This document shows, in pieces, positions 1 through 32,000 of a stretch of DNA of 32,000 nucleotides. A program made the position numbers and the translations under genes. The notes below the pieces were generated by a model that saw only the letters and a list, made by a program, of their open reading frames with translations, was not told the origin of the DNA and ran no database searches. This stretch comes from an uncultured Clostridia bacterium (GTDB lineage Bacteria > Bacillota > Clostridia > Christensenellales > UBA1242): assembly GCA_944349805.1 (NCBI GenBank), contig CALVNP010000035.1, forward strand, positions 1 through 32,000. Direction: 5' to 3'. How positions within the stretch are numbered: position 1 is the stretch's first letter; every line of letters begins with the position of its first letter.

Positions 1-114
1 GTAAAAGATTATTGTGATATAGTAAACATTCTTTCTTGTTTAAAAAATATGGGATATGATGACAAATCTTTAAAAAAGATTATGTACGAAAATTTCAAAA
101 GATTTATTAATTAA
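1..114 (+). CDS. 3' end of a gene entering from the left (partial); possibly a metal-dependent TIM-barrel hydrolase
   Basis: Frame 1 is open from the window edge to TAA at 112-114 (VKDYCDIVNILSCLKNMGYDDKSLKKIMYENFKRFIN*). The GYxxxxxKKIxxxNFxRF ending resembles C-termini of amidohydrolase/M19-dipeptidase-type enzymes. 37 aa is too little for a firm call. Confidence 0.3.
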   Translation, partial: VKDYCDIVNILSCLKNMGYDDKSLKKIMYENFKRFIN

Positions 115-167
115 AATTTTTGAATAAAATCTTTTAATATACATAACATTTAAGTAGGGAGGTAAAA

Positions 168-386
168 ATGATAATTGCAAACATAATCAGTTTCATAATT
201 TTAGCAATAGGTGGATTAAATTGGGGATTGGTTGGAATTTTCAATTTTAATCTTGTTGATTGGATTTTTGGTGGATACAATGCAGGTTCAATCATAGTTT
301 ATGTTTTAGTACTTTTAGCAACAATATGGTTAATCATTTCAGCATTTATGCGTAAAAGTATAATAATGAATTCTGGTAGAGAATAA
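168..386 (+). CDS. DUF378-family small membrane protein
   Basis: 72 aa with two hydrophobic helices and the GGLNWGLVG motif typical of DUF378. GGGAGG RBS lies 7 nt upstream of the ATG at 168. Confidence 0.8.
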   Translation: MIIANIISFIILAIGGLNWGLVGIFNFNLVDWIFGGYNAGSIIVYVLVLLATIWLIISAFMRKSIIMNSGRE

Positions 387-392
387 TAAAAT

Positions 393-416
393 CTCCTATT
401 TAATAGGAGTTTTTAT
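393..416. terminator. Bidirectional rho-independent terminator between the DUF378 gene and valS
   Basis: CTCCTATT (393-400) and AATAGGAG (402-409) are perfect inverted repeats. They are flanked by an A-run upstream and a T-run (410-414) downstream, between two convergent stop codons. Confidence 0.6.
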
Positions 417-2809
417 TATTTTTCAACCTTAATCCCAACAAATTTATCACCATCTCTGTAAATAATTTCTTTTACATTTCCAACTGCTTTAATATCATAT
501 TCAACTCTTTTTATAAAATCTGAATACCCTTGAACAGTAAGCTCGCTAACTTCTTCTTTTAAAGATAGGTTGTTTTCTGATTTATATCTTCTAATTTGAG
601 AAACAATTTCACAAACTTCATCACCCGAAACGGCAATGTTTTGAGGTGTTTTTATTTCTATTGGAGAAAGTTTACATTGATGTATTGAAATTTCTTTATC
701 AAATTTTTTGAAATAGGATTGGTAAATTTCTTCTGTTATATGTGGAAGATAAATAGCAAACATTTTGAGCATTTCTTTCAATGTTACAAAACAAGCAAAT
801 TGAGCGCTTTGTTTTGCCTTTTCTCCATATATTTCAGGTTTGTAAAGTCTATTTTTTGTAATTTCAATGTAGTTATCGCAGAAGTTCCAGAAAAATCGTT
901 CAAGTTCTGACATAGCAAGCCCTATTTCGTATTTCTCAAAATATGCAATAAAGTGTTTTTGCATATCATTAAATTTTGCAATAATCCATTCGTCCATTGG
1001 AAGAAGTTGTGTGTGAGTTGGTTCGTAATTTTCTAAGAAGGAAAGTACGAATTTAGACGCATTCCAAATTTTGTTTACAAGTTTTGCACCATTTTTAAAT
1101 TCTTCTTCGGAGAAAATTATATCTCTTCCTAAGCTACCTGTACTTGTCCAATATCTTGTAACATCAGCAGACTTTTCATCAATAAGTGTTTCAGGACTCA
1201 TCTTTGAATTGGACTTGCTCTTAGAAATTTTTTCATTTTTGTCTGCCATTACAAAACCGGAAATCATAACATTTTTCCAAGGCAAACAATTTGAATGATA
1301 GTGAGATTTTGCAATTGTATAGAAATCCCAAGTTCTTATAATATCGTGAGCATTTGGGCGAAGACTCATTGGCATAAGCTTTTTATACATTTCATCATCT
1401 TCTCCCCACATTGCGTTAATTTGTGGTGTTATTGAAGATGTTTGCCAAGTGTCAAACACATCGGATTCAGGAATAAATTCTGTGCAACCACATTCACAAG
1501 CTTTTTTTGGTGTTGAAACAAGTGGATTAACAGGGAGTTCATCTTCTTCAGGAGTTATAATTTTTCCACATTTTTTGCAATACCACACAGGAATTGGAAC
1601 TCCAAAATATCTCTGACGAGAAACACACCAATCTCTGTCCACATTGTCAACCCAATTTGAGTACCTTCCATACATAAAAGATGGGTACCAATTAATTTTT
1701 TCGCCATTTTCAAGAAAAGATTTTTTGTCATCAACCAAACTTATAAACCATTGTTTTTTGATTTTAATTTCCATTGGTGTTCCACATCTTTCGTGTGTTG
1801 CAACAGCGTGCACTATTTCTTCTTGTTTGATTAATAGGTCGTTTTCTTTTAGGTCGGCAATAATATCTTCCCTTGCTTTTTTGGTTTTTAAACCTTCATA
1901 TTTTCCAGCAAGAGCTGTCATTCTTCCACCGTCTGTGATTGCTTCTTTTATTGGGAGATTGTACTTTTGTTGCCATAAAAGGTCTGTTTCATCACCAAAA
2001 GTACAGCACATAACTGCCCCTGTTCCCTTGTCTATGTCAGCTTTTTCATCAGTTAAAACAGGAACATAAAAATTATAAAGTGGAACTTTTACATTTTTTC
2101 CAACCAGGGGAGCATATCTTTTATCTTCAGGATTTACAAAAACACATACGCAGGCACACAATAGTTCAGGTCTTGTCGTTGCAATTTCTAAGTACTCATC
2201 AGAGTGTTCTATAAAAAACTTTATGTGGTTAAATGTTGAAGCAATATCCTTGCTTTCAAGCTCTGCTTGTGCAATTGATACTTGACATTCTGGACACCAT
2301 ATCGCAGGTTTTTCTCCGTAATAAGCTTTGCCCTTTTTGTATAGGTCTAAAAAGCTTTTTTGTGAGAGTTTTTGAACCCTTGGACTTATTGTGTTGTAAA
2401 CTCTGTCCCAATCAGAACTTATACCATCTCTAATAAAAAGTTGTTTAAATTCTTGTTCGTATTTTTCCACTGTTTGCATACATTTTTCACGAAATTCTTC
2501 TCTACTCATTTCGTGTGCGCGAATGCCAAACTCTTTTTCCACCAATCGTTCAGTTGGAAGACCATTGTCGTCAAAACCAAATGGGTAAAGGACATTGTAA
2601 CCCATCATTCTTTTATATCTTGCAATAAAGTCTGCCTGTGTGTAAGAAAAAATGTGCCCTATATGAATTTTACCACTTACAGTTGGAGGTGGTGTGTCTA
2701 TTGAAAAGATTTCTTTCTTAGAATTTTTATCAAAACTATAAATTTTGTTATCTTGCCAAAACTTTTCCCATTTTGGTTCACTTTCTTTAAAATTGTACTT
2801 GTCTAACAT
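416..2809 (-). CDS. valS: Valine--tRNA ligase (class I aaRS)
   Basis: 797 aa. N-terminus IDTPPPTVSGKIHIGHIFSYTQADFIARYKRMMGYNVLYPFGFDDNGLPTE carries the HIGH motif in ValRS context. A KMSKS-type loop (KISKSKSN) and Cys-rich CP1/Zn segments are present. AAGGAA RBS precedes the ATG at 2809. Confidence 0.92.
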   Translation of the reverse strand: MLDKYNFKESEPKWEKFWQDNKIYSFDKNSKKEIFSIDTPPPTVSGKIHIGHIFSYTQADFIARYKRMMGYNVLYPFGFDDNGLPTERLVEKEFGIRAHEMSREEFREKCMQTVEKYEQEFKQLFIRDGISSDWDRVYNTISPRVQKLSQKSFLDLYKKGKAYYGEKPAIWCPECQVSIAQAELESKDIASTFNHIKFFIEHSDEYLEIATTRPELLCACVCVFVNPEDKRYAPLVGKNVKVPLYNFYVPVLTDEKADIDKGTGAVMCCTFGDETDLLWQQKYNLPIKEAITDGGRMTALAGKYEGLKTKKAREDIIADLKENDLLIKQEEIVHAVATHERCGTPMEIKIKKQWFISLVDDKKSFLENGEKINWYPSFMYGRYSNWVDNVDRDWCVSRQRYFGVPIPVWYCKKCGKIITPEEDELPVNPLVSTPKKACECGCTEFIPESDVFDTWQTSSITPQINAMWGEDDEMYKKLMPMSLRPNAHDIIRTWDFYTIAKSHYHSNCLPWKNVMISGFVMADKNEKISKSKSNSKMSPETLIDEKSADVTRYWTSTGSLGRDIIFSEEEFKNGAKLVNKIWNASKFVLSFLENYEPTHTQLLPMDEWIIAKFNDMQKHFIAYFEKYEIGLAMSELERFFWNFCDNYIEITKNRLYKPEIYGEKAKQSAQFACFVTLKEMLKMFAIYLPHITEEIYQSYFKKFDKEISIHQCKLSPIEIKTPQNIAVSGDEVCEIVSQIRRYKSENNLSLKEEVSELTVQGYSDFIKRVEYDIKAVGNVKEIIYRDGDKFVGIKVEK

Positions 2810-2819
2810 ATTAATTCCT

Positions 2820-2845
2820 TTTATTTACTCAATTTATTTACTCAA
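2820..2845. repeat. Perfect 13-bp tandem direct repeat x2 (TTTATTTACTCAA) in the valS 5' leader
   Basis: Copies at 2820-2832 and 2833-2845 are identical. On the valS strand they read TTGAGTAAATAAA twice, between the predicted -10 and the RBS. Confidence 0.85.
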
Positions 2846-2847
2846 AT

Positions 2848-2876
2848 AGTTTATTTCTTTTGACATTTTTTGTCAA
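2848..2876 (-). promoter_or_regulatory. Candidate sigma-A promoter of valS
   Basis: Minus strand reads TTGACA (2876-2871), a 17-nt spacer, then TAAACT (2853-2848). This gives a leader of about 35-40 nt before the ATG at 2809. Confidence 0.45.
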
Positions 2877-2922
2877 TCTAATTTTTGTGTATAATATTTT
2901 TTTTCAAACAAATAATATTTGT

Positions 2923-4431
2923 ATGAAGAAAGGAAAAAAGTTTTTTTTAGTAACACTTAGTTTAGGGTTAGTTGTCCTAGCCGTTTTTGCATTTACCCAA
3001 TTTACATATGGACTTAGTTTGTTTGATAATAAGAAGTTTTATAAAGGAACAAAAGTAAACGGAATTGATGTTTCAGGAATGACTGTTGAAGAAGTGAGCA
3101 ATCTTGTTGGAACTCAACTTGTGGATACAAGAAGCGAAGTAAAATTGACATTAAACTATAATGACAAATCTTGGGTTTGGACGGGGGAAGATTTTGCTCC
3201 AACTTATGATGTTTTTCCAGCAATTAAGGAAGTTTTTTCCTATGGTAGAGATGGTAACATATTTGAAAGAAGGAATAAGATTAAGGAAATAAAAACAAAA
3301 GGTTACAATGTTCAAATTCCATACACCTATGTTTTAAGTGGTCTTGATGAAAAGTTACAGACTGTTGCAGACGATATAAACATAGAGCCACAAAATGCTA
3401 GTGTAAATTTTGACCCATCAACCGAACAAACTTTTATTTATACGAAGGAACAAATAGGAAAGACGGTTGACCTTGAAAGATTAAAAGAAGATATAGATGT
3501 TGCATTTCAAACAAGTAAACAAGTTGTTGTTGATGTTCCTGTTATAGAAAGCGAGCCAGATGTTTTGCTTGAAGATTTAAAAAGAGATATAACCCTTCGT
3601 TCAACTTTTGAAACATCTATAAAAACTTCAAAAGTTGATAGGAAACACAATGTAAAAAGGGCGCTTAATTCTTTTAATGGAATGATAATTCAACCAGATG
3701 AAGAAATTTCTTTTAACAATATAACAGGGGCAAGAAGTGCTGAAAATGGGTACAAAAAGGCAAATGTAATTTTAAATGGAATTTATGTAGAGGGAACAGG
3801 TGGGGGAGTATGTCAAGCTTCGACAACACTTTATAACGCATTAATTTTGTCAGATTTAGAAATTATTGAAGTAAATCCACACTCCTTGCCACCAAGCTAT
3901 GTTCCACTTGCTTTTGATGCAATGATAAGCGATGGTTATTCTGATTTAGTGTTTAAAAATAATACGGATAGACCAATTTATATAAAAACATATGGTGATG
4001 AAAACAAGGTGGGAGTTGAAATTTATGGAAAACCTTTTGAAGATGGAATAGAAGTAAAAACAAGGGCAGAATTTATAGAAGTTTTAAAGCACCCTGGTGA
4101 TGTAATAATTAAGGATACGGAAGGTCAATATTCAGATAAGGTGACATACGAAGGAGAATATTTAAGAGTCAAATATCCACAAGAAGGGTACCATTCAAAA
4201 GCATATTTGCAGTACTATAAGGATGGAGAGCTTATTGAAGAAAAGTTGATTAGAGATGAAAAGTACTTGCCACAACAAGGAATAATAGTGGAAGGAACGG
4301 AAAAGCTTGGGGAAGGAATGACCCTGCCTGAAAATGATGTGAAATTCATTCCACCACAAACGGTGGGGACATCAAGTGCTAATGTTGAAAAGAAGATAGA
4401 AAATCAAAATCCATCGAATTTAAATCCGTAA
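2923..4431 (+). CDS. VanW-family protein with N-terminal membrane anchor
   Basis: GTGGGVCQASTTLYNA and the following HSLPPSYVPLAFDAMIS segment are the VanW-domain signature. The start is moved to the ATG at 2923 (MKKGKKFFLVTLSLGLVVLAVFAF, a basic N-terminus plus TM helix). The 2860 TTG extension has no RBS and looks non-native. Confidence 0.85.
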   Translation: MKKGKKFFLVTLSLGLVVLAVFAFTQFTYGLSLFDNKKFYKGTKVNGIDVSGMTVEEVSNLVGTQLVDTRSEVKLTLNYNDKSWVWTGEDFAPTYDVFPAIKEVFSYGRDGNIFERRNKIKEIKTKGYNVQIPYTYVLSGLDEKLQTVADDINIEPQNASVNFDPSTEQTFIYTKEQIGKTVDLERLKEDIDVAFQTSKQVVVDVPVIESEPDVLLEDLKRDITLRSTFETSIKTSKVDRKHNVKRALNSFNGMIIQPDEEISFNNITGARSAENGYKKANVILNGIYVEGTGGGVCQASTTLYNALILSDLEIIEVNPHSLPPSYVPLAFDAMISDGYSDLVFKNNTDRPIYIKTYGDENKVGVEIYGKPFEDGIEVKTRAEFIEVLKHPGDVIIKDTEGQYSDKVTYEGEYLRVKYPQEGYHSKAYLQYYKDGELIEEKLIRDEKYLPQQGIIVEGTEKLGEGMTLPENDVKFIPPQTVGTSSANVEKKIENQNPSNLNP

Positions 4432-4506
4432 AACACATAAAATGTGATTAAGGGAAATAGGTAAGTGTAAAAAATAATAACCAACAAACCGTAGTAAAAA
4501 TCACCA

Positions 4507-4557
4507 CAAAAAACACCAACTTTTTAAAGCAATAATGCATTTAGTTGGTGTTTTTTT
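4507..4557. terminator. Bidirectional terminator between the VanW gene and the MetRS-like gene
   Basis: The 9-bp stem ACACCAACT (4513-4521) / AGTTGGTGT (4543-4551) is extendable by A/T pairs. It has an A-run on the left and T7 (4551-4557) on the right. The loop is large, about 21 nt. Confidence 0.55.
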
Positions 4558-4584
4558 ATATTAAAATTAGATTGTAAAACTTTA

Positions 4585-6558
4585 CTATACAAGTTGTGAA
4601 GGGTGTTTTTTGAAGAAATCCACTCTTGGTAAAAGCTCCTTTATTTTATGGTTGCTTTCGTTATCATAGAAGAATGGAAGCTCTTTAAAACAATATTCCC
4701 AATTAAAGAATTTTTCTTTGTCCACATTTAAGTAATCTGCAATCATCTCTGTACCATTGGGCATTATTGGGTGAGAAAGAAGTGTTGCAACTTTAATCAT
4801 ATATAATGCGTCAACAATTCCTTGATTTGCCTTTTCTGTGTTCCATTCATATTCTTTTGACAGTTTGACAAAAAGTTTGTTTATGTTTCTTATATAACCA
4901 TCAAGTTTATTTAAAACAACGTGAAATTTTTCATCATAAACAAGTCTTTCACAGTCTAAAATTAAGTTTTCTCCTTCTTCCTTAACATCGTTGCTGACAA
5001 TACCTTCTGGAATTTCCCAATTATAGTTTTCACCAAGTACATAAAAAATGCTTCTCACTGCACGATTTAACACATTGGTAAACAAGTTTCCTTCCTTTAA
5101 CACAGGGTCGAGTTCATCTTCTTTTGCGTTTGGGTTGAGTGGTTTTGGACTGAAAGGTACATTGTTGTTGCCCACATTGGCGCCAAGCATATGTGCTCTA
5201 ATTTGGTCAGAAGTATAGTAGTTTAAAAGGTCGTTTGCCATTGGGGGTGGTGTTTCTGAACTTGATGATGCTTTTCTTCCTAAAAACAATGTGTGTTTAT
5301 TTGCAATAATTTGAGTAAATTTTAAGTTTCCATCTTTTATGTTAACACTAGGATTTTTGCCTTGAAGAGCAAACCAAATTCCACTTTGTGCTGGTCCATA
5401 AAAGTAAATATTATCTTCTCCTATAAATTGAAAAACTTTTCCATCATCACTGCACCACCATTTTTTCCACTCTTCGCCGTTGTCATTAAGACAAGCTTTT
5501 GTAAAGCTTATTGGTGCCCATAAACTTTCTGGCCAAACCCAAAATGTTAAATCCTTTATCTTTGCAGATTCTGGAACTTTAACGCCCCATTCTATATTAC
5601 CTGTAAGTCTGAAAGGAACGAGTGTTTTTCCTGTTCTATACCTTATTCCTTCCCGAGATAAAATATCGCAAGCATTTTCTCTATTTGTGAGTTTTTCAAA
5701 AATTATTGTAAAGGAAGACTTGTTTTTTTCTTCCACAAGTTCATACTTAGGTAAGTCCTTTATTTGTAAAAATTTTTCTTTATATTCATTTTTTATATAT
5801 ATTTCAGGTTTCTTTAAAAACTCCTTTATCTCTTTTGTGATATAGCTTCTTGTTGGAGTTTTTGTTTCCAAATATTCAATCCATTCTTTTAAAAGGTCTG
5901 TGTATGAACCCAAATCCAAATAATAGTTTTCAATTTCTTTTAAAACGGGAGTTTTACCAGAAAGTGAACTTATAGGGTCTATAAGTTCTTCTGGCATATA
6001 TTGATGACCTAAGTCACATTCATCTGCGTAGGCGTGTTCGCTAGAACAGTTTTCAAAAGGACATTTGCCCATAACCTGTCTACCATTTAAAAATGTCTGC
6101 TTGTCTTCATCATAAAATTGTAATGTTGACAAAACTTCAAGCTTTCCACTTTGCAAAAGTTTATTAAAAACATCGGCGCTTGTTTTTTCGTGATATTCTT
6201 TTGCTTTTCCAAATGCAGAAGCTCCAAAAAAGTCTAGGGAAATATCAAAGCTTTCAAGCACTTGCTTTTGATTTTCGTGATTTCTTTTTACATAATCTAC
6301 TATACTTCCAGAAAACTTATTTGCTTCTACAAGCTTTCTATATCCTTCAAGAATGGGAGAGCCATAGCAGTCTGTTCCACAAACATAAAGTACATTTTGC
6401 TTTCCAATTCTATCTCTTAAAAATCTAGCAAAAAAATCGCTGTGAATAAATGTACTTATGTGTCCACAGTGTAAATTTTTGTTCCCGTAAGGCATTCCAG
6501 ATGTGACAACTGCGCGTTTAGGAAAAATCGGTCTGTTTTTTAATTTGTACTCGTTCAT
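4585..6558 (-). CDS. metG: Methionine--tRNA ligase-like class I aaRS with an atypical KMSKS region
   Basis: VVTSGMPYGNKNLHCGHISTFIHSDFFARFLRDRIGKQNVLYVCGTDCYGSPI matches the MetRS N-terminus (HIGH motif reads HCGH). GKCPFENCSSEHAYADECDLGHQYMPEELIDPISSLSGKTPV matches the MetRS Zn-knuckle/CP region. The start is set at the ATG at 6558, with GGAG 5 nt upstream. The 6579 TTG extension is not needed. Confidence 0.75.
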   Translation of the reverse strand: MNEYKLKNRPIFPKRAVVTSGMPYGNKNLHCGHISTFIHSDFFARFLRDRIGKQNVLYVCGTDCYGSPILEGYRKLVEANKFSGSIVDYVKRNHENQKQVLESFDISLDFFGASAFGKAKEYHEKTSADVFNKLLQSGKLEVLSTLQFYDEDKQTFLNGRQVMGKCPFENCSSEHAYADECDLGHQYMPEELIDPISSLSGKTPVLKEIENYYLDLGSYTDLLKEWIEYLETKTPTRSYITKEIKEFLKKPEIYIKNEYKEKFLQIKDLPKYELVEEKNKSSFTIIFEKLTNRENACDILSREGIRYRTGKTLVPFRLTGNIEWGVKVPESAKIKDLTFWVWPESLWAPISFTKACLNDNGEEWKKWWCSDDGKVFQFIGEDNIYFYGPAQSGIWFALQGKNPSVNIKDGNLKFTQIIANKHTLFLGRKASSSSETPPPMANDLLNYYTSDQIRAHMLGANVGNNNVPFSPKPLNPNAKEDELDPVLKEGNLFTNVLNRAVRSIFYVLGENYNWEIPEGIVSNDVKEEGENLILDCERLVYDEKFHVVLNKLDGYIRNINKLFVKLSKEYEWNTEKANQGIVDALYMIKVATLLSHPIMPNGTEMIADYLNVDKEKFFNWEYCFKELPFFYDNESNHKIKELLPRVDFFKKHPSQLV

Positions 6559-6584
6559 ATAATCTCCATTAAATTTCAAAAGAA

Positions 6585-6613
6585 ATTATATTATTACAAG
6601 CATTATAAGTCAA
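6585..6613 (-). promoter_or_regulatory. Near-consensus sigma-A promoter of the MetRS-like gene
   Basis: Minus strand reads TTGACT (6613-6608), a 17-nt spacer, then TATAAT (6590-6585). The ATG at 6558 lies 26 nt downstream of the -10, so the leader is short. Confidence 0.65.
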
Positions 6614-6661
6614 GCATATTGCAAAAGGTCAAATATTTAAAAGAGTTTTTTACAAAATTTA

Positions 6662-6774
6662 TTGTGGAAATGTGGATAACTATCAAATTTTTGTAAAAAA
6701 CACCTGTTTTTGTATGATTATTCATCAAATTTATAAAAATAAAAGGTGATAACTTTGTGGAAATGTGGATAACT
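6662..6774. repeat. 20-bp perfect direct repeat, two copies 93 bp apart (TTGTGGAAATGTGGATAACT)
   Basis: Copy 1 is at 6662-6681 and copy 2 at 6755-6774. Each contains a weak plus a perfect DnaA box in tandem. Confidence 0.9.
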
Positions 6775-6873
6775 TAGCTATTTTTGTCCACAAAAACATT
6801 ATCTTTCCTTTTTATAATATGCAATGCAAAAGAAAAATTGAACATTTGTTTTTGTTGACAAAGTTGTGGATAA
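6662..6873. promoter_or_regulatory. DnaA-box cluster
   Basis: Three perfect TGTGGATAA sites (the complement of TTATCCACA) lie at 6671-6679, 6764-6772 and 6865-6873. One TTGTCCACA (1 mismatch, opposite orientation) lies at 6784-6792. Weaker abutting boxes TGTGGAAAT lie at 6663-6671 and 6756-6764. All are within about 210 bp of one intergenic region. Confidence 0.7.
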
Positions 6874-6884
6874 AGGGGTAAAAT
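6855..6884 (+). promoter_or_regulatory. Candidate sigma-A promoter of the hisS operon, with a DnaA box in the spacer
   Basis: TTGACA (6855-6860), an 18-nt spacer, then TAAAAT (6879-6884). The spacer contains TGTGGATAA at 6865-6873. AAAGGAGA RBS at 6893-6900 precedes the ATG at 6906. Confidence 0.55.
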
Positions 6885-6905
6885 ATCGAAACAAAGGAGA
6901 ATTTT

Positions 6906-8174
6906 ATGCAAAAGGTTAATCCAAGAACACTTTCTGGATTTTTAGAATTACTGCCAAGCGAACAGATTATTTTTAATACAATGAAGGAAAAAGTTGAAAA
7001 AGTTTTAAGGAACAATGGTCTTTGTTGCGTTGATACACCTGTTTTAGAACTATCTGAAATATTGCTTGCCAAAGCTGGTGGAGAAACTGAAAAACAAATT
7101 TTTAGATTCAATAAAGGCGATACAGATATGACAATGAGATTTGACTTAACTGTTCCACTTGCAAAATATGTTAGTTTGTACAAAAATTCATTGACATTTC
7201 CTTTTAGAAGGTATGCAATAGGAAAAGTGTTTCGAGGTGAAAGACCACAAAAGGGAAGGTTAAGAGAGTTCTATCAATGTGATGCTGATATCATTGGAGA
7301 TGGAGATTTACCCCTTCAAGCTGACGCAGATGTCATTTCAATTTTAAGTCAGATATACAAGGAGCTGGAAGTTGATGCTAAAATTTTAGTTTCAAATAGA
7401 AAAATTTTAATTGGGGTCTTGTCTGAGTTTAATTTGGAAGACAAGCAAAATGAAATTTTAGGTATATTAGACAAATTTGAAAAGATTGGAAAACAAAATT
7501 GTTATGATGAAGTTAAAAACATTGCAGGGGAATTTACAGATAGTATTTTTGAAGTTTTTGAAAAGAAAACAATTGAGGAATTAAAAGATAGTCAAATTAA
7601 AAACCAGATTTATCTTGATGGCGTAAATGAGTTAGAAATGTTGTTTAATCTTTTAAATGCAATGCAGGTTGAAAATGTTATATTAGACTTAAAAATTATT
7701 CGTGGACTTGATTATTACACGGGAACGGTTTTTGAAGGAAGATTAAAGGAGTTTCCATCAATAAGCATCGGTGGTGGTGGAAGATATGAAAATTTGACGC
7801 AATATTTTTCAAATTCTTCTATGCCAGGTGTTGGATTTGGAATGGGGCTTACCAGACTTTTTGTTCTATTAAAAGAACTTGGTAAGCTTTCTTTTGATAA
7901 ACAGACATATTCAAAGGTTGCAATCATACCACTTGGTGAAACAGAAAATTTCTGTTTTAAACTTGCATCTGATTTAAGGGAGAAAAACATATCTTGTCAG
8001 GTGTTGTATTCAAAAAGCTTCAAATCTAGAATGAATATGGCAAATAAATTGGGTGTTCCGTATATTATTGTTGTTGGAGAAGATGAAGTTAAAACAGGAG
8101 TTTTTGGTGTTAAAAATATGCTCACAGGAGAAACTAAAAAAGTCAGCTTGCAGGAGATAGTAAAAAATTTATGA
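6906..8174 (+). CDS. hisS: Histidine--tRNA ligase (class II aaRS)
   Basis: 422 aa. Motifs seen: RFDLTVPLAKYV, FRGERPQKGRLREFYQCDADIIG, GGGGRYENL and a C-terminal anticodon-binding domain (VAIIPLGE...PYIIVVGEDE). Confidence 0.92.
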   Translation: MQKVNPRTLSGFLELLPSEQIIFNTMKEKVEKVLRNNGLCCVDTPVLELSEILLAKAGGETEKQIFRFNKGDTDMTMRFDLTVPLAKYVSLYKNSLTFPFRRYAIGKVFRGERPQKGRLREFYQCDADIIGDGDLPLQADADVISILSQIYKELEVDAKILVSNRKILIGVLSEFNLEDKQNEILGILDKFEKIGKQNCYDEVKNIAGEFTDSIFEVFEKKTIEELKDSQIKNQIYLDGVNELEMLFNLLNAMQVENVILDLKIIRGLDYYTGTVFEGRLKEFPSISIGGGGRYENLTQYFSNSSMPGVGFGMGLTRLFVLLKELGKLSFDKQTYSKVAIIPLGETENFCFKLASDLREKNISCQVLYSKSFKSRMNMANKLGVPYIIVVGEDEVKTGVFGVKNMLTGETKKVSLQEIVKNL

Positions 8175-8521
8175 ATAGTTTAGTTTTAGCTTTTGTGGGA
8201 GATGCTGTTCATACTTTGTTTATTAGAAATCACTTTGCAACAGATAAATTCACAGCAGGGAATTTGCACAAAATTTGTTCAGCATATTGCAAGGCAAGTG
8301 CACAAAGTGAAGCTTTAAAAAAAATTGAAAACTTTTTAACCGAAGAAGAAAAAGAAGTGGTTAGAAAAGCGAGAAATGCAAAAACTCACGATGCACCCAA
8401 AAATGCAAAATTGGTTGATTACAAAAGAGCAACATCGTTTGAAGCGCTTGTTGGTTATCTTTATTTGAAAAAAAATCAAGAAAGACTTGACTATATTCTA
8501 AATTTGTCTATATTAGATTGA
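8171..8521 (+). CDS. mrnC: Mini-ribonuclease 3
   Basis: 116 aa. LAFVGDAVHTLFIRNH and SFEALVGYLYL match the Mini-III catalytic signature. ATGA overlap with the hisS stop. The position upstream of rlmB-sigH matches Bacillus. Confidence 0.85.
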   Translation: MNSLVLAFVGDAVHTLFIRNHFATDKFTAGNLHKICSAYCKASAQSEALKKIENFLTEEEKEVVRKARNAKTHDAPKNAKLVDYKRATSFEALVGYLYLKKNQERLDYILNLSILD

Positions 8522-8583
8522 CATTTATTGTCAAAAATGTTAATTTTTACTTAAATGATAACTTTTTGTGGAAAGGAGTAAAA

Positions 8584-8718
8584 ATGTTAGAATATTACCA
8601 AAAAGAAAGTACTATTGAAGAAATAAACAAACTTTTGTCAGAAACATCAAAAGTTGTTTTAAGTTTGCCAGATGAATGTTTTCCAAATATTGATATGGAG
8701 CAGGAAATTGAAAAATAA
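8584..8718 (+). CDS. Upstream fragment (44 aa) of a frameshift-split hypothetical gene
   Basis: Strong AAAGGAG RBS 6 nt upstream of the ATG at 8584. It ends at TAA directly after an A5 run. The TTG at 8518 in the ORF track overlaps the mrnC stop and has no RBS. Confidence 0.45.
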   Translation: MLEYYQKESTIEEINKLLSETSKVVLSLPDECFPNIDMEQEIEK

Positions 8719-9268
8719 GATTAAAATAAAAGAGTTTGAACAGGAAAAATTTTTACAAGCCTTAAAACAAGGTGTAATAAAAAGTCAAAACTTGTATGAA
8801 AAAGCTAAGGAAATTGACGAAAGAGTTTCAAATTCTTCTTTAAGTTTTGAAGAAATATTAGCAATCATAGATAAGTTTATGACAGAGAAAAATGATTACA
8901 ACAAAATTGAAGGTAAATATGTTTTGCAACCTTATGGTAGGGTGTGCTTAGAGCTTGATGCTTCACTTACAAGTGTGTTCTTACAAGCTTCCTTGTGTAC
9001 TGCACTTACTTATAACAGTGCAATAATTTATTCTTATTCAATAGAAAATTATGCAGTTAATATGTATCTTTTAACTTTAATTAATGAAACATTAAAAAGA
9101 TTTTTAGCAGTAAACTATATAATTTTGCAAATTGGCGAAGTCCCAAAACTTGTAAAGAATATTTTTTATATTGTTTATGATAATAATTTAAAATACTCCT
9201 TAAAAAAAGGTGGGAAAACACAAGATTTCACCTTGAATACACTATTAGTAAAAAGTAGGGCAAAATGA
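8672..9268 (+). CDS. Downstream fragment (198 aa) of the same hypothetical gene
   Basis: Long ORF with no RBS of its own, in the +1 frame relative to 8584..8718 and overlapping it by 47 nt. Its stop overlaps the rlmB start (ATGA at 9265-9268), which implies it is translated as part of the operon. Confidence 0.55.
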   Translation: MNVFQILIWSRKLKNKIKIKEFEQEKFLQALKQGVIKSQNLYEKAKEIDERVSNSSLSFEEILAIIDKFMTEKNDYNKIEGKYVLQPYGRVCLELDASLTSVFLQASLCTALTYNSAIIYSYSIENYAVNMYLLTLINETLKRFLAVNYIILQIGEVPKLVKNIFYIVYDNNLKYSLKKGGKTQDFTLNTLLVKSRAK

Positions 9269-9978
9269 TATTAACAACAAAAAATAGCGTGCGTGAAGCT
9301 ATTAATGGAAATTTAACAATCAACAAAATCTATGTTCAAATTGGAGCAAAGGATTTTGAAGTTCAAAAATTATCAAGTTTAGCAAGAAATAATAAACTTA
9401 AAATAGAATATCTTCCCAAAAATATTTTAGATAAAAAATTTGGCAAAAACCAAGGCATAGTTGCAGAAACAGTAGATTTTAAATATTCATCAGTTGATGA
9501 AATAATGAAAAAATCAACAAGTGATTTGCCGTTTATATTGATTTTAGACGGTATTAACGACCCCCATAATTTTGGTGCAATTATAAGAAGCGCAGAATGT
9601 GCTGGCGTTGATGGTATCATCATTCCTAAGGACAGAGCTGTTGCAGTTAATGATACTGTAATAAAAACAAGTACAGGAGCTGTTAGCAATGTTTTGATTG
9701 CAAGAGTTCCAAACATCAATAATGAAATTGAAAAATTAAAGAAAAAAGGTTTTTGGGTTTGGTGTGCTGAAGCAGGTGGAATGGATATTTATAAAACAAA
9801 CTTAAATGGTCCAATTGCTGTTGTAATAGGAAGCGAAGGAAAGGGTGTATCAAAACTAACGAAAGAAAAATGCGATGGTGTTATTTCAATGCCTATGATG
9901 GGAAAGATAAATTCTTTAAACGCAAGTGTTGCAACAGGAATTGTTTTATTTGAAATTTTAAGACAAAGAAGAGGTTAA
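9265..9978 (+). CDS. rlmB: 23S rRNA (guanosine-2'-O)-methyltransferase, SpoU/TrmH family
   Basis: 237 aa. LILDGINDPHNFGAIIRSAECAGVDGIIIP, VVIGSEGKGVS and SLNASVATGIVLFE are the three SpoU motifs. Conserved position between mrnC and sigH. Confidence 0.87.
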   Translation: MILTTKNSVREAINGNLTINKIYVQIGAKDFEVQKLSSLARNNKLKIEYLPKNILDKKFGKNQGIVAETVDFKYSSVDEIMKKSTSDLPFILILDGINDPHNFGAIIRSAECAGVDGIIIPKDRAVAVNDTVIKTSTGAVSNVLIARVPNINNEIEKLKKKGFWVWCAEAGGMDIYKTNLNGPIAVVIGSEGKGVSKLTKEKCDGVISMPMMGKINSLNASVATGIVLFEILRQRRG

Positions 9979-10575
9979 ATGCAAAGAACAGACGAAGAGC
10001 TTGTTCAAATGATAAAACTAGGTATAGAAGAAGCTGAGGAAGAGCTGTTTGCTAGATATAAATCTGTGGTAAGCAGTGTTGCACGCAGTTATTTTTTGAT
10101 GGGTGCAGAGCTTGACGATTTAATTCAAGAAGGAATGATTGGCCTTTATAAGGCGTGTCAAAAGTTCAGCGAAAAGCAAGCTAGTTTTAAGACCTTTGCC
10201 TATCTATGTATAAAAAGACAAATTCAAACTGCTGTCAAGCAGGCGAACAGACAAAAAAATAGAATGTTAAACAATTATGTCTCACTTGACTCTCAGGGTG
10301 GATACAAAACAGGGGAAAATGGAGAAGATGAAGCTGTTTTAATTTTGCCATCAAAGGAGTTGTCTCCTGATGCAGAAATTATTCAAAAGGAAAATTATCA
10401 AGAAATTATAAAAAAAATAAAAAGCGCACTTTCACCTTTGGAGTTAAAAGTGCTGACTCTTTATTTGAAAGGTAATTCATATCAAACAATTTCAGTTGAA
10501 GTGGGGAAAAGTTATAAAAGTGTTGACAATTTGCTTTACAGAATTAAAAATAAGTTGGAATTTTTAAAGCATTAA
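9979..10575 (+). CDS. sigH: RNA polymerase sigma factor SigH (sigma-70 family)
   Basis: 198 aa. ARSYFLMGAELDDLIQEGMIGLYKACQKF...FKTFAYLCIKRQIQTAVKQANRQKN closely follows the SigH region 2 pattern. A C-terminal region 4 HTH is present. Synteny with mrnC-rlmB. Confidence 0.85.
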   Translation: MQRTDEELVQMIKLGIEEAEEELFARYKSVVSSVARSYFLMGAELDDLIQEGMIGLYKACQKFSEKQASFKTFAYLCIKRQIQTAVKQANRQKNRMLNNYVSLDSQGGYKTGENGEDEAVLILPSKELSPDAEIIQKENYQEIIKKIKSALSPLELKVLTLYLKGNSYQTISVEVGKSYKSVDNLLYRIKNKLEFLKH

Positions 10576-10769
10576 AAATATCTTCCACCACTGCAGTTGT
10601 TGTTACAGCCACAGCCACAACCACAACCACAGCCCGAACTTCCGTTTTGACCATATAGAGCAAGTAATAACAAAAGAAGAAAATTACTATTGTTTGCAAG
10701 TTCTGTTCCACTTCCCTGAGCAAATACGGACAAAAGTAAAACTAATAAAATATCTTGGGAAAAGTTCAT
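10572..10769 (-). CDS. Small hydrophobic peptide with a C-terminal (Gly-Cys)5 tract, unknown function
   Basis: 65 aa: MNFSQDILLVLLLSVFAQGSGTELANNSNFLLLLLLALYGQNGSSGCGCGCGCGCNNNCSGGRYF. Strong AAAGGAGG RBS 7 nt upstream of the ATG at 10769. Convergent with sigH (4-nt overlap of stops) and divergent from the ArsR-family gene. Confidence 0.6.
   Translation of the reverse strand: MNFSQDILLVLLLSVFAQGSGTELANNSNFLLLLLLALYGQNGSSGCGCGCGCGCNNNCSGGRYF
10605..10634. repeat. Imperfect hexanucleotide tandem repeat (ACARCC)x5 encoding the (GC)5 tract
   Basis: ACAGCC ACAGCC ACAACC ACAACC ACAGCC on the plus strand, equal to GGYTGT x5 on the coding strand. Confidence 0.9.
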
Positions 10770-10856
10770 AACATACCTCCTTTCTACAAAATTTTATCAA
10801 ATTCAAATTTTATCCTTAAAATTTGCACCTTTTAAAGTTGACCTGAGTGGGCGCAA

Positions 10857-10877
10857 ATATGTACAGTGAGTATATAT
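10857..10877. promoter_or_regulatory. Imperfect 9-3-9 inverted repeat, candidate ArsR-family operator
   Basis: ATATGTACA-GTG-AGTATATAT has 7 of 9 arm positions complementary. It overlaps a possible TTGACC(10838-10843)-18-TACAGT promoter just upstream of the regulator RBS. Confidence 0.3.
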
Positions 10878-10916
10878 GAAGTCAAATTAAAAAATGTTAA
10901 CAATAAAAGGGGTAAA

Positions 10917-11258
10917 ATGGACAAGTTTTTATTATTAAAAGACAATGCAAGAAAAGAGATTTTAAACTATATGCCATCAAAAAGTGTAACAGAAAAATTA
11001 GCCGATTATTTTTCAAATTTTTCAGATTATACAAGAGTCAAGATTATATCTTGTCTATCTATGAGTGATATGTGTGTAAGCGACCTTTCTTTACTTTTGG
11101 AAATCAATCAAACAACACTTAGTCATCAATTAAAACTTTTAAAAGATAAAGGTATTGTTTCTTGCAGGAGAGAAGGTAAAATTATACTATATAAGCTTGC
11201 AAATAAGAGTGTAAACAATTTGATGTTAAACGCAGTAAATTCGATATCAAACTCATAA
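10917..11258 (+). CDS. ArsR/SmtB-family winged-helix transcriptional regulator
   Basis: MCVSDLSLLLEINQTTLSHQLKLLKDKGIVSCRREGKIILYKL is the ArsR HTH-plus-wing signature. The start is set at the ATG at 10917, with AAAAGGGG RBS. The GTG at 10866 is unsupported. Confidence 0.8.
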   Translation: MDKFLLLKDNARKEILNYMPSKSVTEKLADYFSNFSDYTRVKIISCLSMSDMCVSDLSLLLEINQTTLSHQLKLLKDKGIVSCRREGKIILYKLANKSVNNLMLNAVNSISNS

Positions 11259-11280
11259 TAAAATAAAAAATTTAGAAAAT

Positions 11281-11306
11281 AAAAACACCAAAATTTTGGT
11301 GTTTTT
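11281..11306. terminator. Bidirectional terminator between the ArsR-family gene and the uridine-kinase-family gene
   Basis: Perfect palindrome AAAAACACCAAAATTTTGGTGTTTTT lying between convergent stops. Confidence 0.7.
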
Positions 11307-11314
11307 ATCATTTT

Positions 11315-12253
11315 TCATTTATTTATAAACTCGTTTAGTAAACTATCTGTTGGAATTATATCACTTTTTAATTTTCCGCATTTGTTAAGCATTTCAAAAA
11401 GGTCTTGAGCTTCTTCAAGGTCCATTTCCTTTAATTTTGGGGCAAGATAGTTTGCGTAAATTAATGGTTCGTACATATGGGTTGAGTCTACAATGTAATT
11501 AGCAGTTGGTTTGAATGGTTTAATATAAATCGATTCCCCACGAAGTACATTGTTCCATATTTCAAAAGTTTTTGAAAGTTCATATCCCCTAAAATTATAA
11601 TCTCTTATAAGTCTTCTCATTTGCCTTAATTTTTTTGCTGGAATTATAATGTTTTCCCCTATTGTAAAGTCTGCATTAACACATAAATATATTTTATAAA
11701 TGTCACTTTCGTGATCTTTTATAAGTGTTGGATTTAGCGCGTGTATTCCTTCAAATATAACAACTGTATTTTCTTCAAGCTTGACATCGATAAGCTCTTT
11801 TTTTCTTCTACCTGTTAAAAAGTCAAAAACGGGCATTTTTGATTGCTTTTTTTGCAAAAGTTCTTCCACAAAAATATTTAAGTATTCTAAGTCTATTGCA
11901 TTAATGCTTTCAAAATCATAACTCCCATCTGGAAGTTTTGGTGTGTCTTCTCTGTTTTTAAAAAAGTCATCTAAGGACACAACAAAACTGTGAATCCCAT
12001 TTCTTTCTAAATTAGTTCTTATTAAATGTGAAGTTGTTGTTTTACCCGATGATGATGGACCTGCAAGTAAGACAATTTTTGTTTTCAATTTTAATATATC
12101 TTTAACAATTTCATCAATTTGACATTTATATAAACTTTCAGATGTGTTTATTAGTTCGTTTAAATTTTCCTTTGCTTCCTTGTTAATTAATTCTAAGTCG
12201 AAGCTGTTTCTCATAATCGTTCCGTGACGGCGTTCAAGTTCAATTTTGTTCAT
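11315..12253 (-). CDS. Uridine kinase/phosphoribulokinase-family P-loop nucleoside kinase
   Basis: Walker A LLAGPSSSGKTTTSHLI, then SLDDFF...DFESINAIDL...MPVFDF...VVIFEGIHALNP, the Udk-family layout. The start is set at the ATG at 12253, with AAAGGAA RBS. The TTG at 12271 is not needed. Confidence 0.72.
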   Translation of the reverse strand: MNKIELERRHGTIMRNSFDLELINKEAKENLNELINTSESLYKCQIDEIVKDILKLKTKIVLLAGPSSSGKTTTSHLIRTNLERNGIHSFVVSLDDFFKNREDTPKLPDGSYDFESINAIDLEYLNIFVEELLQKKQSKMPVFDFLTGRRKKELIDVKLEENTVVIFEGIHALNPTLIKDHESDIYKIYLCVNADFTIGENIIIPAKKLRQMRRLIRDYNFRGYELSKTFEIWNNVLRGESIYIKPFKPTANYIVDSTHMYEPLIYANYLAPKLKEMDLEEAQDLFEMLNKCGKLKSDIIPTDSLLNEFINK

Positions 12254-12431
12254 AGTATTCCTTTTAAGCAAAAATTATTTTAACATATAAAAAGCGTTTT
12301 GAAAAGCTTTTTGTAAATTTTTGTCTGATTTTAATTTATGCATATAAAACAATTTTAGTCATATTAAAATACTTCTATACAGTGGTAAAGACCCTTTTTG
12401 TTACACCATCATATATTAATATAGGAGTTTT

Positions 12432-13856
12432 ATGAAAATATCAGATTTATTTGGAAAAGAAGCACATATAATTGGTTCTAAGGACGCAGAAATAACAAAT
12501 ATAACCTTTAAAAGTAACGAAGTAAAAAGGGGAAGTTTATATTTTTGCATTAAGGGAGAAAATTTTGATGGGCACGATTTTGCACAAGAAGTGTCAAGTT
12601 TGGGGGCAAGCGCTATTGTTGTTGAAAAAATACAAAAAGTTAATATTCCTCAAATTGTGGTTAAAAACTCAAGAATGGCATTAGGAGAAGTTTGTGCAAG
12701 GTTTTATGGTAATCCAGAAAAAAAGTTGAAATTTGTTGGTATTACGGGCACAAATGGGAAGACTACCACAACATTTATAATAAAGACCATTTTAAAGGAA
12801 GCAGGTTTTAAAGTTGGTGTTATTGGAACGCAAGGAACATTTATAAACGGAAGGAATTACAAAACAAATCTCACCACGCCTGACCCAACGGAATTGTTTA
12901 AAACATTAAAGAAGATGGTTGATGAAAAAGTCAACTATGTTGTTATGGAAGTTTCAGCTCACGCAATATATTTAGAAAAAGTCTCCAACATAATGTACGA
13001 TGTGGGCATAATAACAAACATAACTCAGGACCATTTGGACTTTTTTAACACAATGAAACATTATGAGCAAACAAAAATTGATTTTTTAAATTCAAAACAC
13101 ATAAAAACGGCAGTGGTAAACATTGATGATGACAGAGTGAGAAAAAATTTAGCAAAGATAAATGTTCCAACAATAACTTATGGATTGTATAGTCCTTCTG
13201 ATGTGTTTGCAATGAATGTTGAAAAGAGCTTAGAAAGATCTAAATTTGTTGTAAATGCTTTTGACAATGTTTTTAATGTTGAGTGTCCATTGGTGGGAGA
13301 ATTTAACATATACAACATTTTAGCAGGAATTTCTGCTTGCTTTTCTTTAGGTGTTAGTGAAAAGAATGTTGTTAAAGGATTAAAAAAGGTAAAAGCGCCA
13401 TTAGGTAGGTTTAGTGTTTTAAAGGTCAATGATAAAGTTACTGTGATTATTGATTTTGCACATACACCAGATGGTATGGAAAAGGTTTTAAAAACAATTA
13501 AAGATGTATATTTTGAAAAACTTGTTTGTGTTTTTGGGTGTGGTGGAAACAGAGATTCTGGTAAAAGGTCAATAATGGGAGCTATTGCAGAAAAATACTC
13601 AAATTTTGTTGTAATAACAAGCGACAATCCAAGATTTGAAAAACCTGAAAAGATTTTAGACGACATTGAAAAGGGAACAAGTAAACAAAATCATATTAAA
13701 ATTGTAGATAGAAAAGAGGCGATAAAGTATGCACTTTCTTTGGTTTCTGATGGTGGTGTTATTGCTTTACTTGGTAAAGGTGGAGAACTGTATCAAGATA
13801 TAAATGGAGTAAAAACTCCATATAATGATTTTGAGGAGATTGAAAAAATTTTATGA
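12432..13856 (+). CDS. murE: UDP-N-acetylmuramoyl-L-alanyl-D-glutamate--2,6-diaminopimelate ligase
   Basis: 474 aa. GITGTNGKTTT P-loop, Mur ligase middle and C-terminal domains, and the DNPR motif (TSDNPRFE) associated with meso-DAP-adding MurE. AGGAG RBS. Confidence 0.92.
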   Translation: MKISDLFGKEAHIIGSKDAEITNITFKSNEVKRGSLYFCIKGENFDGHDFAQEVSSLGASAIVVEKIQKVNIPQIVVKNSRMALGEVCARFYGNPEKKLKFVGITGTNGKTTTTFIIKTILKEAGFKVGVIGTQGTFINGRNYKTNLTTPDPTELFKTLKKMVDEKVNYVVMEVSAHAIYLEKVSNIMYDVGIITNITQDHLDFFNTMKHYEQTKIDFLNSKHIKTAVVNIDDDRVRKNLAKINVPTITYGLYSPSDVFAMNVEKSLERSKFVVNAFDNVFNVECPLVGEFNIYNILAGISACFSLGVSEKNVVKGLKKVKAPLGRFSVLKVNDKVTVIIDFAHTPDGMEKVLKTIKDVYFEKLVCVFGCGGNRDSGKRSIMGAIAEKYSNFVVITSDNPRFEKPEKILDDIEKGTSKQNHIKIVDRKEAIKYALSLVSDGGVIALLGKGGELYQDINGVKTPYNDFEEIEKIL

Positions 13857-14860
13857 CAAATATACTTTTAGGTTTTGTTATTAGTTTTGTAATTGCAGGG
13901 CTTATTGCTCCAATAGTCTTAAATTTATGTAAAAAACTGAAAGCTTCTCAGACAATTTTACACTATGTCGAAGCACATAAAAGTAAACAGGGTACGCCAA
14001 CAATGGGAGGTATAATTTTTATTATATCTTCCATTTTATCTGCAATGTTTATAATGAAAAAGGACATCACACTTGCAGTAATTTGTTTGACTAGTATGTT
14101 TGGTTTTGGAATTTTAGGTTTTTTAGACGACTATATTAAAGTTAGATATAAGCAAAATAAGGGGTTAAGGGCATATCAAAAAATTATTGGACAACTTGGG
14201 CTTTCAATTTTGCTTGCTGTTTTTGCATATTATTCCAGCTTTGTTGGGACAGGCATTGTTGTTCCATTTACAAATTCCACCATAGACTTAGGGGCTTTTT
14301 ATATACCTTTTGTTATTTTTGTGTTTATTGCAGTTACAAACAGTGTGAATTTACTTGACGGCTTAGATGGACTTGCTGGTGGTGTCAGTTTTATATACCT
14401 TATAGGATTTATTGCAATAACAATCCTACATCTTGGTGTTGGAACAGGTTTGGCTCCAAACTTTATTTTAGAACAATATAATATGCTTGCTGTGACGGGC
14501 TGTCTTTTGGGTGGGCTTTTAGTCTTTTTAATTTTAAATGGTCACCCTGCATTAATTTTTATGGGAGATACAGGTTCATTGGCCTTAGGTGGTTTTATTT
14601 CTGCGCTTGCAGTTATGTCTGGGCTTGTTTTGTACCTTCCAATTTTAGGACTTGCTTATGTTATAACTTCACTTTCTGATGTGATTCAAGTGTTGCATTA
14701 TAAAAGGACAAAAAAAAGAGTTTTCTTAATGGCACCACTTCATCATCATTTTGAGAAAAAAGGTATGAATGAAAATAAAATTGTCATCGTATATATAATT
14801 GTAACACTATTTATTTCAGCATTGACTGTTTTAATAGCAGGTTATGTTTTGGGGGTATAA
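13853..14860 (+). CDS. mraY: Phospho-N-acetylmuramoyl-pentapeptide transferase
   Basis: 335 aa polytopic membrane protein. Motifs seen: KQGTPTMGG, LGFLDDYIKV, NSVNLLDGLDGLA, MGDTGSLALGG and APLHHHFE. ATGA overlap with murE. Confidence 0.93.
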   Translation: MTNILLGFVISFVIAGLIAPIVLNLCKKLKASQTILHYVEAHKSKQGTPTMGGIIFIISSILSAMFIMKKDITLAVICLTSMFGFGILGFLDDYIKVRYKQNKGLRAYQKIIGQLGLSILLAVFAYYSSFVGTGIVVPFTNSTIDLGAFYIPFVIFVFIAVTNSVNLLDGLDGLAGGVSFIYLIGFIAITILHLGVGTGLAPNFILEQYNMLAVTGCLLGGLLVFLILNGHPALIFMGDTGSLALGGFISALAVMSGLVLYLPILGLAYVITSLSDVIQVLHYKRTKKRVFLMAPLHHHFEKKGMNENKIVIVYIIVTLFISALTVLIAGYVLGV

Positions 14861-16146
14861 TGGAGAGAAAAAAAGTTGCAATTGTGTATGGTTTAGGTTC
14901 AAGTGGAAAATCTGCCATTAAATTTTTATCAAGTTTGGGGTATGTTTTGTATGCGATAGATGATAAAAATGAAATTTGCCCAAATGCAACTTTTGTTAAA
15001 AATTTAAGTGAAATAAATTTAAAAAATATAGATTTTGCAGTTGTAAGTCCAGGGGTTGATATTAATAATGAAAAATTACATTTATTAAAGAAAAACAACA
15101 TTAAACTTATTAGCGAGCTTGAGCTGGGAAGAAAATTCATTAAGAGTAAAATTATAGGAGTTACAGGAACAAATGGTAAAACCACTTGTGTAAATTTGAT
15201 TGATAGTATTTTAAAACAAGGTGGAAAGAAGTCAGTCAAGGTTGGAAATGTTGGAGTTCCAATCACTAGTCAAATTCCAAATTTAAATAAAAAAAATTTT
15301 GCCGTATGTGAAGTTAGTAGTTTTCAAATGGAAACGACAAATAAGTTTAAAACATATATCTCTGTTCTGACGAACATAAAACCAGACCATTTGGACAGAC
15401 ATAAAACAATGGACAACTATATATCATTAAAAGCAAAATTAATCAGTCAGGCAAAATATAAGGTTTTTAACGCAGATGATGAAATTGCATACAATTTATC
15501 AAAAAATTTTAAAAATACCATATTATTTTCTAAGAATAAAAAATGTAATGGTGCATATGTAGAGAAAGATTACATTGTATATAAAAACAAAAAGGTATTA
15601 AGTGTTAGTGATATAAAGCTTTTAGGTGAAAAAAACTTAGAAAATGTTCTTGCTTGTGTAACAGTTGCAAAACTATGTAAAATAAAAAATCAGTACATAC
15701 GAAATGCCGTTTTAAATTTTAATGCATTATCTCACAGAATTGAACTTGTTGATATTATAGATAATGTAATGTTTGTTGATGATAGCAAATCTACCAACAT
15801 TGCAAGTACTCTGTGTGCTATTCAAAGTTTTAAGGACAAGGATATAATACTTTTGCTTGGTGGAAGAGATAAAAGTTTGGACTTTTCCCCAATTTTTGAA
15901 CATAAACTTTATGGTGTTGTTTGCTACGGAGAGTGTGGTTTAAACATTTTATCTGTTGCAAAAGGCGAGCATATTTTCTATGAAGAAAACTTAAAAAATG
16001 CCTTTTATAAAGCTTATGAAATTGCAAGAGCTAATAGTGTTGTTTTGCTTTCTCCTGCGTGTGCAAGTTTTGACGAATTTGAAAACTATAAAAAACGGGG
16101 TGAATATTTTAAACACTTAGTTGAAAGACAAAAGAAGGGCTTATGA
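14860..16146 (+). CDS. murD: UDP-N-acetylmuramoylalanine--D-glutamate ligase
   Basis: 428 aa. N-terminal Rossmann segment GLGSSGKS, GVTGTNGKTT P-loop, DDSKSTN, and position between mraY and ftsW. TAATG overlap with mraY. Confidence 0.9.
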   Translation: MERKKVAIVYGLGSSGKSAIKFLSSLGYVLYAIDDKNEICPNATFVKNLSEINLKNIDFAVVSPGVDINNEKLHLLKKNNIKLISELELGRKFIKSKIIGVTGTNGKTTCVNLIDSILKQGGKKSVKVGNVGVPITSQIPNLNKKNFAVCEVSSFQMETTNKFKTYISVLTNIKPDHLDRHKTMDNYISLKAKLISQAKYKVFNADDEIAYNLSKNFKNTILFSKNKKCNGAYVEKDYIVYKNKKVLSVSDIKLLGEKNLENVLACVTVAKLCKIKNQYIRNAVLNFNALSHRIELVDIIDNVMFVDDSKSTNIASTLCAIQSFKDKDIILLLGGRDKSLDFSPIFEHKLYGVVCYGECGLNILSVAKGEHIFYEENLKNAFYKAYEIARANSVVLLSPACASFDEFENYKKRGEYFKHLVERQKKGL

Positions 16147-17261
16147 AAAAAAAGAAAATACATCTTAGTGGGTTAGAGATAACAATAATTGTTTGTGTTT
16201 TAACGCTGTGTATTTTTGGTTGTATTATGGTGTATAGTGCGAGTTATTATTCAGCTGAAAAAAATTTTAACAACAAATATTTTTTTCTTATCAAGCAAAT
16301 AATAGGTGTTGCTCTGGGAATTATTGGTATGTTTGTTGCAAGAATAATCGACCATAATAAATTAAAAAAATTCAAGTGGGTTGCCGTCATAGTAAGTGTT
16401 GTTTTATTGGTTCTTGTTTTTGTTCCGGGGTTAGGCATAGAAAATTATGGGGCAAGAAGATGGATAGGACTTGGTTTTTTTAGTATTCAACCAAGTGAAA
16501 TAGCAAAATTTGTTTTAGTCTTTTTTTGTGCTGTTCATTTGTCTGACAATTATCAAAAAGTAAAAAGTTTTAAGACGCTTCTTCCACCACTCCTTGTTGG
16601 TGGAATATTCTGTGGACTTGTTATAATTGAACCAAATATGAGCATAACAATGTGTATTGCAATTGTTTTGGTAATAATGTTATTTTTAGGGGGAATAAGT
16701 GCAAAGCATTTTACAATGCTTGCAATTCCGGGAATTGTTGCTGTTCCAACATTAATTTTTATGGAACCATATAGAGTTAAAAGATTGATGGCTTTTTTAA
16801 ATCCTTGGGCGTCTCCTCAGGCAGAAGGGTTTCAGCTAATTCAATCGTTGTATGGATTAGGTGCTGGTGGTTTATTTGGTGTTGGCCTTTTCAATTCTCG
16901 ACAAAAATATAGTTTTTTACCATTTGCCGAATCGGACTTTATTTTTTCAATAATAGGGGAAGAGCTGGGATTTTTTGGTGCAATAGGTGTGATTGCGATA
17001 TTTGTTGTTTTAATTGTTTGTTTAATTATAGTTGCTAAAAATGCTAAAACGAGATATTCAATGCTACTTGTTGCTGGTGTAGCAAGTGTGATTGCAGTTC
17101 AAGCGATATTAAATATTGCAGTTGTTACGGGCAGTATTCCACCGACAGGACTTCCACTTCCTTTTATCAGTGCAGGGAGTACATCACTTATGGTGTTTAT
17201 GAGTGCAATAGGGGTTTGTTTAAATGTTGCAAAGCAAAATACTAAAAAAGTAGCTTTATAA
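16143..17261 (+). CDS. ftsW: SEDS-family peptidoglycan polymerase FtsW/SpoVE
   Basis: 372 aa with about 10 TM segments. Motifs seen: RWIGLGFFSIQPSEIAK, QSLYGLGAGGLFGVGL, PFAESDFIFSIIGEELG and GLPLPFISAGSTS. ATGA overlap with murD. Confidence 0.88.
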   Translation: MKKKKIHLSGLEITIIVCVLTLCIFGCIMVYSASYYSAEKNFNNKYFFLIKQIIGVALGIIGMFVARIIDHNKLKKFKWVAVIVSVVLLVLVFVPGLGIENYGARRWIGLGFFSIQPSEIAKFVLVFFCAVHLSDNYQKVKSFKTLLPPLLVGGIFCGLVIIEPNMSITMCIAIVLVIMLFLGGISAKHFTMLAIPGIVAVPTLIFMEPYRVKRLMAFLNPWASPQAEGFQLIQSLYGLGAGGLFGVGLFNSRQKYSFLPFAESDFIFSIIGEELGFFGAIGVIAIFVVLIVCLIIVAKNAKTRYSMLLVAGVASVIAVQAILNIAVVTGSIPPTGLPLPFISAGSTSLMVFMSAIGVCLNVAKQNTKKVAL

Positions 17262-17540
17262 AAATAACCTTTGCAAAAAGTAACAATAATAACATAATTT
17301 TGTCTTGATAATATAATTGATTTGTTAATTTATTGTTAATAAATGTAATTTTTTAAAAAACATCTATTCACAAATTTAGGCTATATACATAAGTATGGAA
17401 ATAGGTTATGTGCCTTATAGGCAGGAAAAAGTAAGTGTAAAATATTTTTATTGATACACGAAAATAATTTGATAATTAATATAAAATAATTTTATTAAAT
17501 TTTTTAATTAATTAAAAAAATAAAATTTTAAAAAATAAAT

Positions 17541-17564
17541 AAAAAAATCACATTTTTATGTGAT
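17541..17564 (-). terminator. Rho-independent terminator of uvrC
   Basis: ATCACAT (17547-17553), a tttt loop, then ATGTGAT (17558-17564), immediately after the uvrC stop. On the minus strand it is followed by a T7 run. Confidence 0.7.
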
Positions 17565-17568
17565 TTTT

Positions 17569-19389
17569 TTAATTATTTTCATCTTTGTGAAAAAAATCAT
17601 AAATTCTTTTTGCTAAATTTATATCTATTCCTTTTACTAAATTTAATTCTTCAATACTTGCTTTGGCAACTTCTTCATAAGTTTTAAAGGTTCTTATTAA
17701 ATTTTCTTTTTTAATTTTACCCAAACCGTAAATTTCATCTAATGGACTTTTAAATGTTTGTTTGTTTCTTAAACTCTTGTGAAATGTAATTGCAAACCTA
17801 TGCGCTTCGTCTCTTATGTTTTGCAAAATTCTTAATTCAGCACTTCCACGCTTTAACATCTTGGGTGTGCTGTTGTTTGGGAAATATACTTCTTCAAATT
17901 GTTTTGCTAAACTTATTGTGTCAATACCGTATGGCTTTATAACTTCATATGTTGATGATAATTGCCCCTTACCACCATCTATCACAATTAAGTCTGGACG
18001 GTTTTTAAAACTTTCGTTTTCGCCCTTGTCTAATTCTTTTAATCTTCTTGAAAGAGCTTCTTTTAAGCTTGCAAAATCGTTTGGTCCATCAACTGTTTTT
18101 ATTTTAAATTTCCTGTAGTGAGAACGCTTAGGTTCTCCGTTTTCAAACACAACCATAGATGCAACACTTAGTATTCCACTTGTGTTTGAAATGTCATAAC
18201 ATTCAATGCGTTTAGGTAGTCTTGTAAGATTTAATTCCTGTTGCAATTTTTCAAGAGCTCCATAAGTTCTATCAAATTTTTGTTTGTCCTTTGTAATAAA
18301 CTTTTCTAAATGTTCCCTTGCATTTTTTCTTGCCATATCAATGATGGATTTTTTATAACCTTTTTGGGGATATATGATTTCAACTTTAAAACTAGAACTT
18401 AAATATTGTGTCAAAGCATCGATGTTTTCAATTTGATTTCCAATTAATATTGTTTTGGTTATTTTTTGTTTTTTATAATATTGAACAATAAAACTTGATA
18501 AAGCTTCTCCTTCGTCGATGCTGGCATCAATTACACTCAAATTTTGTACACCTAAGATTTTCCCACCACGCACAATAATTACGCTGATTGCACCACTTAA
18601 TCCGTTGCTTTCATAGGCAAAGGCATCAAGAGTGACATCTTTTGGCATATTTGCAATAACTCGGTCTTTTAGCTTTGCAATCATTTTTAGTTGATTTCTA
18701 ATTTCCAAAGCTTTTTCAAAGTTTTCTTTATCTGCTTCAATCTGCATTTTTTCTTTTAAGGCATTTTCTATTATATGGTCATTTCCGTTTAAGAACTCTG
18801 TAATTTTATCTATAATCTTTGCATAATCCTGCTTTGAAATTTTATTGGTGCAGGGAGCACTGCAAAGCCCTAAATGATAATTTAAACATTCCCTTTTTAT
18901 TGGCTTATTTTCTGTCAGCTTTAAATTGCAAGTCCTTATTGGGAAGGCATTATTTATGGTTTTTAAAATTTCACCTGCATTAATACCACCAAAATATGGC
19001 CCGAAGTACTTTGCTTTATCGTTTTTTAATCTTCTTACAATTTCTAACTTAGGAAAATCTTCATCAAGTTTAATTTTTATATATGGAAAAGCTTTTCCAT
19101 CTTTTAAAAGAATATTAAAAAAGGGCTGATGTTTTTTTATTAAGTTGCTTTCAAGAGCTAATGCATCTTGCTCGCTTAATGTTATAAAGTAGTCTAGGTC
19201 ATAAATTTTTTCCACCATTGTTTTTACTTTTTGTGCGTGGGAAGAATTTTTTCTAAAATATGAACTTACTCTGTTTTTAAGGTTTTTTGCTTTTCCAACA
19301 TAAATAACTTCGCCATCTATGTTGCGCATAACATAAACACCACTATTTGTTGGCAAACTTTCCAATTTTTGTTTTAAAATTTCGTTCAT
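17569..19389 (-). CDS. uvrC: Excinuclease ABC subunit C
   Basis: GIY-YIG N-terminus (SGVYVMRNIDGEVIYVGKAKNLKNRVSSYF), a UvrBC domain, an Endo V-like nuclease domain (IECYDISN...DLIVIDGGKGQL) and a C-terminal HhH. The start is set at the ATG at 19389 (MNEILKQKLESLP). Confidence 0.92.
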   Translation of the reverse strand: MNEILKQKLESLPTNSGVYVMRNIDGEVIYVGKAKNLKNRVSSYFRKNSSHAQKVKTMVEKIYDLDYFITLSEQDALALESNLIKKHQPFFNILLKDGKAFPYIKIKLDEDFPKLEIVRRLKNDKAKYFGPYFGGINAGEILKTINNAFPIRTCNLKLTENKPIKRECLNYHLGLCSAPCTNKISKQDYAKIIDKITEFLNGNDHIIENALKEKMQIEADKENFEKALEIRNQLKMIAKLKDRVIANMPKDVTLDAFAYESNGLSGAISVIIVRGGKILGVQNLSVIDASIDEGEALSSFIVQYYKKQKITKTILIGNQIENIDALTQYLSSSFKVEIIYPQKGYKKSIIDMARKNAREHLEKFITKDKQKFDRTYGALEKLQQELNLTRLPKRIECYDISNTSGILSVASMVVFENGEPKRSHYRKFKIKTVDGPNDFASLKEALSRRLKELDKGENESFKNRPDLIVIDGGKGQLSSTYEVIKPYGIDTISLAKQFEEVYFPNNSTPKMLKRGSAELRILQNIRDEAHRFAITFHKSLRNKQTFKSPLDEIYGLGKIKKENLIRTFKTYEEVAKASIEELNLVKGIDINLAKRIYDFFHKDENN

Positions 19390-19395
19390 AATTAA

Positions 19396-19423
19396 ATTAT
19401 AGCAAATGGGCGATAAATTGCAA
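19396..19423 (-). promoter_or_regulatory. Candidate sigma-A promoter of uvrC, positioned for a leaderless transcript
   Basis: Minus strand reads TTGCAA (19423-19418), a 16-nt spacer, then TATAAT (19401-19396), then only 6 nt (TTAATT) before the ATG at 19389. No Shine-Dalgarno sequence is present. Confidence 0.5.
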
Positions 19424-19424
19424 G

Positions 19425-19448
19425 AAAAAAACACGCAAAAAAGCGTGT
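19425..19448 (-). terminator. Rho-independent terminator of the 102-aa ORF
   Basis: ACACGC (19431-19436) and GCGTGT (19443-19448) with a 6-nt loop. On the minus strand the hairpin is followed by a T-run (plus-strand A-run 19425-19430). Confidence 0.65.
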
Positions 19449-19470
19449 TATAAAACTTATTTTGTTTGTG

Positions 19471-19779
19471 CTATTTAGATAGTCCAAAATCATAGTTAGC
19501 ATTTATCCTTGTTGTTTGTCCCTTATTTACAATTCTTACATAAGGATACTCTTTTTCAGGAATAAAATCATAAATGCTATGTGTTTTGGAAATAAAAAGT
19601 TTTATTCTTATTCCTTTAGCTAAACTAATGTTGGCAACAGCTTCTTTAAAAAGCTCAGGGACTTCATAAATTACCATTGAATAAAGTTTTCCATCTTCAT
19701 CAACCAATTTTTGCACAACACTGTTTTTAAGTATTTCCCTTCTGGCTTCTTTTACTGCGTTAACAAATTTTTCATCCAT
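19471..19779 (-). CDS. Hypothetical protein (102 aa)
   Basis: AAGAGG RBS 6 nt upstream of the ATG at 19779 and its own terminator. I recognise no family motif. Confidence 0.6.
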   Translation of the reverse strand: MDEKFVNAVKEARREILKNSVVQKLVDEDGKLYSMVIYEVPELFKEAVANISLAKGIRIKLFISKTHSIYDFIPEKEYPYVRIVNKGQTTRINANYDFGLSK

Positions 19780-19884
19780 ATGTAACCTCTTTTATTTCAA
19801 GAAAAGTATAAATCTAATTTGAAGTTGTGTCAATAGCAAATTTAAAAAATTAACACCAAAGCGCCTTAAAACATATATATTTTT

Positions 19885-20382
19885 GTGAAAGAATTTTTTG
19901 TGGGTGAAAACAACGCTTATTCAAAAATAAATGGAATAAAGCACAACTCGTATTATCAAGGGTTATTGCAAAATCTATATGCTGGTAATGATGGAGAAAT
20001 GGCAAATTTTCTTCAACTCAGTTATCAAAGTTTTATATTGTCTCCTTTTGGAAGTTCTCAAGCAAAAGTGTTTACGGAAATTGCAGAAGAAGACTTTCTT
20101 CACGCAAAATATTTGGCTCAGGCTATAATAAGTCTTGGTGGAGACCCGATTTTTTGCAGTACGCAGGGTAAATGGCTTGGCGGAAGAGTTGTTGACTATG
20201 TAAAAGGTATAAAACAAATGTTGGGGATTAATATTGAAGCGAAAGAAAAATTGATAATAGACTATAAAACTACATTAACAAAAATTGAAGAAATAGAGAT
20301 AAAAAGAATGATTGAAGGCATTTTAAATGAGGAAGAAAATCATCTTTTAAAATTGAAATCCGTTTTTCGCTCCTTACAATAA
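19885..20382 (+). CDS. Ferritin-like di-metal protein (CotJC/Mn-catalase-like or rubrerythrin-like)
   Basis: LYAGNDGEMANFLQLSYQSF resembles the CotJC/Mn-catalase N-terminal helix. There are two ExxH motifs (EIAEEDFLH and NEEENHL). The start is uncertain: GTG at 19885 or 19900, neither with an SD. Confidence 0.6.
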   Translation: MKEFFVGENNAYSKINGIKHNSYYQGLLQNLYAGNDGEMANFLQLSYQSFILSPFGSSQAKVFTEIAEEDFLHAKYLAQAIISLGGDPIFCSTQGKWLGGRVVDYVKGIKQMLGINIEAKEKLIIDYKTTLTKIEEIEIKRMIEGILNEEENHLLKLKSVFRSLQ

Positions 20383-20489
20383 AAAAATAGATAAAAATAG
20401 TTGAATAAAAAATAAAAATTATTTTTATTTATATTTTTAAAATATATAGGAATATTTGTAATTTTTTAGTAAAAAAATACTAATTTTGT

Positions 20490-20519
20490 TTGATAAAAAA
20501 ACCTTAAATAGTGTACAAT
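20490..20519 (+). promoter_or_regulatory. Candidate promoter of the giant gene
   Basis: TTGATA (20490-20495), an 18-nt spacer, then TACAAT (20514-20519). AGGAG RBS at 20568-20572 lies 5 nt before the ATG at 20578. Confidence 0.35.
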
Positions 20520-20577
20520 AATTACAAATAATGGGCTTTTTAATTTTTGCAAAATACAAAAGAGCTTAGGAGTTTGT

Positions 20578-20646
20578 ATGAAAAAATTTAAGGTTTATTT
20601 AATTGCTTCATTTTGTATGCTTGTTGGATTAATTTTGACGGCGTGT
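20578..20646 (+). other. Lipoprotein signal peptide with lipobox L-T-A-C
   Basis: Basic N-terminus (MKKFK), a hydrophobic core, and TTG ACG GCG TGT at 20635-20646 encoding LTAC with Cys23 as the predicted lipidation site. Confidence 0.8.
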
Positions 20647-23600
20647 GGCAATGTAAAGGTAAAGTTTAATGAAAATGAAATAACAATGTCAGTGGGACAA
20701 GAACTTGAACCCTCTGCTTTTTTAATGCTGGAAGGAGTGGAAGTTAAAGATGTTGATTTCCAATCTAGCAACATTGATGTTGTATACATAACTCCCCAAA
20801 ACACATTTGTTGCACGTGGAGTGGGTAGTTGTGTTATATATGCAAATGCTAGTGGAAGTTATTCTCAAATTTCTGTTAATGTTAAAGGAAATCCTGTAAA
20901 CCTAAGCACACCTTTAGGATTGATGTACTCTAATGGAAGATTATCTTGGCAAGAGGTTATTGAAAGTGTAGATGATAAACTATATGTTTGCGATAGTTAT
21001 GAGATTGAACTTATTAAAGATGACGAAACCATTGTTATTAGCAATATTGTTACAAACTATTATGATATAAACGCTTCTGGAGTCTATAAGGCAAGAGTTA
21101 GAGCTGTTGGAAATTCTAATTTTATTCCATCAGAGTTCAGTGAACAAATTGAATTTTCTGCAATATTTGCAGTTACAAATTTAAATTATGATGAAAACAC
21201 ATCATCGTTGGTTTGGACTGATGATAAAAATTCATCTGGAACAATATATAAAATAATTAAAAACGGGGTATATTTAGATAACAAGATAACTAAAAATGAC
21301 AATGTCAATTATAGCTTTAACATAAATGTTGCAGGTGGAGAACCTGTAAGTTTACAAGTTGTTTCTGTAATTGCAGAAAAGTACGAAGCAAAAAGTGATG
21401 TGTTAAAACTTACAAAGTTAAATGCAATAACAATTCAAGTCCTAAACGGAGAAATAACTTGGAACGAAGTTGCTGGGGCAAGTGAATATAGTGTGTTTGT
21501 AGAGAATATTTCAACAGGAGTTGTTGATAATATTTTGGTTGATTCTACAAGTTATAGTGTGTCAGGTAAAAGCGCAGGGCAGTATAAGGTTTATGTAAAA
21601 GCCGTTTCTTCTTCTCAAGATATCTTGCAAAGCGACAAATCAAATGAATTGACAGTAACAAAACTTCCACAAGCAAATTTGTCCTATAATAAAACGGACA
21701 AAACTTTTACTGTTGGAAACACATCTACCTATTCTCCTGTTATTGTAATAAAAAACAGCAGTGGGGAAGTTCAAAACTTAGAAAATGGAACTTATACATT
21801 TGACAAACAAGATTTAGATATGTACTCAATTTGTGCATACTTTAAGGCAACAACAAATGAAGAAATAAATGGAGACTTCTCCAAAACATATAATATATCA
21901 CAACTCGGTACTGCAACTTTAAACCATTTTGAAAATGAAAATTCCAATGTGATTACATTTGATTCCATTTTGAATGCAAACACATATAAAGTATATGTAA
22001 AACAAAACGATGGACAGTATACAGAACTTGCAACTTTTGAAGCAGGTCAAAATTTAAGTGAAACATTTGTTATTGGTCAAAATTTATTTAGTCAAGCAGG
22101 TTACCATACAATAAAGGTTGAAGTTATAAATAATGGTGACGATTATAGCATTTATCTTTCATCAGAAATGACATTAGAAGTTGAAAGGTTGGAAAATGTT
22201 CAAAATGTAATTGTTGAAGATAATCTTGTTTCTTGGGACGCAGTACAAAATGCAGAAGGTTATGAGTATTTCTTTAATGTTTATGGAACTGATGAAATTG
22301 TTGGTGGTGTTCAAAAAACAACAGCAACCAGCATTGCAATTCCACAAACATTGAGTTTTGGCAAGTATTCATTAAATGTTAAGGCGCTTGGAAATAATGA
22401 AAATGTGTTGTCAAGTGTCGATTATAGTCAAAGTCCACAAATCACCATAATTGAGCAATTGCCATCTCCTGAACTAACATTTGACAAAGAAAATAATTTA
22501 TTAACCTTGATACCAAAAGATAGCATACAGGGAACGACCTATAAACTTGAATTTTATAATCCACAAGGAAGTTTAATCTTCTCAGAAACATCACTTCAAA
22601 ATGATAGGTTTGAAAAAAATATACAAGAATTTTTAACTAGCGCTGGCGTTTATAGGGCAACAGCACAAGCAATAAACGTCAATCCACTTGTTGAATATTC
22701 TCCAATTTATGAAATACACATTGAAAAACTTGAAGCACCTAACTATATTAAGGTGGCAAATAATGTTGTTGGAATTGGAGATAGTCTTAATGGAATTGAA
22801 GGAGTGTTGACAACAGATCCAATTTTAGTATTTGTCAATGGAGAAAAAACTTCTGTCCTATTAAATGAAGAAGATGAGTTTAATATTGAAGTTTGTTATC
22901 AATCAGCTCAATTTAGTATTGTTGAAGGAATAAAAACATATTTTGTCAATAGTGACTATTCGGAATTTAAAGTGAATAGGCTTTCCGTTCCTTCAAACAT
23001 AAAATATGATTTTATAAATAAAAAAATTGTTTGGGATTCAGTGTATGGTGCAGATGCATATGGAGTTTATATAAACGGCTCGCTTCAAAGTAAAGTTGAC
23101 ACAAATGAATATGTATATGAAACCAGCAATGCATTTAAATTTAAAATTATGTCCTTTGCAAATGATAATGAAAAATTAGGTAAGGCTTCTCTTGGAAATG
23201 TTGGATATGTTTCATCTCGTTTTTCAGAAGATATTGTTGTAGAGAAGGCAAATAGTGTTACAGGATTAAAACTTGATATAACAGAAGAAACAATTTGTTT
23301 AAGCTGGAATGAGTCAGAAGAGTCTGGATTGATATATTTAATTTATGTTGATGAAGACTTGGTTGGACAAACAGACCAAAATGAATTTGTTTTAACATCA
23401 AGCTTTAGCGAAGCAAAAACTTATGAAATTTCCGTTATTTCAACTTCATTAAATTTGCTTAACAGTGAAAAAAGCTCTGTACAACTCCAAAAACTTGCTT
23501 CTCCTACACAATTAACAAAACAATTAATGTATGACAAGTATAGTTTAACTTTAATTGAAGGAGCTCAATCGTTTAGTGTTGACGGAGTTGTATTGACAGA

Positions 23601-26600
23601 ATTAGATTTGACCAATTTAACAATGAATGATGGCGAAGTGCAAAAAAGAGTTAAATTTAATGCTATTTCTTCGGAATCTATCATAGATGGCCATTATTAT
23701 TTATCAAGCGAAGAGAGTGTGTTTACATTTAAAAGGCTGGCAACTCCAACAAATTTAACATACAAAAATGGAATTGTTGGTTTTGATGAGGTTATAAATT
23801 CTACTTATATTATTGAAATTGAAGATGACAATGGTATAACAACAAGAACTAGCGAAACAAATTCCATAGATTTAAGTGAATTAACAAATGAATTTACATT
23901 CAAAGTGAAAGCTGTTTCTAAGTTTGGAAACTTGCAAGCTAACACCGATGAAATAACCTATTTAGATTCTGAGTTCTCTGATTCTTATTCTGTTATAAAA
24001 GAAAATTCGGTAAGTAATTTAAAACTTGTAAAAACACTAGATGGATTGAAAATTGAATTTAAGTGGAATTCAAAAGAACAGAACACGCCAAACACACCAA
24101 CATTTAAAATTCAAATAGATGGGAAGTATGCTGACGGCGTAATCTCAAATGATGGAAATGTTTATAGTTTTGAATTTGAAGAAAAATTTAATGAAATTAA
24201 GATTTATACAATAAGTGTTCAAGTTGTAGGAGAAAATTTCCTTTCTTCAAATGAAGAAAGCATCTATGTTGAAAGAATTAATGCACCACAAAGTGTATGC
24301 GTTATAGAAGGTGTTGTTACAGTTAACAATGTTCCACAAAATAAAATTGCAAACATTTTAATAAATGGCGAACTGCAAAATTCTATAAATTTAAATACTT
24401 TAAGTGAGAATTCTAATCAAAAAATAAGTGTACAGTACATAGCTCCAAATTTTGAAGATATAACAGATGGACATTATTATTTAGACAGTTTTGAAACTGT
24501 ATTTATGACATACAAGCTTTTCACCCCAACAGATTTAAAAGTTGAAAACGGCAATTTGGTATGGAAGCAAGATGCAAAAGCAAGTTCTTACACTGTAAAA
24601 GTTACAAATTCTACAGGTGAAGAGCTAATTATAGAAAATTTAACACAACCAAATTTAGCTCTTTCAGACGAGCAACTTTTAAATTTTGTAAATGAAATTG
24701 GAAATTACAATGTCCAGGTTAGATACATAACAGATGACATAGCCAATTTGACAGCTTATGTTGAAGAAGAAAACTCTCCAATAGCAAATATAAGTTCTAA
24801 TTATAGTGATGTATTTGTTTTAACAAAACTCAGCGATGTTGGAGTGTTAAATGTTTCTACAAATGATTTAGATCCAGAACAAAAGGAAGTTACAGTCAGC
24901 TGGTCAGCTGTTGAAGGCGCTTCAAATTATTCTGTTTATGTAAATGATATTTTAATAAATACAATTACAGATAATACTATTGTTTTAAAAAGCGAAGTTG
25001 CATCAAGTGGGAATTATACAGTTTCTGTAAGAGCAAATGCTAACGACAAAATAAGTTCAGAAATGTCCTATGTTTCATTTAAAAGACTTGCAAAAGTAAA
25101 TTATGCAAGTGTAGATGCAAATGCAAATGTTACTTGGGAAAAACTTGAAAATTATTCGTATTATTTGATTATGTATATTGACTCAACATCTGAAATATTT
25201 TATGAAAATGTTGTTGAAACAAACAATATTGACTTTTCAGCAAATGAAAATCTATTAAACTTTGCAGGTGGTTATGTTTACTTTAAAGTTTTAGTAAAAG
25301 GTGATGGCACAACAACACTTTCTGGTGATTACTATGAATTCTCTGCTTTAAAACTCTCTGCCCCTAAACTTGTTGTAAAAGCTTCTATGCTTACAATGGA
25401 AGAACAGGGAATTGCATTACAAGGAAGTTATTCTTTTAGTTTAACAATAGAACATAATGGGAAATATGCATTAGATAATTATGGTGCAGAAATTAATAAT
25501 ATAGTTTTTAACAACGGGCAATCTTTCAGTTATCCAAACTCTTGGGACAGTGGAGATTATACCTTTAAAGCAAGAGCTGTTTCCAATACTATAAATGTCA
25601 TCAGCTCTAATGTTTCTAGTGTTACAAAAACAAGATTGGAAACTATTTCGAACCATAAATTTATTCGTGAAACACTTTCTGATGAAGTAAAAACAACATA
25701 TCATAGTGATAGTGCAGTGGAATATTTAAGTGACAAAATCTATATTGATTTTGACGCATCAGAAAATGCAACAAATTATCAATTAAACATTGGTGGTTAT
25801 ACCACAACATTACAACTTTCTAATTCCAGAATTGATATAGATAATGAAATTGATGCTCGTTTAAATGGCAAGTTCACAATCTATGTAACATCTCTTGCAA
25901 CTGATGATTCTAACTTTATTAACTCAGCTAGATATGAAATTACAGGAACTAGACTTTCTGCTTTAAGTTATGATGATTTTAAAACTAACAATGGAAAGGT
26001 TTCTTGGGTTGATAATCAAAATGGTGTAAGTTACTATCTTATTAAAATTTCAGAAGACCAAAATGAACCTTGGGGATATTGGCAGAGCGCTGATTCCAAT
26101 GTTAATTCTGCAAGTTTAAACGGCATAAATGAAGGGACAAAATCTTACAACATAAAAGCGCTGGGAAATATTACAGTAGATGGTGTTTCAGAAAATGTTG
26201 TGTTAGATTCACAATATTTAACACAAACAAAACAGTTTACAAAACTTGCAAAACCTTTTGTTACTGTAAAAAACGGATTTATAACACTTGCAAATAGAAT
26301 AGAAGGGGCTTCATCTTATTATGCAGTTATTGGAGAAAATAGGTATATTTTAGGAGATTATTCATCTCTCACCCCAGATCAAAACGATTTTGTAGGCTAT
26401 AATAATGATTTAGCAAATGCTTTACAATCCAACACACTATATTCTTTACAGGTACAAGCTTGTGGGGGAAATAGTGAAATATATTCTGATTATTCCGATG
26501 CAATAAATGTTAAGTTTTTAAGCAATGCAAATGTTGATACAAACAGCATAAAATTGATGCTTGACCCATCAGGAGATTTGACAAAAACAAAACTTGTTTT

Positions 26601-29600
26601 CAATATAGATATTAATGGTAAAGGTGCTATAATTAGGTATCAAAATACATTTGTTTTGTATAATTTTGTCCCAACATCTACAACTTTCTATCTTGATAGG
26701 GAAAATTTAACAATTTATGCTAATCAAAACATTTCAATTGCTTCAATGGGTAGTAGTGAAATTGAAAGTGGTGGTTTTTATTACTTAAATTCAGATTTTT
26801 CATATAGTAAAACCATTTCAAAATTAAACGAACCTACAAATGTTAGAATTGAAGATGGAATAATCAAATGGAATGGTGTGAGTGAAGCAAGTGGTTACTA
26901 TGTTTATGTTAATGGAAGCAAGTTATACACAAACAATATTTATGAAATATACACCAAAAATTCACTTGATTTGTCTGAATTTGGCTATGGCAGTTTGGAG
27001 GATAACAAAATATACTCGATAGGAGTTGTTGCAGTATGTCAGACAACGGACTATATTTCAAGTATGTGGAATGGTGGAGCTAATGATGTATCCGAAGAAA
27101 CATCATATTACATTGAAAATGTTGTACTTCCACACGCTCCTTTACAAATTGATATAATTGATGGTTCTTTGGTTTGGAATTCTGGATTAAGTGGATTAAA
27201 TGGAAGAGATATCAATTTGTTGACATTAGCAACATATCTTAACCAATTGTTAAATGAACCTATTTTACTATTGTATAATAGTGGTTCTTTAACTGATATG
27301 AAATTAAATTTTGGGTTGCCAACAATTGATTTGCAATTCACTAATATAAATAGTGGTGAAGTGTACCATACGACATTAAATTCCAATATAGGCTTTAATG
27401 CAACAGGGCAAATTGAAATCAATTTTGAATATTTGGATTTAATAAATGTTTCCGAAGAACAGGTTAACAAGTTAAAAGAATTAAAAAATGTATTGATTGA
27501 TAATTCTATTATGGCAGAGGACTCCATAGAGATTATAATTCTTGATAAAATGATTGAAATATTTGAAGAAAGATTGTCATTACAAGAAATAGGACTTCCA
27601 AACATTAATAAATTCATAGAAGAAATTAAGGAAAACAATAACATTCCTGCTGGTAAATATAATTTACAAATAAGACAAATTGGTGATACGGTTTTCTTGA
27701 ACTCTAATTATAATCAAGCAAAAGAAATTTATATTCCACAAGCTCCTAGCAATATTACAATAGAAGCGCCAACAACGATAGAATCAGAAAGACAATTCTA
27801 TCTTAGCTGGGATAATGTTACAATTGATAGTACTGTTGGATATACTGTTGAGCAAAAATATTTGGTTATTGTTGAAGATATTTATGGAGCTAGAAGGGTT
27901 GTTGCAAGAGTAAACGAAGATGTATCTAGTGAAAACAATAGAACAAGAATAAATTTAACTGACCTTGTCAATGACGATTTATTGACTCCAGATGATATCA
28001 AAATTTTTGTTGTTGTTGCAGGAGATAGCAACAAGACAATTTATGGTCGTATGTCCGATGTCCTTAATATTACGGTTTTGCCACAAGTTGAGTCTTATAT
28101 GGATAAGGGTTACCTATCTTGGAAAACAATACCATCTGCTTATGGAGTTCAAATTATTGCAGTGGGCGATACCCAAACTCTATCCACAACTGTTAAACTT
28201 TCTGACTATACCAGATGGGCAGGAGATGATTTGATTGCAAATATAAGTTATTCAACATCTATTAGAGCTGTGGGCGAAGTTTATGTTTCTACAAATAACG
28301 ATGGTGTAAAAACTTATGTTATTTCTGGTAAAAAGACTGAATTTACATTAAATAAGCTTAGTGCTCCAAGTGTTTCTGTTAACACAAAAGGAATATTTAT
28401 TTGGTTAGAAGTTGTTGGGAATGTAAGTGGTTACTTAATTGATGTGAACGGACAAGAAATAAGCTTAACTCCAACAACCACTCAATATGAAAGCACATTT
28501 GCTGGCTATAATAGATATCAGTTTAGAGCGCAAGGTGATACTTGTGATATTCAAGAGTTTAATACTTACTATTTAAGTTCACTTCCAAATAAACAAGATG
28601 GTAAAAGCTACTATGGTATTTATGGTTTTATGTTACCAGAAGTTACTGAGATTCAAATTGAAGAAGGTAAATTAAAGTGGAAAAAATTAGAATCGTTAAA
28701 CAATATAAACGAAATTGATGATAAGGAAAATTACAAGCAAAACATTATATATAAATTGATAATCGGCGAAAAAGTTATATATGTAGAACAAGACAGCTAC
28801 TTAAAAGATGATTATATAATATATGATAATTTCTCAGATTTAGAGTCTGGGACATACAATATGTCAATTCAAGCATTTGTTTATTGGAAACCAATAGATA
28901 GTATGGGAACATTACCTAACATTGTGTCTACATTAGAAAATTATTCACAAGGAATTAAGGATTATTATGCTCTTCTTGGAGAAAAGAGTTCTACTCAAAG
29001 TGGAGAAATAAGTAAGGCAAAAAGCATAACGAGTGGACTAAATGTTAATAATGTAATAGCAGTTGAAAACGGTATGCTTGTATGGGATTTTGTAACTGAA
29101 AGTTTAAATAACGGGGGCAAGAAACATCTAGATTATATATTGACCTTTGCATTGGACGAAAACTTTACATCAGGAATTATAACAACCAATGTAAGCTTTG
29201 ATGGAAATGAGTTATATGCAAAATGGTGGGATGAAGTTTTAGTTGAAGGTGTAAATTACTATGTTAAAATTAATGTTAATGGAAAAACAGAATATTTGAA
29301 TTCTTCATTTACTCCTTATGCAGATAATTCTCAAAGTCCTATTGTTTACAAAGTTACATCGCCTTTGAATTTCCAGAATATATTGTATGATGGCTACAAT
29401 AGTATCACACCAAAAGGTGATGAGATAAATGGAAATTCAATTGAAATAAAACTTAAAAAATCAGTTAATGTATTGTCTCCAACCTATAACATTGGTTTTG
29501 AAATTAGATATAGGGCAATTGGTAGTGATGATGAAACTCCTTGGAATTATTATGATTTCGGGAAATTGAACAATATGGTTTCAGATGACATAGTAGAATA

Positions 29601-31272
29601 TTCCTTGGATATATCCAAATTAGGTGGAGTTAATTCATTCGAATATCAAATTCAAATGACACTATTAGATAAAGATAATCAAAAATACTTAAAATCAAAT
29701 TGGTCGGAATTAGATACATTCAATACACCAACACAAGTTGAAGAAATTTATTATGACGAATCTACATATGAATTCTATTGGAAAGATGAAAAAATAGAAG
29801 ACACAGAAACTTATTATGGTTATATAATTTTAGATGAGTTGTTAAACGAAGATGGTTCAATCTTGGAAAGCTATAAGTATATAATACCAGCTGGTTCACA
29901 CTATTCACTTGATTATATAAAATCGTCTAATGGAACAAGATATGTTTACTATGCTCCATTTGAGATAGGCAACCATAGGATTTCAGTCAGAAAAACAGCA
30001 GATAATCAGGGTGCATTAATTTCTGCTCCAACTTATTATAGTGAAAATGGAGAAGAATTTACTGTTTATAATTTTGACTTGTTTGAAGTTGAAAATTTAT
30101 CTGGATTAAATCACGGTTCTGCAGAAAATCCATATTTAATTTCAGATTCAGAAGATTTTGCAAACATAAAAGCTAGACCAACAAAATACACATATATGAC
30201 TAGTTATACTGATAAGAATAATATAAGTAAAACTTCCGATTCTACTTATACATTTAGACAAAATAACGATATAACAATTACAATTAACAATTATTTCTTG
30301 TCAAAGTTTGATAATGTTTATGACGGAAATGAAAAAACTTTAAACTACACTATAATTAATACAAGTGCTAACGCAACCTTATTTAATAACATCGGAACAA
30401 ATGGTGTGTTTAAAAATACAAAAATTAATGTTACTTTGCAAGCTAATAGTGGAAGTGTAAACTTCGCAAGTATTGCATATCAGAATAATGGTTTAGTTTA
30501 TAATTGTTTAATTAATGGGTTAGGAATAACAGGAAATGCTTCATCAATAAATATTGCAGGTTTTGTATTTGAAAACTATGGCACAGTTCAAGGAGCAATT
30601 TTAAATGTTAATTTAGAATCTAACAAAATTAGCAATGCTTCTGGTATTGTAAACACTAATAATGGAATAATAACACAATGTGGAAATAATGGGAACATTA
30701 CAATAAATGGCTCAAATGCAACAAGGTTGGCAGGCATAGTGTTGTATAATAATAATAGTGTAAATGAATGCTACAACAAAGGAATCTTAACTTTAAGTTC
30801 AAATGTGGGTGAGGTTTATGCTGGGGGTATAAGTGCTCAAAATGGAGCAAACTCTTCAATTAATAATTCTTACAATACAGGAATTATACAAATTAATGGT
30901 TCACATAGTATTTTAGCAATAGGAGGTATTGTTGGAAATTCTTCAACTAATTCTATTGATAACTGTTATTCAACTCAAGTAATTATTTCAGAAATAAGTG
31001 CAAATCAAGGTGCAATAATTGGCAAATTAAATTCTGCTTCTTCAGGAAGAAATAATTATTATCTTGAAGGGTCATCTTATGCGATTGGAAACATCATAGA
31101 TACATCGTTTGCTCAATCTACCTCTGAAGGTGATATGAAAGATGTAGAATTCTACAAAAAATTAAATGAATCTTCTTATGTTTATGATGAAGATAATAGG
31201 AATAATGGATATCCAATCTTGCGATGGGAAAACAATGAAAATTTACTAATAAATATTCCTTCAAGTATCTAA
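20578..31272 (+). CDS. Giant (3,564 aa) surface lipoprotein: Big_2-like domain, about 30 FN3/Ig-like modules, C-terminal GLUG-type beta-helix domain
   Basis: Single uninterrupted ORF with a good RBS. Lipoprotein signal MKKFKVYLIASFCMLVGLILTAC. About 19 copies of the FN3-type strand motif (for example GEITWNEVAGASEYSVFV, VTVSWSAVEGASNYSVYV, GIIKWNGVSEASGYYVYV). Module ends have the form ...(K/R)L followed by xxP. The C-terminus has repeated A(G)G(I/L)V..N.G.I..CYN.G units and ends in NGYPILRWEN. Confidence 0.9.
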   Translation: MKKFKVYLIASFCMLVGLILTACGNVKVKFNENEITMSVGQELEPSAFLMLEGVEVKDVDFQSSNIDVVYITPQNTFVARGVGSCVIYANASGSYSQISVNVKGNPVNLSTPLGLMYSNGRLSWQEVIESVDDKLYVCDSYEIELIKDDETIVISNIVTNYYDINASGVYKARVRAVGNSNFIPSEFSEQIEFSAIFAVTNLNYDENTSSLVWTDDKNSSGTIYKIIKNGVYLDNKITKNDNVNYSFNINVAGGEPVSLQVVSVIAEKYEAKSDVLKLTKLNAITIQVLNGEITWNEVAGASEYSVFVENISTGVVDNILVDSTSYSVSGKSAGQYKVYVKAVSSSQDILQSDKSNELTVTKLPQANLSYNKTDKTFTVGNTSTYSPVIVIKNSSGEVQNLENGTYTFDKQDLDMYSICAYFKATTNEEINGDFSKTYNISQLGTATLNHFENENSNVITFDSILNANTYKVYVKQNDGQYTELATFEAGQNLSETFVIGQNLFSQAGYHTIKVEVINNGDDYSIYLSSEMTLEVERLENVQNVIVEDNLVSWDAVQNAEGYEYFFNVYGTDEIVGGVQKTTATSIAIPQTLSFGKYSLNVKALGNNENVLSSVDYSQSPQITIIEQLPSPELTFDKENNLLTLIPKDSIQGTTYKLEFYNPQGSLIFSETSLQNDRFEKNIQEFLTSAGVYRATAQAINVNPLVEYSPIYEIHIEKLEAPNYIKVANNVVGIGDSLNGIEGVLTTDPILVFVNGEKTSVLLNEEDEFNIEVCYQSAQFSIVEGIKTYFVNSDYSEFKVNRLSVPSNIKYDFINKKIVWDSVYGADAYGVYINGSLQSKVDTNEYVYETSNAFKFKIMSFANDNEKLGKASLGNVGYVSSRFSEDIVVEKANSVTGLKLDITEETICLSWNESEESGLIYLIYVDEDLVGQTDQNEFVLTSSFSEAKTYEISVISTSLNLLNSEKSSVQLQKLASPTQLTKQLMYDKYSLTLIEGAQSFSVDGVVLTELDLTNLTMNDGEVQKRVKFNAISSESIIDGHYYLSSEESVFTFKRLATPTNLTYKNGIVGFDEVINSTYIIEIEDDNGITTRTSETNSIDLSELTNEFTFKVKAVSKFGNLQANTDEITYLDSEFSDSYSVIKENSVSNLKLVKTLDGLKIEFKWNSKEQNTPNTPTFKIQIDGKYADGVISNDGNVYSFEFEEKFNEIKIYTISVQVVGENFLSSNEESIYVERINAPQSVCVIEGVVTVNNVPQNKIANILINGELQNSINLNTLSENSNQKISVQYIAPNFEDITDGHYYLDSFETVFMTYKLFTPTDLKVENGNLVWKQDAKASSYTVKVTNSTGEELIIENLTQPNLALSDEQLLNFVNEIGNYNVQVRYITDDIANLTAYVEEENSPIANISSNYSDVFVLTKLSDVGVLNVSTNDLDPEQKEVTVSWSAVEGASNYSVYVNDILINTITDNTIVLKSEVASSGNYTVSVRANANDKISSEMSYVSFKRLAKVNYASVDANANVTWEKLENYSYYLIMYIDSTSEIFYENVVETNNIDFSANENLLNFAGGYVYFKVLVKGDGTTTLSGDYYEFSALKLSAPKLVVKASMLTMEEQGIALQGSYSFSLTIEHNGKYALDNYGAEINNIVFNNGQSFSYPNSWDSGDYTFKARAVSNTINVISSNVSSVTKTRLETISNHKFIRETLSDEVKTTYHSDSAVEYLSDKIYIDFDASENATNYQLNIGGYTTTLQLSNSRIDIDNEIDARLNGKFTIYVTSLATDDSNFINSARYEITGTRLSALSYDDFKTNNGKVSWVDNQNGVSYYLIKISEDQNEPWGYWQSADSNVNSASLNGINEGTKSYNIKALGNITVDGVSENVVLDSQYLTQTKQFTKLAKPFVTVKNGFITLANRIEGASSYYAVIGENRYILGDYSSLTPDQNDFVGYNNDLANALQSNTLYSLQVQACGGNSEIYSDYSDAINVKFLSNANVDTNSIKLMLDPSGDLTKTKLVFNIDINGKGAIIRYQNTFVLYNFVPTSTTFYLDRENLTIYANQNISIASMGSSEIESGGFYYLNSDFSYSKTISKLNEPTNVRIEDGIIKWNGVSEASGYYVYVNGSKLYTNNIYEIYTKNSLDLSEFGYGSLEDNKIYSIGVVAVCQTTDYISSMWNGGANDVSEETSYYIENVVLPHAPLQIDIIDGSLVWNSGLSGLNGRDINLLTLATYLNQLLNEPILLLYNSGSLTDMKLNFGLPTIDLQFTNINSGEVYHTTLNSNIGFNATGQIEINFEYLDLINVSEEQVNKLKELKNVLIDNSIMAEDSIEIIILDKMIEIFEERLSLQEIGLPNINKFIEEIKENNNIPAGKYNLQIRQIGDTVFLNSNYNQAKEIYIPQAPSNITIEAPTTIESERQFYLSWDNVTIDSTVGYTVEQKYLVIVEDIYGARRVVARVNEDVSSENNRTRINLTDLVNDDLLTPDDIKIFVVVAGDSNKTIYGRMSDVLNITVLPQVESYMDKGYLSWKTIPSAYGVQIIAVGDTQTLSTTVKLSDYTRWAGDDLIANISYSTSIRAVGEVYVSTNNDGVKTYVISGKKTEFTLNKLSAPSVSVNTKGIFIWLEVVGNVSGYLIDVNGQEISLTPTTTQYESTFAGYNRYQFRAQGDTCDIQEFNTYYLSSLPNKQDGKSYYGIYGFMLPEVTEIQIEEGKLKWKKLESLNNINEIDDKENYKQNIIYKLIIGEKVIYVEQDSYLKDDYIIYDNFSDLESGTYNMSIQAFVYWKPIDSMGTLPNIVSTLENYSQGIKDYYALLGEKSSTQSGEISKAKSITSGLNVNNVIAVENGMLVWDFVTESLNNGGKKHLDYILTFALDENFTSGIITTNVSFDGNELYAKWWDEVLVEGVNYYVKINVNGKTEYLNSSFTPYADNSQSPIVYKVTSPLNFQNILYDGYNSITPKGDEINGNSIEIKLKKSVNVLSPTYNIGFEIRYRAIGSDDETPWNYYDFGKLNNMVSDDIVEYSLDISKLGGVNSFEYQIQMTLLDKDNQKYLKSNWSELDTFNTPTQVEEIYYDESTYEFYWKDEKIEDTETYYGYIILDELLNEDGSILESYKYIIPAGSHYSLDYIKSSNGTRYVYYAPFEIGNHRISVRKTADNQGALISAPTYYSENGEEFTVYNFDLFEVENLSGLNHGSAENPYLISDSEDFANIKARPTKYTYMTSYTDKNNISKTSDSTYTFRQNNDITITINNYFLSKFDNVYDGNEKTLNYTIINTSANATLFNNIGTNGVFKNTKINVTLQANSGSVNFASIAYQNNGLVYNCLINGLGITGNASSINIAGFVFENYGTVQGAILNVNLESNKISNASGIVNTNNGIITQCGNNGNITINGSNATRLAGIVLYNNNSVNECYNKGILTLSSNVGEVYAGGISAQNGANSSINNSYNTGIIQINGSHSILAIGGIVGNSSTNSIDNCYSTQVIISEISANQGAIIGKLNSASSGRNNYYLEGSSYAIGNIIDTSFAQSTSEGDMKDVEFYKKLNESSYVYDEDNRNNGYPILRWENNENLLINIPSSI
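20653..20889 (+). other. Big_2-like bacterial Ig domain at the membrane-proximal end
   Basis: ITMSVGQELEPSAFL...VDFQSSNIDVVYITPQNTFVARGVGSCVIYANASG...ISVNV follows the Big_2 pattern (l.vG....l......v.w.SSn..va.v...G.v.a...G.a.I.a). Confidence 0.5.
22732..25089 (+). repeat. Protein-level super-repeat: three consecutive copies of a three-module (about 255-270 aa) unit
   Basis: The units span 22732-23496, 23497-24279 and 24280-25089. Each unit has an NGE-type module, an NG..(W/F)-type module and an N/S-(S/D)V..L(K/N)(L/V)-type module. Two of the NGE-type modules end in DGHYYL.S.E.VF...KL.TPT.L. The copies are clearly related as protein but diverged at the DNA level. Confidence 0.6.
30088..31269 (+). 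other. C-terminal GLUG-motif / right-handed beta-helix type domain (about 393 aa)
   Basis: AENPYLISDSEDFANI, then FRQNNDITI...FDNVYDGNEKTLNYTIIN...LFNNIG..GVFKNTKINV. This is followed by about 7 repeats of roughly 22-25 aa (IAGFVFENYGTVQGA, ASGIVNTNNGIITQCGNNGNI, LAGIVLYNNNSVNECYNKGIL, AGGISAQNGANSSINNSYNTGII, IGGIVGNSSTNSIDNCYS). The terminal sequence is NGYPILRWEN. Confidence 0.7.
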
Positions 31273-31317
31273 GTTTTGAATGTTTTGGGTTAAAATTATA
31301 ATTGATTGAATAATATT

Positions 31318-31346
31318 ATGTTAGGGAGATTTTTCTCCCTTAACAT
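31318..31346 (+). terminator. Hairpin downstream of the giant gene (weak terminator candidate)
   Basis: AGGGAGA (31323-31329), a tttt loop, then TCTCCCT (31334-31340), extendable to ATGTT/AACAT with one bulge. No clear T-tail follows. Confidence 0.4.
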
Positions 31347-31363
31347 AATTATAAAGGGAAAAT

Positions 31364-32000
31364 ATGAAAAGAACATTTTTAATTGTTATAGCATTATGTT
31401 TATCTTTATTAACAGGGTGTGGTACTGTAGATTATCAACTTATCATCAACGGAAACGGAACAATAACAGAAAGATTATATCTTCCTGTTGATGAACAATT
31501 CTTTTTATCTTCAGGGGCTACACCTACACAATTTCTTGATTTAAGAAATGAAATTATGTTATTTTCTAAAAACGAATGCGAAAGTCAATTATTAACATTT
31601 TATCAAAAAGTTGAAAATGACAGTGATATAGAAAATAAAGAAGATTTTAAAAACGGCGTTAGTATAAAATACTATTATAACAGTGAATATTTTGTTGTCG
31701 AATACAATTTTAGTAGTTCAGAAATAAGGGATTATTTTTACAATATCGAAGAAAAAAGTGAAAGTGATGAAGAAAGTGTGAGTGATAATACAAAACAAGA
31801 GAATGGGTTTTTAATAAATAAAACAGTTATCACAACACAGACAAAGTTTGCAACAACATCTAACGGAGAATTGCTTGTAAAATACTATACAGAAAAGTTT
31901 TTACAAATTGTTTTAGAAAATGCACCAATTGTTTATAGTAAAATTCCAGAACCAGAGTTCACTTATAGTTATGTTACACCACAAAAAAAATTACATTCAG
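31364..32000 (+). CDS. Lipoprotein, unknown function (5' part; runs off the window)
   Basis: Not in the ORF track because it has no stop inside the window. The ATG at 31364 is preceded by AAAGGGAA. MKRTFLIVIALCLSLLTGCGT has a classical lipobox (LLTGC). My hand translation is open for 212 codons to the window edge. Confidence 0.75.
   Translation, partial: MKRTFLIVIALCLSLLTGCGTVDYQLIINGNGTITERLYLPVDEQFFLSSGATPTQFLDLRNEIMLFSKNECESQLLTFYQKVENDSDIENKEDFKNGVSIKYYYNSEYFVVEYNFSSSEIRDYFYNIEEKSESDEESVSDNTKQENGFLINKTVITTQTKFATTSNGELLVKYYTEKFLQIVLENAPIVYSKIPEPEFTYSYVTPQKKLHS

What the first reader, a model, noticed from the sequence alone, without database searches (positions are those of the whole stretch)
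10572..11258. Divergent pair: ArsR/SmtB regulator and a 65-aa peptide ending in (Gly-Cys)5-NNN-C
The minus-strand ORF has one of the best RBSs in the window (AAAGGAGG, 7-nt spacing). It encodes MNFSQDILLVLLLSVFAQGSGTELANNSNFLLLLLLALYGQNGSSGCGCGCGCGCNNNCSGGRYF. That is two short hydrophobic stretches followed by six Cys in 15 residues. It sits 147 bp from, and divergent to, an ArsR/SmtB-family regulator. A divergent metal-sensing repressor plus a Cys-rich small protein is the smtB-smtA (metallothionein) arrangement of cyanobacteria. A metal-, metalloid- or sulfur-responsive thiol-rich membrane or secreted peptide is therefore one hypothesis. There are two alternatives. It could be a RiPP-like precursor whose Cys-Gly repeats would be heterocyclised or cross-linked, but I see no modifying enzyme or transporter nearby. 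It could also be a tiny sporulation-associated membrane peptide of YjcZ-like composition, given the adjacent sigH. The regulator lacks the canonical ELCVCDL pair (it reads DMCVSDL) and has no His-rich alpha-5 site, so its effector is not obvious.
Basis: partly seen in the sequence, partly recalled or inferred. Interest (0 to 1): 0.65.

Follow-up and report, generated by a model that had tools for sequence, protein, structure and literature searches.

The report
ArsR-paired small cysteine-tailed membrane peptide
A real, strongly conserved gene for a roughly 60-residue, lysine-free, leucine- and asparagine-rich hairpin peptide with a short cysteine tail always sits beside its own ArsR/SmtB-type repressor in a large group of uncultured gut Clostridia. 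This is an unannotated two-gene cassette whose trigger and function are still unknown.

Summary
The 65-aa ORF (10572-10769, minus), its AAAGGAGG ribosome-binding site and the divergent ArsR/SmtB gene 147 bp away (10917-11258) are all present.

The ORF is a true gene. More than 100 homologue clusters exist, Leu columns are invariant while using 5-6 codons, and pN/pS is 0.26.

The pairing is obligate. All 77 species-level ArsR orthologue loci with upstream DNA carry the peptide, across about nine genomic contexts. One locus has the two genes co-directional.

No Pfam or NCBIfam model matches the peptide. It is not YjcZ, SCIFF or PF12669.

The metallothionein reading is only partly supported. The (Gly-Cys)5 tail is a lineage-specific hexanucleotide-repeat expansion. 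Most members have 2-3 Cys, commonly C-x-QNTCP.

The peptide family has no lysine. AlphaFold predicts two helices plus a disordered tail.

The repressor keeps only Cys53 and Asp56 (SmtB Cys61/Asp64). It has no alpha5 site.

A conserved CATAWATA palindromic element lies about 37 nt upstream of the repressor start. In the co-directional locus it precedes both genes.

My best reading is an autoregulated, thiol-sensing repressor that controls a small membrane peptide. No maturase is linked, which argues against a RiPP. The sigH adjacency is lineage-specific, which argues against a sporulation link.

The parts
10572..10769 (-). Gene for the 65-aa peptide. It has two Leu-rich helices (residues 3-19 and 28-43), a polar loop, and a disordered Gly/Cys/Asn tail that ends in RYF.
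   Evidence: Homologues are. Purifying selection is shown. The AlphaFold2 model has helices H3-19 and H28-43, a tail with pLDDT below 50, and a mean pLDDT of 61.
10605..10634 (-). In-frame hexanucleotide tandem array, (ACAGCC)5 on the plus strand, that encodes the (Gly-Cys)5 run.
   Evidence: Tandem Repeats Finder reports period 6, 5.0 copies and 91% matches. Homologues P0081 and P0090 differ by exactly one Gly-Cys unit.
10776..10783 (-). Shine-Dalgarno sequence AAAGGAGG of the peptide gene, 6 nt before the ATG.
   Evidence: Read from the sequence. A GGAGG-type site occurs within 15 nt of the ATG in 81 of 81 orthologous spacers, against a shuffled mean of 0.2.
10804..10825 (.). Perfect 9-bp inverted repeat, CAAATTTTA-TCCT-TAAAATTTG, in the putative 5' leader of the peptide mRNA. 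It is either an RNA hairpin or a second protein-binding palindrome.
   Evidence: The sequence is and is unique in the window at no more than 2 mismatches. In the main clade the equivalent CAAAATAGA-N7-TCTATTTTG shows 86.6% pairing, against 78.6% when shuffled and about 54% when slid. Six of 9 pairs have changes on both sides.
10838..10867 (+). Candidate sigma-A-type promoter of the ArsR gene, TTGACC-N18-TACAGT.
   Evidence: This is a consensus scan only, and the transcription start has not been mapped. In L011 a TTGACA-N17-TACAAT in the same orientation can be read from the spacer sequence.
10857..10877 (.). Imperfect palindrome ATATGTAC-AGTGA-GTATATAT. It is the best candidate operator for the ArsR dimer and overlaps the -10 and start regions of both divergent promoter candidates.
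   Evidence: It is unique in the 32-kb window. The CATAWATA core occurs in 59 of 81 orthologous spacers (shuffled mean 3.8), at a fixed 25-53 nt (median 37) from the ArsR start codon. In the main clade it reads as the 14-bp palindrome CATAAATATTTATG. In the co-directional locus L103 a CATATATA element lies upstream of both genes.
10871..10900 (-). Candidate promoter of the peptide gene, with -35 TTAACA (10895-10900) and -10 TATATA (10871-10876). The alternative reported by the scan tool is TTGACT 10880-10885 with CATATT 10856-10861.
   Evidence: T.ACA-N15-17-CATA occurs in 56 of 81 spacers, against a shuffled mean of 1.4. The alignment is and the scan. In L103 this element travels with the peptide gene. 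The start site has not been mapped.
10917..11258 (+). ArsR/SmtB-family winged-helix repressor of 113 aa. Cys53 and Asp56 are invariant, Cys46 is nearly invariant, and the recognition helix reads NQTTxSHQLK.
   Evidence: The orthologue alignment is, the 80-sequence conservation, and the SmtB/CzrA alignment.
11279..11308 (+). Intrinsic-terminator-like hairpin and T-run that closes the monocistronic ArsR transcription unit.
   Evidence: Terminator scan.

Best explanation
This is a self-contained two-gene cassette.

**The repressor.** It is a small ArsR/SmtB-type repressor. As a dimer it binds a palindromic operator (window 10857-10877) that overlaps the -10 and start regions of two back-to-back promoters. 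It therefore represses both its own gene and the divergent peptide gene.

**The sensor.** The repressor has lost the classical alpha5 and CVC metal sites. It retains one invariant thiol, Cys53, with Asp56, plus Cys46 in most members. Derepression is therefore most likely triggered by a thiol-reactive cue. Candidates are a soft metal or metalloid, a reactive sulfur species or an oxidant.

**The product.** The peptide is about 60 aa, uncharged and lysine-free. It inserts into the membrane as a two-helix hairpin. It displays a short flexible tail with a Cys motif: at least 2 Cys, usually CC or CxC followed by x3-4 and C. The tail ends in aromatic residues.

**The likely role.** Acting as an oligomer or with a membrane partner, the tail binds or buffers the same class of thiophilic ligand at the membrane. 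The number of Cys is tuned in different lineages by slippage of a hexanucleotide repeat.

**What is shown:** the gene is real, the linkage is obligate, the regulator belongs to the ArsR/SmtB family, the DNA elements are conserved, and the helix-loop-helix-tail architecture is predicted.

**What is inferred:** the membrane location and topology, the identity of the operator, the nature of the inducer, and what the peptide does.
For: **Real coding gene.**
- pN/pS is 0.26, and Leu columns use 5-6 codons.
- The family comprises 115 clusters at 90% identity and 79 representatives at 50% identity.

**Obligate linkage.**
- In 77 of 77 informative GTDB species loci found through the ArsR protein, the peptide gene lies 127-469 bp upstream and divergent.
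- Searches starting from the peptide give the same result in five different contexts, including the distant P0008.
- Three more ArsR homologues at 50-55% identity also carry it. One of them, L103, has the order ArsR then peptide on one strand.

**Regulator.**
- It scores above the family cut-offs for NF033788 and HTH_5.
- SmtB and CzrA are the nearest solved structures.
- Cys53 is present in 80 of 80 orthologues and Cys46 in 77 of 80. No other conserved Cys or His exists except the His of the recognition helix.

**Operator and promoter.**
- CATAWATA is enriched (59 of 81 against 3.8 shuffled) and sits at a fixed distance from the ArsR start.
- It is palindromic in the main clade and unique in the window.
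- It is duplicated in front of both genes in L103.

**Peptide.**
- The AlphaFold2 model gives H3-19, H28-43 and a disordered tail.
- Kyte-Doolittle hydropathy peaks at 3.25 (11-residue window) and 1.68 (19-residue window).
- Lys content is 0.0%, and 45 of 77 peptides have no Lys or Arg at all.
- All members have at least 2 Cys, and 76 of 77 have a hydrophobic C-terminus.

**Repeat-driven tail.**

**Background.** ArsR-family members sense metals, metalloids, persulfides and H2O2, and some have no inducer site (PMC11672702).
Against: - There is no transcript, protein or binding data, so promoter and operator assignments rest on consensus and conservation only.
- Some distant orthologues (L011, L102) have only Cys53, so a two-Cys switch within one subunit cannot be universal.
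- The regulator might not sense anything. Some ArsR proteins lack inducer sites.
- The hydrophobic stretches are only 10-11 residues long and are not flanked by positive charges. This is atypical for transmembrane helices. The AlphaFold2 confidence is only moderate (mean pLDDT 61, pTM 0.30).
- Two or three Cys per chain is too few for sequestration unless the peptide oligomerises.
- The well-conserved QNTCP motif suggests specific recognition rather than generic metal binding.
- The second conserved inverted repeat (10804-10825) is not explained by this model.
Confidence: 0.45

Rival explanations
1. This is the first reader's idea of a membrane-anchored metallothionein. The Cys-rich tail would be a high-capacity store for Zn, Cd or Cu, induced by metal through the SmtB-like repressor exactly as in smtB-smtA.
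For: - The layout is divergent, and the nearest solved relatives are SmtB and CzrA.
- The window peptide has 6 Cys within 13 residues.
- Some lineages have 7-10 Cys in CxC or CNPC repeats.
- One variant, P0100, adds a His-rich extension.
- Repeat slippage could adjust capacity.
Against: - 65 of 77 distinct peptides have only 2-4 Cys.
- No metallothionein or other Pfam model is hit.
- The regulator lacks the alpha5 Zn site and the N-terminal ligands of the alpha3N site.
- The strongly conserved part of the peptide is the hydrophobic hairpin, not the tail.
Confidence: 0.12
2. The peptide is a feedback partner, or anti-repressor, of its own regulator in the manner of SdpR-SdpI. Its Cys tail would contact ArsR Cys53/Asp56 at the membrane through a bridging metal or a mixed disulfide. 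It would either sequester the repressor or complete its missing sensory site.
For: - The one-to-one linkage is strict and survives a change of gene order.
- The regulator keeps only the alpha3 half (SmtB Cys61/Asp64 equivalents) of an alpha3N-type site and lacks the N-terminal ligands.
- At least 2 Cys are conserved in every peptide.
- The NCBIfam SdpR model gives a sub-threshold match of 55 bits against a cut-off of 100.
Against: - There is no direct evidence of any contact, and the topology of the tail is unknown.
- The tails are hypervariable while the regulator surface is well conserved.
- A closed loop with no other output would need additional regulon members, and none was found in the 32-kb window.
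Confidence: 0.12
3. The peptide is a membrane-active or exported agent kept silent by the repressor. It could be a toxin, a bacteriocin-like peptide or a signalling peptide, with the hypervariable C-terminal tail as the specificity-determining part.
For: - The N-terminal 40 aa are conserved while the C-terminus is species-specific.
- Lysine is completely absent and Lys/Arg are nearly absent. This would protect a peptide from trypsin-like proteases in the gut, which is my inference.
- A dedicated regulator next to a short hydrophobic peptide recalls Rgg/SHP-type cassettes, which I cite from general knowledge.
Against: - There is no positively charged signal-peptide n-region, since Lys or Arg occurs in the first 45 aa in only 8 of 77 peptides, and I see no double-glycine leader.
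- No conserved transporter, protease or immunity gene is present. ABC exporters appear only in L019.
- ArsR proteins of about 110 aa have no known peptide-binding domain.
- There are no matches on plasmids or phages.
Confidence: 0.1
4. The peptide is a RiPP precursor. The conserved N-terminus would be a leader and the Cys-rich C-terminus a core that is cyclised or cross-linked by an enzyme encoded elsewhere.
For: The conservation pattern resembles leader and core, and the tails are rich in Cys, Asn and Thr.
Against: - No radical-SAM enzyme, cyclodehydratase, lanthipeptide synthetase or peptidase is conserved beside the pair in about nine contexts.
- No SCIFF or other precursor model is hit.
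- A poly-Leu leader would be unprecedented, to my knowledge.
Confidence: 0.04
5. The peptide is a sporulation-associated tiny membrane protein, YjcZ-like, linked to sigH.
For: The gene is adjacent to and converges on sigH in the window. Carrier genomes encode Spo0A and SpoIIE. The composition resembles YjcZ.
Against: - No YjcZ (TIGR01732-type) hit occurs in 41 members.
- The sigH adjacency is seen only in the window's subclade, and other lineages have unrelated neighbours.
- The conserved upstream hexamers fit sigma-A, and no sigma-E, -K, -F or -G consensus with proper spacing was found on my inspection.
Confidence: 0.04

Closest known systems
smtB-smtA of Synechococcus PCC 7942 (SmtB repressor with a divergent metallothionein gene)
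   Same: A small ArsR/SmtB repressor is divergently transcribed from a gene for a small Cys-containing protein. A shared operator-promoter region lies between them. SmtB is the top solved-structure match for the regulator (E 1.7e-13). The Cys and Asp of the SmtB alpha3 motif LCVGDL are kept as MCVSDL.
   Different: The peptide is not a metallothionein. It matches no Pfam model, has typically 2-3 Cys, and is dominated by two Leu-rich hydrophobic helices. The regulator lacks the alpha5 Zn site, which is the regulatory site in SmtB, and also lacks the N-terminal Cys/His ligands.
SdpR-SdpI of Bacillus subtilis (ArsR-family autorepressor controlled by a membrane protein)
   Same: An ArsR-family autorepressor is genetically tied to a membrane protein and to nothing else. 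There is a weak match to the SdpR model (55 bits).
   Different: The match is below the model cut-off of 100 bits. SdpI is a large polytopic protein encoded in the same operon. Here the partner is a 60-aa hairpin that is usually divergent.
FeoB-associated Cys-rich membrane protein (Pfam PF12669)
   Same: Both are tiny proteins with a hydrophobic N-terminal part followed by a CGCGCGC-type tail. Two PF12669 proteins appear at the very bottom of the profile search (E 2.8 and 9.6).
   Different: There is no significant similarity, with only 1 of 41 members matching at E 0.18. PF12669 proteins have one transmembrane segment and basic residues after it. There is no ArsR linkage.
YjcZ-family sporulation proteins (tiny transmembrane proteins of Bacilli)
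   Same: Both are of similar size, with a hydrophobic core and Gly/Cys/Tyr-rich ends.
   Different: No model match was found. The peptide has two hydrophobic segments rather than one. Its ArsR pairing and lack of lysine are specific to this family.
Small regulator-controlled membrane proteins such as MntS (MntR regulon) or MgrB (PhoP regulon)
   Same: The concept is the same: a very small protein whose only known control is a metal- or stress-responsive regulator, and which acts by modulating a membrane partner. I cite this from general knowledge.
   Different: There is no sequence relationship, the regulator families differ, and no partner is known here.

Membership tests
ArsR/SmtB transcription factors | Match to the family HMMs above the curated cut-off | tested here: met
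   NF033788 scores 77.4 bits against a cut-off of 55. PF01022 HTH_5 scores 48.9 bits against 22.
ArsR/SmtB transcription factors | Winged-helix core with the recognition helix motif (xxSHQL) | tested here: met
   INQTTxSHQLK is invariant in the orthologues and aligns with SmtB ESAVSHQLR.
ArsR/SmtB, alpha5 Zn/Co/Ni sensors (SmtB, CzrA) | Asp/His ... His/Glu ligand set on helix alpha5 | tested here: not met
   SmtB D104/H106/H117/E120 (ligand identities and numbering cited from the published structure, not shown in the tool output) align with Asn/Ser/Asn-type residues. No conserved His or Cys exists in that helix in 80 orthologues.
ArsR/SmtB, alpha3 As(III) sensors (E. coli ArsR type) | ELCVCDLC triad of cysteines | tested here: not met
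   The motif reads DMCVSDL, and only the first Cys (Cys53) is present.
ArsR/SmtB, alpha3N sensors (CadC, SmtB site 1) | Alpha3 Cys/Asp plus Cys/His ligands from the N-terminal arm | tested here: not met
   Cys53 and Asp56 are invariant, but the N-terminal 25 residues contain no conserved Cys or His.
ArsR/SmtB, persulfide sensors (BigR, SqrR) | Cys in alpha2 paired with Cys in alpha5, and a match to the equivalog model | tested here: not met
   NF040642 scores 48.9 bits against a cut-off of 155. There is no conserved alpha5 Cys. Cys46 in alpha2 is present in 77 of 80 orthologues.
Bacterial metallothionein (SmtA/BmtA) | Sequence match to the metallothionein model, and a high Cys content that forms a metal-thiolate cluster | tested here: not met
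   No Pfam family is hit by the window peptide or by 41 members. The commonest Cys count is 3.
YjcZ-family sporulation protein | Match to the NCBIfam/TIGRFAM model | tested here: not met
   No hit at E up to 10 for the window peptide or at E up to 1 for 41 members.
RiPP precursor (SCIFF/ranthipeptide, thiopeptide, lanthipeptide and similar) | A dedicated maturase encoded next to the precursor | tested here: not met
   The neighbours differ among about nine contexts, and none is a known maturase. Maturases encoded elsewhere in the genome could not be checked.
Sec-type secreted peptide | Signal peptide with a positively charged n-region | tested here: not met
   Lys or Arg occurs in the first 45 residues in only 8 of 77 peptides, and 45 of 77 have none at all. 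No dedicated signal-peptide predictor was available.
Integral membrane hairpin protein | Two membrane-spanning helices and experimental membrane association | tested here: inconclusive
   AlphaFold2 predicts helices 3-19 and 28-43. The Kyte-Doolittle 19-residue maximum is 1.68, which is borderline. The purely hydrophobic cores are only 10-11 residues long. No experimental data exist.

The most novel reading that the evidence does not exclude
The peptide and the repressor form a two-component thiol sensor. The membrane-tethered Cys tail would supply the ligands that this ArsR lineage has lost, namely the N-terminal half of an alpha3N-type site. A metal, metalloid or oxidant would then bridge the peptide to Cys53/Asp56 of the repressor and pull it off the DNA at the membrane. 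The hexanucleotide Gly-Cys repeat would act as an evolvable dial for ligand capacity or affinity. This would be a new way for an ArsR/SmtB protein to sense. It would also define a new family of lysine-free micro-membrane proteins common in gut Clostridia.
Probability: 0.12. Interest if true: 0.75.

Novelty: new variant of a known kind. Interest (0 to 1): 0.55.

Why it matters
ArsR/SmtB repressors that control a divergent effector gene are a familiar theme. Here the effector is an unannotated peptide family. It comprises more than 100 clusters at 90% identity, has no Pfam or NCBIfam model, and is sometimes not even called as a gene. It is strictly tied to one regulator lineage across at least 80 species of uncultured Christensenellales-like and related gut Clostridia.

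The cassette offers three things:
- A minimal system of two genes and one roughly 150-bp control region for finding out what a non-canonical, single-Cys ArsR senses.
- An example of a small protein with extreme composition: 20% Leu, 19% Asn and no Lys.
- A natural case of repeat-driven variation in Cys number.

If the peptide turns out to be a metal or redox buffer, or a partner of the regulator, it would add a new effector class to bacterial metal and thiol homeostasis in abundant but poorly studied gut anaerobes.

Tried and rejected
- **Pfam and NCBIfam scans.** I scanned the window peptide and 41 family members. Only noise-level hits appeared, such as DAP10, MtsC and PEP-CTERM at E above 0.005.
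- **Locus search from the peptide alignment.** I used the ArsR alignment instead.
- **Rfam.** A scan of the whole window at gathering thresholds found no RNA family.
- **Plasmids and phages.** tblastn of the peptide against both collections found nothing. This argues against a mobile toxin or bacteriocin.
- **Extra operator copies.** I searched the 32-kb window for both palindromes. Only 3-mismatch matches inside coding regions turned up.
- **Sporulation promoters.** I looked for sigma-E, -K, -F, -G and -H consensus promoters in the aligned spacers. CATA-type boxes exist, but the spacing to any -35 partner varies from 10 to 13 nt and does not fit (my inspection).
- **A proximal promoter.** A candidate TTG...N17...TA next to the Shine-Dalgarno sequence occurs in 22 of 81 spacers. 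I set it aside because its transcript would lack the universally conserved Shine-Dalgarno sequence.
- **Third conserved gene.** T4SS-pilin-like genes, an unknown 154-aa protein and QueH are syntenic in the main clade only. They are absent from the window's clade and from other clades.
- **Literature.** Full-text searches found no description of this cassette.
- **Cultured carriers.** The ArsR homologue search returned only metagenomic sequences.
Full report

The minus-strand ORF 10572..10769 translates to exactly the 65 residues quoted. It is preceded by AAAGGAGG, the reverse complement of 10776-10783, which lies 6 nt before the ATG.

The plus-strand neighbour is an ArsR/SmtB regulator. NF033788 scores 77.4 bits against a cut-off of 55, and HTH_5 scores 48.9 bits against 22. 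Orthologue alignment fixes its start at ATG 10917, giving 113 aa, rather than at the GTG at 10866.

The DMCVSDL motif and the lack of alpha5 ligands are confirmed against SmtB and CzrA.

**2. Is the small ORF a gene?**

Yes.
- A single-sequence search found seven clear homologues and one distant one, all 59-70 aa.
- A profile search found 115 clusters at 90% identity. An exhaustive HMM search found 79 representatives at 50% identity.
- Across 83 distinct coding sequences, the N-terminal 34 aligned codons have pS 0.80 and pN 0.21. Invariant Leu columns use five or six different codons. This is the signature of selection on the protein.
- No member has a name other than "hypothetical protein". 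In two loci the gene was not even called.
- No Pfam or NCBIfam model matches the window peptide or any of 41 members.

**3. Is the pairing with ArsR meaningful?**

Searches starting from the peptide gave the following.
- In every locus with enough upstream DNA there was a divergent HTH_5 gene of 110-112 aa.
- These loci fall into five unrelated neighbourhoods: GAPDH, unknown genes, sigH, UDG/ArgRS and ABC exporters.
- The set includes the distant relative P0008, which is seen on 195 contigs.

Searches starting from the regulator gave the same result.
- I scanned one genome per GTDB species and kept the 80 best orthologues.
- 77 of these carry the peptide gene immediately upstream on the opposite strand. 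The other three have the ArsR match within about 140 nt of the start of the fetched locus, leaving no room for the upstream gene.
- Spacer lengths cluster at 143-162 bp.

Three further regulators at 50-55% identity also have the peptide. In L103 the order is ArsR then peptide on the same strand, with a 71-nt gap. Linkage that survives both changes of neighbourhood and a change of orientation indicates a functional two-gene unit.

One caveat applies. Most of the 80 loci belong to one clade with conserved synteny. That synteny comprises one to four T4SS-pilin-like PF18895 genes beyond the peptide, and an unknown 154-aa protein plus QueH beyond ArsR. The count of 77 is therefore not 77 independent events. 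The roughly nine distinct contexts are the stronger argument.

Carriers are uncultured Clostridia. The closest is Candidatus Caccopulliclostridium gallistercoris, with ArsR 92% identical. No cultured carrier was found, and the peptide has no match on plasmids or phages.

**4. Anatomy of the peptide family**

The consensus is M-N-x-S/T-Q-D/N, then ILLVLLLS(V/I), then x-x-(N/S)-A-T-(D/G)-T-(N/E)-L-(N/A)-T-N-T-N, then FLLLLLLAL. A variable Asn/Gly-rich linker follows, then a Cys motif, then a hydrophobic or aromatic end.

AlphaFold2 with a 41-sequence alignment gives helices 3-19 and 28-43 and a disordered tail. The mean pLDDT is 61, about 70 in the helices.

The composition is extreme: Leu 20%, Asn 19%, Thr 10% and Lys 0.0%. 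Of 77 peptides, 45 have no basic residue at all. Where Arg occurs it is mostly in the last 12 residues. The organism is AT-rich and AAA/AAG codons are cheap, so the absence of Lys must be selected.

There is no positively charged n-region, so a Sec signal peptide is unlikely.

The purely hydrophobic cores are 10-11 residues long, and the 19-residue Kyte-Doolittle maximum of 1.68 is borderline. I infer a short two-helix membrane hairpin with an acidic loop. I have not shown this. Insertion of such hairpins by YidC-type insertases is established biology, but it was not tested here.

**5.

Across 77 distinct peptides the Cys counts are:

| Cys per peptide | Number of peptides |
|---|---|
| 2 | 12 |
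| 3 | 42 |
| 4 | 11 |
| 5 or more | 12 |

Fifty-nine peptides carry NTC(P/S), typically as (CC or CxC)-x-Q-N-T-C-P-G.

The window's (Gly-Cys)5 is encoded by an in-frame (ACAGCC)5 array at 10605-10634. The nearest species has three units (L020). P0081 and P0090 differ by exactly one Gly-Cys unit and are otherwise identical. Cys number therefore expands and contracts by repeat slippage in particular lineages. High thiol density is not the conserved feature.

A three-thiol cluster spaced CC-x4-C resembles the As(III)-binding sites of ArsD and ArsR. That comparison is from my own knowledge and is only a lead.

**6. The regulator**

Among 80 orthologues, Cys53 is invariant and Cys46 is present in 77. 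The only other conserved Cys or His is the His of the recognition helix. More distant members (L011, L102) keep only Cys53.

Cys53 and Asp56 align with SmtB Cys61 and Asp64, the alpha3 half of the alpha3N site. The N-terminal ligands and the whole alpha5 site are missing.

The sub-family models for BigR, SdpR, CmtR and TsoR all score far below their cut-offs.

The sensory chemistry is therefore non-canonical and probably based on thiols. The ArsR family is known to sense metals, metalloids, persulfides and H2O2, and some members lack an inducer site altogether (PMC11672702).

**7. The control region**

An alignment of 57 spacers of up to 165 nt, taken from the 81 distinct spacers, shows the following elements in the peptide-sense direction:
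- a T.ACA hexamer;
- then, 15-17 nt on, CATAWATAWT;
- then an A-rich block;
- then an inverted repeat CAAAATAGA-N7-TCTATTTTG;
- then ATTTTTGTAGAAAGGAGG and the ATG.

The counts are as follows.

| Element | Spacers with it (of 81) | Shuffled mean |
|---|---|---|
| CATAWATA | 59 | 3.8 |
| T.ACA-N15-17-CATA | 56 | 1.4 |

CATAWATA always lies 25-53 nt (median 37) from the ArsR start codon. Its distance to the peptide ATG ranges from 105 to 261 nt.

In the main clade the element is the 14-bp palindrome CATAAATATTTATG. In the window it is ATATGTAC-AGTGA-GTATATAT at 10857-10877, which is unique in the 32 kb.

In the co-directional locus L103, a CATATATA element sits just upstream of the ArsR Shine-Dalgarno sequence and again just upstream of the peptide Shine-Dalgarno sequence. 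This is what one expects of the operator of an autoregulated repressor that also controls the peptide.

The consensus scan places a plus-strand TTGACC-N18-TACAGT (10838-10867) and a minus-strand TTGACT-N18-CATATT (10885-10856) around this element. The conserved T.ACA (TTAACA, 10895-10900) with TATATA (10871-10876) is an alternative for the peptide promoter. Either way the palindrome overlaps the -10 and start regions of two back-to-back promoters. None of the start sites has been mapped.

**8. The second inverted repeat**

In the main clade the repeat has constant geometry. Pairing is 86.6%, against 78.6% when shuffled and about 54% when slid. Six of nine pairs have changes on both sides, and the covariation score is 0.227 against 0.095.

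The predicted RNA stability is negligible, with a consensus energy of -0.58 kcal/mol. G-U cells outnumber A-C cells on the peptide-sense strand by about 11 to 4, which only weakly favours an RNA hairpin in the peptide leader.

Its 25-bp span also fits a 12-2-12 ArsR-type palindrome. In that case, concerted change of both half-sites would look like covariation.

The window equivalent is the perfect repeat at 10804-10825. L103 lacks it in front of the peptide gene. I leave its role open.

**9. Mechanism**

The best-supported model is an autoregulated ArsR/SmtB repressor. It holds down both itself and a small membrane peptide from one operator and is released by a thiol-reactive cue acting at Cys53. 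The induced peptide is a hairpin with a flexible Cys tail. It binds or buffers that cue at the membrane, or modulates a membrane partner. I put this at 0.45.

The rivals rank as follows.
- **Literal metallothionein model (0.12).** It fails on Cys number and on the missing Zn site.
- **Feedback-partner model (0.12).** The peptide tail would complete or sequester the repressor. This model is attractive because the regulator keeps only half of an alpha3N site and the pairing is one-to-one. It has no direct support.
- **Exported toxin or signal (0.10).** It fits the split between a conserved N-terminus and a variable C-terminus, and the lack of Lys and Arg. It lacks any export, processing or immunity genes.
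- **RiPP (0.04) and YjcZ/sporulation (0.04).** Both are disfavoured by the absence of linked maturases and model hits, and by the lineage-specific nature of the sigH adjacency.

**10. Novelty and verdict**

The regulatory logic is a known kind: an ArsR/SmtB repressor with a divergent effector, as in smtB-smtA. The effector is a new, unannotated family of small proteins with unusual composition, an evolvable Cys repeat and an obligate partner that lacks every canonical sensory site.

I classify it as a new variant of a known kind, with interest 0.55. Nothing in the analysis required a step that had to be referred.

Noticed in passing
window 20578-31272 (+): A 3564-aa ORF with no Pfam domain at E up to 1e-5. 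A giant protein of unknown type lies next to rubrerythrin-like and UvrC genes.
   Followed up: no
window 10572-10575: The stop codons of the peptide gene (minus strand) and of the sigH-like sigma factor gene (plus strand, 9979-10575) overlap by 4 bp. No terminator lies between the convergent genes. The same arrangement occurs in L007.
   Followed up: partly
L022-L099 (main clade), for example L097 978-1361 and 2014-2256: One to four tandem genes for roughly 100-130-aa T4SS_pilin-like (PF18895) membrane proteins lie downstream of the peptide gene on the same strand, with no other conjugation genes nearby. On the other side, ArsR is followed by an unknown 154-aa protein with a CGDC motif and by QueH. 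None of these is present in the window.
   Followed up: partly
L100/L101 2189-2413 (-): The peptide gene is present, with HMM E-value 2e-19, but the gene predictions attached to these public contigs did not call it. The family is therefore under-annotated.
   Followed up: yes
P0100 (117 aa): In this single family member the GCGCGCGC run is followed by a roughly 60-residue extension rich in His, Arg and Asp (HGHHHDNHRRRF...). It is the only member that looks like a soluble metal-binding extension.
   Followed up: no
window 8672-9268 (+): A 198-aa ORF with no Pfam match lies between the mini-RNase III gene and the SpoU/TrmH-type methyltransferase gene. It is conserved at the same position in L007 as genes of 188 and 44 aa.
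   Followed up: no
L001 5694-6000, L003 4458-4926, L019 714-1081: In the environmental (non-gut) subclade with Pro/Cys-rich CNPC tails, the ArsR-peptide spacer is 300-470 bp instead of about 150 bp. It contains extra AT-rich repeats, and its content was not analysed.
   Followed up: no

Follow-up and report, generated by a model that had tools for sequence, protein, structure and literature searches.

In RTX/BIg giant adhesins (LapA, SiiE, MpIBP) a rod of many Ig-like domains carries the ligand-binding region at its far end, at a distance of about 100 nm or more from the cell. These proteins are secreted by the type I pathway with a C-terminal RTX signal and are retained in the outer membrane of their diderm hosts by an N-terminal plug; their repeats are near-identical and stabilised by Ca2+. 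The giant repeat adhesins of Gram-positive bacteria (S. aureus Ebh and SasG, Aap, Bap and the serine-rich repeat proteins, SRRPs) are likewise long, thin multi-domain rods that hold a binding domain off the cell. Giant1-5 of Apilactobacillus kunkeei are extracellular, elongated proteins of 3,000-8,000 aa with a beta-solenoid at one end (PMC12863079). For GLUG domains the only known function is gating in the IgA1 protease, and the beta-helix of the S. pneumoniae enzyme, homologous to the head described below, is a non-catalytic gate (PMC7695701).

Here we analyse a giant gene in a 32,000-nucleotide stretch of DNA (the window) from an uncultured Clostridia bacterium. UvrC and HisRS are 84% and 74% identical to those of Ca. 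Caccopulliclostridium gallistercoris, with a gene order common to both; the genome of the latter, in UBA1242, is 1.0 Mb (PMC8035907). UBA1242 genomes are mostly below 1 Mb, lack biosynthetic pathways and standard transporters and retain sporulation genes, and a partner-dependent lifestyle has been proposed for them (PMC12306168). The lineage consists of uncultured, chicken-gut Clostridia with tiny genomes.

The giant gene and its surroundings

A single intact ORF fills one third of the window, as the initial annotation had stated, and would represent about 1% of a genome of about 1 Mb. The mature protein has a computed size of 3,541 aa and 394.7 kDa and a pI of 4.4. The features of the locus are collected in Table 1.

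Table 1. Features of the giant gene and its flanks (positions in the window).
Feature	Position	Strand	Description and basis
Sigma-70-type promoter	20490..20519	+	consensus scan; TGTACAAT
Ribosome-binding site AGGAG	20568..20572	+	5 nt 5' of ATG; read from the sequence
Giant gene	20578..31272	+	3,564 codons + stop; ATG start; single intact ORF
Lipoprotein signal peptide	20578..20646	+	MKKFK, hydrophobic core, lipobox L-T-A-C
Big_2-like Ig domain, membrane-proximal (aa 24-112)	20647..20913	+	family profile against PDB
Stalk (aa 116-3163)	20923..30066	+	about 30 strongly diverged FN3-like modules of 70-100 aa (predicted beta-sandwiches), abutting, with short linkers
Ancient three-module super-repeat	22918..24552	+	masked self-BLAST and 52-nt DNA echo (D1)
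Atypical stalk unit (aa ~2186-2390)	27133..27747	+	FN3-like frame DGxLxW ... GWP ... YxLxxxQxGN with insertion
Distal head (aa 3164-3564)	30067..31269	+	right-handed beta-solenoid with GLUG-type coils; AF2, Foldseek, Pfam Glug
15-bp hairpin	31315..31349	+	43 nt 3' of the stop of the giant gene; RNA fold
Downstream gene, second lipoprotein	31364..32000	+	MKRTFLIVIALCLSLLTGC; cut by the window end

The promoter combines a -35 box TTGATA, an 18-nt spacer and a -10 box TACAAT with TG directly before it. Across four species the block AATTTTGTTTGATAAAA ... AAATAGTGTAmAATAA is invariant while the rest of the intergenic DNA has diverged, and TAGGAG is kept at orthologous loci. This conserved promoter, the one indication of expression, suggests that the gene is expressed. 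The hairpin on the 3' side (-20.1 kcal/mol, z -2.3) has no clear U-tract and may serve to end transcription or to stabilise the RNA. The downstream lipoprotein, with homologues in close relatives only, shares 43% identity with a protein of 276 aa that Ca. Caccopulliclostridium encodes at this position; at a distant orthologue locus (L004) this position is occupied by an Amidase_3 amidase. The neighbours of the giant gene in the window are core housekeeping genes (uvrC, murB, whiA, dnaE), with no variable island. Because this neighbourhood is not kept around distant orthologues, the context gives no functional hint.

Predicted lipid anchor and membrane-proximal domain

The signal peptide (MKKFKVYLIASFCMLVGLILTAC, followed by G) ends in the lipobox LTAC, whose Cys23 is predicted to be lipidated and to start the mature protein. 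The initial annotation had already pointed to this lipoprotein signal, and Cys23 proves invariant in the alignment of 24 family sequences; a lipobox-like x-x-[A/G/S]-C is found near residue 23 in every complete orthologue. The signal peptide is the sole hydrophobic stretch of the giant protein. In agreement with the first description, motif and Pfam scans of the giant protein find no LPxTG and no SLH, choline-binding or CWB domain, nor any other membrane or wall anchor.

The family profile of the single Big_2-like domain matches Big_2-type domains of the PDB, best the teneurin-like 9ifo (E 4e-8), then 7quz, 7z47 and the S-layer protein 4uid. Pfam Big_2 matches weakly in 7 of 12 family members and has no match at E<=0.1 on the copy in the window. 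Pfam searches for fn3, Big_2 and Glug, which had been proposed as a check, all stay below the curated thresholds on the giant protein (for fn3 on every tile), and the three domain types were assigned through profiles, orthologues and structure prediction.

A stalk of diverged FN3-like modules

A module profile was built from four seed modules and then iterated on the giant protein itself. The seed profile detects 14 modules at i-E<=0.01 and the iterated one 23, with about 30 segments overall; in 50 shuffled copies of the protein they yield 1 and 7 matches in total, respectively. The internal protein repeat is real and far beyond chance. The count of about 30 diverged modules in the initial annotation thus holds, but its motif counts were overstated: an FN3 motif had been assigned to about 19 modules, whereas the strict form W..V.GA..Y.V occurs 3-4 times, and the combination (K/R)L + (S/A/N/P)xP, said to close every module, occurs only 8 times. 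The mean identity in an alignment of the 20 best-aligned modules is 22%; Trp is present in 12 of them (F or L otherwise) and Tyr in 18.

The best PDB match of the module profile is the Fn3-like protein 3mpc (E 0.0025). The AF2 model of one stalk module has a pLDDT of 91, and Foldseek matches it to FN3 domains at probability 1.0 (TM 0.55-0.70). These results agree with the beta-sandwich stalk proposed earlier; the FN3-like fold is predicted by structure modelling for this module and would extend by homology to the remaining ones.

At the DNA level the giant gene has no tandem arrays, and its longest internal repeat is 52 nt at 71% identity, consistent with the reported lack of long repeats. The super-repeat pairs aa ~781-1065 with aa 1035-1325 (offset 253-261 aa, 30-40% identity). 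The module profile leaves aa 2167-2330 uncovered. The insertion of the atypical stalk unit, whose length differs between orthologues, has a sequence that looks helical; the invariant residues G2196, G2359, Q2367 and G2369 fall in this unit.

A GLUG-type beta-helix at the C-terminus

The head repeats the coil motif GGI(A/V)xxNxGxIxNxxNxG between an N-terminal cap, NPYLI, and a small C-terminal cap ending YPIL.WE. A distinct C-terminal beta-helix had been noticed at once, and the AF2 model (pLDDT 90.8, pTM 0.91) bears it out. In Foldseek the head is closest to 3n6z (BACOVA_03286; E 1e-4), together with 6xja and 7uvk, which contain the beta-helix of IgA1 proteases, and GLUG domains match it at probability 1.0. 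Pfam Glug matches 11 of 15 aligned family heads, 14 of which come from relatives; the head in the window scores about 17 bits against a cut-off of 20.5. With phmmer, about 800 GLUG proteins match the giant protein through its head alone.

Most of the head residues that are invariant in the family alignment are Gly and Asn; the others are F, P, Y and one Arg, and none is Asp, Glu, His or Lys. Because of this make-up the head looks structural rather than catalytic. HExxH is absent from the giant protein and no catalytic Pfam domain is found across its 3,564 aa. Conservation in the head does not exceed that of the stalk, and cluster comparison reveals no diversifying hot spot in the head. A tip engaging a variable host surface could be expected to show such a hot spot, and this might count against the adhesin reading.

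Orthologues, age and selection

Full-length colinear orthologues (3,150-4,223 aa) form about 30 clusters, all unnamed or "hypothetical"; no close homologue belongs to a characterised adhesin family. The closest, from Ca. Caccopulliclostridium in family UBA1242, have 3,586-3,588 aa and are colinear at 51% identity. Within clusters all members from independent assemblies (15 of 15 and 12 of 12) have the same length, and no hypervariable region appears; family-wide, length changes come as blocks of about 300 aa. The dN/dS of the giant gene is 0.086, and conservation is uniform over the full length, module by module.

Modules are closer to their positional counterparts in other species (51%, 43% and 32% identity) than to one another (about 22%). 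This supports an ancient array, not a recent expansion, as had been argued from the letters of the DNA. The selection against recombinational collapse that had been added to this argument is not needed, because age and divergence suffice to explain the absence of DNA repeats. Between species the giant protein (51%) and the adjacent lipoprotein (43%) have diverged much more than their housekeeping neighbours (74-84%), a faster change that would fit the pattern of exposed surface proteins.

The architecture proposed at the outset, i.e. lipid anchor, Big_2-like domain, beta-sandwich stalk and beta-helix head, is supported. The idea that the ORF is misassembled, or open by chance in AT-rich DNA, deserves practically no credence. 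Assembly errors are frequent in repeat-rich genes, and a collection of 15 billion proteins contains not the exact protein but only a 176-aa fragment at 99% identity. But orthologues assembled independently in dozens of samples are colinear from first to last residue, the DNA has no repeats able to mislead an assembler, purifying selection is strong and structure prediction assigns the domain folds at high confidence. The initial annotation had likewise argued against an artefact.

Proposed function and alternative readings

We propose, with a probability of roughly 0.55, that the giant protein is a cell-surface fibre of a genome-reduced gut bacterium of family UBA1242, a rigid tether presenting a binding head to a partner cell, host mucus or a food particle; it is probably the attachment organelle of the bacterium. 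After Sec export and cleavage at the lipobox, the lipidated Cys23 would fix the N-terminus to the cytoplasmic membrane, in its outer leaflet. The Big_2-like domain and some 30 FN3-like beads on short linkers would form a thin, fairly rigid rod, about 100-130 nm long if extended (3.5-4.5 nm per domain), which would cross the wall and reach well past it. At its far end the non-catalytic GLUG-type beta-helix, a predicted fold, would serve as the ligand-binding tip. The head, as the last part to emerge from Sec, would still have to traverse the peptidoglycan, and its distal position is assumed. Nothing in the sequence specifies adhesion as such, and we infer this role: most biosynthesis and the standard transporters are missing in the lineage, for which a dependence on other cells has been proposed, and a tether is therefore the most likely role. 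Ancient position-specific modules, fixed length and strong purifying selection therefore point to a core structural organelle, not to a variable, phase-switching adhesin.

Fixed length and position-specific modules would suit a structural ruler equally well. It is rather unlikely, though not far-fetched, that the protein is an envelope scaffold (for example a fixed-distance spacer, a coat, a substitute for an S-layer, or an appendage of the spore or exosporium) and no adhesin. Strict length within populations, position-by-position conservation that is uniform over the whole length, the low dN/dS, a head that is not hypervariable, the place of the gene among housekeeping genes outside variable islands and the sporulation genes retained in UBA1242 (PMC12306168) would all agree with it. 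However, the giant protein has no lattice-forming, SLH or CWB domain, its promoter resembles the housekeeping sigma-70 type rather than a sporulation type, divergence between species is fast, and a long rod with a single distal beta-helix is the usual layout of a binding fibre.

That the fibre bears an enzyme, the head being kept at a distance from the cell as a lyase or hydrolase of polysaccharides, or as an accessory of such an enzyme, to act on a partner's wall or capsule or on a dietary glycan, is improbable. Pectate lyases and phage tailspikes have the same right-handed beta-helix fold, but their matches to the head are weak (probability <=0.57, TM <=0.3) beside those of GLUG domains. GLUG domains also accompany modules of GH26 mannanase or chitobiase type in some proteins; catalysis in the GH26 and M26 proteins nevertheless lies in a domain of its own, the IgA1 protease beta-helix being the non-catalytic gate, and here Arg is the sole invariant charged residue of the head and a catalytic Pfam domain is found nowhere in the protein. 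Very improbable is a phage decoy or shield, a surface brush that keeps phages off or offers a false receptor. A long brush could hinder access sterically and GLUG-type beta-helices are present in phage proteins too, but the protein matches no PADLOC defence family, its gene lies outside any defence island, and it has neither the hypervariability or length variation expected of an arms race nor, at 0.086, a dN/dS in favour of one.

Comparison with known systems

By its general kind the protein resembles the giant surface adhesins. Set against the general description of RTX/BIg adhesins, it has none of their type I secretion, RTX signal, plug, near-identical Ca2+-stabilised repeats or diderm host. 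No sequence homology to the Gram-positive giant repeat adhesins is detected; SRRP binding regions are also beta-solenoids, and one, 5nxk, is among the weak fold matches of the head. Polarity is opposite, with an N-terminal lipid anchor and a C-terminal head instead of an LPXTG/sortase signal, and here the repeats are not near-identical and their number is constant between strains. Giant1-5, compared from literature descriptions alone, likewise occupy a sizeable part of a small Firmicutes genome, in a gut or host-associated niche. In contrast, the solenoid of Giant1-4 is N-terminal, and Giant1-5 form a recombination-shaped five-gene cluster (PMC12863079) whereas the gene described here is single, colinear and family-wide.

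The stalk modules find their best profile and structure matches in bacterial Fn3 spacers (C. thermocellum CtXyl5A, 5g56; 3mpc), seven-strand beta-sandwiches with Trp in strand B, Tyr in strand C and Y.V.V.A in strand F, as in the modules. Unlike these spacers, they occur in about 30 copies per chain, at about 22% mutual identity and below the Pfam fn3 threshold. The head would have the same beta-solenoid fold as GLUG domains (PF07581; 3n6z; 6xja, 6xjb and 7uvk of the M26 IgA1 metalloproteases of S. pneumoniae and Gemella, where the beta-helix is N-terminal), with which it shares the coil motif GGI.G.N.G.I. The giant protein has neither the M26 protease domain nor HExxH: the GLUG beta-helix, which in IgA1 proteases lies inside an enzyme, here forms the C-terminal tip of what would be a lipid-anchored rod of 30 modules.

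A family of colinear giant lipoproteins

Searched exhaustively with phmmer, the last 1,200 aa of the giant protein matched 824 proteins. About 30 cluster representatives among them are full-length colinear giants (3,150-4,223 aa), and the remainder have only the head in common. Word-index searches badly under-report the family: with the head alone, such a search gave a single match (P0001). The giants share one layout, i.e. a lipobox, a Big_2-like domain, about 28-38 FN3-like modules and a C-terminal GLUG beta-helix, and the window protein fits it. Twenty-four were aligned from one end to the other; the invariant columns range from C23 to G3482, and identity to the window protein is 52% to 24%. 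The three nearest orthologues stand at 51%, 43% and 32% identity, even along the whole length. These values are well above the mean identity between modules (about 22%); the array is therefore older than the family, and its modules have each stayed distinct. Subfamilies differ in length by blocks of about 300 or 600 aa, at two sites.

The giants come from Clostridia, Tissierellia and Christensenellales MAGs, a breadth taken from source names and the literature; an alignment of four sequences gave three genome loci and three metagenome loci. Their source names are only “hypothetical protein”, “GLUG motif-containing protein” and “Ig-like domain-containing protein”, and the giant protein is not mentioned in PMC8035907, PMC12306168 or PMC13155120. 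The giants are an uncharacterised, unnamed family of UBA1242/Christensenellales lipoproteins.

The full window protein is absent from a collection of 15 billion proteins. A 176-aa fragment (P0006), on an ENA metagenome contig of at most 3.6 kb, is 99% identical to its last 176 aa and thus represents the same species sampled elsewhere.

A real and constrained gene

The giant gene is a single ORF of 3,564 codons that starts with ATG, 5 nt downstream of the RBS AGGAG (see table). Promoter block and RBS are unchanged across four species, the remaining intergenic DNA having diverged. The GC content of the gene (28-32%) is the same as that of the remainder of the window.

In a pair of giants at 98.9% identity dN/dS is 0.086 over 3,391 codons; the ratio is taken from this pair only, as between species (67-71% amino-acid identity) the synonymous sites are saturated. 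Two population-level clusters have members identical in length (15/15 at 3,586 aa and 12/12 at 3,295 aa), and their variable sites are thinly spread. The colinear orthologues, the fixed cluster lengths and the low dN/dS show that the ORF is genuine and under constraint, rather than a product of misassembly. The antisense ORF found inside it is in all likelihood a fortuitous reading frame of AT-rich DNA, since purifying selection is strong on the sense frame.

Features of the window discussed in the text
Feature	Position	Strand	Remark
Class I Leu/Val/Ile-type aminoacyl-tRNA synthetase	416-2809	-	
VanW plus PG_binding_4 protein	2860-4431		
MetRS	4585-6579	-	
HisRS	6906-8174	+	
Mini-III type RNase	8171-8521		116 aa; single Ribonuclease_3 domain, no dsRNA-binding domain
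Segment between ArsR and uvrC	10866-17261		PRK-family kinase (- strand) and murE-mraY-murD-ftsW
ORF without Pfam match	19471-19779	-	102 aa; directly upstream region of giant gene
Ferritin/rubrerythrin-like gene	19885-20382	+	165 aa; directly upstream region of giant gene
Promoter TTGATA-18-TACAAT	20490-20519		TG extension; upstream of giant gene
Giant gene	20578-31272	+	
Antisense ORF	27108-27644	-	178 aa; inside giant gene
Head model	30055-31269		
Region matched by P0006	30742-31269		
Downstream lipoprotein gene	31364-32000	+	cut by window end

The N-terminal lipid anchor and base

The giant protein opens with MKKFKVYLIASFCMLVGLILTAC, followed by G. Residues 1-23 (MKKFK-VYLIASFCMLVGLI-LTAC) form a lipoprotein signal, with a positive n-region, a hydrophobic core and a lipobox of the form [LVI][ASTVI][GAS]C, and are its sole hydrophobic stretch. 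The lipobox Cys is invariant in 24/24 orthologues, and lipobox-like residues precede it in all the complete ones. The mature protein has 3,541 aa (395 kDa) and is acidic (pI 4.4). The downstream lipoprotein also opens with a lipobox signal (LLTGC); this second lipobox in an adjacent gene suggests that the lipoprotein pathway (Lgt/Lsp) is in use in the organism. At its other end the giant protein (...NIPSSI) carries neither LPxTG nor a C-terminal hydrophobic segment, and no SLH, CWB or choline-binding domain was found in it.

The domain that follows the anchor (aa 24-112) is Big_2-like: its family profile matches Big_2-type repeats in PDB chains (E 4e-8 to 4e-5). Pfam Big_2 (PF02368) matches weakly 7 of the 12 aligned N-terminal domains (best E 0.005) and does not match that of the window at E<=0.1.

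The FN3-like modules

No Pfam or NCBIfam model scores above threshold on the giant protein. The best are Glug (17 bits) and fn3 (PF00041), which reaches 17.9 bits (E 0.004) in one tile, below its gathering score of 25 bits; only 1 of 20 single modules attains E 0.1 with fn3. The sole NCBIfam match, T3SS_SctI (E 0.014), is noise. A profile built from four seed modules recovered 14 modules at i-E<=0.01, and 23 after iteration on the protein itself, while fifty shuffled versions of it gave 1 and 7 matches in total. There are about 30 segments overall (aa 116-3163), a fair count since the three stretches missed by the profile are each roughly one to two modules long.

The best PDB matches of the module profile are Fn3-like proteins, with 3mpc first (E 0.0025). 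One module (aa 281-368) was modelled with AlphaFold2 using 20 paralogous modules as alignment (pLDDT 91), and the top Foldseek matches of this model are FN3 domains (probability 1.0, TM up to 0.70). The modules are thus predicted to adopt the seven-strand FN3 beta-sandwich, one as modelled and the others by homology to it. By fold they are FN3 domains, but their scores leave them outside Pfam fn3.

The initial annotation had read an FN3-type motif in about 19 modules. In its strict form (W..V.GA..Y.V) the motif occurs only 3-4 times; of the 20 best-aligned modules, 12 have its Trp and 18 the strand-C Tyr. The ending (K/R)L-x-x-P, said to close every module, is found only 8 times in the protein. 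The absence of long DNA repeats was correctly noted: none inside the gene exceeds 52 nt (71% identity). A masked tile-against-rest BLAST shows a three-module super-repeat, about 255-260 aa long, that persists at 30-40% identity. Selection against recombinational collapse, proposed to account for the missing DNA repeats, is not needed, as age suffices. Adjacent domains that are too alike may misfold together in multidomain proteins, and selection against this could also play a part.

The C-terminal head

The AF2 model of the C-terminal 400 aa, made with 14 related heads as alignment, is a beta-solenoid (pLDDT 90.8, pTM 0.91). Its five best Foldseek matches in the PDB are 3n6z (BACOVA_03286, a GLUG protein of Bacteroides ovatus), followed by the IgA1 metalloproteases 6xja, 7uvk, 7uvl and 6xjb of S. 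pneumoniae and Gemella; pectate lyases, SRRP and tailspikes rank lower, with low probability. The head profile has no match to PDB sequences at E<=1, the link to solved GLUG domains being through fold comparison only. Pfam Glug (PF07581) gives 16.8-17.0 bits on the window head, below its gathering score of 20.5, and matches 11/15 aligned heads at E<=0.1 (best E 1.2e-12). The seven head-only relatives scanned are all GLUG proteins of other architectures (CWB2, chitobiase-type, GH26, M26-N), with a Glug score above the cut-off in 7/7. By predicted fold and family homology, and not by the Pfam threshold on its own sequence, the head belongs to the GLUG beta-helix superfamily. A literature search on GLUG returned nothing useful on the domain.

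An identity as M26 IgA1-specific metalloprotease is ruled out: there is no HExxH anywhere in the giant protein and no Pfam match to Peptidase_M26, hence no M26 catalytic domain. In the IgA1 protease the beta-helix is a mobile, non-catalytic gate (PMC7695701).

GLUG-type beta-helices like the head also occur in predicted phage and giant-virus proteins of a viral structure library (E about 1e-4), including a siphovirus “putative immunoglobulin A1 protease”. The domain therefore circulates in viruses too.

Organism and neighbourhood

The nearest loci belong to Candidatus Caccopulliclostridium gallistercoris and two uncultured Clostridia MAGs. They share the gene order around the giant gene, with uvrC, a small ORF and a ferritin-like gene upstream and the second lipoprotein downstream, after which these loci have murB, whiA and dnaE. 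At the positions of the small and ferritin-like genes, two relatives' loci (L001 and L002, the latter from Caccopulliclostridium) have ORFs of 121 and 140 aa without family match, plus a 165-aa ferritin-like gene. Identity to Caccopulliclostridium is 84% for UvrC and 74% for HisRS, against 51% for the giant protein and 43% for the downstream lipoprotein; these two have thus diverged far more rapidly than the housekeeping genes beside them. The idea of a conserved operon partner was dropped, since only close relatives have the downstream lipoprotein and the distant orthologue (L004) lies among unrelated housekeeping genes.

The order hisS, mini-RNase III, SpoU methylase, sigma factor, ArsR ... 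uvrC is common to the window and Caccopulliclostridium, where the RNase is kept as a 117-aa ORF. Between ArsR and uvrC, L002 (4477-6582) has two ORFs (395 and 154 aa) other than those of the window, a local rearrangement involving cell-wall synthesis genes. Three aminoacyl-tRNA synthetase genes lie within 8 kb, and the 32-kb window contains no tRNA gene and no T-box leader or other Rfam family at gathering score. The missing T-box may reflect lost regulation in a reduced genome. A VanW gene is also found near the distant orthologue; together with the mur genes, the VanW genes show that a peptidoglycan wall has been retained in the lineage; the fibre must pass through it.

Caccopulliclostridium belongs to GTDB family UBA1242 and its type genome is 1.0 Mb (PMC8035907), so that the giant gene takes up about 1.1% of a genome. 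UBA1242 genomes are mostly below 1 Mb and lack amino-acid, nucleotide and lipid biosynthesis as well as standard transporters; from these genomes an obligately symbiotic or parasitic life was proposed (PMC12306168). These uncultured bacteria, widespread in animal guts, rise with age in chicken caeca (PMC13155120).

Possible functions

The anatomy is well supported: a lipid anchor, a Big_2-like base, an FN3-like rod and a GLUG beta-helix tip. From typical domain sizes the extended rod would measure about 100-130 nm. This layout, together with the non-catalytic head and the proposed lifestyle of the lineage, makes a tether or adhesin the likeliest role, to which we give a probability of about 0.55. 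The fixed length, the position-specific modules and the quiet head would also suit a structural ruler or coat, an unlikely alternative. Below both we place an enzymatic head carried on a fibre, which is improbable: the lyase and tailspike fold matches have low probability, and of the residues invariant among the heads most are Gly or Asn, the others being F, P, Y and one Arg, with no Asp, Glu, His or Lys. A phage decoy, also rated below both, is very improbable, since the head is not hypervariable within the two population-level clusters. A defence reading was set aside, PADLOC giving no match.

Tentatively, and with more doubt than for the general tether or adhesin role, the giant lipoprotein could be the organelle that defines the UBA1242 lineage and attaches its cells to a partner: a nanofibre of fixed length (about 100 nm) with which these Clostridia, having genomes of about 1 Mb or less and few transporters, would dock onto a specific partner cell or host surface. 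Partner dependence has been proposed for these bacteria (PMC12306168), yet no interaction machinery has been named. The giant gene is a concrete candidate for such machinery: it fills about 1% of a 1-Mb genome, has stayed colinear in about 30 diverged lineages and evolves under strong purifying selection. The recombinant head is a testable reagent for a ligand or partner; if the partner-attachment reading is true, it could be used as bait to find out which partner is bound, and thereby help to bring the lineage into culture. The GLUG domain, widespread but functionally obscure, gains a clean setting at the tip of a fibre, and the protein is a natural 30-domain rod free of repeats at the DNA level.

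Comparison with known systems

As a whole, the giant protein would work in the manner of the giant repeat adhesins known from Gram-positive and Gram-negative bacteria. Tested against giant-adhesin families, it lacks LPXTG, its repeats are not near-identical and do not vary in number, and its polarity is opposite. Sortase-anchored Gram-positive adhesins (MSCRAMM, SasG, SRRP type) end in LPXTG, a hydrophobic segment and a charged tail, the first two of which are lacking here. Their tandem repeats are near-identical and vary in number by strain, whereas the giant has modules about 22% identical, no DNA repeats and fixed lengths. Compared by description, it resembles the Giant1-5 proteins of Apilactobacillus kunkeei (PMC12863079). 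If the partner-attachment reading is true, the fibre would correspond, in a monoderm, to the structures by which episymbiotic Patescibacteria attach.
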